Of a stretch of DNA of 64,000 nucleotides, positions 1 to 64,000 are shown piece after piece. Origin of the DNA: Sphagnum compactum (taxonomy: Eukaryota); assembly GCA_965153455.1 (NCBI GenBank), contig OZ234494.1:8928001-8992000 (forward strand), given 5' to 3'. The notes beneath the pieces were generated by a model. The model had not been told where the DNA came from and made no database searches. It worked only from the letters and a program-made list of their open reading frames with translations. The translations under genes were made by a program, and so were the position numbers. Numbering within the stretch: the first letter of the stretch is position 1; each line of letters begins with the position of its first letter.

Positions 1-2167
1 TTTGCACACCTTCCATTCTTGTTTCACTCAAAGGTCTATCTTGACTAAAGGCCAATGGTTCTTCTCCCTCAACTTCTTCATGCACAACTACATTTTTCTT
101 CTTTCTCAAGATGAGGTACACCACCTATTTCCTTTGACCCTTCAATGAACACAACATCTCTACTTTTGATGATTCTCTTGGTTTTCACACACATAAAGCG
201 ATACGCTTTGGTGCCTTCGTAATATCCTAAAAACACACAAGGCATGGACTTGGAGTCTAATTTGGTCCTCTTCTCATCGGGGACATGTGCAAAGGCTTTA
301 CAACCAAAAACTCTCAAATGGGACACATCGGGTTTCCTACCACTCCACGCTTCTTGAGGGGTCTTGGAATCAAGAGCCTTGGTTGGACATCGATTTTTGA
401 TGTACACCGCCGTGTTCACCGCTTCGCCCCAAAATTCAAGTTCCAACCCTTGTGCAAGAATCATGCTTCTTGCGCATTCCATGATGGTTCTATTGGCACG
501 TTCCGCAACACCGTTTTGTTGTGGGGAATAGGGCGCACTTGTTTGTCGTTGAATTCCACATTCTGCAAGAAATGTGTCAAATTTCTTAGACACAAATTCT
601 CCTCCGTTGTCGGAACGTAGCACTTTGATTTTATGACCAATTTCGTTTTCCACAAACGCCTTGTATTGTTTGAACTTTTCAAACGCTTCTCCTTTGGCCT
701 TCAAAAGATAGACATGAGTTTTCCTTGAGAAATCGTCAATGAAAGTGAGAAAGTATCGCGCTCCACCATGCGATGTAGTCTTCATTGGCCCGCACACATC
801 GGTGTGCACAATCTCCAAAAGTTGTGAAGCCCTCGTTGCTCCGTCCTTAGGAAATGATGTTCTTTGATGTTTGCCTTTGACGCATCCTTCACAAATGTGA
901 TGCAACGGCACTTCTTTCAAATTCATGCCATCCACCATGGCATCTAACTCCTTAAGGCTTGCCATGTTGAGATGGCCAAGTCTTTCATGCCAAAGCATCG
1001 CACTTTCCTCCAAAGAATTTGCAATGTGTGCCATGTCCTTACGCACCTTCACATTAAGAAGGTACAAGTTCTTGTCCCTTCGTGCTTGCGCCACAACAAC
1101 TCCTCGAGCATCGTTGACCTTGCAACCATCCTTGTCAAACTCCACTTTGAAACCTTCCGAACTGAGTTTGCTCACCGAAATGAGATTATTCTTCATTTTT
1201 GGATGGTTGTGTGTGTCAATTGGCCTCCCACTTGCAATGTGGCTTTGATGCTCCCCTTGCCAATGGCCTCCAAAACGGTGTCATCGCCCATGAACACCCT
1301 CCTTGGGGAAATGCGCTCGTACGTGGTAAACCATTCTTGTTCGAATGTCATGTGTTGCGTTGCACCCGAATCGACAATCCAATCATACGTGGTATGATCA
1401 TTGGCACTCAATGCCGCAACAAACATTTGTTCGTGATCTTCACAAGCTTGATTAACTTTTTCTTTTTCATCATTTTTCTTCTTCAAACAATTTCTCACAA
1501 AATGTCCGGGTTTCTTACAATAAAAGCAAAGCTTCTCATTTGGCTTGTGAGTTTTGTTCACTAATGCGGTAGTCTCGGAATTCTCACATTCTTTTCTTTT
1601 GGACACTTCGTGAAGCAACCTTGCTACAACGAATTGAAGGTCTACATCTTTCGTGGACATGGACTCCAAGCTTGTGACTAAGTTATCAAAGGATGGAGGA
1701 AGGCTCATGAGGAGTACCATGTAAACATCTTCATCCGTAATGTTCACCTCGATGGAACGTAGTTGGTCCGCAAGGGCTTTCACCGTGTTGATGTGCACAA
1801 GCATGTCATCTCCTTCTTGCATTTTGATGGCGAAGAATCTCCTTCGAAGGAACAACTTGTTGCCAATGGTCTTAGCTTCATGCACACCACAAAGAGCCTC
1901 CCACGCACTTCTCACATTGTCACAATATTGAATGTGTGCAAGTTGGGCATCCGTGAAATGTTCGCAAAGCAATGCAAAAGCCTTGGTCTCTTTTTCGTTG
2001 TAATCGGCCCTTGCAACTTCTTCACTTGGCAAGGTGGCACTCCCATCAACAAATTTCCAAAGCCCATGTTTGGAAAGCATCATGTGCATTTTGAACTTCC
2101 AAAGGTGAAAGTTGCCACCATCAAACTTCTCCATGACTTTCAAGGACTCCATTTGAAAAGAAGACAT
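1..2167 (-). pseudogene. copia gag-pol (gag, zinc knuckle, protease, integrase), frameshifted
   Basis: ATG at 2167 (MSSFQMESLK); CFYCKKPGHFVRNC knuckle; WIVDSGATQHM protease; VHTDVCGP and LRSDNGGEF integrase. Relative to the intact copy there is a 19-bp deletion near 1200 and one extra A near 95, splitting ORFs 1193..2200 and 78..1196. Confidence 0.93.
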
Positions 2168-2825
2168 TTTGAACACAAATGCTACAACAAACACTCTCAA
2201 ACTTGAAAGTTGAAGTTTTCAACAACTAAAAGAACTATCTTCCAAACACTTTCACTTGGAAAACCTTGATACTTTCAAAAACAAGTTTTTCACACTTGAA
2301 AAACTTACAACACCTTGAAGAAATCTCTTCCACACCTCTCACTCACTTGTAAGACTATTCTCTTTGCAACCTTGCAAACTAAAAGCCTTCCCTCAAAAGG
2401 ATTCTCCCTTTCTATGTTGTACAAGCAAACACTTTCAAAAAACTTAAACGAAACAAGTTTCCTAAAAACCTTTACAAGAAACTTGAAAAACTTTTCTTAC
2501 ACCTCAAACTTCCATGTTGGAAACCTCAAAAACTTGAAGAACTCTCTTTCACACTTTTGAACTTCAAACTTGAGACTTAAAGACTTGAAGAACACTCTTC
2601 CACACTTAAAGAACTTACAACACTTTGAAGAAGTCTCTTCCACACCTCCCACTCACTTGGAAAAGTTGCAAGCTCCTTGTATGCCACCACTTGGAAATGA
2701 ACTCTCTCTCCCTTTGCAAACTAAGAACCTTGTCTCAAAAGGATTCTCTCCTTTTTCCTATGCAATACAAGCTCAAACCTTTCACTACTTCTTGTTCTAA
2801 CACAATGTCCTTTCTCTTGCTTGGT

Positions 2826-2839
2826 GTGGGCCCATAACC
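2826..2839 (-). promoter_or_regulatory. Primer-binding site GGTTATGGGCCCAC
   Basis: Directly abuts the LTR; complementary to the anticodon arm of plant tRNA-iMet (GUGGGCCCAUAACC). Confidence 0.9.
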
Positions 2840-3329
2840 TATTGGAAACAACTTGAAAACAAGCAAGAAATGCAACACTCAAGGTTCATGAAATGGAACA
2901 ATTGTATTAACTAAAATAAGATTACAAAGGTTGTATGCTTCAAATGCTACAATCATAAAACTATGGCTTGCAACAACTAACAAAGCTTGAAGGTTCTATG
3001 TGCACTCAACAACCATGAAAGGAAAGAATGAAAGACAATTCAAAACCACTCCATTATATACTATCTTCTAACCCTGAAGTAGCCGCCACTTAACCCTGAC
3101 CTAGCTGCCACCAAACCCTAACCCTAGCCGCCGCCTAACCCTAGCCGCCACCAAACCCTAAACCTAGCCGCCGCCTAACCCTAACCCTAGCCGCCGCCAA
3201 ACCCTAAGTAGTCTCCACTTCTAAACCCTAACCTAACAACTACAAGGATGTGTATACTATTCATCCTTTTGATGAATGTTTAACACATTCATCAACATTG
3301 GGAATTAGAAACGAATAGTATTTCTAACA
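2840..3329 (-). repeat. 5' LTR, family A1 (490 bp, TG...TA)
   Basis: Reverse complement reads TGTTAGAAATAC...TTTCCAATA; contains the TTAGGG/GGCGGC array and TATA box. Confidence 0.97.
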
Positions 3330-6236
3330 CATTCTAGCACTACCTCAAAGCTTGAATTGTTGGTGATGTGATGTGCATATGGCAACGGGTGCAGAGAGCT
3401 ATTAAGTGTACAAAAATGAAATGTGCCCAAGGAGAATTCACCTTCTACATGGTGACTTTGTTTTTGTGCGGATTCCTACAAAGTGTTAGAGCCAAGTATT
3501 TTTTTGGCAAATTATTCCCCCCATGCTATCTGAAGTAGACCTCTCCTAGAATAATTGTTTTATACATTTACTACATCTAGATTGGCACTGAAGCTATTTA
3601 TGATGGACAATGTCTATTTTCCAACGTTTCCTTGTTTACAATAATTTTTAATTGTTCACAAGCCTAGAACCATGGAGGCCATGGAGCAAATCCATGCAAC
3701 ATAATAAATGTAGAAATGATTTGTCGTCTTTGAAGTGTACTTGAAATCCACCATATAGGAAATGGCATGAGATTCTTAGGCTACATGTTTAATGGATCCA
3801 CTCATATGATGTTGTGTGTTGTATGAAATTCCATATTGGATGTCAACTCACAGATATGACATAATCTAATAAGGTATCTTTGCTTGATGTCCTTGACTGC
3901 AAGGTTGTAGGAATGTCACCAACCTGGCATATAGGGATGATAGACCATTTCAGCTATTGCTGATGCTTAAAAGGTGACCTTTCCTACTACTCAAGGTTCA
4001 CAACTTTGTACATATATGTGTTACTGTTTCATTGTTGCTTACCTTTTGGATAGATGAAATTTGATTGAGTCAGCATAAGCCCAATGGGGTTCTACCTCCC
4101 AATTGTAGCTATATTGGAGGACTCGATATGGTGTGATCACACATTTCAAGATGTAATAACTGCCACTGTAGAAATTGTTGGGTCCTGAGATTGGTATGTT
4201 TTCCTTAGTGTAGGTGCCACCTAGACACAAGAAGCACTTTGGGTTTTGATTTTTCTGTTAGGAAGAAATGACAGTCTTGTCATTATTACTATTCTATTTG
4301 GCATCTTCTTTGCACCTGGGATTGTCTTTGCCGGACAAGATGTAGACATGAAAGGCACATGCAGATCCTAAGCCTCTAAGATATTCAAAATCCATTTTTT
4401 TAGAGTTTGCTGGCTCTAGTTGTCTACCAGGAATCACATACATGCGATCGTTTTCACTTTGTTTGAATGATGTGCTAGCCATGCTAATGCCCCAAATGTA
4501 TGCATCCCTTATCCCAATAGTCTCATGCACCTATGTGTACAACATGTGTGTACCCAACACCTATGTTTCATGGCATTACTTGTGAGTGCACTTATGTATT
4601 TAATCTACATATTGGAGGTTAGATTATGTCTTCAACATTATGCCAAGAAATTTGGAGGTTATGCACAGGCCATTTGGCAGTGTTCTAAGGCTTGCTAGGG
4701 GCTGCACATGTTGCTAGTGCAAAGGGAATGTCTCGTCCATGCCTAGCGCACCTACCCAATAGATTCCCTCCAAAAGCTTGTAGGTATGTAGGCTTGATCA
4801 AGATGGTTGCCATCAGATATGACCAATTGGAACTACTGCGGGCCACATCACTTTGCCAAATTATGTTGTGCTGGCTTATGAGGCAAGATGGCTTTGCAAT
4901 GCCATTTGTGTGTCAAAGATATTAACATGGTACGTGATGTGGTTACGACGTGGACTATGCCACATGTGAGTGCCCTTTTGGACCCATTGATTCTAGCATA
5001 GGTTGCCTATGATTGATGACCTACAATGCATGTTCACCTAGCTCCTTGTCAGTATAGCTTTTGCACATGTTGTGAACTGATACTTGGGGCAAGGATCACA
5101 CAAATGTTGTAGATGGATTATTATCTCCAAGGCATTGACTTTTGTTGGAGGGTGATCAATTTTACAATGCAAGCCATTCAAGCTCAATGATAGCATTTTG
5201 GTCGAGGTGTGAGCACATTCATGAACTTTGATCTTCATCCACCAACAATTAACCCCCATAGATTAGTGTTATTGTAGATGGTTGTAGTCCCTTGTTGTCT
5301 AAGTTTCCAGTAGTCAGTGTCCCTCAAGGAACATGATTGTAACCATGGTCGTGACCATTTTTAGTATAATGAGCTTGCACCTTATTTTATTGCCACCAAA
5401 ATCTACATCTACAGTTTCAATTATAGTATATAGTACTATAATTTGGTATATAGTTTGGAGACTTTATTGTGATTGTGTACATGATGTCTATTGGATGTTC
5501 CATGCTGGTGACCTTTGTATTGTTGTATACACATGGTGGAACCTTTGACCTTGAAATCAAGATATGCTTCTCACTTTCATGGATCTAAATAATTAGGGTT
5601 GAATAGTTGAAGGGTTTAAACTAACAAGGGCTGACTTTGTACTCATTGGTGACCCAAGTTAAAGGGTTGCAAACTATATCTTGTTTGGATATACCACCCC
5701 TTAGCATGCTAACTTTTGTTTCAGCACAACACATGGCCCAAATGTGCCTTCTATAGTAGCAATTTGAGATGCCCCCAATATGTATGACAACAACCACAAA
5801 TCCATGTGCCATCAACTTTGTTTATTTCAAACCTCAAAAAGTACGAAAGCCATGCCTTACACTTTTGTCTATACATGTGAAAGATAGTTTGGACTTTGTG
5901 CATTATTTTACAACCATGTGAATTATGGCCCTAGGTTTTTACCAACTGCTCATAGAAACTTTAGTTAGAGTGTACACAATTGGTGGATGGATGTCATAGT
6001 ATTTGTATTCTATGGCCACAATCTAACACCGTAGACCTTCTAGTGGTGTTGTTTGTGGAGTCGAGGACTAACATGCTACTAAGCATATTTAAACAAGGAC
6101 AAACTCCTACACCTGTCAAGTTGATGGCCTAGATATGTTGTTATTATCATAAAAACCATTGTCATAGATATTGAGATGTTCATTGCTCCTTTCTGGGAAT
6201 TGGCACCCGAAATGCCTCTTGGTGTTCGCCCACCTG

Positions 6237-7689
6237 TGTTAGACATACTATTCGTTTCTAATTCATAATGTTAATGAATGTGTGAAACATTCATCAAAAG
6301 GATGAATAGTATTCACATCCTTATAGTAGTTAGGTTAAGTTAAATAGTGGTGGTTAGGGTTTGTAAGTGGAGGCTACTTAGGGCTTGGTGGCGGCTAGGG
6401 TTCGGGTTTGGTGGTGGCTAGGGTTAGGGTTTGGTGGCAGCTAGGGTTAGGGTTAAGTGGCGGCTACTTTAGGGTTAGGAGATAATATATATTGGAGTGT
6501 TTTTGAGTAGTCTTTCATTCTCTCCTTTCGTGGTTTTGAGTGCACATAGAATCATCAAGCCTTGTTAGTTGTTGCAACCATAGTTTTGTGATTGTAACAT
6601 TTGAAGCCTACAACCTTTCTGATTCTTGTTAATTAATACAATTGTTCCATTTTATGAACCTTGAGTGTTTCATTTATTGCTTGCTTTCAAGTTGTTTCCA
6701 ATAGGTTATGGGCCCACACCAAACAAGAGAAAGGACATTGTGTTACAATAAGTAGTTAAAGGTTTAGCTTGTATGGTATAGAAAGGGAGATCCTTTGAGG
6801 GAAGGTTTTTTAGTTTGCAAGGTTGCAAAGAGAGTGGGAGTCCATTTCTAAGTGAATGAGAGGTGTGGAAGAGATTTCTTCAAAGTGTTGTAAGTTTTTC
6901 AAGTCAGGAAACTTGTTTTTCAAGTTTGAGAAAGTGTGTGAAAGAGAGTTCTTTAATTCGTTGAAAGTTTAAAGTGTGTGGAAAAGAGTTCTTCAATTCG
7001 TTGAAAGTCTAAGGTGTGTGCAATAGAGTTCTTCGATTCATTGAAAGCTTGAGGAGTGTGGAAGAGAGTTCTTCGATTTGTTGAAAGTTTAAGGTCTGTG
7101 AAAGAGAAGTTTTCGAGTTGTTGAAAGTGTCAAGTTTTAAGTGTGTCAAAGAGAGTTCTTCCCATCGTTGTAATCAACAAAAGATTTGCAAGTGTTAGAT
7201 TTTCAAGTTTACGTGAGGTGTCAACAATTTTTTCCAAAGCTTTTGATCTTTTCAGAGTGTTTGTTGTAGCATTTGTGTTCAAAATGTCTTCTTTTCAAAT
7301 GGAATCCTTGAAAGTCATGGAGAAGTTTGATGGTGGCAACTTTCACCTTTGGAAGTTCAAAATGCGCATGATGCTTTCTAAACATGGGCTTTGGAAATTC
7401 GTTGATGGGAGTGCCACTTTGCCAAGTGAAGAAGTTACAAGGGCCGATTACAACGAGAAAGAGATGAAGGCTTTTGCATTGCTTTGTGAACATTTCACGA
7501 ATGCCCAACTTGGACACATTCAATATTGTGACAATGTGAGAAGTGCCTGGGAGGCTCTTTGCGGTGTGCAGGAAGCTAAGACAATTGGTAACAAGTTGTT
7601 CCTTCGAAGGAGATGACATGCTTCTGCACATTAACACGGTGAAGGCCCTTACGGACCAACTACGTTCCATTGAGGTGAACATTACAGAT
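6237..7689 (+). mobile_element. 3'-truncated copia family A copy (LTR, PBS, UTR, partial gag)
   Basis: LTR 6237-6703, PBS 6704-6717, gag ATG at 7284, 29-bp deletion near 7610; homology stops near 7689. Confidence 0.93.
6921..7130 (+). repeat. 40-bp tandem repeat in the copia 5' UTR
   Basis: TTGAAAG recurs at 6961, 7001, 7041, 7081 and 7121; unit approx. TTGAAAGTTTAAGGTGTGTGGAAGAGAGTTCTTCGATTCG. Confidence 0.9.
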
Positions 7690-7842
7690 CTTTCAAGGTC
7701 TGGACTCTGAACATTGGGTACATGTATGTAATCTTTGAAGATGCTTGCATCCTTGGTTCCTGATTTAGATAAGCGGGAGGTTTTGGTACTTGATGAACAA
7801 TCTTACAATATATTTCATGAGCTTTCAAGATGCCACACAAAG

Positions 7843-8351
7843 TGTTAGAAATACTATTCGTTTCTAATTCCCAATGTTGATGAATGTGTGAACATTCATC
7901 AAAAGGATGAATAGTATTCACATCCTTATAGTAGTTACATTAGGTTGAATAGTGGTGGCTAAGGTTTGGAAGTGGAGGTTACTTACGGCTTGGCGGCGGC
8001 TAGGGTTAGGGTTTGGCGGCGGCTAGGGTTAGGGTTTGGTGGCGGTTAGGGTTAGGGTTTGGTGGCGGCTAGGGTTAGGCGGCGGCTAGGTTAGGGTTAA
8101 GTGGCGGCTACTTTAGGGTTAGGAGTTAATATATAATGGAGTGGTTTTGAGTAGTCTTTCATTCTCTCCTTTCATGGTTTTTGAGTGCACATAGAACCTT
8201 CAACCTTTGTTAGTTGTTGCAAGCCATAGTTTTGTGATTGTAGCATTTGAAGCATACAACCTTTGTAATCTTCTTGTTAGTTAATACAATTGTTCCATTT
8301 CATGAACCTTGAAGCTTTCATTTCTTGCTTGTTTTCAAGTTGTTTCCAATA
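7843..8351 (+). repeat. 5' LTR of the A2 element
   Basis: TGTTAGAAAT...TTTCCAATA followed by PBS GGTTATGGGCCCAC. Confidence 0.97.
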
Positions 8352-8939
8352 GGTTATGGGCCCACACCAAGCAAGAGAAAAGACATTGTGTTAGAACAAG
8401 GAGTAGTGAAAGGTTTTGAGCTTGTATTGCATAGAAAAAAGGAGAGAATCCTTTTGAGAGAAGGTTTTTAGTTTGCAAAGTAAGTGGGAGTTCATTTCCA
8501 AGTGGTGGCATACAAGGAGCTTGCAACTTTTCCAATTGAGTGGGAGGTGTGGAAGAGACTTCTTCAAAGTGTTGTAAGTTCAAAAGTGTGAAAGAAATTT
8601 CTTCAAGTTTTTGAGGTTTTCAACGTTGAAGTTTGAAAAAGTGTGTGAAAGAGAGTTCTTCTAGTTGTTGAAAGGTTGAAGTTTCAAGTGTGTCAAAGAG
8701 AGTTCTTTGCCAATCCTACAAGTTTCAAGCCAAATTTCAAGTTTGTGCCAGAAAGTTTTTCAAGTGTTTGAGGGTTTCTTGTAAGGGTTTTGTTTTGTGA
8801 CATATAGCCATTGAGTGGGAGAGATTTCAAGTGAGGTCTTCAAACATTAGTAAGTTTTTCGACTTCAAATTCTCCCACTTGCACTACATTTGAATACAAA
8901 AAACATAGAGTGTTTGTTTTAGCATTTGTGTTCAACAAA

Positions 8940-10340
8940 ATGTCATCATTCCAAATCGAGTCTTTGAAAGTCATGGAAAAGTTTGATGGTGGCACCTTTC
9001 ACCTTTGGAAGTTCAAGATGCGCATGATGCTTTCTAAGCACGGGCTTTGGAAGTTTGCTGATGGGAGTGCAACAATTCCCCATGATGAAGATCAAATCAC
9101 GGATTATAATGAAAAGGCGACCAAGGCATTTGCACTACTTTGTGAACATCTCACGGATGCACAACTTGCACACATTCAATATTGCGAAAATGTCAAAAGC
9201 GCTTGGGAAACACTTTGCGGTGTCCATGAAGCCAAGACCATCGGAAACAAGGAGGTTCTTCACCATCAAAATGCAAGAAAGGGAGGACTTGCTTGCGCAC
9301 ATCAACATGGTGAAGGCGCTTGCGGATCAATTACGTTCCATTGAGGTGAACATTGAAGATGAGGACGTCTACATGGTACTTCTCATGAGCCTTCCCCCAT
9401 CTTTTGATAACTTGGTCACGAGTTTGGAGTCCATGTCAACCAAGGATGTTGACCTTCAATTCATCGTCGTTCGATTGCTTCATGAGGTTTCCAAAAAAGA
9501 AGAAAATGAAAGTAAAGAGAATGCCGCATTGCTTAACAAAACCCATAAGGCAAATGAAAAGCTTTGCTTTTATTGTAAAAAACCCGGACACTTTGTGAGG
9601 AATTGTTTGAAGAAGAAGAGTGATGAGAAAGAAAAAGCAAACCAAGCTTGTGATGATCAAGAACAAATGTTTGTTACCGCCTTGAGTGCTAATGATCATG
9701 TGAGAAACGATTGGATCATCGATTCGGGCGCAACGCAACACATGACGTTCGAACGAGAGTGGTTCACCACTTACGAATCCATTGCTGCACGAAAGGTGTA
9801 CATGGGAGATGACACCATTTTGGAGGCCATTGGCAAAGGGAGCATCAAGGCCACAATGCAAGTTGGAGGTAAAATGTTGCTTACAACCATCACACAAGTT
9901 CTTCATGTTCCGAAAATGAAGAATAGTCTCATTTCTATTAGCAAACTCATTTCGGAGGGCTTGAAAGTGGAGTTTGACAAGGATGGTTGTAAGGTGAACA
10001 ATGTCCATGGAACCGTTGTGGCGCAAGCACGAAGGGAGAAGAACTTGTATCTTCTCATCGTCAATGTTCGAAAGGAGAGTGCGAATGTGGCAAAGTCTTC
10101 GAATGAAGGAGCTACGCTTTGGCACCAAAGACTTGGCCACCTCAACATGGCGAGTCTTAAGAAGTTGGAGAATATGGTCAATGGCATGAATTTGAAAGAA
10201 GTGCCATTGCACCATGTGTGTGAAGCTTGCATTGAAGGCAAACATCAAAGGACATCTTTTCCTAAAGATGAAGCAAGTAGGGCTTCCAAGCTTTTGGAAC
10301 TAGTGCATAGCGATGTGTGCGGACCGATGAAGACCACATC
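8940..10340 (+). pseudogene. A2 gag-protease-integrase N-terminus
   Basis: MSSFQIESLK start; 14-bp deletion near 9250; zinc knuckle, WIIDSGATQHM and LWHQRLGH motifs; ends at DVCGPMKTTS. Confidence 0.92.
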
Positions 10341-10651
10341 ACCTTGCTTGCCTCCTCTTTTGGGGTCAAGTTTCCTTAACCCGAAAGTAGGAGTCCGATT
10401 TTGATTTGGGCCTACGCAAGAATGTTCCATTTGTCCAATGCCATTTGACAACCCTATTTGCACTTATACAAAATTTCTCGTGATGCAATCTCTTGGAAGT
10501 TTATATTTTTGCCTTTATTTCCTTTGCAACTTGATGCGGTACATTTTTATGTGACACTTTGCCCCACTAAAAGAAAGGTGATGTCCTCATCACATCCTAC
10601 GTCTTTTCTTCTTTGCCAGTCTAGTGTGGAATTCTTCTATTGCTTCTTGGG

Positions 10652-11253
10652 CAACAATTCGAAAACTTCTCTTTCACACACCTTAGACTTTCAACAAATC
10701 GAAGAACTCTTTTACTCACACCTCAAACTTTCAACGAATCGAAGAACTTTCTTCCACACACCTTCTCAAACTTGAAAAACTACCTCAATGGAACGTAGTT
10801 GGTCCGGAAGGGCCTTCACCGTGTTAATGTGCACAAACATGTCGTCTCCTTTTCGCATTTGATGGTGAAGAATCTCCTTCGCAGGAACAACTTGTTTCCA
10901 ATTATCTTAGCTTCATGCACACCGCAAAAAGCTTCTCAAGCACTTGGCAAGGTGGCACTCCCATCAACAAATTTCCAAAGCCCATGTTTAGAAAGCATCA
11001 TGCGCATTTTGAACTTCCAAAGGTGAAAGTTGCCACCATCAAACTTTTCCATGACTTTCAAGGATTCCATTTGAAAAGAAGACATTTTAAACACAAATGC
11101 TACAACAAGCACTCTTTCAAAAGATTGAAAGCTTTGGAAGAAATTGTTGACACCTCACATAAATTTGAAAATCTAACACTTGCAAATCTTTTATTGCACA
11201 AGCTTGAAATTGCAACAATGGGAAGAACTTTCTTTGACACACTTGAAGCTTGA
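10652..11253 (-). mobile_element. Deleted family A fragments (5' UTR pieces and gag N-terminus)
   Basis: gag ATG at 11085 on the minus strand; internal deletion near 10940; UTR 40-bp repeats at 10652-10782. Confidence 0.85.
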
Positions 11254-12968
11254 TAGACCAATTTCGTTCTCCACCAACGCCTTATATTGTTTGAATTTTT
11301 CAAACACTTCTCCTTTAGCCTTCAAAAGATAGACATGAGTTTTCCTTGAAAAATCAACAATGAAAGTGAGAAAGTATCGCGCTCCACCATGCAATGTAGT
11401 CCTCATTGGCCCGCACACATCAGTGTAGACAATCTCTAAAAGTTGTGAAGCCCTCGTTGCTCCATCCTTGGGAAATGATGTTTTTTTTATGTTGGCCTTG
11501 GATGCATCCTTGACAAATGTGATGCAACGGCACTTCTGGCATCCAACTCCTTAAGGCTTGCCATGTTGAGATGGTCAAGTCTTTTATGCCAAAGCATCGC
11601 ATCTTCATCCAAAGAATTGGCAATGTGTGCCATGTCTTTCGCACCTTCACATGAAGAAGGTACAAGTTGCTGTCCCTTCGTGCTTCCGCCACAACAACTG
11701 CTCGAGCATCGTTGACCTTACAACAATGCTTGTGAAACTCCACTTTGAAGCCTTCGAAAATGAGTTTACTCACAGAAATGAGACTATTTTTCATTTTTGG
11801 AACATGAAGAACTTGGGTGATGGTTGCGTGTGACAACTCGCCTCCTACTTGCATTGTGGCTTTGATGTTCTCTTTGCGAATGGCCTCCAAAACGGTGTCA
11901 TCGCCCATGAACACCCTCCTTGGGGAAATGTGCTCGTACATGGTAAACCATTCTTGTTCGAAGATCATGTGTTGTGTTGCACCGGAATCAACAATCCAAT
12001 CATACGTGCTATGATCATTGGCACGCAATGCAGCAACAAACATTTTTTCGTGATCTTCACTTGACAACTTCTTCACCTGGCAAGGTGGCATTCCCATCAA
12101 TAATTCCAAAGCCCATGTTTAGAAAGCATCATGCGCATTTTGAACTTCCAAAGGTGAAAGTTGCCACCATCAAACTTCTCCATGACTTTCAAGGATTTCA
12201 TTTGAAAAGAAGACATTTTGAACACAAATGCTACAACAAACACTCTCTAAAAAGATCGAAAGCTTTGGAAAAAATTGTTGACACCTCACGTAAACTTGAA
12301 AATCTAACACTTGCAAATCTTTTGTTGATTACAACAATGGGAAGAACTCTCTTTGACACACTTAAAACTTGACACTTTCAACAATTCGAAAACTTCTCTC
12401 TCACACACCTTAAACTTTCAACAAATCGAAGAACTCTCTTCCACACTCCTCAAGCTTTCAATGAATCGAAGAACTCTCTTGCACACACCTTAGACTTTCA
12501 ACGAATTGAAAAACTCTCTTTAACAACTTGAAAACTTCTCTTTCACACACCTCAAGCTTTCAACGAATTAAAGAACTTTCTTCCACACACCTTCTCAAAC
12601 TTGAAGAACTCTCTTCCACAAAAATTTCCAAACTTGAAAAAACAAGTTTTTTTTTCCACACTTGAAAAACTTACAATATTTTAAAGAAATCTCTTCCACA
12701 CCTCCCACTCACTTGGAAATAAACTCCCACTCTCTTTGCAACCTTGTAAACTCGAAACTTTCCCTCAAAGGATTCTCCCTTTTAATGCAATACAAGCTGA
12801 ACCCTTGACTACTTCTTGTTCTAACACAATGTCCTTTCTCTTGCTTGGTGTGGACCCATAACCTATTGGAAACAACTTGAAAACATGCAAGAAATGAAAC
12901 TCTCAAGGTTCATGAAATGGAATAATTGTATTAACTAACAAAAATCACAAAGGTTGTATACTTCAAAT
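11254..12968 (-). mobile_element. Degenerate family A copy (partial LTR, PBS, UTR, deleted gag, protease, start of integrase)
   Basis: LTR U5 end 12864-12968 is cut by the family B LTR; mutated PBS; gag ATG at 12216; large gag deletion near 12060; WIVDSGATQHM and CGPMRTTLHGGARYF motifs. Confidence 0.9.
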
Positions 12969-14893
12969 TGTTGAAGATTATGATGTAGATGTTAGAAACG
13001 TAGATACTGGTGTGGTAGATAGTAGAAACAATGTGGTAGATAAGTGTTGCAAGCAATCAAAGACATAGGTAGATTTGAGAGGGCTTGGTGACAGCTAGGG
13101 TTAGGGTTTGGCGGCGGCTAGGATGAGGGCTTGGTGACGGCTAGGGTTAGGGTTTGGTGGCCGCTAGGGTTAGGCAGCGGCTAGGTTAGGGTTAAGTGGC
13201 GGCTACTTTAGGGTTAGTAGATAGTATATAAGGGTTTGGTTTGAGGAGTTTGAGAGTGCATTGAGGCAATTGCATGTAAGAGTGCTCATTAAGTATTAAT
13301 TAGCATTTGGTTGAGCGCATAAGTGGGTAGAGAGGTCGGATTTGAGTGCAAAATGGCATCGTTTGAGGGAGAGAGCGCTAAAGTCATTGACAAATTCAAT
13401 GGGGAGAACTTCAACCTTTGGAAGTTCAAGATGGAGATGGTGTTGGCCTCCATGGACCTTTGGGAGATTCTCGACGGGTCTGAGGAGGCTCCACCATCCA
13501 ATGCGGACCCCAAAGTCATCGAGGAGTACCAACGGCGCGCGAAGAAGGCCGTGTCCACCATTGGCATCAACTTGGTGGATAGTCAACTTCACCACATCAA
13601 GAGGTGCAAGGGACCCGCTGAGGCATGGAAGACACTTTGCAACATCCATGAGACGCGGAGCTTGTCCAACATCCTCTTCATTCGTCGCAAGTTCTTCACG
13701 TGCAAGATGCAAGAGGGAGAGGACCTTCTAGACCACATCAACAAGGTCAAGGCGCTTGCGGATCAAATTGCTTGTTTGGAGGTGCCCGTGAGGGATGAGG
13801 ATGTTGTGATGACCTTGCTTGAGAGCTTGTCACCCTCCTACGAGTACCTAATCACCGCCTTGGAGGCCTTGCCCATGCAAGACCTCACCATGGAGTTTGT
13901 GACCGCACGATTGATGCATGAAGTGTCCAAGAGGAAGGAGAAGGAGCCGCAAGGTGACGATGGTGTCAACGCAAGGAAGAGGAGGGACCACATCTACACG
14001 CAAAGACACGAAGACATGCTACTATTGTGGCAAACCGGGCCACATTGCACGATTTTGCTTCAAGGCCAAAAACAACAACAAGGAGAAGGAGAATGCCAAC
14101 AAAGCTAAGGACGATGATGACTATTCCTTTGCAACAAAGGATGGAGACCATTGCAAGGCCATATGCACGTGGATCATGGACTCGGGAGCCACCAAGCATA
14201 TGACCTCTCATAGAACCGCATTCGACACGTATGAGGTAATTCCAACACGCAACGTGCATACGGGTGATGATAGCATTGTTGAGGCAATTGGAATGGGGTC
14301 CATCCTTGTGGAAGTGATGGTGAAAGGGCGAACCAAAAAGATTAGAATCAAGGACGTGCTCCATGTGCCAAAATTGCATGCCAACTTGCTTTCGGTGAGC
14401 AAAATCTTGTCAAGTGGGTGCAAAGTGCAATTCAACATGACTGAGTGCATTGTGAGGGCATTTGATGGAAAGGTGATTGCAATAGCGCTACGCGAAGGCA
14501 ACTTGTATCAAGTGACCTTCACTAAGGTGTGTGAGGTGCATGTGGCCAACGTGGCCCAAACTTCAACAATTGATGGTGCATTGGAGCTTTGGCATCGCCG
14601 CCTCGATCATTTGAACGTCAAAGGTGTGCATGCGCTCCAAAACATGGTGAGTGGTATGAACCTTGGAAACATGCCTTGCCCTACATCTTCATTTGTTTGT
14701 GAAGGGTGCATTGAGGGAAAACAACATCGCAAACCATTTCCAAGCGATGGAGGGATGCGTGCCACCAAGCCCTTGGAGATTGTGCATTCGGACGTATGTG
14801 GCCCCATGAGGACCACATCCTTGGGTGGTGCAAGGTACTTTGTGACGTACATTGACGACTTTTCAAGGAAGGTGTGGGTGTACTTGTTGAAGT
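12969..14893 (+). mobile_element. Copia family B, 5' part, inserted into a family A LTR
   Basis: LTR begins TGTTGAAGATTATG at 12969 and matches the LTR at 33262-32860; R-U5-PBS deleted near 13250; truncated in integrase. Confidence 0.9.
13353..14893 (+). pseudogene. Family B gag-protease-integrase N-terminus
   Basis: MASFEGESAKVIDKFNGENFNLWKF gag; CYYCGKPGHIARFC knuckle; WIMDSGATKHM protease; VHSDVCGP integrase; frameshift near 13960. Confidence 0.92.
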
Positions 14894-14967
14894 CCCTAAA
14901 CCCTTCCTAAAACCTGTACAAGAAACTTGAAAAACTTCTCTTACACCTCAAACTTCAATGTTGAAAC

Positions 14968-15520
14968 TGTTTTTTTTGCATTTGAAGTTCAAAAAGGTAT
15001 TGTAAATCACTAATTGACACACCCATAGCTTTTTAAATCACTCAAAATGAACTTACAATGAAAAAGATATGGGGTTTCAAACTATAGAGGTTTAAAGTTT
15101 TTTTTTTCAAAACATTTGAAACAAAATATCACAGTTTTGAAAATTGATATTACATTATTTTTTCATTGTAAGTTCGTTTTGAAGATCAAAGATTGTAGAT
15201 CACTAGTTGCCGCACCCATAGCTTTTTAGATCACTCAAAATGGACCTAAAATGAAAAAGATATGGGGTTCAAACTTATAGAGGTTTAAAGTTTTTTTTTT
15301 CAAAACATTTGAAACAAAATATCACAATTTTGGTATTTGAGATTACATTATTTCTTCATTTCTTTGTTGTTTTGAAGATCAAAGAGATATTGTAGATCGC
15401 TAGTTGCCGCACCCATAGCAATTAGATCACTCAAAATGGACCTAAAATGAAAAAGATATGGGGTTTCAAACTATAGAAGTTTTAAGTTTTTTTTTCAAAG
15501 CATTCGAGACAAAATATCAA
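14968..15520. repeat. Tandem repeat, about 195-bp unit, about 3 copies
   Basis: AAAAAGATATGGGG recurs near 15061, 15256 and 15451, together with CACCCATAGC...ATCACTCAAAATG and TTTTTTTCAAAACATTTGAAACAAAATATC. Confidence 0.9.
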
Positions 15521-16442
15521 CTACAGTACAACTATAATTTTTATCCCATATTGTTTGTCATAGATTTCAAGTTTGTAAATTACATAATGAAGTTAGTGCA
15601 CTAAGTGTTTTCAAAAGGCGAAGTTGGCACCTAGGACAAACTAATAAGAAAGGTTTGACTTTAAAAGCCACATGGTGAAAAAAATGATTATCTAAAACTT
15701 ACTTGTCTACCATAAGCCTAAGTAACACTATGATCTACCTATTTACCTAGGCCTACCTACCTAGGTTTAAGTTAGGGAAGCTATATAAAATAGGTAGGCC
15801 TAAACCTATCTATTTATTTCTAGGTGGACCTACATACCTAAACCTAAGCTTGCACATAATTTTAAGTAGGGACACGTGTCAAAAAACTATTGTTTAGATT
15901 CTTTGCCTAAACATAAATCTAAGTAAGGCCATGTGGCAATAAACTAGTGGTTAGACTCTTTGATTGGTTTAACTATAACATAGTTAAAATTACAATTTGA
16001 TGACCTAATTAGAATGTAGTTGAAATTTTAACTCATTCTTTGATGACATCATGGTTTATTAGTGGATGAAGTTCATCCAAGGGAGGTTACCCCATACGAC
16101 AATTCCTAAAGTTGGAAAATAGTTGAAAGTTCAATTTTGAAATCTAGATGAAGGTGGATGAACTTCATCTAGAAGTCAAAAATGTTCTGTCAACTAAAAT
16201 GGTCTATCGCTTTCAACTAAAATCTTGTCACTTCAATGTTGGTTGAAAAATTAACATGTGTAGGTAGGTTTCGATTGTGGTGTGGGTTGGATTCAACATT
16301 GTCAACTATTTTAATAGGTAGTTGAAAACGTCGTTTTGAGTTGAAACAAACATTTTACAGTTGGAAGTGAGGTTTTCAATTTCAAAATGTAGTTGAAACA
16401 TAATTGAAACCATAGTTGAAAACCTTGGTTTTTCTCCTAGTG
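15521..16442 (-). mobile_element. Terminus of a non-autonomous CACTA (En/Spm-like) element; left boundary uncertain
   Basis: Minus strand begins CACTAGGAGAAAAACC at 16442; many subterminal AGTTGAAA/TTTCAACT motifs at 16018-16420; it interrupts a transposase-like relic exactly at this point. The second TIR was not found. Confidence 0.6.
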
Positions 16443-18070
16443 TCTCCACTGGACAAAGGGGAATTTGTCTACACCATAAGAAATGCATTGACCATACAAA
16501 CATTCTTTCTCCTCAAGTTTTTCACACATAATCATTTGCCACAGTTCTGTAGTGTCTTTATACATTTTGGATGAGGCACCATATGAGGACTGAGTGAAAA
16601 CAAACAGATGAACATCGACATTTGCACTCATCACTATGGTGAAGTGAGGATTTTACCCTCATATTGTTCAAACCCAATCATAATTCTTCCATCTCAACAT
16701 GATATATGCAGCAACATGTATTTTGTTCCTTCATTGGCTTCACAAAGAACTATTTAAGCCCTTCAAATTCCATTTTCCAACAATGTGTTCTAGATGCACT
16801 AATTTGAATTTCAAATAAAACTCTGCCTACACAATAATAAACCAACAACACACAACAAACTTATGAGGGCCTAAGCTCATTATGACACATGTGGTTTTAG
16901 TCCTTCATGCAAATATACATTTGGGTCCAGCAATTAATGGGCTCTACCACTTGAAACACTTCATGTAATATATATTCATGCTTCTAGTTCCTAAAAATAC
17001 TTCTATACATTTATGGAGTTGCCACCACATAGAATGACAAATATACAAAACAATCCCATAGGCCACAATAATCTCCACAAATGTCACCATAGGGAACTTA
17101 ATGGACTACATGGACAAAGTCTATGGACTTTTAATTCAAGGCTACACATGAGTCCATATGTAGGATGTAAAAATTTCACAATAATACATGCAAACTCCAC
17201 TGATGGTACACAAAAATCTATGAATGTTTAACTAGTCTATAAGTGCAAGTGGCATATTCCATCAAACTACATCAAACTCAACATCTATATATAAGAAGTC
17301 AAAGGTCATAACTATACATTCAAACTCTACTAATGCTACACAAAAGTCCACTATACATTCAACTAGACTTGAAATGTCTAGGTGTGTTCCATCAAAGTAC
17401 ATCAAATTTACATCAAACTTCTAGTTTGCACTATATCACTCCATCAAAGTTAACTTACCTTGAACCTTATGTATTGTAAATGACACTTGGGGACTTTCTA
17501 GTCCATATTATACATAAATCCATACATGTGCAAAGGGATTCAAATTGACACAAAACTACCTTCAAACTGAATTATGGTACATAGATTAATTTTAACAATC
17601 ATTCATGATATTGAAAATAACTTGGAAAGATTATAATACTCGAGTCTCCATTAAATAGTGTGTAGGTTTCTCATCCCACACTCTAGCCTCGAGGCGTTTT
17701 ATTGTCACATCAGCTTTGTTGGGACTCACTCATGTTTCAAATGCCCACTAAACAAAGGTAGCAGTTTTGGCAACAGCTATGCAACCATCATTCCTTCTCC
17801 TTCTAATAAACAATGACCACAAAGCATCACCTACATCACTAGTGATCTTGCGCCTTTGCATTGCAATTGATATATTTTGAGGATGGACATTAAGGACTTT
17901 TGCAATGTTTCTCATAAAAGAAGTTGGCCCTACACTGATAGTAGCAAAAAAGAATAACATGTTTTGAAGCCAATTTGGCATTAGAATTAGCATGTTTAAT
18001 TTCTTCCAAAGATCTATTCATTCCTTCCATAACTTCTTTTTGTCCAATGGGCAAGTCTTGTACGTAACAC
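16443..18070 (-). pseudogene. Spliced, Cys-rich DNA-transposase-like relic (possibly Sola-type)
   Basis: Exon reads F-V-*-W-A-F-E-T-*-VSPNKADVTIKRLEARVWDEKPTHYLMET, then GT near 17638 and AG near 16828. The next exon reads FEGLK*FFVKPMKEQNTCCCIYHVEM...TELWQMIMCEK...ECLYGQC...PLCPVE. Family assignment is inference. Confidence 0.55.
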
Positions 18071-19363
18071 ATAGTCTGGTGTGTTGATTCTAATCTTTGG
18101 ATTCTTTGTGCATCACCATTTTTCTACTAATAGGACCGAGGCAAATTACTAGGGCCTTCCTCATAAGTTCTACGCAATTAGTTGCTACCTTTCGTTGCTC
18201 ACACTCATCCATGGTAGGTTTAGGTTGTACAAAGGTCGTATTATCCATCTACTCTCTAATTAAATCACTTTGACAACGATTCAATCGATACTTTCATTGG
18301 CATTCCCTATTCTTCAAGCCCTTTGTTGAACCTCTTATGATTCCAATTTGTGTTGAGTATGCCTTCCCCCACGAGCTCACTTCTCTTTCAATTTTTTTGA
18401 AGCCATCTTTCATGCTTGTATTCTGCAACTCAAATTGTGTTCATGTTGTTTTCGCAGCAAAAAAAATTCAGATCCAACATATATTAGAAGAAAAACAATA
18501 AAGAAACCATAACCTTAAAAATATGGAAACAACTTTACATTTAGTTAAACCAATAATTCAACATATAGCTAATGCAAAAAGGGCAATAAAATATCCTCAT
18601 GTGAGTTCGAACAAGCTTGTGAAATAAGCTTCATTTCAATTTAGGTTTTGCCTTATATAATAAATAATTCAACCCAGACCAAAACATACACATAAATACT
18701 TATGCAAAATCTTAAAATTCCAATCTAAAGTCACAAACCACCATTTCCTTGCATTCAATGGTGATTCCTAAATATGTATATCTAGATTGTTGAGAAGACA
18801 CATATTAATCCCACTGACCCAACTTCTAAGATTGAAAGGTATTGGTGTATTCGAATGTTTCCAGCTACCCTAGATAGAATTGAAGCTCAATAAATAGGTC
18901 AATTTTGCCCAATCCTTCTCCAATAGCTAAAGAACTTTTGATCATTATTTGAAAAATAATTGTGTCAATTTGTAGTCCTTTACATCAATTTTGTGTCCCC
19001 TACGAAGAAATCACAAAGTAATGGAGGAATGAGAAATGAGAACCAACCTACTTTTGGTGCTTGTAGATGTGCCAAGAGCTAAATTGGCAGTGATTTGTGA
19101 CTTTGAAGTTGGTGATTTTGCACAAAATAGAACTCCTATAATATAAGAGAATTATTCAGATATTTTTGGTATGTCCTAGGTTCAAAATGCTTGTATATAA
19201 TGATAATGTCCAAGATTAGTGACACATTTGTATTCATAGTTACTTTTTAATTTAGTACCTTCCTCTAGCTTAAAGGCTTATTTAGGTCAACAGACATGAT
19301 GTCCCCCTTGATTTGCTTCCGGGACTTCTCCCATATATTTTTGTTCCTGCATTATCTGACCTA

Positions 19364-20026
19364 TCATATATATTAATTCAGTAAGTCCGTTTGTTTGTGA
19401 CGGGGGTTTTGGGGGGTGGGGGAGGGAAAGGCCGGTGAAGCAGCAAGCGATGCCCAACACTACGTCTGTTTGTCTATGACAAGGCGTTCCGACCCGTTAA
19501 TAGTCTTGCGAGGCCGATTCTACTGCAAAAGCATTTTCTATGTTTTAACACTATGGCAGAACCGGCCGTAGCTGACTGTCTGTCTGTGACGGGGGTTTTG
19601 GGGGGTGGGGGAGGGAGAGGCCGGTGAAGCAGCGGGCGACCACCACGGTTTCTGCACCGGCCAGGTGTACAAACCAGGACCTGATCTCCACAAAGCATCG
19701 CAGTCGTCTGAAGGGAAGGAATGACGGTCGGATCGCATCCCTCTCCCACCGCACCAGAGGTGGATATAAAAACCTTCCCCTCCCCCCCCCCCACTACCGA
19801 AAGAACCGGCGGTTATATAGAGGAGCGTGTTTTCGAAAATTTCCAAAACTTTCCCGGGGTTTTGGGTTTTCTCACCCCCGTCGAGTAAGGGAGTAAATAC
19901 CCGGACTGATAACCTGAGGGTACACACGGCTAGTTCTGATACCCGCACAATGTCGGTCGGGACCACTGCGCTAAGTCACAATATTGTTTTTATCTGTGGG
20001 TGTCCGAAGGTCATGGGTACCACTAG
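19364..20026 (+). mobile_element. Non-autonomous Helitron-like element (about 660 bp)
   Basis: A|TCATATATATTAATT 5' end; imperfect hairpin TATCTGTG...CATGGGTA followed by CTAG|T 3' end; no TSD; GC-rich relative to its flanks. Confidence 0.6.
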
Positions 20027-20854
20027 TTCATCTTTATTTACAACAGATCAAATAATAAATATCAGATCTTTCAAGATAACACACCCAATGCGGGTTCCAA
20101 AATAACACACACTAAGAAAAAAAACTCAGGTATAGCTAGGAATGATGCCCCTTTTGTAGGGAGGGATCACATTCATATGGAATGGGTGGAACATGACATA
20201 CAGTCAAATGCTTTAAAGAAATCGGTGATGACAAAGTTTGTCATGGTTTGCTTAATCTTTGCCCCATCAAGGACCAATGCTTGTGCTTTTCCCAATGCAT
20301 TTGTTTTGTAATAATTAGCAACACAAGAAAGTACACTAGATTAGCTTCTTCATGTTTGAAATCACAAACCCTATTTATGAGGCAACAATATCCAATGGAT
20401 TAGTTAATTAATTGCTTCACTATGGTAAACAAAAAACACATGATAAACAAGTTTGTTGACCTTATAAAGACAGTTCAAGACAAACCCACTTACCTTTCAT
20501 CCTCAAACTTCATAATGACATTACTTGTGGATTTTGTGAAGAAAGTCCATTCACATATGCAACACAATAGCACTAATAGTTGTTTAGAACTTTGATGAGT
20601 GGATTCCTTCATACCAATAACAAAAGCAAGCTACATGTATAAATCGCAAAGAATTCACATGGATAGACGATTGATACATTTATAATGAAACCCAACATCA
20701 CCATGTAAACATCACTATGACTGAAACAAGACCTTTGCATTGTATGTATATGCTAGAGCGAGAGAGAAGATGGAGATAGAAAGGAATATAAAACAAGGAC
20801 CTTGGGTAATGATGTGGGGATCCACTTGAGGCTCAAGAATGCTAGTCTTTTATG

Positions 20855-21440
20855 GAAGAGTTCCTCTCCCAAGGCATTGGAGATAGATTCCATAGCTCCT
20901 TTTCCTATAAAGCAGCTATACCATGGGCTGCTTGTTTTTCATCAAAATCACTTTTCCACTATAACTAAGTGAGGACTGTTCTTTGTTGAACTACCCCCTG
21001 GTAGCATTTGCAAGCTATGGAAATGCTTGCAAGCCTAATGGTTTCTTAACTACCTGAATCATGAAAATTAGGTTCACACACTAGAGTTGATATTTGAATT
21101 GTAAAGAAATAGTCTATGTTAGTGCCAATGCCATGTCAACAACCACTGATTTAATTGGAAACTTGATGTAATTTTTCAGGAAAGTTGAGCTTCAACATCC
21201 ACAAGACAAATACAACTTCCACAATTATGAACAAAAACACCAAAGCTAAGACTTTGAGAGGTCTATCACAACTGTTTGATGGAAGGAAAGATTTTAAGCT
21301 CCACATAACGATCACCAAGGAATATGTGACACCAAAGTAAGATGCTTACCAAGTGATCATCCTCACAGAGGATTTGAAGGCTAAAGGGTTCCTCTGGTTC
21401 TTGCCAGGGGTGCTTGACATACTCCAGACATGTTCCATTT
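20855..21440 (-). pseudogene. RluA-family RNA pseudouridine synthase fragment (plant PUS5-like), two exons
   Basis: Exon 21440-21350 (NGTCLEYVKHPWQEPEEPFSLQILCEDDHL), GT-AG intron 21349-21054, then exon VVKKPLGLQ..MLPGVVQQRTVLT*L*W...CLGRGT. Resembles the plant motifs PW.EP...LYEDD..NKPSGLQVLPGGLFQQRTVL and HRLGRGTSG; contains stops. Confidence 0.78.
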
Positions 21441-24238
21441 CTACAAGAACCTTTTCTATACAATTTAAATCCCTTTCACAACTTGTCCATGTCCATTCAA
21501 AGTTTCAAGCACACATTGAAACATAGTTCTATGAGTCAAGAGGATTTTAGAAACCATTCTGAAGGAGTCAACCAAACTTGAGTGCTAGAAACTCCTACCA
21601 TTGGAGAAATTACACACTCAGGATGTGTGCTAACAATTTAAAAACCCCTGGAAGTTGAGCATAGCACTTAGAGTTTCTTACTAAAACCCTTTAGATGCGA
21701 CTTTTCAACCTCAACTTATTTTTGTAAGCAAGATAAGTGACCTCAAGAAATTGAAAGCATAAAATTTTGAGGGTTATGGGTTTAGGGTCAAGGATTTGCA
21801 CACACATGGGAACCTATGAGTACTTGAGTATGGAGTTTGATGTCACTACATAACATTACCATCAACACGCATTTGTTTGCAGTGTTATTGGGGATTCAAT
21901 CCTTTGTATATTCCATTAAGAGAAACACTTGGAAAAAAAAAAAACACCAAATAAAAGGTGATTTGAAGTGCACATGACTATTAAAGATTCTTTGCAACCA
22001 TCTGCTTCCCACCCCCAACACATGAACAAGAAGCACATTCCCTAGTAGATTGAGGCAAAGACCTAAATTAAAACAATGATGTGGTGAGCAATTTTAAAGC
22101 TTCTTTTAGTTTTGATTGCAACTAAAATGCGACACTTGAAAGCTGAAAAAATGACTGAAACATATTTTGCACTATCACAAGTTTGCAATGCAATTGAAAA
22201 AAGGTGTCAAAAGTCACTACCAAGGAATCAAAATTCTTGACCTACCCTTGTTTTTGTTGACTCCTTATATCTCAACGAATAAAAATTCAACATGCTCTGA
22301 GTTGCAAAGTTTTGCCAGATATTTCATCATATGCATTTCCATCATGACTCCTTGATTCCTTCCTATCTACAATTCAATTCCAAACTAGCAAAAGATTACG
22401 AATACATCCAGGTAGATCCACATTCATAAGGTGATGAGATGGTCATATACTGAAAAACAAATGAGAAAGGAGAAACAAAACACAGCTTTTAGAGACTACA
22501 TTTTAGCATACAAAAACTTTTTAACTACTATTGTTGGTGTGCAAATCACCTTCTTGGCAAGACGTAACAACAACATCAAAATTTTGATAATAATGTTAAT
22601 AAAAAAAAATGGAATGTAGTGGAAGAAAAAAATGCCACAAAATGTGCACACCCTCTTACAACTTTTTTTTTGAGACAGAAAGGTCTTTGAGTTCACTCTT
22701 AGGTGCAGGGTTCAGGGTTTGAAGGAAGAAAATGGATAGTTATGGATTTAGGGTATAGGATTTACACATAGATGAGGGTAATTCTAAGTACCTAAGTATG
22801 GAGTCTACTGGACACTCTATGAGTTTGCCATCAACACGTATTTGTTTGCATTATCTATTTGTCAAAAATCCACTTGCTCTACTTAGAAGGCAACCCTCCA
22901 AAATCCTACAACAACTAGAAGAAAGAGTTATTTGTATGGAGGTATTTGTTTTTCTACCCATTGTAGCAAGGGCACAAGGGCATCTAAAATTGTAGTTTGG
23001 ATATGTGAACAAATTCTGCCAGAGAACGAATTATTCCATAAATTTACTGACATTTTTTTTCTTAAATGTTTTGCAATTTGGGGGTCTTCAAATAGAATAA
23101 ATGACAATAAAGAAACCAAAATGTGAAAGAGGATACCTGAGAAACTAACATCTACATAAGGGATTGCACTACGAATGACAAAGATAAAAAGAAACTCAAG
23201 AAAATATACAAAGGGAAAATCATGTAAAAGTAGGTAGCTTTATGCAAGGATTGTTGGACCCATCAAGAAACCCAATAGAAACATTCAAAAGAAAGGTTTG
23301 TAAAAAAGAAAGAAAGAACTTGAAGACAAAGATGGAGTTGCAAGAACATGGAAATGGAGAGGTTCAGGGACCAAACAAACTCTGCAAACATTCAGTTGCA
23401 TTACTTTCCAATTTTGTGCAAAAGATAATTGAACCCTGCTATAACTACATTCATGGGGAAAAAACTTGTAGACATTCAAAAGGTTGCATATGTGATGAAA
23501 ACCCTAGATTGGGTGGACTTACCTAATCAAGGAAAAATAGTTTGCTAGAATCCTTTGTTTTCTTGAACTCTTGCCTGAAAATGCACTTTGAAGTTCCAAC
23601 ACCTTTGTTAAAGCTGAATCAAAGCTTAACAGCTTCCAACTAGGAGACGCTCTTTTGAAAGATTTGCAAAGAATCCAATTTGTTCATGTGACCTTAAACA
23701 ATGTCCAGTGTCTGTTTGTGGACCATACCTTAACAACTCTCTAACTTCTTGAGCTAACAACCCTTGTTAACAACAACTTTCCTTGCCATCTAGTACAAGT
23801 GCCTTGTAAACCTAAGCAACAAACAAACACATTAGCCCTAAAGCTTCATTACCTATAGCAATAGTGCCATGGGAGTTAGGGTTTAGGGTTAAAAAATAAT
23901 TTCCTAATTATATATAAGAAAACAATTTTATCTATCTTAAACCCTGATTCTAGATATATTATCTCGCCCATATTGCACTAGAAGGTTGTAATAGAAGAAG
24001 GGTTATTGTTGAGAACCATGTATTAATGTACCTTGGCAAAACCCCCAACGCAGTCTAGTTCTTCTTCCTAAATTTGTCAATTGTAAGTCGAAGTTCCTTG
24101 TACCTGAATGTGAGGTTGGGTTTGAGGAGAAGCGGCTAAGTCTTTTTGGAGTTGAGTTATGGAATTTGAGAAGTGGGTATTACGTCAAATAGTTTTTTCA
24201 TACATTGCGCAAAGCAGCCCCAAAAGAAGGCACAGATC

Positions 24239-24848
24239 TATTGGAAACAACTTGAAAACAAGCAAGAAATGAAAGCTTCAAGGTTCATGAAATGAAACAA
24301 TTGTATTAACTAACAAGAAGATTACAAAGGCTATGTATGTCAAATGCTACAACCACACAACTATGGCTTGTAACAACTAACAACGCTTGAAGGTTCTATG
24401 TGCACTCAAAAACTATGAAAGACTCCTCAGAACCACTCCAATAATTATTATCCCCTAACCCTAAAGTAGCCACCACTTAACCCTAAACTAGTCGTTGCCT
24501 AACCATAGCCACCACTACACCCGAACCGTAGCCGCCACCAAACCCTAAGTAGCCTCCATTTCCAAACCCTAACCACCACTATTCAACCTAATCTAACTAC
24601 TACAGGATGTGAATACTAGTCATCCTTTTGATGAATGTTTAACACATTCATCAACATTGGGAATTAGAAACGAATAATATTTCTAACACTCCCACTTTAT
24701 GAGGTTTCTAATCTGAACATGTTTATCAACTTATGATGTCGTTCTTCGGATAATGCCTTTTTAAGGACATCCGCCACCATGTGTTCCGTTGGACAATATT
24801 CAAATTGAACTTCTCCATTTTCAACTCATTTTCGAACAAAATGATGTT
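24239..24848 (-). mobile_element. Family A 3' LTR, PPT and RNase H C-terminus
   Basis: LTR 24239-24688; PPT (minus strand AAAGTGGGAG) adjacent; reverse complement of the pol C-terminus up to about 24848. Confidence 0.92.
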
Positions 24849-25505
24849 GTGCGGGCCAATGAAGACTACATCGCATGGTGGAGCGCGATACTTTCTCACT
24901 TTCATTGACGATTTCTCAAGGAAAACCCATGTTTATCTTTTGAAGACCAAAGGAGAAGCGTTTTAAAAATTCAAACAATACAAGGCATTGGTGGAGAATG
25001 AAATTGGTCGCAAAATCAAAGTGCTACGATTAGACAATGGAGGAGAATTTGTGTTCATGAAGTTTGACGCATTTCTTGCGGAATGTGGAATTCAACGACA
25101 AACAAGTGCGCCTTATTCCCCAGAACAAAATGGTGATGCAGAACGTGCCAATAGAATCATCATGGAATGTGTGAGAAACATGATTCTTGCACAAGGGTTG
25201 GAACTTGAATTTGGGGTGAAGCGGTGAACACGGCGGTGTACATCAAAAATCGATGTCCCACCAAGGCTCTTGATTCCAAGACCCCTCAAGAAGCATGGAG
25301 TGGTAGGAAACCCGATGTGTCTCATTTGAGAGTCTTTGGTTATAAAGCCTTTGCACATGTCCCCGATGACAAGACGACCAAATTAGAGTCCAAGTCCATG
25401 CCTTGTGTGTTTTTAGGGTATTATGAAGGCACGAAAGCATATCGCTTGATGTGTGTAGAAACCAAGAGAATCATTAAAAGTAGAGATGTCGTGTTCATTG
25501 AAGTG
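24849..25505 (+). pseudogene. Family A1 integrase core fragment
   Basis: CGPMKTTSHGGARYF...LRLDNGGEF...SRDVVFIE with a stop and a frameshift; fused in inverted orientation to the preceding RNase H piece. Confidence 0.9.
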
Positions 25506-27625
25506 TCTTGATTCAAAGCTCTTGATTCAAAGACCCCACAAGAAGCGTGGACCGGTACAAAGCCGAATGTATCTCATTTGAGAGTTTTTGGTTGCAAAAC
25601 ATTTGCACACATTCCAAATGAAAAGAGAAGCAAATTAGAGTCCAAATCCATACCTTGTGTGTTTCTAGGGTATTGTGAAGAGACCAAAGCATATCGCTTA
25701 ATGTGTCTAGAAACCAAAAGGATCATTAAGAGCCGAGATGTTGTGTTCCTTGAAGGGACGGAAGAAGTAGAAGGTGTTCGTGATAAGAGACCCCTTTCAA
25801 ACCAAATAGAACACCTTATTGTGGATGAAGTCGATGAACTTGTGAAGGATGTTAATCCTATATCTTTGAAGGCAAGACCAGGGGAAGACGTGGAAGGTGA
25901 TGAATCTACAACAAACTCTTCTTCGGAAGAAGAATTTGCTTCATCACAAGACAAAGGTTTGAATGAACCATAACAAGATGGACCAAGAGAAAGGCCCCAA
26001 AGACAACGTAAGGAGTGGCCTCGTGATTGGTGGGTTGCCACCAAAGAGGTGGAACGAGCCACCATGGCATTTTCGGAAGAACCCCAAACCGTGGAAGAGG
26101 CGTTGAATTGCGAAGATGCAAAGAAGTGGGAGATTGCCATGCAAGAAGAATACGACTCTCTTCTTGTCAACAACACTTGGTCCTTGGTGCCACTCCCCAA
26201 GGGTAGAAAACCCATTTCTTGCAAATGGGTGTTCAAAATCAAACATGGGGTCGATGGTGAAGTCGAACGGTACAAGGCGAAACTTGTGGCAAGAGGATTC
26301 ACCCAAACATTTGGAGTCGATTACAATGAAACTTTTGCACCCGTTGCAAAGTTTGTGTCAATTCGTTGTATCCTTCCACTAGCGGCCATTGAAGACATGG
26401 AGATTCATCAAATGGACGTCAAAACTGCATTTCTCAATGGTGACCTTGAAGAGGAGATCTACATGGAGCAACCCGAAGGATTCACACATGAAGATGAACA
26501 TCTTGTGTGTAAGCTTCACAAGTCATTGTATGGCTTGAAATAATCTCCAAGGGCTTGGAACCAAAAGCTAGACGATTTCTTGAAAAGCATCGAGTTTACG
26601 AGAAGTGATGCGGACTTTAGTGTGTATGTTGCGCAAGTCGAGGATGTGAAATTTTTCATCGTCGTCTACGTCAATGATCTCATCTTGGTGTGCAATAATA
26701 AGGACAAGCTTTTGCAAGTGAAGGAAGAACTTTCTCGAAAGTTCGAAATGAAAGATCTTGGTGATTTGCATTTTTTCCTTGGCATGGAAGTGGAAAGGGA
26801 TCATGCACAACGTCTTCTTTACATCAACCAAATTGGGTATCTCAAGGAGATTCCCAAACGCTTTCGCATGGAGGATTGCAAAACCATCGCAATGCCACTT
26901 GATCCCAAGACGAAGTTGAAGAAGAATGTGAACAAGGATGATGAAATGGTGAAGGTTCCTTATCACAAGCTGTGGGATCCTTGATGTATGCCATGTTGTG
27001 TATTCGACCCGATTTGGCATACCCAATAAGCGTGGTGAGTCAACACATGGCCAATCCAAGCCTAGAACATTAGATTGCGATGAAACGCATTTTTCGATAC
27101 TTGTAATGCACATTGTAATTCAAATTACGCTTCGAAGGATTATCACCCCAAGATGTGGTCGGATATTGTGATGCAGATTGGGCCGGTGACCTTGAGGATA
27201 GGAGATCCACCACAGGGTTTGTATTCATGATGGGAGGTGGAGCCACTTCGTGGAGTAGCAAACGACAACCCACAATCGCTTTGTCAACGATGGAGGCCGA
27301 ATACATGGCAAGTACACAAGCTACCAAGGAAGCCATATGGATGACAAAGCTCATGAAAGAATTAGGGTACATGAAAGAGAAGAAGGCGATGGTGATTCGA
27401 TGTGACAACCAAGGTGCAATATCATTGACGAAGAATCCTACTCAACATGCTCGAACAAAGCACATCGATGTTCAGCATCACTTTGTTCGAAAACAAGTTG
27501 AAAATGGCGAAGTTACGTTCGAATATTGTTCAACGAAAGAGATGGTGGCGGATGTGCTTACCAAGGCATTACCGCAAGAACGACATTACAAATTGATAAG
27601 CATGTTCGGATTGGAAACTTCATAG
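25506..27625 (+). pseudogene. A2 integrase C-terminus, reverse transcriptase and RNase H
   Basis: [26 protein letters not shown] (normally YVDD), [21 protein letters not shown] motifs; TAA stops at 25971 and 26541 at positions where CAA is expected; ends FGLETS*. Confidence 0.95.
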
Positions 27626-27633
27626 AGCGGGAG

Positions 27634-28142
27634 TGTTAGAAATACTATTCGTTTCTAATTCCCGATGTTGATGAATGTGTGAAACATTCATCAAAAGGAT
27701 GAATAGTATTCACATCCTTATAGTAGTTAGGTTAGGTTGAATAGTGGTGGCTAGGGTTTGAAGTGGAGGTTACTTACGGCTTGGCGGCGGCTAGGGTTAG
27801 GGTTTGGCGGCGGCTAGGGTTAGGGTTTAGTGGTGGCTAGGGTTAGGGTTTGGTGGCGGCTAGGGTTAGGCGGCAGCTAGGTTAGGGTTAAGTGGCGGCT
27901 ACTTTAGGGTTAGGAGTTAGTATATAATGGAGTGGTTTTGAGTAGTCTTTCATTCTCTCCTTTCATGGTTTTTGAGTGCACATAGAACCTTCAACCTTTG
28001 TTAGTTGTTGCAAGCCATAGTTTTGTGATTGTAGCATTTGAAGCATACAACCTTTGTAATCTTCTTGTTAGTTAATACAATTGTTCCATTTCATGAACCT
28101 TGAAGCTTTCATTTCTTGCTTGTTTTCAAGTTGTTTCCAATA
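27634..28142 (+). repeat. 3' LTR of the A2 element
   Basis: Preceded by PPT AGAGCGGGAG, followed by CAAAG. Confidence 0.97.
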
Positions 28143-28585
28143 CAAAGAAGTATGTGTGGTTATTAGACTTTGGTTTCCATTTTCAAAGAATCCACTAAGT
28201 CCATCATGGTAACCCTAACAAATAACTAGCAATAGCATATTGGAAGTAGTGCATGCTAAAACTTGTTGAAGGCTGAGATCATGTTGAATTGGGGACTATA
28301 TTTTGGCAAGTTCACTTAATTTATAGGCTTCTAGGGCTTACGGTGCTACTAATCAATGTTGTTGTGTGTAATTTACACATGCATCACCTGTAGATGTGTA
28401 GATGTGTAGATGTCATTCCAATTGCATCACCTGTAAGCTCTGATCTCTTTTCCAAACTTTGATGCTAGAACTTTTTGTATCCAGTTTTTTTTCACAATAA
28501 TTCTTGGAGATGTTCTTGGATGATCCCAACTGCAAGTGTCATAAGATTCTTTTCCATGTTATCAAACTAGATCTGGTATAAAATG

Positions 28586-29075
28586 TGTTAGAAATACTAT
28601 TCGTTTCTAATTCCCAATGTTGATGAATGTGTTAAACATTCATCAAAAGGATGAATAGTATACACATCCTTGTAGTTGTTAGGTTAGGGTTTAGAAGTGG
28701 AGACTACTTAGGGTTTGGCGGCGGCTAGGGTTAGGGTTAGGCGGCGGCTAGGTTTAGGGTTTGGTGGCGGCTAGGGTTAGGCGGCGGCTAGGGTTAGGGT
28801 TTGGTGGCGGCTAGGTCAGGGTTAAGTGGCGGCTACTTCAGGGTTAGGAGATAATATATAATGGAGTGGTTTTGAATTGTCTTTCATTCTTTCCTTTCAT
28901 GGTTGTTGAGTGCACATAGAACCTTCAAGCTTTGTTAGTTGTTGCAAGCCATAGTTTTATGATTGTAGCATTTGAAGCATACAACCTTTGTAATCTTCTT
29001 TTAGTTAATACAATTGTTCCATTTCATGAACCTTGAGTGTTGCATTTCTTGCTTGTTTTCAAGTTGTTTCCAATA
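28586..29075 (+). mobile_element. Solo LTR, family A1 (490 bp)
   Basis: TG...TA ends, TSD AAATG on both sides, no PBS or PPT. Confidence 0.97.
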
Positions 29076-29469
29076 AAATGGAGGGATTAGCATTACTAAT
29101 TATAATGATTGTATTCATTGTGTCAATCCTATTTCCTTTTATGTCAAATCCTGGTGCTCTATGGTTGCTTGATTGATTCATGGAAGTTTATTTGCAACAA
29201 GTATTGCAAAGTCAAATGAGCCCAGTCATTCAAATCAAGATCCTGAAACCATCAAGCAGCTCAAGCCTTATGAAAGTTGATACTAAGCAGAGACCAAAGA
29301 ACTTTTTTGAGGGAAGAGAAGGTTGTTTTCTATGCAACATGCAAGTGCATGCCCAAAAGGTTGAGAAGTGCAAATAGAGTTGAAAGAAGCAATCCAAGCC
29401 CAAGCAAGTTGAAGGAATAAGGAGGGGAGGTGCTAGTAGCAATGGCAAAGGTTGGAAGAACAGTAGCAC

Positions 29470-29571
29470 TGTTAGAAATATTATTCGTTTCTAATTCTCA
29501 ATGTTGATGAATGTGTCATTTCATGAACCTTCAGTGTTTCATTTCTTGCTTGTTTTAAGTTGTTTTCAATA
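29470..29571 (+). mobile_element. Internally deleted solo LTR (102 bp)
   Basis: Both LTR ends retained with about 390 bp of the centre missing; flanks AGCAC / AGGAC. Confidence 0.85.
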
Positions 29572-30535
29572 AGGACATGTAAAATTAGAGATGCTAAAGA
29601 TTGAGAAGGGGGAGGGAAGAATTTTTTTTGTAGATGTAAAGGCTTAGCTCCCACATGCATAGAAGCTCTAGGCCATTGTTGAGGCAGAATATGGTCGAGT
29701 GGAGGCATCCCTTGACCAAACCCCCAAGCTGTTGTAAAAGGCACAAAGGGTTATAAACGAAGACAAGGCCTTGTATGCAATGTTGTCTGCGCAAGTCATG
29801 AATTGGAGGTGGTAATCATGTCAACGAAGATGTGTTTGGAAGCGACAACAAACCTCCACAATGCAGTGGAAAGCTGACTCCAAGAGGTTGCTAGCAAGGT
29901 GTTGATTGCTAACCTTAAACCTATTTAGCACACCGCCATACGTCACACAACAAAGCCACTGGCCCTGGTTGTCAGCCCTTGCACTATATGTTCCTATTGT
30001 TTTCAAGGGCTGGACATTGTAGTTGCCCCTTGTTAGTGCATGTACCACTTATGGTACGTGGGATTACACCTGCAAGTGTCCCACACTTCTGCCCGAAAGT
30101 CGTGTGGTGGAGCGTTCAACAAAGTAGGCCTGGTGCACGAGCATGGGGATGAAGAGGTGTGGTGATGATCAAGGTGATGCATAAGCCGAAGGTATTGTGT
30201 TAAGTTCTAGCCTGAAGTTGGTCCAAACCCATAGACATGCATGTACATCTATTATGGTTTTGGTTGCATTATGTGTGATAGTTGTTGGTGGTGCTTATAC
30301 AGCAGATGCAGAAAAAGCTAGCCCCATGGGCGTTTCTAGGCTCCACTTGGGCTCCTTACATTGCTAGTGGGAGCCAAGGTGCACAATTGCCAAGTGGTAG
30401 CCTTGTTTTTTGTCAGAGCTATAGGAGGAAGACAACTATTAGTTGGGTGTCTTTTGCAAGCAACAACAATGACAAAGCCTAAAATCTAGATAGAGATAAT
30501 GGGTTGAAGAGGATTAGACATTGTTAGGATAATTT

Positions 30536-31037
30536 TAATGGAAACAACTTGAAAATCAAGCAAGAAATGAAACACTCAAGGTTCATGAAATGAAACAATT
30601 ATATTAACTAATAATAATCAGAAAGGTTGTATGCTTCAAATGCTACAATCACAAAACTATGGCTTGCAACAACTAACAAAGCTTGAAGGTTCTATGTGCA
30701 CTCAAAACCATGAAAGGAGAGAATGAAAGACTCTTCAAAACCACTCCAATATATACTATCTTCTAACCCTAAAGTAACTGCAACTTAACCCTAACCTAGC
30801 CGCCGCCTAACCCTAGCCGCCACCAAACCCTAACCCTAGCCGCCACCAAACCCTAACCCTAGCTGCCACCAAACCCTAACCCTAGCCGTCGCCAAGCCCT
30901 AAGTAGCCTCCACTTCCAAACCCTAACTACCACTATTTAACATAACTTAACTATTATAAGGATGTGAATACTATTCATCCATTTGATGAATCACATTCAT
31001 CAACATTGGGAGTTGGAAACAAATAGTATTTCTAACA
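30536..31037 (-). repeat. 3' LTR of the outer element
   Basis: Family A LTR in reverse, adjacent to the PPT and the pol stop at 31046. Confidence 0.95.
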
Positions 31038-31045
31038 CTCCAACT

Positions 31046-32859
31046 CTATGACGTTTCTAATCCGAACATGGTTATCAACTTATGATGTCGTTTTTTGGAT
31101 AATGCCTTGGTAAGGACATTCGCCACCATTTGTTCCGTTGGACAATATTCAAATCGAACCTCTCTGTTTTCAACTCGTTCTCGAACAAAATGATGTTGTA
31201 CATCAATGTGTTTTGTTCGTGCATGGCGAGTGGGATTTTTGGTCAATGATATCGCACCTTGATTGTTGCATCGAATCACCATCACCTTCTTACCCCATGT
31301 ATCCTAAATCCATCATCAATTTTGTTATCCATATGGTTTCTTTTGTGGCTTGGGTGTTCGCCATATACTCTGCCTTCGTGGTGGACAATGCTATTGTAGG
31401 TTGTCGTTTGCTACTCCAAGAAATGGCTCCACCTCCGATCATGAAAACAAACCCTGTGGTGGACCTCCTATCTTCAAGATCACCACCCCAATCGACATCA
31501 CAATATCCAAGCACTTCCTTGGATGGTGTTGCACCGAATTGTAATTTCATTTACAACGTAACTTGCAAATATCGAAAGATTCGTTTCACGGCCATGCAAT
31601 GCTCCATGCTAGGGTTGGCCATGTGTTGACTCAACACACTTATTGGGTATGCCAAGTCAAGTCATGGCATACATCAAGGACCCAACCGCTTGTTGATATG
31701 AAAATCCCTTCGAATCATCATTTCCATTTGGATTCTTTTGTACTTCACTTTGGGATCGAATGGAACTCCAATGGGCTTACATTCCTCCATTCCAAAACGT
31801 TTCAATATTTCCTTAAGGTATTTGATTTGGTTGATGCCTAGGAATCGTTCATCACAATTCCTTTCCACCTCCATTCCCAAAAAGAAATGCAACTCTCCAA
31901 GGTCATTTATTTCAAACTTTTGACTCAACTCCTCTTTTATTTGCAAAAGTTTGGTTTGATCGTTGCAAACCAAGATGAGGTCATCCACATAGACCACAAT
32001 GAAAAACTTCACATCTCCTGCTTGTGTTACATACACACTAGGATCGGCCTCACTCTTCACAAATTCAATGCTTTTGAGAAACGCATCTAACTTTTGATTC
32101 CATGCCCTTGGAGATTGTTTCAAACCATACAAGGATTTGTGAAGCTTACATACAAGATGTTCACCTCCTTGGTGCACGAACCCTTGAGGTTGCTCCATGT
32201 AAATTTCCTCTTCAAGCTCGCCATTGAGAAATGCAGTTTTGACGTCCATTTGATGAATCTCCATGTCTTTCAAGGCTGCCAATGCAAGAATACAACGAAT
32301 AGATGTAAACTTTACGTCGGGTGCAAAGGTTTCGTTGTAACCCACTCCGTAGGTTTGGGTAAAACCCCTTGCCACTAATCTGGCCTTGTAGCGTTCCACC
32401 TCCCCATTCGCGCCTTGTTTGATTTTGAACACCCATTTGCAAGAAACGGGTTTCCTACCATCGGGAAGTGGCACCAAAGTCCAGGTGTTGTTTGCCATGA
32501 GGGAATTATATTCTTCTTGCATTGCGCACTCCCACTCCTTGGAATTTTCACATGTCAATGCTTTTTCAATATTTTGGGGCTCTTCCAAAAATGCAACGGT
32601 GGCACGTTCCACCTCCTTGGTAGCAATTCACCAATCCCGAGGCCATTCCCTTCGTTGCCTTTGAAGTCTTTCCTTTGACACATGTTGTGAAGGTTCATTC
32701 GAAACATCAAATTCTTCTTCTGATGAAGAACTTGGTGTGGATTCACTTTGCAGCCCTTCCATTATTGTTCCATTCAAAGGTGTATCACGACTAAAGGTCA
32801 ATGGTTCTTCTCCTTCAGCTTCTTTGTTCACAATTTCATGCACAACTACATTTTTTACT
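31046..32859 (-). pseudogene. Outer element integrase C-terminal linker, RT and RNase H
   Basis: ORFs 32628..32843, 31674..32612 (YVDD), 31290..31550 and 31046..31285 are collinear with the intact pol. Confidence 0.95.
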
Positions 32860-33262
32860 TATTGGAAATTACAAAGGTTATATGCTTCAAATGCTACAAT
32901 CATAAAACTATGGCTTGTAATATCTAACAAGGCTTGAAGCTTCTATGTGCACTCAAAAACCATAAAAGAGAGAATGAAAGACTCCTCAAAACCAAACCCT
33001 TATATACTATCTACTAACCCTAAAGTAGCCGCCACTTAACCCTAACCTAGCCGCCGCTTAACCCTAGCCGCCACCAAACCCTAACCCTAGTCGTCACCAA
33101 GCCCTAATCCTAGCCGCCGCCAAACCGTAACCCTAGCTGTCACCAAGCCCTCTCAAATCTACCTATGTCTTTGATTGCTTGCAACACTTATCTACCACAT
33201 TGTTTCTACTATCTACCACACCATTATCTACGTTTCTAACATCTACATCATAATCTTCAACA
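32860..33262 (-). repeat. Family B 3' LTR (chimeric with family A LTR)
   Basis: Minus strand TGTTGAAGATTATG...TTCCAATA; first approx. 120 bp unique, the rest homologous to family A LTRs. Confidence 0.92.
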
Positions 33263-34372
33263 CTCCCACTTTGCAAGTAATCTAAGACTCCCAATCCCAT
33301 GCTTCTTGTAAGGTTTTGATGCCACTCCTTTGCCAATGCCTTTGTCAACACATCCGCCACCATATCTTGAGTTGGGCAATACTTGAGGCCTATTTCTCCA
33401 CTCTCCAACTTCTCTCGAATGAAGTGGTGTTGTATGTCAATGTGCTTTGTGCGAGAGTGGTGGGTAGGGTTCTTTGCAGGTGCAATGCATCCTTGATTGT
33501 CACACATGATGCTTGTTGCTCCATCTTGCACAAGTCCCACATCCACCATCAATTTCCTCAACCATATGGCCTCCTTGATGCATTGACTAGTGGCCATGTA
33601 TTTGCCCTCCGTGGTAGACAAGGCAATAAATTGTAGGTTGTCTCTTGCAATTTCATGAGACGGCTCCCACTCCAATAAAGAACACATACCCCGTGGTGGA
33701 ACGCCGCTCATTTGCATCTCCACCCCAATCGGCATCACAATATCCCCTCAAACTAATATCCTTGCCTCCAAGGCACAATTTCAAGTCCAAAGTGCCCTTC
33801 AAGTACCGCATGATGCGTTTCACCGCCATCCAATGGGAAGGACCAGCTCTTGACATGAGTTGACTCACCATGCTCACCGGGAATGCAAGATCCGGCCGTG
33901 TGCCCACCATGGCATACATCAATGATCCCACCATCGCCTTGTATGGAATGCCTTGCATCTCCTGTTGAATGCCTTGAAACTCCTCCTCCGTGAGCTTCAA
34001 GAGCTTGGAATTCACATCAAGCGGAGTTCCGATGAGCTTGTAATTCACATCAAGCGGAGTTCCGATGGGCTTGCACTCCTCCATGTTGAAGCGCTCGAGC
34101 ACCTCCTCAATGTACTTACTTTGGCTCATGGTTATGGTGCGGTTCGCACGGTCTTTCTCAAACTCCACGCCAAGGCAATAGTGCAACTCTCCAAGATCAC
34201 TCATCTCAAATTCATCTTCAAGCCTTGACTTCAACCATTTCAAAATGCTCACATTGCTTGCTAAGATGATCAAATCACATAGATGATCACTATCAACAAG
34301 TACTCACCCGTTTGCTTGACGTACAAAGAATGGTCCACTTGGCTCCTAGAAAAGCCTTCGTGGGTGAAGAAC
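33163..34372 (-). pseudogene. Family B RT C-terminus and RNase H
   Basis: FEMSDLGELHYCLG, GYCDADWGGD and RTKHIDIQHHF motifs; YVDD destroyed by a small deletion near 34278; 33-bp in-frame duplication at 34001-34066. Confidence 0.93.
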
Positions 34373-34861
34373 TGTTAGAAATACTATTCGTTTCTAATTC
34401 CCAATGTTGATGAATGTGTTAAACATTCATCAAAAGGATGAATAGTATAGACATCCTTGTAGTTGTTAGGTTAGGGTTTAGAAGTGAAGAGTACTTAGGG
34501 TTTGGCGGCGGCTAGGGTTAGGGTTAGGCGGCGGCTAGGTTTAGGGTTTGGTGGCGGCTAGGGTTAGGCGGCGGCTAGGGTTAGGGTTTGGTGGCGGCTA
34601 GGTTAGGGTTAAGTGGCGGCTACTTAGGGTTAGGAGATATTATATAATGGAGTGGTTTTGAGTTGTCTTTCATTCCTTCCTTTCATGGTTGTTGAGTGCA
34701 CATAGAACCTTCAAGCTTTGTTAGTTGTTGCAAGCCATAGTTTTATGATTGTAGCATTTGAAGCATACAACCTTTGTAATCTTCTTTTAGTTAATACAAT
34801 TGTTCCATTTCATGAACCTTGAGTGTTGCATTTCTTACTTGTATTCAAGTTGTTTCCAATA
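34373..34861 (+). repeat. 5' LTR of the intact element
   Basis: TGTTAGAAAT...TTTCCAATA. Confidence 0.99.
34495..34647 (+). promoter_or_regulatory. LTR promoter: TTAGGG/telo-box and GCC-box array followed by TATA box
   Basis: Repeated GGCGGCTAGGGTTAGGGTTT units, then TATATAA at 34641-34647. Confidence 0.7.
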
Positions 34862-34875
34862 GGTTATGGGCCCAC
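34862..34875 (+). promoter_or_regulatory. Primer-binding site (half tRNA-iMet type)
   Basis: GGTTATGGGCCCAC directly after the LTR. Confidence 0.9.
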
Positions 34876-35531
34876 ACCAAGCAAGAGAAAGGACATTGTG
34901 TTAGAACAAGAAGTAGTGAAAGGTTTGAGCTTGTATTGCATAGGAAAAAGGAGAGAATCCTTTTGAGACAAGGTTCTTAGTTTGCAAAGGGAGAGAGAGT
35001 TCATTTCCAAGTGGTGGCATACAAGGAGCTTGCAACTTTTCCAAGTGAGTGGGAGGTGTGGAAGAGACTTCTTCAAAGTGTTGTAAGTTCTTAAGTGTGG
35101 AAGAGTGTTCTTCAAGTCTTTAAGTTTCAAGTTTGAAGTTCAAAAGTGTGAAAGAGAGTTCTTCAAGTTTTTGAGGTTTCCAACATTGAAGTTTGAGGTG
35201 TAAGAGAAGTTTTTCAAGTTTCTTGTAAGGTTTTTAGGAAACTTGTTTCGTTTAAGTTTTTTGAAAGTGTTTGCTTGTACAACATTGAAAGGGAGAATCC
35301 TTTTGAGGGAAGGCTTTTAGTTTGCAAGGTTGCAAAGAGAATAGTCTTACAAGTGAGTGAGAGGTGTGGAAGAGATTTCTTCAAGGTGTTATAAGTTTTT
35401 CAAGTGTGAAAAACTTGTTTTTGAAAGTATCAAGGTTTTCCAAGTGAAAGTGTTTGGAAGATAGTTCTTTTAGTTGTTGAAAACTTCAACTTTCAAGTTT
35501 GAGAGTGTTTGTTGTAGCATTTGTGTTCAAA

Positions 35532-38500
35532 ATGTCTTCTTTTCAAATGGAGTCCTTGAAAGTCATGGAGAAGTTTGATGGTGGCAACTTTCACCTTTGG
35601 AAGTTCAAAATGCGCATGATGCTTTCCAAACATGGGCTTTGGAAATTTGTTGATGGGAGTGCCACCTTGCCAAGTGAAGAAGTTGCAAGGGCCGATTACA
35701 ACGAAAAAGAGACCAAGGCTTTTGCATTGCTTTGCGAACATCTCACGGATGCCCAACTTGCACACATTCAATATTGTGACAATGTGAGAAGTGCGTGGGA
35801 GGCTCTTTGTGGTGTGCATGAAGCTAAGACCATTGGCAACAAGTTGTTCCTTCGAAGGAGATTCTTCACCATCAAAATGCAAGAAGGAGATGACATGCTT
35901 GTGCACATCAACACGGTGAAAGCCCTTGCGGACCAACTACGTTCCATCGAGGTGAACATTACGGATGAAGATGTTTACATGGTACTCCTCATGAGCCTTC
36001 CTCCATCCTTTGATAACTTAGTCACAAGCTTGGAGTCCATGTCCACGAAAGATGTAGACCTTCAATTCGTTGTAGCAAGGTTGCTTCACGAAGTGTCCAA
36101 AAGAAAAGAATGTGAGAATTCCGAGACTACCGCATTAGTGAACAAAACTCACAAGCCAAATGAGAAGCTTTGCTTTTATTGTAAGAAACCCGGACATTTT
36201 GTGAGAAATTGTTTGAAGAAGAAAAATGATGAAAAAGAAAAAGTTAATCAAGCTTGTGAAGATCACGAACAAATGTTTATTGCGGCATTGAGTGCCAATG
36301 ATCATACCACGAATGATTGGATTGTCGATTCGGGTGCAACGCAACACATGACATTCGAACAAGAATGGTTTACCACGTACGAGCGCATTTCCCCAAGGAG
36401 GGTGTTCATGGGCGATGACACCGTTTTGGAGGCCATTGGCAAGGGGAGCATCAAAGCCACATTGCAAGTGGGAGGCCAATTGACACACACAACCATCACC
36501 CAAGTTCTTCATGTTCCAAAAATGAAGAATAATCTCATTTCGGTGAGCAAACTCATTTCGGAAGGTTTCAAAGTGGAGTTTGACAAGGATGGTTGTAAGG
36601 TCAACGACGCTCGAGGAGTTGTTGTGGCGCAAGCACGAAGGGACAAGAACTTGTACCTTCTTAATGTGAAGGTGCGTAAGGACATGGCACACATTGCAAA
36701 TTCTTTGGAGGAAAGTGCGATGCTTTGGCATGAAAGACTTGGCCATCTCAACATGGCAAGCCTTAAGGAATTAGATGCCATGGTGGATGGCATGAATTTG
36801 AAAGAAGTGCCGTTGCATCACATTTGTGAAGGATGCGTCAAAGGCAAACATCAAAGAACATCATTTCCCAAGGACGGAGCAACGAGGGCTTCACAACTTT
36901 TGGAGATTGTGCACACCGATGTGTGCGGGCCAATGAAGACTACATCCCATGGTGGAGCGCGATACTTTCTCACTTTCATTGACGATTTCTCAAGGAAAAC
37001 TCATGTCTATCTTTTGAAGGCCAAAGGAGAAGCGTTTGAAAAGTTCAAACAATACAAGGCCTTGGTGGAGAACGAAATTGGTCACAAAATCAAAGTGCTG
37101 CGTTCCGACAACGGAGGAGAATTTGTGTCTAAAAAATTTGACGCATTTCTTGCGGAATGTGGAATTCAACGACAAACAAGTGCGCCCTATTCCCCACAAC
37201 AAAACGGTGTTGCGGAACGTGCCAATAGAACCATCATGGAATGTGCAAGAAGCATGATTCTTGCACAAGGGTTGGAACTTCAATTTTGGGGCGAAGCGGT
37301 GAACACGGCGGTGTACATCAAAAATCGATGTCCAACCAAGGCTCTTGATTCCAAGACCCCTCAAGAAGCGTGGAGTGGTAGGAAACCCGATGTGTCCCAT
37401 TTGAGAGTTTTTGGTTGTAAGGCCTTTGCACATGTCCCCGATGAGAAGAGGACCAAATTAGAGTCCAAGTCCATGCCTTGTGTGTTTTTAGGATATTACG
37501 AAGGCACCAAAGCGTATCGCTTGATGTGTGTGAAAACCAAGAGAATCATCAAAAGTAGAGATGTTGTGTTCATTGAAAGGTCAAAGGAAATAGGTGGTGT
37601 ACCTCATCTTGAGAAAGAAGAAAATGTAGTTGTGCATGAAGAAGTTGAGCGAGAAGAACCATTGGCCTTTAGTCAAGATAGACCTTTGAGTGAAACAAGA
37701 ATGGAAGGTGTGCAAAGTGAATCCACACCAAGTTCTTCATCTGAAGAGGAATTTGTTGTTTCCAATGACAACCCATCTTGTGAACCTTCACAAGATATTG
37801 CGAGGGAAAGACCTCAAAGGCAACGAAGGGAATGGCCTCGGGATTGGTGGATTGCTACCAAAGAGGTGGAGCGCGCCACCGTTGCATTTTTGGAGGAGCC
37901 CCAAAATATTGAAGAAGCATTGACATGTGAAAATTCCAAGGAGTGGGAGTGTGCGATGCGAGAAGAATATGATTCCCTCATGACAAACAACACATGGACT
38001 TTGGTACCACTTCCCGCCGGTAGGAAACCCGTTTCTTGCAAATGGGTGTTCAAAATCAAACAAGGCGCAAATGGGGAAGTGGAACGCTACAAGGCTAGAT
38101 TAGTAGCAAGAGGTTTTACTCAAACCTACGGAGTGGATTACAACGAAACTTTTGCGCCGGTCGCAAAATTTGCATCTATTCGTTGTATTCTTGCATTGGC
38201 GGCCTTGGAAGACATGGAGATCCATCAAATGGACGTGAAAACCGCATTTCTCAATGGCGAGCTTGAAGAGGAGATTTACATGGAGCAACCTCAAGGGTTC
38301 GTGCACCAAGGAGGTGAACATCTCGTGTGTAAGCTTCAGAAGTCCTTGTATGGTTTGAAACAATCTCCGAGGGCATGGAATCAAAAGTTAGATGCGTTTC
38401 TCAAAAGCATTGAATTTATCAAGAGTGAGGCGGATCCTAGTGTGTACGTTGCACAAGTGGGAGATGTGAAGTTTTTCATTGTGGTCTATGTGGACGACCT

Positions 38501-39446
38501 CATTTTGGTGTGCAACGATCAAAACAAACTTTTACAAATCAAAGAGGAATTGAGTCAAAAGTTTGAAATGAAGGACCTCGGGGAGTTGCATTTCTTTTTG
38601 GGGATGGAGGTGGAAAGGAATCGTGATGAAAGACTCCTACGCATCAACCAAATCAAATACCTCAAGGAAATATTGAAGCGGTTTCGAATGGAAGAATGTA
38701 AGCCCATTGGAGTTCCATTGGATCCCAAGGTGAAGTTACAAAGGAATGCGAATGGAAATGATGAATCAAAGGGATTCCCATATCAACAAGCGGTTGGGTC
38801 TTTGATGTATGCCATGTTGTGCACACGACCCGACTTGGCATACCCAATAAGCGTGTTGAGTCAACACATGGCGAACCCTAACATGGAGCATTGGATGGCC
38901 GTCAAACGAATCTTTCGATATTTGCAAGGTACATTGCAAATGAAATTACAATTCGGTGGAACACCATCCAAGGAAGTTCTTGGATATTGTGATGCGGATT
39001 GGGGTGGTGATCTTGAAGATAGGAGGTCCACCACAGGGTTTGTTTTCATGATTGGAGGTGGAGCGATTTCTTGGAGTAGCAAACGACAACCCACAATAGC
39101 ATTGTCCACCACGGAGGCGGAATACATGGCGAACACGCAAGCCACAAAAGAAGCCGTATGGATAACAAAATTGATGATGGATTTGGGATACATGGAGGAG
39201 AAGAAAATGATGGTGATTCGATGCGACAATCAAGGTGCGATATCATTGACCAAGAATCCCACTCACCATGCACGAACAAAACACATTGATGTACAACATC
39301 ATTTTGTTCGAGAACGAGTTGAAAATGGAGAAGTTGGATTTGAATATTGTCCAACGGAACACATGGTGGCGGATGTCCTTACTAAGGCATTATCTAAAGA
39401 ACGACATCATAAGTTGATAAACATGTTCGGATTAGAAACTTCATAG
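35532..39446 (+). CDS. Copia gag-pol polyprotein, 1304 aa (gag, zinc knuckle, PR, INT, RT, RNase H)
   Basis: Uninterrupted ORF from ATG 35532 with CX2CX4HX4C, DSGA, LWHERLGH..C..C, integrase D-D-E, YVDD at 38487 and GYCDADW; INT before RT is copia order. Confidence 0.98.
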   Translation: MSSFQMESLKVMEKFDGGNFHLWKFKMRMMLSKHGLWKFVDGSATLPSEEVARADYNEKETKAFALLCEHLTDAQLAHIQYCDNVRSAWEALCGVHEAKTIGNKLFLRRRFFTIKMQEGDDMLVHINTVKALADQLRSIEVNITDEDVYMVLLMSLPPSFDNLVTSLESMSTKDVDLQFVVARLLHEVSKRKECENSETTALVNKTHKPNEKLCFYCKKPGHFVRNCLKKKNDEKEKVNQACEDHEQMFIAALSANDHTTNDWIVDSGATQHMTFEQEWFTTYERISPRRVFMGDDTVLEAIGKGSIKATLQVGGQLTHTTITQVLHVPKMKNNLISVSKLISEGFKVEFDKDGCKVNDARGVVVAQARRDKNLYLLNVKVRKDMAHIANSLEESAMLWHERLGHLNMASLKELDAMVDGMNLKEVPLHHICEGCVKGKHQRTSFPKDGATRASQLLEIVHTDVCGPMKTTSHGGARYFLTFIDDFSRKTHVYLLKAKGEAFEKFKQYKALVENEIGHKIKVLRSDNGGEFVSKKFDAFLAECGIQRQTSAPYSPQQNGVAERANRTIMECARSMILAQGLELQFWGEAVNTAVYIKNRCPTKALDSKTPQEAWSGRKPDVSHLRVFGCKAFAHVPDEKRTKLESKSMPCVFLGYYEGTKAYRLMCVKTKRIIKSRDVVFIERSKEIGGVPHLEKEENVVVHEEVEREEPLAFSQDRPLSETRMEGVQSESTPSSSSEEEFVVSNDNPSCEPSQDIARERPQRQRREWPRDWWIATKEVERATVAFLEEPQNIEEALTCENSKEWECAMREEYDSLMTNNTWTLVPLPAGRKPVSCKWVFKIKQGANGEVERYKARLVARGFTQTYGVDYNETFAPVAKFASIRCILALAALEDMEIHQMDVKTAFLNGELEEEIYMEQPQGFVHQGGEHLVCKLQKSLYGLKQSPRAWNQKLDAFLKSIEFIKSEADPSVYVAQVGDVKFFIVVYVDDLILVCNDQNKLLQIKEELSQKFEMKDLGELHFFLGMEVERNRDERLLRINQIKYLKEILKRFRMEECKPIGVPLDPKVKLQRNANGNDESKGFPYQQAVGSLMYAMLCTRPDLAYPISVLSQHMANPNMEHWMAVKRIFRYLQGTLQMKLQFGGTPSKEVLGYCDADWGGDLEDRRSTTGFVFMIGGGAISWSSKRQPTIALSTTEAEYMANTQATKEAVWITKLMMDLGYMEEKKMMVIRCDNQGAISLTKNPTHHARTKHIDVQHHFVRERVENGEVGFEYCPTEHMVADVLTKALSKERHHKLINMFGLETS

Positions 39447-39454
39447 AGTGGGAG
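39445..39454 (+). promoter_or_regulatory. Polypurine tract AGAGTGGGAG
   Basis: Overlaps the pol stop codon and abuts the 3' LTR. Confidence 0.88.
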
Positions 39455-39943
39455 TGTTAGAAATACTATTCGTTTCTAATTCCCAATGTTGATGAATGTG
39501 TTAAACATTCATCAAAAGGATGAATAGTATAGACATCCTTGTAGTTGTTAGGTTAGGGTTTAGAAGTGAAGAGTACTTAGGGTTTGGCGGCGGCTAGGGT
39601 TAGGGTTAGGCGGCGGCTAGGTTTAGGGTTTGGTGGCGGCTAGGGTTAGGCGGCGGCTAGGGTTAGGGTTTGGTGGCGGCTAGGTTAGGGTTAAGTGGCG
39701 GCTACTTAGGGTTAGGAGATATTATATAATGGAGTGGTTTTGAGTTGTCTTTCATTCCTTCCTTTCATGGTTGTTGAGTGCACATAGAACCTTCAAGCTT
39801 TGTTAGTTGTTGCAAGCCATAGTTTTATGATTGTAGCATTTGAAGCATACAACCTTTGTAATCTTCTTTTAGTTAATACAATTGTTCCATTTCATGAACC
39901 TTGAGTGTTGCATTTCTTACTTGTATTCAAGTTGTTTCCAATA
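39455..39943 (+). repeat. 3' LTR of the intact element
   Basis: Same sequence as 34373-34861 on visual comparison. Confidence 0.99.
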
Positions 39944-39948
39944 AGAAC

Positions 39949-41043
39949 ATGTCAATGCGTTGGTACCATGCTCTCGGTGATTGTTTGAGCCCGTACAACG
40001 ACTTCTTCAACTTACACACGAGGTGTTGCTTGCCATCTTGCACGAATCCTTGCGGTTGGTCCATGTAGATGTCCTCCTCCAATTCCCCATTCAAGAATGC
40101 AGTCTTCACGTCCATTTGGTGGATCTCCAAGTCCATGGCGGCTCCAATTGCAAGCATGCATCTAATGGTGGTGAACTTGGCCACCGGGGCAAATGTCTCA
40201 TTGAAGTCCACACCCTCAACTTGAGAGTACCCCTTGGCCACCAACCTTGCCTTGTGCCTCACGATGTGGCCCGATGCATCCCTTTTTGTGCGAAACACCC
40301 ACTTGCATCCCACACTCTTGCGATCCTTTGGAAGAGGCACCAACTCCCACGTGCCATTGGCCATGAGTGAGCCATACTCCTCTTGCATGGCCGCCTCCCA
40401 CTTGCTTGCATCCTCCGAACGCAGTGCATCACACAAATTCAATGGATCATCAAGACAAGCAACATTAGCACGTTCCACATCTTGTTGGGGTAGGATGTGG
40501 TTCTTCCACCATTCTCCAAGCGGTCGCCGCTCCCTCAAGGGGTACTTACTCTCCTCCGAGGGCTGCCCCTCTTGTTCACCACTTGTGCTTGCATCTTTAG
40601 ATGGTGTTGAAGGTGTTGATGAACACCGTGGGGTTGGCGGTGCCTCTTGATTGCTTAGATCTTCTTTGGCATCACTTACGCCCTCATCATCATCCACACA
40701 TGGCGATTTGGAAGATGTGTCCACAATCACCACATTAGGGGTCTCATTTCTCCCACTTGGACGCATCTTCAAATCATTGCTGACACTAGTGCTATCCTCC
40801 ATGAACTCAACATCCCTACACTTGATGATCTTTTTGGATTGCACACACATAAGCCTATATGCCTTGGTGCCTTCACAATACCCAAGAAACAAGCATTTTG
40901 TGCCCTTTGCATCAAGCTTACTCCTCTTCTCGTCCGGCACCATGGCATACGCAATGCATCCAAACACACGCATGTGTGAAATGCAAGGCTTTCTCCCACT
41001 CCACGCTTCCTCGAGTGTGATGGACGGCAACGCCCTTGATGGA
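39949..41043 (-). pseudogene. Family B integrase C-terminus and RT N-terminus
   Basis: ORF 39927..41030: EAWSGRKP, RHKARLVAKGY, LYGLKQSPRAWYQRIDMF; continues in frame at 34372 once the intact element and one TSD copy are removed. Confidence 0.95.
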
Positions 41044-41940
41044 CCAAAATAGTGTCATCGCCCATGAACCCCCCTCCTTGGGGGAATGCGCTCGTTCGTC
41101 GTAAAGCATTCTTGTTCGAAGGTCATGTATTGTGTTGCACCGGAATCGACAATCCAATCATACGTGGTATGATCATTGGCAATCAATGCGGCAACAAACA
41201 TTTTCTCGTGATCTTCACAAGCTTGATTAGCTTTTTCTTTTTCATCATTTTTCTTCTTTAAATAATTTCTCACAAAATGTCCAGGTTTCTTACGATAGAA
41301 ACAAAGCTTTTCATTTGACTTGTGAGTTTTGTTCACTAATGCGGTAGTTTCGGAACTTTCACATTCTTTTCTTTTGGACACTTCGTGAAGCAACCTTGCT
41401 ACAATGAATTGAAGGTCTACATCTTTTGTGGGCATGGACTCCAGCTCATGACTAAGTTATCAAAGCATGGAGGAAGGCTCATGAGGAGTACCATGTAAAC
41501 ATCTACATCCGTAATGTTCACTTCAATGGAACGTAGTTGGTCTGCAAGGGCCTTCACCGTGTTAATGTGCACAAGCATGTCATCTCCTTCTTGCATTTTG
41601 ATGGTGAAGAATCTCCTTCGAAGGAACAACTTGTTTCCAATTGTCTTAGTTTCATGCACACCGTAAAGAGCCTCCCAAGCACTTTTCACATTATTACAAT
41701 ATTGAATGTGTGCAAGTTGGGCATCTGTGAGATGTTCACAAAGCAATGCTTTGCCTTCGTCTCTTTTTCGTTGTAATCGGGCCTTGCAACTTCTTCACTT
41801 GGCAAGATGGCACTCCCATCAATAAATTTTCAAAGCCCATGTTTAGAAAGCATTATGCGCATTTTGAACTTCCAAAGGTGAAAGTTGCCACCATCAAACT
41901 TTTCCATGACTTTTAAGGACTCCATTTGAAAAGAAGACAT
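41044..41940 (-). pseudogene. Outer element gag and protease
   Basis: ATG at 41940; several frameshifts; WIVDSGATQYM; joined to family B integrase near 41044. Confidence 0.92.
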
Positions 41941-42534
41941 TTTGAACACAAATGCTACAACAAGCACTCTCCCAAAAGATCGAAAGCTTTGGAAAAAATG
42001 GTTGACACCTAACGTAAACTTGAAAATCTAACATTTGCAAATCTTTTATTGTACAAGCTTGAAATTGCAACAATGGGAAGAACTTTCTTTAACACATTTG
42101 AATGTTGACACTTTCAACAACTCGAAATCTTCTTTTTCACACACCTTAAACTTTCAACAAATCGAAGAACTCTCCTCCACACACCTCAAACTTTCAACGA
42201 ATCGAAGAACTCTCTTCCACACACCTTAAACTTTCAACGACTTGAAGAACTATCTTCCGCACACTTTCTCAAACTTGAAGAACTCTCTTTCACACACTTT
42301 CTCAAACTTGAAAAACAAGTTTTGCACGCTTGAAAAACTTACAACACTTTGAAGAAATCTTCTCTTCCACACCTGCCACTCATTTGGAAATGAACTCACA
42401 CTCTCTTTGCAACCTTGCAAACTAAAAATCTTCCCTCAAAGGATTCTCCCTTTCTATGCCATACAAGCTAAACCTTTGACTACTTCTTGTTCTAACACAG
42501 TGTCCTTTCTCTTGCTTGGTGTGGGCCCATAACC

Positions 42535-42995
42535 TATTGGAAACAACTTGAAATGCAAGCAAGAAATGAAACACTCAAGGTTCATGAAATGGAACGATTG
42601 TATTAAATAACAATAATCACAAAGGTTGTATGCTTCAAATGCTACAATCACAAAACTATGGCTTGCAATAACTAACAAAGCTTGAAGGTTCTATGTGCAC
42701 TCAAAACCATGAAAGGAGAGAATGAAAGACTCCTCAAAACCACTCCAATATATACTATATTCTAACCCTAAAGTAGCCGCCACTTAACCCTAACCTAGCC
42801 GCCGCTTAACCCTAGTCGCCACCAAACCTTAACCGTACCGCCGCCAAGCCCTAAGTAGCCTCCACTTCCAAACCCTAACTACCACTATTTAATTTAACTT
42901 AACTACTATAAGGATGTGAATACTATTCATCCATTTGATGAATGTTTCACACATTCATCAACATTTGGAATTAGAAACGAACAGTATTTGTAACA
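42535..42995 (-). repeat. 5' LTR of the outer element
   Basis: Family A LTR in reverse, adjacent to PBS 42521-42534. Confidence 0.95.
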
Positions 42996-45900
42996 AATTT
43001 TGGGGCAGAACAAGGGCGCCCTTTAGTGTGACATTCAAGTTTTTGTAAACAATTTCATCCACAACATTTTTAAGAGTATGTTTATTGCACACATTATATA
43101 TGTAATCATGGCCACACACTAGAAATGTAGTTTTTTAATGACTACCTTCCATGGTTTTTTGGTGTTGAATTGAATTTCTATTAACTAAAGAATATGTACA
43201 TTTTGTCTACTGCACCACCAGTTCAAGCAATGGCCTTGAGGTGCATCTCAATCTCTGCTCCCATGGCTTTTCACCATATATTGTCAATGTTTGAAAATAT
43301 CACCAACGATGCAAAATTAGTAAACAGATTTCTTTGGCCCAAGTTCTACTGGTTGACAATAAGGTGAGATGTACCAATGTTGGCTTATGTTATTGGATGC
43401 ATACTTTAGATTGCTTGTATGCTATTGGGAAGAATTGGTCTCAATTTTTCTTTTTGGTATTGCAAATATTTTTCAAGAGCATGGATGTTCATATATAAAA
43501 CTTGATGGGGTTCAACAAACCTATTAGCTAGAGCTACCTCCTATCCAATTCCCTTTTGTAGAGGTGGTATTGTTGTTTTTGATTTAAAAGCTTGTAAGGA
43601 ATGAGGATGACGTGGTGCTTTTCACAGGGGGGTAGTGTTGTGTTGTGTTTTGAGTGTTGAATGCAACTACACATATGTTCTAAACTATGTTGCTGGTGTG
43701 GGCACTAGATTCAGGTATAAACCAATATATGTGAGTTGGGCGTGTTTATGTTGCACCACGTGGAATTCTTTCTTAGAGCTTCACAAGTTTATAAGCCACA
43801 AAGGCAAGGGCAATTATAAGTTTGTTTCTTTGGGCATTTTTTTTTGTCGAAAGTACAAATCAGGTTTTGACCCTACTTCAATTAGCAACTTACTACTGGC
43901 CATAGCTACAATAGAAGCATTACTTCATTTTGATGAATGAAAATCATTTCACATGGAACTTGCAATAGACAATGTTAAAAAAGTTTTAGACCTTAATAAA
44001 TTGTAGCCTTTGGAGTGTGATTTTTTGGGTGATGATTATCCAACATTGAAACTTGTCTTTTGTTATTCAAATGCAAGTAAATGGCATGTTTAGGTCGAAG
44101 ATTCTAACACAAAAGAGTATATATCCTCTGTTGATATTCTACATGGTCTTAGTCTTCTACATATAACACACAAGGTGAGAATTTGCCACCTTTTCACTAA
44201 ATGTAACATGGGTTACTGGATTTATCTTCTTTGAGGCCCCCGATTTGTCATCATGAAATTTGAGATTGTCTTGCTCCCTTTTTGCCATTGATACAAGGAA
44301 AGCTTTAGTATTATTAGTTCACAACTACCAAATGGGTGCACATCCTTTCAATAGTTTACCCCTTGAAATCATTGAATCCACCTATGCATTTAGTATGTCA
44401 TTATTTTTTAGGCTTTCACAGTATGGTTATATTGAAAGCTCAATCTAGGACTACAACATGTACTGAATGTTACAAAGTAAAAACTTGTTAATTTCCCAAT
44501 TGACATGGGCTGAAGCTGAGGATTGAATATTCGTGTCTATGATTGGATGTTCTTTTAGGTGATTGGGTGAACCTCCTATTAGTGGCTTTGGAGTGGAGGT
44601 TAGACCACATCAAGATGAAATATTAGGTTTAGAAGGGGAGGCGTTGAAAGAAAAGCTCCATAAAATTGTTGTCCATCTCTTATGCACATGTGGCCTTCAA
44701 CTGTTATTCTAAAAACCTTTATAGTTGTGTTGTTTGTCTTTTTTACTTTGGTTGAATATCAAATTATGTATTGTCCCTTCTTTTTTTGTTTCCATTGATG
44801 GAACTTTTTTGTTCTTTCTTTTTAACTTGGGCTTTGTCTTTTGTCATATTCTCTTTTGGCGCAGGTTTACTTTCCTGAAATTTTCATTTGATGGATTTTA
44901 GTTTTATTGACCTCTTCATCATTCTCACATTATTGGAAATCATAGACACCTTGCTTCCATGTTATGCATACATGAATGTAATATTGTTCCAAAATGTGGT
45001 TTTCTTGGTAGGTCTGGAATGCTTTGAAAGATGTTATTGATGTGCAAAATCTAGAAACTATTTCTGATGTGTAGGTATTCTTGATCTCCTTCTTTTTCCT
45101 TTCTCGAGTGTGTGGTAAACACCCTTTTTTTTATGATAAGAGCTGTTATATTTTTTATATATTTGCTATCTAAGTTTATGGTGAATAAACAATACATTCA
45201 ACTTTTCTAGGGGCTATCAAACAAATGTTGGGGTGTTTTCTTTCTCTTTTATCTTTCCTTCCTCCTATAGGTTTCTATAGTCTATGACAACTTCTTTATG
45301 TAGACTTGAGAATAAGGATTTGTAGATTTCTTCACATGGACCTAGGACATATTAGGAAGCGTGGAAAATTACAATTAAAAACAATTCCAAAGGACCTTAT
45401 TGGAAAACCAGATGGCTAGAATCGTAATTTCTTACCACCTTATGAATTTTTTGTGCTTTCATGCTTCTCTAAGCAGTGGTGCATTATGAACTAGACCATT
45501 GAACTATGAACTAGTGATCTAAGTAGGTTATCTCTTCTAGGTATATGCCATCCTTTGAGAAAAGGTATGTGCCTATCTTGACTAATGAACCATCTTAAAG
45601 TGAAAAATGTGTTATGAGCCATTTTGAACTAGCTTGATCAATGGGGAATTGCAGGAGAACATTTGTGGCCGAGGTCATATAGATTGGTGGAAAGCAGACC
45701 ATAATTTTCTAACTTGCATAATTAACGTTAAGTTGACATAAATCGTTAACTCACATGTTGGTTTTAATTCTTTGATATCTCCATATTAATATTTCAATTG
45801 TATGTTCACTAGTTTTTGCCTTGTTTGTTGTTTCCATTGATTTGTTTTTCTTTATTTGATTCCTTGTTTCCTTAGCTATAGATTGCATATTACTTCTTCA

Positions 45901-46049
45901 GGTTGTTAATTGTCTTGCTTTGTACCATTTGCAATAAATTCATCATGCAGTAACAAGTGATTTCGGGATTGCATGTTGAGTAAAATGAAATCTTACATGG
46001 TACTAGCACATCATGAGGCAACACCAGACATAGCCATTGACATACTTCT

Positions 46050-46931
46050 TGTTAGAAATACTATTCGTTTCTAATTCCCGATGTTGATGAATGTGTGAAA
46101 CATTCATCAAAAGGATGAATAGTATTCACATCCTTATAGTACTTAGGTTGAGTTAAATAGTGGTGGTTAGGGTTTGGAAGTGGAGACTACTTAGGGCTTG
46201 GCGGCGACTAGGGTTAATGTTTTGTGGCGGCTAGGGTTAGGCAATGGCTAGGGTTAGGGTTAAGTGGCGGCTACTTTAGGGTTAGGAGATAGTATATATT
46301 GGAATGTTTTTTAGTAGTCTTTCATTATTTCCTTTCGTGGTTTTGAGTGAACCTTCAAGCTTTGTTAGTTGTTGCAAGCCATAGTTTTGTGATTGTAGCA
46401 TTTGAAGCATACAACCTTTATGATTTTTGTTACTTCATACAATTGTTCCATTTCATGAACCTTAAGTGTTTCATTTTTGCTTATTTTCAAGTTGGCTTAT
46501 TTTCAAGTTGCTTATATTCAAAACCACGAAAGGAGATAATGAAAGACTCTTCAAAACCACTCCAATATATATTATCTTCTAACCCTAAAGTAGCCGCAAC
46601 TTAACCCTAACCTAGCCGCCGCCTAACCCTAGCCGCCACGAAACCCTAACCCTAGCCGCCACCAAGCCCTAAGTAGTCTCCACTTCCAAACCCTAACCAC
46701 CACTAATTAACTCAACCTAACTACTATAAGGATGTGAATACTATTCATCCATTTGATGAATGTTTCACACATTCATCAACATTGGGAATTAGAAACGAAT
46801 AGTATTTCTAACACTCCCACTCTATGACGTTTCTAATCTAAACATGGTTATCAACTTATGATGTCGTTCTTTGGATAATGCCTTGGTAAGGACATCCGCC
46901 ACCATTTGTTCTGTTGGACAATATTCAAATC
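46050..46931. mobile_element. Inverted pair of family A LTRs plus PPT and pol end
   Basis: Plus-strand LTR 46050-46493; minus-strand LTR part 46519-46813; PPT; reverse complement of ...MFRLETS* up to about 46931. Confidence 0.92.
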
Positions 46932-47939
46932 AAGAAGCTGAGTTGTTCTCCCTCATTGAATTTGCTGCTATTTTCAAGACCAAAATTATAAAGACCTCAA
47001 TACCACCACCCAATTGTCTTGAGGGTGATGTTTTAGAGAGCACTTTTGTTGTCATATCTACAAGCTGCTGGGATACCCTAGGATCTGTAAATAGCCTTTG
47101 TGTCACAAGAAAGGGCAGGCAAAACTCATATAAAGTATACACAATGACAGAAGAAACTTTTGATGAATTTTGACAGACTAATTGTGAGAGTGAAGTGCAC
47201 ATATTGACCTGGGTCAAAGTTGAAAATGTGTTCCCCAGGGTCCAATCCTTTTACTACAACCCAAATTCCTCACAGGCACCTCATCACTGGACACAAATGG
47301 AGTCTACCCCACACACTCTATAACACAAGATTCACACAATGAGCATGTGGGATTTTGCACACTGGACATGTGGATCGTGAACAATTGTTAGGTTTGGTAG
47401 ACCCAAGAAACCTCTCCATAAAGAGCCAGAAAAAGGCCATAGGAAAACTATTATGTTCCTTTCAATCTAGGAAACACAATCCATGAAGTTGGGTACACAA
47501 AAAAGGTGATGAAATCAATTGTGCAACACTGCAAAGGTTTGTTGCTCAATCATTGTTGCTCTATCTTGTGAAAGTGAGCAAGATGAGAGCACTTCTGAAA
47601 TCACCCATGTGTGATCAAAGAAATGAAGCATGAAGCCAAGGAATTGAGGAGGGGACAAGGGGACTCTATTCCAGTCTCCAAACCCCAGTGTTGGACTTCA
47701 ATTCCCTGAACAAGAAAAGGTATGGAATCTTACAGTGGAACACAACCCATTCTTATTGTCCTACTGGTCTTAGCCACCACCATCATCATTATTATGGTGT
47801 GGAACCTCTCTCGTCAAATCCACAGGAACACATCAATGGTGCCAAGTCTCACAAATGGATCATACAACCCATTGCCTTTCTCAATCATGCTTACATGTCA
47901 AAGGATGAATGCCCCTGGGGCAGTAGTAGTTGCTGTTGC

Positions 47940-49830
47940 AGATAGCAGCAATTTGGGTCCTTACCTCATCAAGCTTGCTAAGCCTCATGCCTCTGGAGAG
48001 AACTTGATTACTTGTAAAATTGTTGCAAAATGTGATGGTGTGTTGTTGGACACCCTTCAATCTTCTCAACTATGAATTCATTCTTTTTGCTCTCAAGATC
48101 CTTCTGTTGCGCTTTTGAGACCACATCATCATATGTGAAGTTTGATGACTTTTACATGCTGATAACTTCCAAAGTCCATAGCACAGTCTACTGTATTGCA
48201 GAAGTATAGAAAAACCAATTGACACTTATGGACCTAAAGTTTCCAATTACAAGTAGAAATGCACAACTCATTACTCATATAATTCTGGTACTACAACATT
48301 TTTTAAATTTTGGAACATGATAATGGGGCTATTTTTGTAGGCAATGGAGTTTGTAGATGCAAGGGAAATGTGTGGGCATGCTAAATAATGACCCATACAG
48401 AACAAGACTGTGATTTGGGATCATTGGAAGAAGCTCTAAAGATCACAAGCTCCTTGCTACCATCCATAGCGCTGAAGGAGACCATGGCCAGACTTTGGAC
48501 TGTTTGGTGTATGCTAATTCCATCTTTGTGCAGCATGCTCAGGAGGTACAAAACTTGTACATGTCCACAGTCTAGCCCACTTTTAAAAGTATTGCATGTC
48601 CAATGGTTTTCCTTGTTTGGGATGCAGATTCTATCACATATAATAAATCCATAGTACCTATTGGCAGCATTTTCAAAGCATTGGATGAACTGAGATTCAG
48701 AACAATCAGGAGATGATCGATTCCAAACAAGTTGTGGAATGCTGTATTTTGAAAGGAACTTCCATTTCTCCATTCAATGTGGTAAATTTTGGTAATGTGT
48801 TCGAACAAACTGTTTGTGTAGATTGATGTGGCAACAACAAATGCAAGCATTGGAGATCTTACCTTCTTGCACTTGGTTGTGATGCTAAAGCAGTTTCGTA
48901 TTATGAAAAAGTTCTTACAGACTTCAAGAACTTGAAAGGAGATAACCACAGAATTGTAACATTGGCATATATGAATTTAGCAGAGTCCACCTAGGAACCA
49001 ACAAGCCTCATGAGGTGAAATCCTCTGTGAAGTTGCACTCCATATCTATGGAAAGCAAGGAGCTAGGTATGCCACCCCCTAGGGACATAAGCTCATGGGT
49101 TGGCTGACATTGTATCCATTCTAGATGAATTGAATGAGAAAGATCACCCTTTTCCTCCTCCAACATGCTTTCAACATTCTTGGCAAATCACCAAATGACA
49201 TGTTGGTCAAAGGATTAATATCTTCTTTTATACAAAATGAAATATCCATGCTCTCAAAAATGCAGATTGGCATCTTTTAGTATTGCAATTTGATGTGGTG
49301 GCTGATTTTGTAGGATCACGAATTGCATTGTCTAGAATTGGAGCTCAAATAGGAATCTTCCATTACATCTTGGAAGACTTTGACCTTGGATTGGATGCCC
49401 TAAGAAGTGTGGTGAAGAAACTCAAAGATGGACCAATGAGAACAATGGTTTTATTCAAGTTGATTTTGAATCAGATAGGTCTAACCTTAGTGGAGCTATG
49501 CGGCATCAAGTAAGCAGCCAATGTATTTGATGAGGCCAAGGATGTTTTTGAACAATCATCTAGACCTAACCATCTAAATACATTGGATGTATGTAATAAT
49601 CTTGCCAGCACATATGATGTGCTAGGGAGCTGGGAAGGTAATGAAACTAAAGACACATTCTCCTTATCTCTTTACATGTCTATTTTGTTTTGTCAAGTTT
49701 TATACTCATTTCACATTGGATATGGTTATCACCTAACACAAATGCCATCATCTTGTTGGAATGGATGTTGGAGGTGAAGGAGGAGAAACCGGCAACACAC
49801 CAAATATCCAAGATGATCATCAAATAGGCT
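47940..49830 (+). pseudogene. KLCR: Kinesin light chain-related TPR protein pseudogene
   Basis: Collinear remnants NLGPYLIKLA..ASGEN; AMEFVDAREMC; SLEEA.DHKLLATIHSAEGDH; DVATTNASIGD..KAVSYYEKVLTDFKNLKGDNH; IGAQIGIFHY..LILNQIGL..NTLDVCNNLASTYDVLG; LEVKEEK. These match plant KLCR proteins from memory; many stops and frameshifts. Confidence 0.82.
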
Positions 49831-52800
49831 TGTATGAACTTCCCAACCAACAAGGTTGTACCACTACGCACAAAAAGTCCTACAAGTTGGTGGAATTGCT
49901 TGTGAATGTTAAGAAAGCCTTCCAAACCTCCAAGTGACACTTTTTGTACTACATTCCCTACCACATCAACCTTTGCTTGAAGAGTAATTTGACACAATGT
50001 GTTTTTTACATCAAGATATGGGAAACAATGCAACTTCCAACTTGCAGAGGAAAAACCCAATGTACAAATCCAAGGATCAAAACTCACACCAAACCTAGTG
50101 GAGGTGGATATAATTTTGAAATCATAAGTGGAATACATGTATACTTTGATGAAATATTTAAGCATTGCATTAGTTGTGTAAAATTTGTGGAAGATTTTGG
50201 AACTTGGGCAAGTAGGAATTTGTAGTGGTTGTTATGGATTTGATGTATAATTTTAGAACAATGTAAATTTTCATTTTCATTTCAATTTATGCAGAGACTA
50301 ATCACAAAATCTTGAAGTCATTGGATTAGGCCCCTTCTAAAGGACTCTTCCATTCTTTGCCTTTGCAAACCAATTCCACATCTCACATTGTTGGGGTCAC
50401 AATCTTTTATGGACTTCTTAAACATGTAATGAATCAATGAATAGTGTACAACCCAATATCATACATTATCATTCATTGATCATTCATTGATCATTATAAG
50501 CAAGGATTCTTCAATTTGATCCTCATAGTTTTTATTAAATAGCTCTTTATTGAAGTAGTGAATTTCTTTGACATAAACATAATTTCCATTCCAAGATATC
50601 TAATAACATCCCGCAATGAATGTTTGCATGATAAAACTCATTTGCAATACATTTCTAAATCTAAAAGTTATTCCATGCTTTCCATCTCCCACCTTTGTTT
50701 CCTAAGATGGATATTCAATAGGTCTATTATATTTAGACCTTTAAAAGTATGTGGGTATTCTTCTTAAAGTCAAATGTGTAACATGTTCTTTATTAAGGAA
50801 GAGGTTTTCATTCTAATAAAGTTTGGTGCTTTTCATTTTTTTTTCATGCTTTATCCACCCATTTAGAAAACACATGGACCTTCATCCTTGGGTGTCTTCA
50901 TCCTAAGGAATTCTACCCATGACTTTTTTAAAGAACTTTTAAGAGTCATGTTGAAGTTTGGGGCATAGAATTGAAGCGATATGTTGAATGTTTTATTTTT
51001 AAATTATAAATATGACAAATAATGTTAATTTAATAAGTTCCAACCAAAAAAAATGTAAATTGAAAAAAGTGGAATCGTGTTTTGGTTTTGATGTAAGAGA
51101 TTTTTTTTACAAAGAACTTTGTAACTATCAATGTAATTAGGACATGTAACAATACAAATTTTATTAATTATCAACCATTGGTATGTATGTAAATGACTTA
51201 ATATTTCATTTTCATAATATTTTGATAGTTAAGTAACAATCTAAAGCTTTTTTGGTCTCTATGTGGCAACAAAAATTATATTTATGACATCCTAAGTGGT
51301 ACTCGTTAACATCAAGACACCTCATTATAAGAAAAGTTTTTGCAATAATAAGTGCAACTTTATCTTTCAAATGAAAGGGCAGCACATACTCAACATGAAC
51401 CCAAGACCCTATGAACATTAACAAAATAAATTAACTCAATGATCATACACAACTCACTACCATCTATTGGCATTTATCCAAATGCATTCTAGTGAGACAT
51501 CATTCCATGGGACTCTTGAATATGACTTGTGCAAGCCCAAATTTGAGATTTTTTAATAATGGACCCAATCCTTTGTGGCATTTGAAGTTTTAGAAGCACA
51601 ATGTAATCCATTAAATTACACCATCAAACATGAAGAGAACATCAATATGCAAGTTCTAGTTCAAAACATTAGTGGGTTTTGTTATGTTTTTTGATATATT
51701 CTATGATCTTGCACATGAAATATGTTACTTGGTGTAAACTACTTATTTATGTGGTTCATTTATCCTTTTATTTAATTGTTGTTGGGTTCTTACCCCTTAC
51801 CATCCATCTAAATACCACATACTTGATGGTTAGGGCCTTAAGCATCAAAGTTCATGTACAATTACTTATATACCCACAACCACACATTGTTCAAACCCCC
51901 CTTGATGACTAACATCATCCTACACAAAATGACAATATTCTTCCAGCACCAACTTATTACCAAACCAAAGGTTACAAATACTTTCATTCTAACATCTTGT
52001 TGATCCATACTCTTCCATCTTACCCTTCCTCAACAAACCAACACCCCCTTTAGATATGCCATCATACATCCTAACTCCAAAATCAATCATTGCATCAATA
52101 TTTTGTTGCACACATAGCTACGAAGCAAAATCATGTCTATATATCATAGCTTGATTTTCTTACAAGGATTAGTGTGAGCTAAACTACTTTTAAAATTGGC
52201 GAACCAATTTCCTTACTTTCTTTCCCTTTATATACACACGCTGGTGGTTTCAACCAACCCTTTAGCTATAAATGTTTAGTCATTATACTAACTACCTTTA
52301 CCATGTAGTCGATTTCTTGGTTCAACTTGTTTATCAAAAGCCTTAAACATGCCAGTTTGCTACTATTAGCTAACTTACTATGTTATATGGTTCAATTTGC
52401 ACATGTCGATTGATTAGCTAGTCCTTTGAGGCTTGGCTTGTCTTACCAGCTTGCTTTATGTTTTTTCAATTCAACCTTCTACTATTTTTGTTTTGGTTGA
52501 AGGTAAACCTTTCATTTGACCCCCAAATTTTGGCCTTTCATTTTTTTTATTTAAAATTAAATAGTTTCATGTTATTCAAATTAAGTTAATGGTACAAAAT
52601 AAATTATTTAATAGAATTTAGTAAAATGAATGTTATCAACAATGATCCAAGATTTACAAATAGTATAATAGTATTTGTTAGGTAAATATTTGAGGTACGT
52701 ACACTTTTTGTAAACTTATTAATATATATGAAATCATGAAATGCCAAGGTTCATGTGTAAATTTTTTTTCAATTTTGTGATGTTCCTCAAATGGCAACTG

Positions 52801-53118
52801 TCTATAAATATATTTAGTCAAATTTAACAATATTCAAAATATGACAATAAACATTTTTGAATACCCTTTGATATCGAAGGTAATTGTGGCAATTTTTGGT
52901 GAATGTTTAGGAGAAAAATATTTGGTTTGGAAAAACAAATTGAAAGGAATTCATGACAAAAAAATCAAAAATACTTTTGCAAAATGGAAAAAAAATTCCA
53001 TAATAAAAATCATTGATTCATGAATGAAATTTCAATCAAGGGAAAAAAAATGAAATGCTATGTATTGTGATATACTCATAAAACATAAAAATGTTTTGTT
53101 TTTTTTTGACAAAATTGG

Positions 53119-56100
53119 AAAGTTTAAGTTTATTGTGTTTGGCATGAAATTGTTTAGGAAATTCAAATTTTAACATACATTTTCTTTTTCAAAAGTTATT
53201 CAAATGCTACAATTGAAAATATGATTTTAAAACTTATTCAATAATGTATTTTTTAACACTTTATTATAATTGATAAATATTAAATTTAAAAGGTTTAAAA
53301 TAACTTAAAATAACATGTCATGAATAAATTTACAATTTGTTTTTGTTTAAATTGACCTACAATCCTTGTGAATTCAATGTGAATTAAATCATGCATTCAT
53401 TAAATCTTTAACAATGTCATTTCCATTATGTAAAATGTGTCCAATTTTTGAAGAATTGCAAGTTTTTATTTTCCCCAATATGATTCACTAAAGTTTTTTA
53501 TTTATTTCTATGATATTACTAAAATCACAATCATCCATAAGAAGATTTAGCCACATTTGGTTATAGACAAGTTATGGAGTTGGAAACTTGTTTAAATCCT
53601 TCAATATTATGGCTACCTACTATAATTTATTGTAAAAAATTGATGATATATAATTTTTTAAATTTAACACATTTTGATTTTTTTCTTTCAAATTTATCTT
53701 TTGTTGATGTTTTTGCCGCTTTAAATTGGCAAAAATTAGCCCAATTTTTTTTTAAACTAAGCAATCAATATAGCCATTTAATCTCAATATCATATTTGTT
53801 TAGCAACATGAATCGTACACTAAATACAAATGATTAATTACACAACTTTGAAAAAAACCACAATTTGTTTTTTAAATGATGTAAGAATATATTTTACCTT
53901 CGTTTCCTTTGTAAAAATAGAAATAACATATCTAATGAAATTTTAGCATTAAAGAGTTGGATTAAACCCCCCTTCCCCCACCAACCAACATGTTTTTATG
54001 GTTTCAAATTTTCCTAATTTGGCAATTCTTGTTCGGAAAAAAATGGAAATAATTACGAAAATTCAAGAAAAAATGTAAACAACAAAAAGTTTGCCAAAAG
54101 TTTGAGATCACAAATTTGAAGAAAAAACTCCTAATGAATAAAATATATATATATTAATAATTTCAACCTTAAACACATAAACATCAATTTTATTTGAATT
54201 TGTTTAAGTTCAATTTTTAAAATGACGATAAAATTTATCGATTTTTTTAAAACATTAAAATTAATATTAGTGATGTAACTAATGTTTACTTTGATAATGA
54301 ATTTCCATCATTTTGCAAACATAAAAAGGGGCCATCAACATCAACAAAACATTTTTAATTAAAAACAACAAAATTTTTAATTTTAAACTTTTTTTAATGG
54401 TATAATTCTATAATCGATTTTAGGATTTATAACCAAAATATAAAAATATTTTAACAAATTTATAACTCCATATACATGGTCTATAGCCAAAACATGGTTA
54501 AATCTTGTTGTTGATGATTTTGAAGAACACCAAAAAATTGAACAAATAAAAAGATAAAAATATTCATTCATGTAATTATATGATCACCATTTATAAATCA
54601 TTCATTTATTTGATTTTTAAAATAAAAATTCAGAACTCACCTTTAAATATTTCGACATAAACTTGTAACAAAATAAGCCTTAAAATTGATAAATCACGTT
54701 TAAAATAAAAATAAGAAGTAAAAAATATTAATAATTTTTAAATTTTTAAATAACTTAATTTTAATTATAATAAAATAATTTAAAAATAATTTAAAGAAAA
54801 TTTTAATTTAAAGAATTAAAAAATAATCATTTTTTTCAACATTGATTATTTTTTCATACACCAAGAGAAAAAAATGGAAAAAATTAAAGATTATTTCTAA
54901 GGGTTTTTGTGTGGCATCATGAACATGTATAATAAAAAACTTGTTCATGATGCCTAAAACAAACTAAGGAAAAACATACATTTTAATTTACATAAATGTA
55001 TAAGAGCTTAATATATGAAAAAATCGTATTTAGAAGTCTACATGCATCTTAGACTTTGCATGTATGAACATTTGACCTAATCATTAACCCATTCAAATAT
55101 AAATGTGAAATCTGCTTAATTTTTTATACATTTATTTTAAAAAATTATGGTGAATGCAAAATGCAACTTATAAATAATGGATTTAACATATTCAAAATGA
55201 ATGATGTACTCATGTGCAAATGTTGACAATTCAAAAGATGTGAAAATTTCACTAACCCATTCAAGTATAATGTGAGACATTAAGTTATTATGTGTGTTTC
55301 AATGTATACTAGTAAATGCACTATGCAACATTTGAATAATGGTTTCAATAAGTTCAAAGTGGATGATTCAATTCATGTAAATATGTTGATAGTTTTTAAA
55401 AATCTGAAAAAACTCACCAAACCATTGCATGCATTTTAATATATTCTAATAAATGCAAGATGCAACTTGTGAATATTGGTTTTTAACATATTAAAAATGC
55501 GGTTTAACTCATGTACACATGTTGATAATTCAAAAGATGTGAAAAAAATCAATAATTCGTTCCAATATAAATGTGGGGTTTTAAATTATTATTACATGTG
55601 TTTTAATAAATTATGGATAAATGTAAAATGCAATCCATGACTAATGGTTTCAACATGTTAAAAGTTGATGGTTCAACTCATGTACCATGTTGATAGTTGA
55701 AAAGATGTCAAAACCCATTATAATGCATTGTGTAAATAAAACTAAAGGCTACCTCAATTTTCACATTAACAATTTGAAATTAAAATAAAATAAAGTAGGG
55801 TTCAAATTATATTCATAAATGAAAAACATAGTGAACATAATAACTAGAACAACATTGACCATTAATTAGTGCAACAAGCCACTTGCAAACTTAAAATGGC
55901 TAAATGTAGTCGAAATATAGTCAAATCGGATAGTAGTCACAATTTGTGGGGGTGGAAAAAAGGACAAGATTTTTTCTTGTCATGCTTCTCAAAATTATGT
56001 GACACCCCAACAAAAACGGAATCATTTTTGAAAATGAACTTTTAAATACAAAACCAAAACCAATAGTGGTTTATGCATGTTGACAAAGGTTTTGATGTCA

Positions 56101-58670
56101 TTTGCCATTATGTACATGTTTGTAAATTACATTTTTACAAAATACGTTAATGCACACGTTCATCAAGGATTGAATCCAAGTCCTCATGGAAGCACACCAA
56201 GGTCTTAACCACCAAACCACTTCAAAACTTTATTAACAAAGAAAAAAAAGTTTAAGTTTATTGTGTTTGGCATGAAATTGTTTAGGAAATTCAAATTTTA
56301 ACAAACATTTACCTTTTCAAAATTTATTCAAATGCTACAAATGAAAACATGATTTTGAAGCTTATTCAATAATGTATTCAAAAAAATTATTATAATTTTA
56401 AAAAATTAAACTTAAAAGGTAAAAATTATAATTTGAAATTGCATGTCATGAATAAATTTACAAAATTTTTTTTGTCTCAATTGACATAGAATATTTGTAA
56501 ATTCAATGTTAACTCAAAAATGCATTCATTATTTTTTTACAATTATATTTTCATTACGTAAAATATGTCCAAGTTTTTATTTTCCCCAATATGATTAGGT
56601 ACAAATTTTTTATTTAATTTTGCAATGTTGTTAAAATGGTAATCAACCATAAAAAGACTACCACATTTGGTTATCGACAAGTAGTGTAATTGGAAACTTA
56701 TTTAAATTTCATGGTTACTTATATTATATTATATTATAAAAAATTGACAATTTATATTTTACATTTGACAAAAAAAATTCTTAATTCATAAAAATTATTT
56801 CAAAATATCTTAATATTGTTGGCCCTGTAAATTGCTAAAAATTGCCCACAAAAAGAAACATTAATTAAGTAGTCAATATAACCATTAAGACCATATTTGT
56901 TTAATAAGATGAATCATACATTAATACAAATGATATTTAATTACATAAATTTGAAAAAAAAACTCAACATATATATATAATGATGTAAGAATATATTTTT
57001 AAAGTTTTCTTTTTTTAAAGTAAAAGAAATTTAATTTGGTGAAATTTTGGATTTAAATAGTTGGATTATTTCCCCCCCCCATAACTAACATGTTTTTTTT
57101 GTTTCAAATTTTCCTAACTTGGTAATTCTTGTTAAGGAACAAATGGAAAAAATAATGCAAATTCAAAAAAATTACCAAAAAATTAAGATCACAAATTTCA
57201 AAGAAAAATGGTTACTCTTAATGACTAAATTTTTTTAAATAATTTTAATAATTCCAATATTAAACAGATAAAAACATTTAACATCAAATTTACTTGAAAA
57301 TTTTGAAGTTTAATATTGGAGATCATTATAAACCTTATCCAATGTTTTTGAAATTTTAAAATAAATACTAATGATGTAACCAATTTTTTTATTATGGTGA
57401 ATTTCCACCATTTTGCAAACATAAGAAAGACCATCACCATCAACAAATTTTATTTATTTTTTAAATGATATAATTTTACAATGGGTTCTAGGACTTGTAG
57501 CCAAAATATTAAAATATTTTAACAAAAGTTTACCTCCATATATGGCTTATAACCAAAACATGGTTAAATGTTTTTGTGGATGATCTTGAAAGATATTTAC
57601 AAAATTTATCAAAAAATTAAAAATATTGATGTCATTAATATTATCACCATTTATAATTCATTGATTTATTTATTTTTAAATGAAACTTTTAAATTCATCT
57701 CGAAATATTTATACATAAACCTATAACAAAACAAATTTTAAAAATTTAATGAAACATGTTTAAAATTAAAGATAGGTGTTGCATCATGAACATTAATAAT
57801 AAAAAACTTGTCCGTGATGTTTAAATAAACTATGGGAAAAATATACATTCTAATTTACATAAATGTACAATATTCAAAGTGAATGATTCAATTCATGTGT
57901 AAATGTTAATAGTTTAAAATATGCGAAAAATTTCAATAACCCATCAAGTATAAATGTGGGACATGAAATTATTATGTGTGTTTCAATATCTACTCACAAG
58001 TGCAATATGCAACATTTGAATAGTGGTTTCAATAAATTCAAAGTGAATGATTCAACTCATGTAAAGATGTTGATCGTTCAAGAAATGTGAAAAAAATCAT
58101 TAACTTATTTGAATATGATTGCAAACTATTGAATTTCATGTGTTTCGGTATACTAAAATAAGTGCAAGATGCAATTTTTGAGTAATGATTTTAACATATT
58201 AAAAATGAATGGTTCAACTTTGATAATTGAAGAGATGTGAGAAAAAAATTAATTCATTCCAATATAAATGTGAGGTTTAAAATTGTTACATGTATTTTAA
58301 TAAATTATGGTAAATGTAAAATGCAACTCCTAAGTAATGGTTTCAACATGTTAAAAGTTGATGGTTCAATTCATGTACCATGTTGATAGTTGAAGAATGT
58401 CATAAAAATCACGCCCCCACTATAATGCATTAATGTGTAAATTTCAATTTCCACGTCAACAATTTGAAACTATTATTAACAAGTAAATAAGGTCCAAATT
58501 ACATTCGTAAGTGAACAACATAATAAATGTAACAATTATGAACAATATTGACCATTAATTAGTGCAATAAGTCACTTGCAAACTTAAAATGGCCAAATGT
58601 AATTGAATTGTAATCAAATTGAATAATAGTCACAACGTATGGTTGGAAAGGACAAGATTTCTTCTTATGC
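53119..58670. repeat. Diverged AT-rich tandem duplication, offset about 3.13 kb
   Basis: AAAGTTTAAGTTTATTGTGTTTGGCATGAAATTGTTTAGGAAATTC at 53119 and 56247; collinear to GGACAAGATTT near 55962 and 58650. Confidence 0.9.
55085..55720. repeat. Degenerate 135-170 bp subrepeat, about 4 copies (again at 57870-58400)
   Basis: ATGTTGA(C/T)A(A/G)TT..AAAGATGT(G/C)AAAA-like motif near 55220, 55384, 55519 and 55688. Confidence 0.8.
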
Positions 58671-58744
58671 TAATTTAGGGAAGATTTTATGGAGGTTTCC
58701 ATATGTCCAGCAACCAAGGAACCTCTTAAAACCTTCATAATTGT

Positions 58745-58905
58745 AAGTGAATTAACTAAAAAGGAATTGAAAATGAATTATGAATGAGTGATGAGTGAAT
58801 TATGAGTTAACTATGAAAGAATTATGAGTTGACTAAAAGTGAATTAATAGTGAACTAAAATAATTAAGAGTTAATTACAAGTGGACTATGATTGGACTAT
58901 GAATT
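58745..58905. repeat. Degenerate minisatellite, about 11-bp unit (GTGAA(C/T)TATGA-like)
   Basis: Repeated GAATTATGA / GACTATGA / GAACTAAAA units. Confidence 0.7.
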
Positions 58906-58989
58906 TGTGGATGAAAATCCATGTGAATGAATTCCATTCACCATGTGATCATATCTGATGTTGGCAATCATGACATTATCATAGCAATC

Positions 58990-59300
58990 TCCCACCACTT
59001 CAATATCGAACCCTAATCTCCTTCATCTAGCATGTTAAAATGTCATTTCTATGGCAATCCACTTTAAAAGTCATCTCCATTAGAGTCCACATGCATGCAC
59101 CTAATCATCATTTTCTTGATATAATCATTACTTAAAGGGTTTGAAGTTACTTGCAATCTACCTTTGACTTGAATTTGATACTACGACAACTAGCAACACA
59201 TTTTTATACATAAAATCTTGGCTAACACAATTTGGCACAAGGGCATTGTAAAGATCTTTCATGTTATTTATCATCTTCTTCTCAATCCTAGCCTATCTAC
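58990..59300 (-). pseudogene. Second, more decayed relic of the transposase-like family seen at 17.6-18.0 kb
   Basis: Minus strand gives KNVLLVVVVSNSSQR*IASN...HVDSNGDDF...ILKWWE, paralleling RNIAKVLNV...SDVGDALW...V*WAFET; weak. Confidence 0.35.
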
Positions 59301-61064
59301 ATGAATACATGGCATATTCAAGTAAAGGGGTTAAATAGTCTTTTATCTTTTTTCATCTTAATTCATATCATGTGAGGCTTTCCTTATATCTTATAGTTCG
59401 TTTGCAACAATAATGCACTTCTTCCATCTCAAACAACTAACTGTAGGGACAATAACATGACTTGTCGGGCTTTGTCGGCACATTAGGATTAGTAAACATA
59501 AAAGCAATTCGTTTTTGCCTTTGTCATTATTGTTTTCAAAACTATTGTTTATATTCTCCCACCCTTCAATTTCTACAACACAAAACCACAATGTGTCACA
59601 TGTAAACATTAAACAAATTTGCTCAATTGTTAGAAGATATAACTTGAAGACATAAGTAATAATGTGCTTGAAGCACCACATTGATTGTTGTTCCTTTTGA
59701 AATGTGATGGACCTAAAAAACAACAAAGAAACTACAAAAGTGCTACTAAGGTTTTATTTTTCATAATGGAACAACTATTATTTTTTAATTATATCTTGCA
59801 AGCATCCTAATTTATGTTTGATCATTAGAGATCAACCATGCAAGATACAACGGAGACATACGAAAGAAAATACTCAAATGGTCATCAAGAGGAAGGGTTT
59901 CACTTCATAAACAAAGTTAGGAATACCCCATATCAAGAAAACAAGTATTCACTTTCAAATAATTGTGTTCTAAAAAGTTGATTTTTAACAATGGAGTAAA
60001 TGGTTTTTCTATTGTAGTACCTCTTGTAACCATCCTAAAAGTAATAAGCAACTTAAACAATTCCAATTCAACTTAATGTTAAGGTTTTCAACTTGAGGAA
60101 AACTCATCATACATTATTCATTCTAGAGATTAAACAAACAAAAATACAAAGGAGACAGAGGGGAAAAAGAAGGTGGGTTTGAAGAAGGAAAAAAAGGTGT
60201 TTATGAAGAATAAGGGTCTCCAACTATCATAAACAAATCACTATATCCTTGTCAAAAATATATGTATTGGAATATTATGATATATATTTTTTCTATACAT
60301 GATATCTTCAAATATTTATTTTTGTTCTTCATTTAATTGTTTAAGCATACTTTGATATTTTGATTCATCCATTATCATAGAATTTGACAATATTGTGAAA
60401 CCATCATCTTAAAATTTTTGTGTTTTATATTGAATTTATTGCATAATTGAATGATGAAAACCTTATGCAACTTTTTTAAAGTGATATTACGAGAACTTCT
60501 ACCTTGTAAGACTAATAAGGAATTGGAAAGAAGCGAAGAGGATTAAATATTAAATAATTGACATAGCTAGTTAGGACTAAAAATAGTTGGATTTCACTTG
60601 AAAAACAAGCATGAAATGTGTATGCATTGGATTAAAACCAAACTTTTATCCAACACAAAGGAATTTGAGTCTTACAAAATATTAAACCAAGTTTATGTCT
60701 ATGTTAATGTCTATGTTACAAATATCTTTCTTCCTCAAGTGCTCTTATATGTTGTTATTTTTGTGTAGTGAATAATATTGAAGTAGGTGTGTGCAAGCAA
60801 GTTCAAATGCTTGAAATTTTTCTTGTTACAATTTTTTAAGTAGGATACAATTTAAGAACTAAGACCAATGCCTTGCATGATATGCCATCATATGTTAATG
60901 GGGTTCTTGGATTGGGTCCTTTTATTTCTTTGGTAGTGAGATGATTTTGAAATGGTTTCACACAAATTATTGTTAGCAATGAAAATCCAACTACCAGTTT
61001 TTTACAATTTTAAGCTTCATTTATTTTCCATGGTGGACATTTCTTTTGCAATGGAGACAATTGA

Positions 61065-61854
61065 TGATGCGCTCCCAAGCTCCTAGTTAGACCCAAAATA
61101 GGTCTAAGTTATTCAAATAACGGAATTGTGAGGAACTCGGGGCACGCTCCCAGTTCTCAACACTAAAAGGGGTAGAGGGGCGTGCTGAAGCTTCGGGATG
61201 GGATTAGGAAGAGTGACAAGTTTTTAGTTACTCACTCGAATCTGCATCAAACCAACCAACAAGTTGGTTAGATCACTTTTTGGAGCACCTTTAGTGTTAG
61301 GACAAGCCACGGGCGACTCTGGACTCACAAGACTCACCACAGCCCGAACTCAGGGGAAGCCATCACCTTCCCCCATATAGTATTCTCTGCGTCTCTCCGC
61401 GAAGCCTACATCCGAATGGTTTTTTGTCCTGGGATTCCCAAGGAGGAGTCCCGAAACTATCCTGGTTTGGACTCCCACAATTTTGCGAGGCTATAACTCT
61501 TTACTTAGACCTCTGATTGGGACGAGGTCTAAAGCAAAGTTGTAGCTCTCATCAAGAGCTTTCCAACTGTGTGTTGCACTTTACCTGCACGCACCAAGGT
61601 CGAGTCGACTCTTGACTTTTAATGGCCAAAAGAAGGGCCATAACTTGTGCTACAGATGTTCAAATGGCTCATGCAAGCCCATTTTCGACATTTACACTTG
61701 AATAACTTTCCAATGATATAAAGAACTCTTCAATGCGAGGTGTTTTGACCCTTGCAATCGAACTCTGAAGTTTTGGGGTCCCTGAGGACTCCCAAGTCCC
61801 CATTTTGGGAGTGTGAGTGTCATCCTGACACTCTCTCAAAGTAGGGTTGCGACA
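61065..61854. mobile_element. Solo LTR of an unrelated LTR-retrotransposon family (790 bp, probably Gypsy)
   Basis: TGATGC...GCGACA ends, TSD ATTGA at 61060-61064 and 61855-61859, GC-rich island in AT-rich DNA, no PBS or PPT. Superfamily is inference. Confidence 0.88.
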
Positions 61855-64000
61855 ATTGAGTGACAAAAATGGTAGTTGAAAACTTTAGTTGATTGGGACA
61901 ACTCATTACTAAATAAGGCTATTAATTTGCCCATTAATCTTTTCACTCTCCAAGACTAGAAATGAAGATCACCTTGTGAATCTATTTCCCGAATCTAAAT
62001 CCAACATATCAATTCAAAATTTGTCATTCAGATCTCCACTCCCATTCTATTTGGTTAGGTAAATGATCTGTTGACATTTTGTGTCGATTTAAAGCCATTT
62101 AAATTTGCAAAGAACTTTTCAACCTATAATTTAAAACATGTGAATGTATACAAAGTTCATATAATGCAACCTAGTTGTGATGTGTGTGTGGTGTGATTTT
62201 ATGTGAATGAATGATTCTTTTGTGGGATTCAAGATTTCTCTTAGGGCATTCACCACTTCAAGTATGAAGAAAGCGAAAGGTGAGGTTGAAGTAGATGTTG
62301 ATTTATGGTAAAGTTCATTGTTCAAAGAACATAAGAACTCTTTTCTAACCAAAAGGCCATTTTACATACACACATTTCAACAATTGTCTAGTACTTTTGT
62401 TATATTGAGGCTTGGAAACAAAAATTTAAGTTTGTGTGCATCGAGGTTTCACATGGCATTTGTAGGGGTTTGTAGCACACAATGTCTACTCATTTGTCTA
62501 GTTGAGGCTGAGAAGGTTGAAGCAAACTCTCAAAATTTGTGGATTGCTTGACCTAGAGCATTGTCACAAACTTGAGCTCTCAAAATTCTCAATGGTTAGT
62601 ATCATGGCACATGTTACTTCCCCAACTTCAACTTCACTTGTAAATTGGAGGCTTTAAAACATTTTGTTTTAATGTGCATTGCTTTACTCTCACCTAAGTT
62701 GTGTTTTTGTCATCCACATGGCACATGGCCAATAAACTAACCCAATTTAAGAAGTTGTCATGGCAGCTGGTGCTCAATGTCTGATGGATGCAGCAGCTCT
62801 ACAACACCTTCTGGTAGTTGTCAAGGCTGAAGATCAATTGCAGCTCACTTAGCTCAAGAGTTCATCATCAATGTGCCTTGTCCAAAAGACACACCTTAGA
62901 AAAGCTTAATGTACCAAAAGCTATTTGGAAGGAAGATCAACACATCAACACCAATAAAAGCTGCCAAACTGAGTGCTAAAGCACCATCAAGGACTTTCCT
63001 TTGAGTACTTTGGAGAAATATCCCTTTCGATACTTGAAGGACATCACTGGACACAAACACCTGCTTCAAGGGTAGGAGGTTGTTATGGATTAGATTGTGT
63101 TCAGGAGCTAATTACATCCTCCTCACATCTCAACCATTGATTTCAGTGAATTGTAGCCACCCTCACCTAAAAGATGAAAGACAGTGGAAAGTATTTCCTC
63201 CAAGGTTATTAGTGTAGGGTAATGGCCAAGGCTTCAGCCATTATTGGAATAAGGGCCTGCATGAGGTGGAGCCAAGGTGGGCCTGATTCTGGTGATGCCC
63301 ACAGTTGAGGGTGTTACATGACATGAAAAGCGATGATTTTTTTAATACAAAATTCATTCTTTTCTTGTGATACCTGATGGGTATGCAACAGGTACCTACC
63401 GGGCATTATGGGAAAAAAAAAACATGATGTAAAGCATTTCAGAAAACGGAATGCCCATAGGTCATGTTTTCCGCCCTGTAACCATGCATGCACATACTTT
63501 GAAAATCTGGGCAGAGGTTTTCCCATAATGAGGAGCCTAACCCTCTGAAAACTTGTTGGAACTGGTTTAAAATAGTAAAATCCAGCTTGCTATGACCCTT
63601 AGCAGTTCTCAAAGTTCACCCAGCAGGGGGGCCTTACCATTTGTAGGATAATGCCCCTTTCCTCCCCGCCCCCAGGCAGTGCTCAAAAAACTGAGCAAAA
63701 TTCTGGCCCCGCAATTTGTCCTAAAGAAGAGAGCCAAAACGTGAACAGGCTTTAATTACAGCATGTCAAGGGATCTTCCATGGGGACTGACAAAGGCCTC
63801 CTCCTCAACACTTGAACTTGGCTCTGTCCTCGTTTGAGGTGAGTGTTTCATGCCCTGTACAAGATGCCTTCACTTTGTAAACCTAGTTCCATAATGGAGG
63901 AACACCACACTAACCCATCATTGCAAGTGCACTTATTTTACTTCCAGATATTCGGTGCAGGGTATAAGCTCTAGGACAGTAGCATTCCTACAAAAATGGG

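Follow-up and report, generated by a model that had tools for sequence, protein, structure and literature searches.

A copia LTR body apparently captured from a distant copia family in a Sphagnum genome

In the window analysed here (the whole 64,000-nucleotide stretch of Sphagnum compactum DNA, positions 8928001-8992000 of its contig, in a genome of 382 Mb), a copia retrotransposon family that we call B carries an LTR whose body appears to have been taken from a distant copia family, A. We put the probability that B captured the body, and that it passed from A to B, at about 0.93. The A/B case is real and resolved unusually well for an LTR capture between two distant copia families that are both autonomous, and similar captures have already been published. 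Both parents are available, the breakpoints are mapped to the base, the ancestor has left a relic in the same genome, and in some hosts the ancestor alone was seen.

Two distant families with one LTR body

A nest of copia elements occupies 1-15 kb and 24-47 kb of the window. Within it, a full-length family-A element (34373..39943, forward strand) sits in the RT of a family-B copy, B1, with a 5-bp target duplication; its LTRs (34373-34861 and 39455-39943, 489 nt each) are 100% identical, its primer site begins at 34862 and its 1304-aa ORF (35532-39446) is unbroken. B1 lies on the reverse strand to either side of this insertion, with its 3' LTR at 32860..33262, its polypurine tract (PPT), RNase H and the 3' part of RT, in broken frames, at 33263..34372, and its integrase end, INT-RT linker and the 5' part of RT at 39944..41043; it is truncated at ~41043, where it abuts inverted A sequence. 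The A-type element adjoining the 3' LTR (30535..32859, reverse strand, 88.5% identical to the A element) is the host sequence into which B1 inserted. A second copy, B2 (forward strand), lies inside an A LTR and consists of a 5' LTR with head, array and TATA box, cut by an internal deletion (12969..13249), followed by the remainder of the leader, gag (start 13353), protease and the start of integrase, frameshifted and truncated (13250..14903). The RT-RH region of B1 contains an in-frame 33-bp duplication (34001-34073). Elsewhere in the window, the integrase end of a copy of subfamily A2 carries a 252-bp tandem duplication (25262-25755), and an AT-rich region (53119-58666, 25% GC) consists of decayed repeats, with ~165-bp units and a 3.1-kb duplication whose copies are 73% identical.

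Both families encode proteins in the copia order gag-PR-INT-RT-RH (1304 aa in A, 1361 aa in B), with a copia-type gag and RVT_2 recognized by Pfam and RNase H by alignment, and both have paired LTRs, which end in TG...TA in most copies, a PPT, a primer site and a 5-bp target duplication. The primer site of A and B is a 14-nt match to positions 26-39 of tRNA-Met, as encoded by the genome's own tRNA-Met genes, and a pattern search returned tRNA-Met in 6/6 matches. This site (34862-34875), which is also common to the ancestral form B0 described below, includes an 8-nt palindrome that we speculate might be an RNA-pairing signal aiding co-packaging.

The chimeric 3' LTR of B1 (32860..33262, reverse strand) is 403 nt long, has TG...TA ends and is preceded by the PPT. 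It opens with a U3 head private to B (33151..33262, 112 nt), which is 91-97% identical to the B0 heads of metagenome loci. At Junction 1 (33150..33151), ~12 nt past the pol stop, the head gives way with a 1-nt overlap to an A-derived array of 22-23-nt units with TTAGGG and GGCGGC motifs (33015..33150, delimited with TRF and by alignment). The first array bases after the junction are of a type found mostly in subfamilies A2 and A1b, not in the youngest, A1. The A-derived TATA box (33009-32999) and presumed R follow (32868..33010, with the R/U5 limits deduced from the position of the TATA box); 12 columns of this segment are diagnostic for B. The LTR closes on an A-type terminal attachment end (32860..32867), joined after the loss of 73 nt of A's U5; the segment absent from chimeric B corresponds to 34781..34853 on the forward strand of the A element. 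From 33150 onward the B1 LTR is 85-90% identical to A LTRs over ~283 nt (E 1e-88 to 4e-107), with 85.7% for the A LTR at 34373. Its terminal bases are identical to those of A, and deriving them from the B0 end would require ~3 changes. Junction 2 coincides with the primer site, where short-U5 ends meet the B leader without extra bases in 18/18 cases, and 38/40 B-headed LTRs have the short U5. A shortened U5 arose independently in one A LTR (L098, C9:1008985), where it is joined to the A primer site and leader, in parallel to the loss in B.

The original prediction, that a private head is followed by an array and TATA body homologous to A, is thus borne out. Its claim that the homology runs to the LTR end holds for the array, the TATA box, the downstream segment and A's terminal bases, but not for the missing 73 nt of U5. 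It also presented B2 as a second copy of the same chimera, and the head, array and TATA box do match those of B1 at 97% over 282 nt; but it has lost R and U5, along with the primer site and the greater part of the leader, to an internal deletion of ~630 nt, so that the 3' part cannot be demonstrated from B2.

The pol frame of B passes through the PPT and continues for ~32 codons into the U3 head, with the stop at 33165-33163. In A, pol stops two codons ahead of the PPT, whereas the B frame has glutamine at that position and continues into the LTR (39444-39480 versus 33290-33163); pol of an unrelated family, C, also reads through its PPT. We considered that the head was retained because it encodes a needed Pol tail, and in-frame length is preserved in 44/48 heads. 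This idea was rejected, leaving a weak hint at most, because internal repeats underlie the common -21 and -30 deletions, a +2 variant has spread to two elements, a -4 variant found in many B0 copies shortens the tail, and family C reads through as well.

The coding regions tell a different story from the LTR. A and B proteins are 52.6% identical, with distinct gag starts and an INT-RT linker that aligns as poorly as first described (23-30% aa identity), and the leaders have only 16 nt in common, at the primer site. Across INT+RT+RH, the difference at 174 fourfold sites is 0.60, against a ceiling of 0.75, and dS is mostly not computable. In the TATA-R body (~150 nt, array left out; 86/129 LTR bodies assigned to a coding class), B differs from the three main A subfamilies by 0.130-0.138 per site, compared with 0.048 within B and 0.036-0.076 within and between the main A subfamilies. 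A body that had simply aged along with pol should match its synonymous divergence, and the two distances are 0.13-0.14 and 0.60. The LTR and the coding regions point to conflicting relationships. On the body tree 30/31 B-linked LTR bodies form one clade (support 100/97), which suggests a single origin of the chimeric body. This clade is sister to all sampled A bodies and is not nested in any living subfamily, and no living donor subfamily of A was found among them. An A-headed donor with B's TATA variant was also sought and rejected, given 64 B-type TATA sites against 65 head/array junctions and few unpaired sites.

The chimera has clearly been mobile, as had been claimed from B2: across 20 contigs of the genome, the one head/array junction was found 65 times (control, 0), and target duplications flank some copies. 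The 15 two-LTR B copies comprise six with an exact 5-bp duplication, two with one mismatch and seven in which none is recognisable, two of these seven being one duplicated element. Eight of the ten LTR pairs scored are 96-99.5% identical; the others are the duplicated recombinant discussed below, counted twice at 92%. Among 150 RT matches scored of 1281 candidates, 21 were of B type (93-100% aa), followed by a gap to the 110 of A (61-71%), and 19 belonged to family C. At one site (L119:4088-4567; C18:5.395 Mb), a B LTR has landed in reverse orientation within the head of a different B 3' LTR.

The ancestral LTR form and the direction of capture

Direction can be addressed through B elements with a different LTR. 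When metagenome contigs were scanned with the RNase H end of B, 34/34 B heads in the best 80 of 319 confirmed stretches ran on into an unrelated body, B0, which starts at the exact base where the chimera turns into the array (in some cases two samples supplied one and the same site, and the collection may omit genomes close to this one, such that chimera-free rows there are no proof of absence). Neither the A nor the B LTR gives a meaningful match to the B0 body, which does match LTRs in 2/3 more distant B relatives tested (dS ~1.2; E 2e-6 and 2e-5). In the same contigs, A RNase H is linked to an A head and an A body. B and B0 leaders are 83-93% identical, and dS between chimeric and B0 pol is 0.12-0.19 in 14/15 rows, with 0.08 in one short row. 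The timing fits, as the chimera-B0 dS is close to the distance between the B and A bodies.

B0 has also left a relic in this genome. There are 21 matches to the B0 body, 20 on the small contig C20 and one on C18; the B head is present at all 15 C20 matches examined and at the C18 site, and all are one rearranged element. Nine copies with common flanks at ~97-99.7% identity indicate that the relic multiplied, at least nine times, along with its surroundings on C20. Its order is LTR-leader-gag-integrase followed by an inverted, truncated LTR with the head and 48 nt of body (L236:2017-5387, L220-L235), an arrangement like that of a self-integration product. No B relative with another LTR appeared among the 150 RT matches scored of 1281 candidates; the relic escaped that search because it has no RT and was found only through its LTR. 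B copies with an ancestral LTR unlike that of A, which had been proposed as something to look for, therefore exist both in metagenome contigs and here. Because B0 heads continue in an unrelated body and distant B relatives have B0 motifs, B0 is the ancestral form of B, and the body came from A. No third family with the A/B body turned up among 20 out-of-cluster primer sites, of which five belong to A and 15 to other families that are ~25-55% identical to A per protein segment and have no A/B LTR match.

Several further B0-type sequences deserve mention. In one pair of loci (L144/L145), B0 RNase H and LTR are followed by the primer site and B leader, as in tandem elements with one common LTR. 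In another (L147/L148), a B0-type LTR is rearranged past the head with inverted pieces of its own end, and its RNase H groups with the chimeras. On the RNase H tree (430 columns, with rough bootstrap values and long branches from a few deleted rows), the chimeras fall into two groups inside the B0 radiation, one of which includes a rearranged B0-type row; this may reflect ongoing exchange of pol with B0, or 430 columns may lack resolution. In the window itself, 25 nt at 15536-15560, directly after a 193-bp tandem repeat (14981-15519), resemble the best-conserved motif of the B0 LTR (92%, E 7e-5); they may be a fossil or chance.

Routes to the chimera and continuing exchange

We consider it likely that the chimera was made by one non-homologous template switch followed by a normal second strand transfer. 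B was once an autonomous copia family with its own LTR, B0, which had the same head and an unrelated body, and in one ancestor it took the array, TATA box, R and U5 from A; the sequences show this capture, its direction, both breakpoints and the later spread. In the proposed mechanism, RNAs of A and B0 would have shared a particle and the common half-tRNA-Met primer. Minus-strand DNA primed on the A RNA would have taken in U5 and R of A, been transferred to the 3' end of A and been extended through A's TATA box and array. A single switch to the B0 RNA, lacking homology and lying 112 nt downstream of its PPT, would have come next, after which B0's head, pol, gag and leader were copied. The ordinary second strand transfer at the common primer site would then have created the second breakpoint with no extra event. 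The 73-nt U5 deletion, which is present across the whole family, presumably occurred at capture or soon after. Under the textbook model of reverse transcription, this very layout results if minus-strand synthesis is primed on A and then switches once to B0. Template switching between co-packaged RNAs, as originally predicted, therefore fits both breakpoints, although it is known by inference only. Template switches normally require some homology, and Junction 1, with its 1-nt overlap, offers almost none. Distant cross-packaging is also called rare in the accessible part of one survey (PMC6894440). Further points against this route are the lack of a living donor among the sampled A bodies, the split of the chimeras on the RNase H tree, the DNA-level LTR exchanges seen in these clusters and the seven two-LTR copies with no recognisable target duplication.

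Alternatively, the same capture may have happened at the DNA level, a possibility that we regard as unlikely but worth weighing. An A LTR could have landed in or beside the B0 LTRs of a nested cluster and been trimmed by deletions or ectopic recombination before the chimera transposed. B and B0 do lie among nested A copies, the 1-nt overlap suits end-joining, two present-day B elements described below bear signs of DNA-level events (a post-insertion crossover on C10 and a conversion on C11), and a DNA route is offered for the maize CR5/CR6 recombinants in the parts of that study available to us (PMC4079200). It would nevertheless need separate events at both ends, because an altered 3' LTR alone would have no matching R for the first jump. 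The second breakpoint lies exactly at the border of LTR and primer site and is free of scars at all 18 junctions, and the exchanges seen at the DNA level today use a homology that only the chimera has.

Whichever route produced it, the common body would now allow homologous recombination between B and A LTRs, and some elements appear to have undergone it. Three B elements are mosaic at the 12 diagnostic columns. On C14, one of them carries an A-type patch in each LTR and must therefore have inherited it through transposition. One on C11 (L044) has the patch in its 3' LTR only, with the target duplication intact, which suggests that it arose by conversion. The third, on C10 (L033/L034), is the duplicated recombinant: its 5' LTR is of B type, its 3' LTR turns A-type past the array and has a long U5, and a target duplication is lacking, which suggests a post-insertion crossover. 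This recombinant and its flanks are present twice, inverted, ~40 kb apart (3.658-3.707 Mb), and the double occurrence may be a segmental inverted duplication or an assembly artefact.

The A subfamilies show a related pattern. A1 and A2 (including L120 and L128-L136) stand at a dS of 1.17, yet their LTR heads, bodies and U5 tails are ~88-95% alike; their bodies are 0.074 apart and mixed on the body tree. This likeness could reflect exchange and homogenisation, or selection. One doubtful but intriguing extension is that the array-TATA-R-U5 module behaves as a replicator of its own in centromere-like clusters, crossing gag-pol lineages and giving its carriers an edge. It would have spread by homologous exchange among A subfamilies (dS ~1.2) and by one non-homologous capture into B, and, if real, it would account for the displacement of B0 by chimeric B here. 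Speculating from general knowledge, the TTAGGG-bearing array might recruit host telomere-repeat-binding proteins.

Autonomy, location and comparison with known systems

A very improbable reading is that B is a non-autonomous passenger of A, of the SARE/SNRE or Cereba/Quinta type, that took A's ends so that A's proteins move it into clusters. The primer site and ends are indeed common to A and B, gag-pol is unbroken in none of a set of 13 B copies, and for 59/65 junction sites a sampled A RT is found no farther than 100 kb away (expected at random, 1.5; family C matches, 4/19). On the other hand, the breaks lie at differing positions in each copy, one B copy has an uninterrupted 1361-aa ORF with all domains, and dN (~0.022) is well below dS (0.06-0.08) in 11/11 comparisons with this copy. 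From the open frame and the low dN, B is autonomous, or was until recently, and the unbroken copy refutes an obligate passenger relation; occasional movement of B in trans is possible. B0, moreover, was already inserted into A sequence. Still less credible is the idea that there was no swap and that purifying selection has held the LTR body since the A-B split: the close bodies (0.074) of A subfamilies at dS 1.17 do indicate that the A LTR is constrained, homogenised or both, but for B this reading is refuted by the B0 form, in which an entirely different body accompanies the B pol, head and leader, both in other hosts and in the relic here, with motifs of that body in more distant B relatives.

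The two families are also neighbors. The genome has 215 primer-site matches, and the 100 matches listed lie mostly in clusters on C1-C9; 104/110 A RT matches have another within 100 kb. The suggestion that the swap brought about this co-localisation was not borne out: B0 copies in other hosts already lie inside A sequence, and flank counts did not differ significantly (9/26 vs 12/22, p=0.24; raw counts in which three rows' flanks are B internal sequence or a tandem copy and one site is counted twice, from short-read contigs that under-represent clusters). We accordingly rejected a role of the swap in moving B into clusters; the common location probably preceded the capture and enabled it. Several dispersed copia families (L081-L096) have the same half-tRNA primer site with unrelated LTRs and lie outside the clusters, and they are natural controls for targeting. 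B transcription gave one read in 1.8 Gb of one polyA run (~12% of run X24), no sign of expression in that library, and this result does not bear on the suggested co-regulation of A and B. Contigs from three DNA runs with other organism labels cover B's TATA-R; the contig from run X10, at the depth of B's leader, starts 11 nt into the short-U5 end, over which it is free of mismatches. These contigs are only a hint that the chimera is shared among hosts, with the X10 overlap falling under our 31-letter bridging rule.

The arrangement has experimental value. B and B0 have nearly the same proteins with different promoters and ends, while A and B have a common promoter and ends with different proteins. 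In this natural two-by-two comparison, effects of the LTR on expression, and on targeting to the centromere-like clusters of mosses, can be told apart from those of the integrase.

LTR swapping has reportedly been described in soybean by Du et al. in 2010, in elements named SARE and SNRE. Recombination between very distant LTR-retrotransposon families is rare, with a handful of phylogenetic cases according to the accessible part of PMC6894440. As far as the available portions of the published accounts go, the closest precedent is maize CR5-Zm, which took part of its LTR from CR6, proliferated and left relics of its ancestral LTRs (Sharma and Presting 2014, PMC4079200). The recombinants of CR6 with maize CR5-Zm and sorghum CR5-Sb, which belong to a centromere family, resemble B in that part of an LTR came from another subfamily, the recombinant spread, and ancestral LTR remnants match another species. 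As in that case, B has an LTR in conflict with its coding region, identifiable parents on both sides and spread as a unit, although the exact A donor subfamily was not found. CR5 and CR6 are Ty3/gypsy elements of grasses and the swapped piece lies at the LTR beginning, whereas A and B are copia elements in which the promoter-R-U5 side was swapped, with unrelated LTR bodies and saturated synonymous sites. Yeast Ty1 and Ty2 (Carr et al. 2012, PMC3511429), as described in the accessible text, are likewise copia elements with diverged ORFs, nearly shared and hybrid LTRs and mapped breakpoints; their LTRs are nearly identical and the exchange homologous, however, and the first A-B0 junction is non-homologous. 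In einkorn, the available part of PMC11302176 gives RLG_Cereba and RLG_Quinta the same primer site and LTR ends and, as in A and B, a 3' LTR half in common from about the TATA box with a private 5' half. They are an autonomous/non-autonomous pair of common descent, whereas B is an autonomous family with an earlier LTR of its own; a partner of that type has no functional pol in any copy, and B has one unbroken ORF.

Within mosses, Bryco/RLC5 elements (PMC6317226, 10.1101/2023.05.19.541548, PMC9946827, PMC7466625), as the accessible parts describe them, match A and B in copia order, half-tRNA-Met primer site, 5-bp duplications and dense clustering at one or a few sites on each chromosome. In REXdb, as consulted in part, the half-tRNA-Met primer site marks Bryco and also Osser and part of Gymco-II; A and B are candidate members of Bryco. 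A search of openly accessible article texts brought up no published report of this A/B pair, and the supplements of moss genome papers may describe RLC5 subfamilies. In the available parts of the moss papers RLC5 is treated as one family with full-length and truncated forms, whereas A and B are two distant families joined by a captured LTR, and annotation by LTR similarity would merge these two families although they are half-diverged in protein.

Follow-up and report, generated by a model that had tools for sequence, protein, structure and literature searches.

The best overall explanation of our data, to which we give a probability of roughly 60%, is that a short tandem array in the LTRs of a Sphagnum compactum Copia family (family A) is part of that family's U3 promoter, was captured by a second and very different family (family B), and likely has an enhancer role. 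Sequence comparison indicates that B captured the array from A in one event, together with the TATA-box match, the R region and the LTR end, and that the resulting hybrid replaced native B in this genome. We analyzed a stretch of 64,000 nucleotides (the window), to which all plain coordinates refer.

A young family-A element and its cluster

The window contains a very young, intact Ty1/copia LTR retrotransposon at 34373–39943. Its 489-bp 5′ LTR (34373–34861, plus strand, TG...TA) is 100% identical to the 3′ LTR (39455–39943, plus strand), which holds an identical array (39577–39716), and the target-site duplication (TSD) AGAAC lies on both sides. The primer binding site (34862–34875, plus strand) is complementary over 14 nt to the 5′ half of tRNA-iMet, at its anticodon-stem end; it corresponds to tRNA positions 26–39 in all six tRNA-Met(CAT) genes of the host genome. 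A single open gag-pol frame of 1304 amino acids (35532–39446, plus strand) has the Ty1/copia domain order gag-PR-IN-RT-RH, and a polypurine tract is found at 39445–39454 (plus strand). The assignment to Ty1/copia follows from this domain order, the two LTRs, the primer binding site, the polypurine tract and the 5-bp TSD. The leader of the element (35039–35508) has internal repeats of its own, which in older copies have expanded to 40-bp tandem arrays; copies of these leader repeats were found at 6934–7128, 10652–10764, 12374–12520 and 42110–42264.

Priming by half-molecules of tRNA-Met is given for Osser, Bryco and Gymco-II in the REXdb description (PMC6317226). Family A has a half-tRNA-Met primer site and a moss host, whose telomere repeat is TTTAGGG; sequencing runs containing this DNA carry the labels moss or plant metagenome, once 5 of 23 rows that shared few words with it had been set aside. 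We call family A a Bryco/RLC5-like Copia by primer type, host and clustering; its closest hits in a protein search were unnamed sequences, with no named Bryco reference among them. Exact 5′ junctions of family A numbered 48 on 16 contigs, at a single locus on 13 contigs and at two or three loci on the other 3, and tight clustering at about one locus per large contig is the RLC5 pattern. In P. patens the RLC5 clusters are occupied by CENH3 (10.1101/2023.05.19.541548), and RLC5/Bryco clusters coincide with low recombination in Sphagnum (PMC9946827). We regard the family-A clusters as putative centromeres.

The young element lies in a nested cluster (2840–46813) with further array-bearing A LTRs on the minus strand (2840–3329, 24239–24688, 30536–31037, 42535–42995, 46518–46813) and on the plus strand (6237–6703, 28586–29075, 46050–46494), and the array density of the window reaches 14 LTRs within 44 kb. 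An older A element of a diverged pol lineage has its 5′ LTR at 7843–8351 (plus strand) and its 3′ LTR at 27634–28142; the two LTRs are 98.2% identical, both carry the array, and the TSD is CAAAG. About 15 kb of nested insertions split this element. Its third-position identity in RNase H was 0.66, versus an LTR identity of 0.92–0.96, so that its LTRs closely resemble those of young copies. Among the A pol lineages third-position identity was 0.64–0.69, yet their LTRs were 0.85–0.97 identical in all segments, so entire A LTRs, too, have passed from one lineage to another.

Structure and variation of the array

A preliminary description of this DNA had reported an array of telomere-like and telo-box units alternating with GCC boxes, and such an array exists. 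The region 34495–34647 holds six tandem units (34495–34634, plus strand) that start at 34507, 34530, 34553, 34570, 34593 and 34615, with spacings of 23, 23, 17, 23 and 22 bp and unit lengths of 17–23 bp. In each unit one or two TAGGGTT-like cores come after a GGCGGCT, which reads AGCCGCC on the complementary strand. The region ends at a match to the TATA box, TATATAA (34641–34647, plus strand), which presumably functions as one, and because of this match the array is probably situated in U3. An extra telo-box match precedes the array at 34471–34479 (plus strand).

The LTR at 34373–34861 has four copies of AAACCCTA and six of AGCCGCC within 170 bp upstream of the TATA match, all as consensus matches at which binding is putative. 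We take AAACCCTA to be the telo-box consensus and AGCCGCC to be the GCC-box consensus. The claim that the units contain telo-boxes stood for the 23-bp units, to which, with the upstream flank, the exact AAACCCTA is restricted (mean of 3.1 per A LTR and 1.9 per B LTR in 160 complete LTRs). It did not stand for the two units adjoining the TATA match, which are the most invariant and read TAACCCTA instead.

In the window GGCGGCTAG occurred 39 times versus 0.06 expected and TTAGGG 91 times versus 25.0 expected (0/100 shuffles reached either count); this excess comes from copies of one element and so does not speak of independent origins. The array was present in 14 of 14 window LTR copies that retain the central U3, two of which belong to family B and the rest of which do not. 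Unit number varies among copies, as first described (about four to seven units): we counted 4–8 units in the window (degenerate count) and 2–9, with a mode of 6–7, across 160 complete LTRs taken from the window and from other host-genome stretches.

We compared the two LTRs of the same element in 18 of 22 TSD-matched pairs, having dropped three pairs that spanned different contigs and one with a miscalled end. Seven of the 18 pairs differed by whole units (17, 23, 41 or 46 bp). Slippage or unequal exchange adds and removes units, in part after insertion; variation in unit number therefore need not be tuning.

The exact composite motif had 24 matches, about 18 in clusters and about 6 outside, and one of the four outside loci that were read was an LTR. 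This rarity outside clusters rules out the composite as a common host promoter module. A different, AT-rich repeat with a single GCC-plus-telo-box unit also occurs outside the clusters (L204:1500 and L213:1500).

A second family carries the same promoter block

The young A element is inserted in a family-B element. The interrupted sequence is the RT-RNase H end of B, in broken frames (33263–34367, minus strand; resuming at 39949–41054), and the 3′ LTR of this B element is composite. Its 5′ U3 (33151–33262, minus strand) is B's own, with no significant match to the A U3 and 92–95% identity to native B LTRs at the metagenome loci listed. The adjoining part (32860–33150, minus strand) runs from the array through TATA and R to the LTR end but lacks the greater part of A's U5, and the junction falls between 33151 and 33150. 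A second recombinant B LTR (12969–13250, plus strand; junction 13080/13081) has lost R, U5 and the primer binding site and is joined to the B leader and gag; behind it lies a B gag-to-integrase fragment (13323–14910).

The two families are far apart. Identity between B and A was 51–61% in the polyprotein and about 57–63% in pol DNA, and four-fold degenerate sites were 31–43% identical, where saturation would give 25%. The last array units were 89% identical between A and B and the stretch from TATA to R 87%; the 5′ U3 and the U5 were not alignable. In trees of the 49 of 63 rows whose RNase H portion measured 330 bases or more, the A–B branch length was 0.43 in RNase H versus 0.06 in the block, and in the block tree B formed one clade (support 100/99) except for one chimera. 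We considered whether the block could be shared by ancestry and not by transfer, and this is ruled out by four-fold sites near saturation together with the existence of native B LTRs.

The B breakpoint was sharp: it coincided with the 5′ edge of the array, which was kept whole, and the homology there was a single base. The B LTR thus has segments of discordant ancestry, a sharp breakpoint and two identified parents, as does an inter-element LTR recombinant. The array was found in 30 of 30 fetched B LTRs (from 40 listed of 88 candidates), so the proposal that a retrotransposon is spreading the array holds, and extends to a second family. An unbroken frame was found in none of the six B loci examined. 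Exact recombinant B junctions numbered 49 on 19 contigs of the host genome, and 40 of them were no more than 100 kb from one of the listed A junctions, the area so defined amounting to 1.3% of the genome; of the remainder, 8 were on contigs without a listed A junction and 1 was far away.

On contig C10 (L041 and L042, 3.66–3.71 Mb) a B element that lacks a TSD and has a chimeric 3′ LTR, part B and part A, is present as an inverted duplicate pair. This chimera is a product of A–B LTR recombination through the shared block after insertion.

Direction and route of the transfer

A scan of metagenomes covered at least 76 loci, from which records very near the host genome may be left out. Among the matches listed, A-type LTRs carried TTAGGG in 25 of 25 cases, the exact telo-box in 24 and the exact GCC match in 21 (16 loci). 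In the seven hits to the B 5′ U3 among the matches listed, a native promoter lay downstream in six (three of these six readable for fewer than 20 bases), the seventh was a partial hit, and the array followed in none. The B pol of locus L125 was 81–92% identical to host-genome B. The more distant half-tRNA elements L103 and L104 had no array and had a short motif in common with native B.

Within the host genome, the native B LTR gave 21 hits, 20 of them on contig C20, and by shared flanks (20 of 21 examined) these reduce to about two insertions. The direction from A to B is indicated by the array-free B among the metagenome matches listed and by the presence of about two native relics versus 49 recombinant junctions. 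In addition, 31 of the 48 closest database proteins were nearer to B than to A, which makes B the widespread type and A the local one. The replacement of native B by the hybrid may be a founder effect, and there are hints that the repeat helps elements to spread.

The two relics on the small contig C20 (L177–L196, 0.2–3.2 Mb) have been copied along with their flanks, about 9 and about 11 times, a sign of heavy segmental duplication there. The LTRs of A (34854–34861, 39936–39943), recombinant B (32860–32867), L103 and L104 end in TA and not CA, which is the ending kept by the native-B relic on C20; LTR finders that require TG...CA would miss the TA-ended elements.

The simplest route for the move of the block, we infer, is a single template switch during reverse transcription. 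One particle would have held one A RNA and one B RNA, and minus-strand DNA primed on A would have copied U5, R, TATA and the array. A single non-homologous switch to the 5′ U3 of B would then have occurred at the 5′ edge of the array, a second transfer would have used the 14-nt primer site common to A and B, and a 75-bp deletion in U5 would have arisen with or after the switch. LTR mosaics made by such switching are described within families (PMC6894440). The alternative route is a nested insertion plus a deletion.

Telomeric, quadruplex and targeting interpretations

The array could be thought of as captured telomeric DNA that acts through a four-stranded structure, a reading we hold to be most improbable. 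It is favored by G-runs on one strand, by a three-tier motif (loops no longer than 15 nt) that 113 of 160 LTRs contain, by G4Hunter scores of at least 1.2 in 159 of 160 LTRs, and by the commonness of quadruplex motifs in plant LTRs (PMC5838962). However, the host telomere is built on a 7-mer (5125 five-unit matches to TTTAGGG versus 85 four-unit matches to TTAGGG) and the array on a 6-mer. Two tandem TTTAGGG units were found in 0 of 160 LTRs, and the longest perfect 7-mer tract was 12 nt, so that the array is no interstitial tract of the host telomere and a telomeric origin is not supported.

The preliminary description had also predicted an interstitial telomere signal in FISH. The best match of the array to a 21-nt plant telomere probe was 15/21, and a signal with plant probes is therefore unlikely; a vertebrate-type 18-mer matches at 17/18 (160 LTRs). 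The telomere link and, for plant probes, the FISH prediction accordingly failed. A sharp 0.2-kb interstitial band with MseI has been reported in P. patens (PMC10856949). The array-holding MseI fragment measured 170–200 bp in 51 of 145 copies, which is a lead only for that band, given the other species and the poor match to the plant probe. Two tracts elsewhere in the assembly deserve mention: a long perfect TTTAGGG tract in mid-contig C1 (from 17329294; the largest contig, with three element clusters), suggestive of a chromosome fusion or an assembly join, and a TTAGGG tract, unlike the host repeat, at the start of contig C140 (1–222), possibly from another organism in the assembly.

Quadruplex proneness fared no better. 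A canonical motif (four G3 runs, loops of 1–7 nt) occurred in 2 of 160 LTRs and was absent from 34373–34861, whose G4Hunter score of 1.32 was below all 300 shuffles. Long-loop forms were common, and the loops in this LTR were 14, 14 and 3 nt. Long-loop motifs were mostly unfolded in the data presented in PMC5838962, although the loops there (27–49 nt) were longer than here.

Another reading holds that telomere-repeat binding proteins on the arrays tether or silence the elements (PRC2-type), help to define the centromeric cluster, or guide insertions. About three exact telo-boxes per A LTR, with 14 LTRs in 44 kb, would offer such proteins many sites, and the CENH3 on P. patens RLC5 clusters (10.1101/2023.05.19.541548) fits as well. 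Arabidopsis TRBs bring in PRC2, JMJ14 and PEAT, and genes with telo-boxes rise in moss trb mutants (PMC12616469). Against this, native B without the array was nested with family-A DNA in all five metagenome loci, among the matches listed, that hold native B, and the more distant half-tRNA elements lack the array as well; clustering thus does not need the array. The suggestion that the array directs self-targeting is contradicted by the same five loci. For the Arabidopsis Copia element Tal1, targeting has been mapped to the C-terminus of integrase (PMC11735389), and with the array-free B this leads us to propose that integrase, and not the array, probably does the cluster targeting. We consider a chromatin platform of this kind quite improbable.

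Function of the array

The array is probably a proximal enhancer bound by host factors, a role that fits its position, its retention and its capture. Such an enhancer would raise or time transcription in the cells that transmit insertions. Tentative candidates for these factors, at well below even odds, are the telomere-repeat Myb proteins TRB/TRFL for TAGGGTT and AP2/ERF proteins for the GCC match. In moss, telo-boxes peak just upstream of gene starts (PMC12616469), and the rise of telo-box genes in trb mutants means that TRB binding could repress as well as activate. A stronger version, in which a selected platform of telomere-repeat Myb and ERF sites serves transcription in centromeric chromatin or germ-line cells and has swept across unrelated pol lineages, strikes us as decidedly doubtful. 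If it were true, telomere-binding proteins would be present at the centromeres of mosses and would influence which retrotransposon their DNA is made of.

The array may instead be a neutral passenger, a minisatellite born by slippage in a G/T-rich U3 with incidental motifs, B having gained through A's TATA, R or LTR end, or by drift. We think this rather unlikely, and the evidence that bears on it is as follows. Motif positions had been expected to be more conserved than the rest of U3, and the outcome was mixed. In host-genome A LTRs their transversion rates were not lower than background (p = 0.98; shared-to-rare Fisher p = 1.0), as a passenger would have it. In the metagenome LTRs listed, motif transversions were below background (p = 0.015) but not below the 5′ U3 alone (p = 0.31), the spacers were also low, and alignment to repeats biases this test towards conservation. 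An apparent special conservation of the GCC box (0.6% vs about 3%) was rejected; it came from setting different kinds of substitution, at G/C and at A/T sites, against each other and was gone when the host-genome test was repeated with transversions only.

Three further observations favor a passenger. Units change after insertion in the 7 of 18 LTR pairs described above, A lineages share the whole LTR and not just the array, and deamination has eroded the GCC positions. This erosion, by CG/CHG transitions, reached 5–6% in the host genome and up to 35% in the metagenome copies listed, and points to methylated, silent copies. Moreover, the captured block also contains TATA, R and the LTR end, so that a benefit to B, if any, is not assignable to the array.

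A passenger is harder to reconcile with the B breakpoint, which lies exactly at the 5′ edge of the array and retains the array entire. None of the 160 complete LTRs had fewer than two units, the TAGGGTT cores of the last two units were nearly invariant in all three LTR sets, and the array lies directly upstream of the TATA match. These four points argue against the passenger.

Transcription across the element was seen in 30 poly(A) read pairs from a related sample, in the sense direction if the library was made with a standard stranded protocol; these 30 pairs showed no pile-up of read ends at a transcription start. In P. patens the stress signal at an RLC5 LTR was due to read-through, and young sporophytes show induction of tRLC5 (PMC7466625).

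These results matter because moss centromeres are thought to be built by Copia clusters. B under its native promoter and B with the captured block form a natural matched pair, which makes the value of the block directly testable. It also follows that an "RLC5 cluster" can consist of two very different families trading promoters. Even if the array does nothing, the B LTR is a clean case of LTR capture between unusually distant parents.

Comparison with known systems

Repeats in the U3 of plant LTRs include the BII boxes of Tnt1 and the 13-bp repeats of Tto1. The array of family A resembles in form the U3 repeats of Sireviruses, also Copia elements, in which a variable array of short units lies upstream of a conserved TATA; the Sirevirus and plant U3 repeats described there are tandem or palindromic, whereas the units here are direct repeats with telo-box and GCC-box matches (PMC4728375). 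Variable U3 arrays before the TATA are thus already known, as are prolific centromeric recombinants that leave parental LTR remnants (PMC4728375; PMC4079200; PMC11302176).

The clusters themselves are like the RLC5/Bryco clusters of P. patens, Sphagnum and Polytrichastrum in Copia domain order, half-tRNA-iMet primer, moss host and nested arrangement at about one cluster per chromosome-scale contig (10.1101/2023.05.19.541548; PMC9946827; PMC7466625; 10.64898/2026.09.17.752431). In the accessible portions of these sources RLC5 is one family whose LTR is not described, whereas here two families with 51–61% protein identity have a common captured promoter block. The string "telomer" is absent from the accessible text of PMC7466625 and PMC9946827. 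Neither such a composite array nor a pair of families within moss clusters was described in the literature searched, which was largely open-access and for the most part screened by title and opening of the abstract; the original account of RLC5 may describe the LTR.

Cereba and Quinta, like A and B, are two centromeric families with common TATA, R and LTR termini, but Quinta is a non-autonomous derivative of Cereba, whereas B is an independent lineage with a full pol of its own that acquired the block (PMC11302176). The grass recombinants CR5-Zm, CR5-Sb and CRM1 are closer in history: centromeric subfamilies exchanged segments, sometimes part of an LTR, and the recombinant proliferated while remnants of the parental LTR persisted. 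A template switch or nested illegitimate recombination has been proposed for them (PMC4079200). Those elements are Ty3/gypsy chromoviruses whose parents share about 74–89% DNA identity, in contrast to the Ty1/copia parents here, with their far lower identity in pol, and only here does the exchanged piece start exactly at a tandem motif array (PMC4079200). What is new in the present case is a second family, B, that carries the array, TATA and R of family A behind its own 5′ U3.
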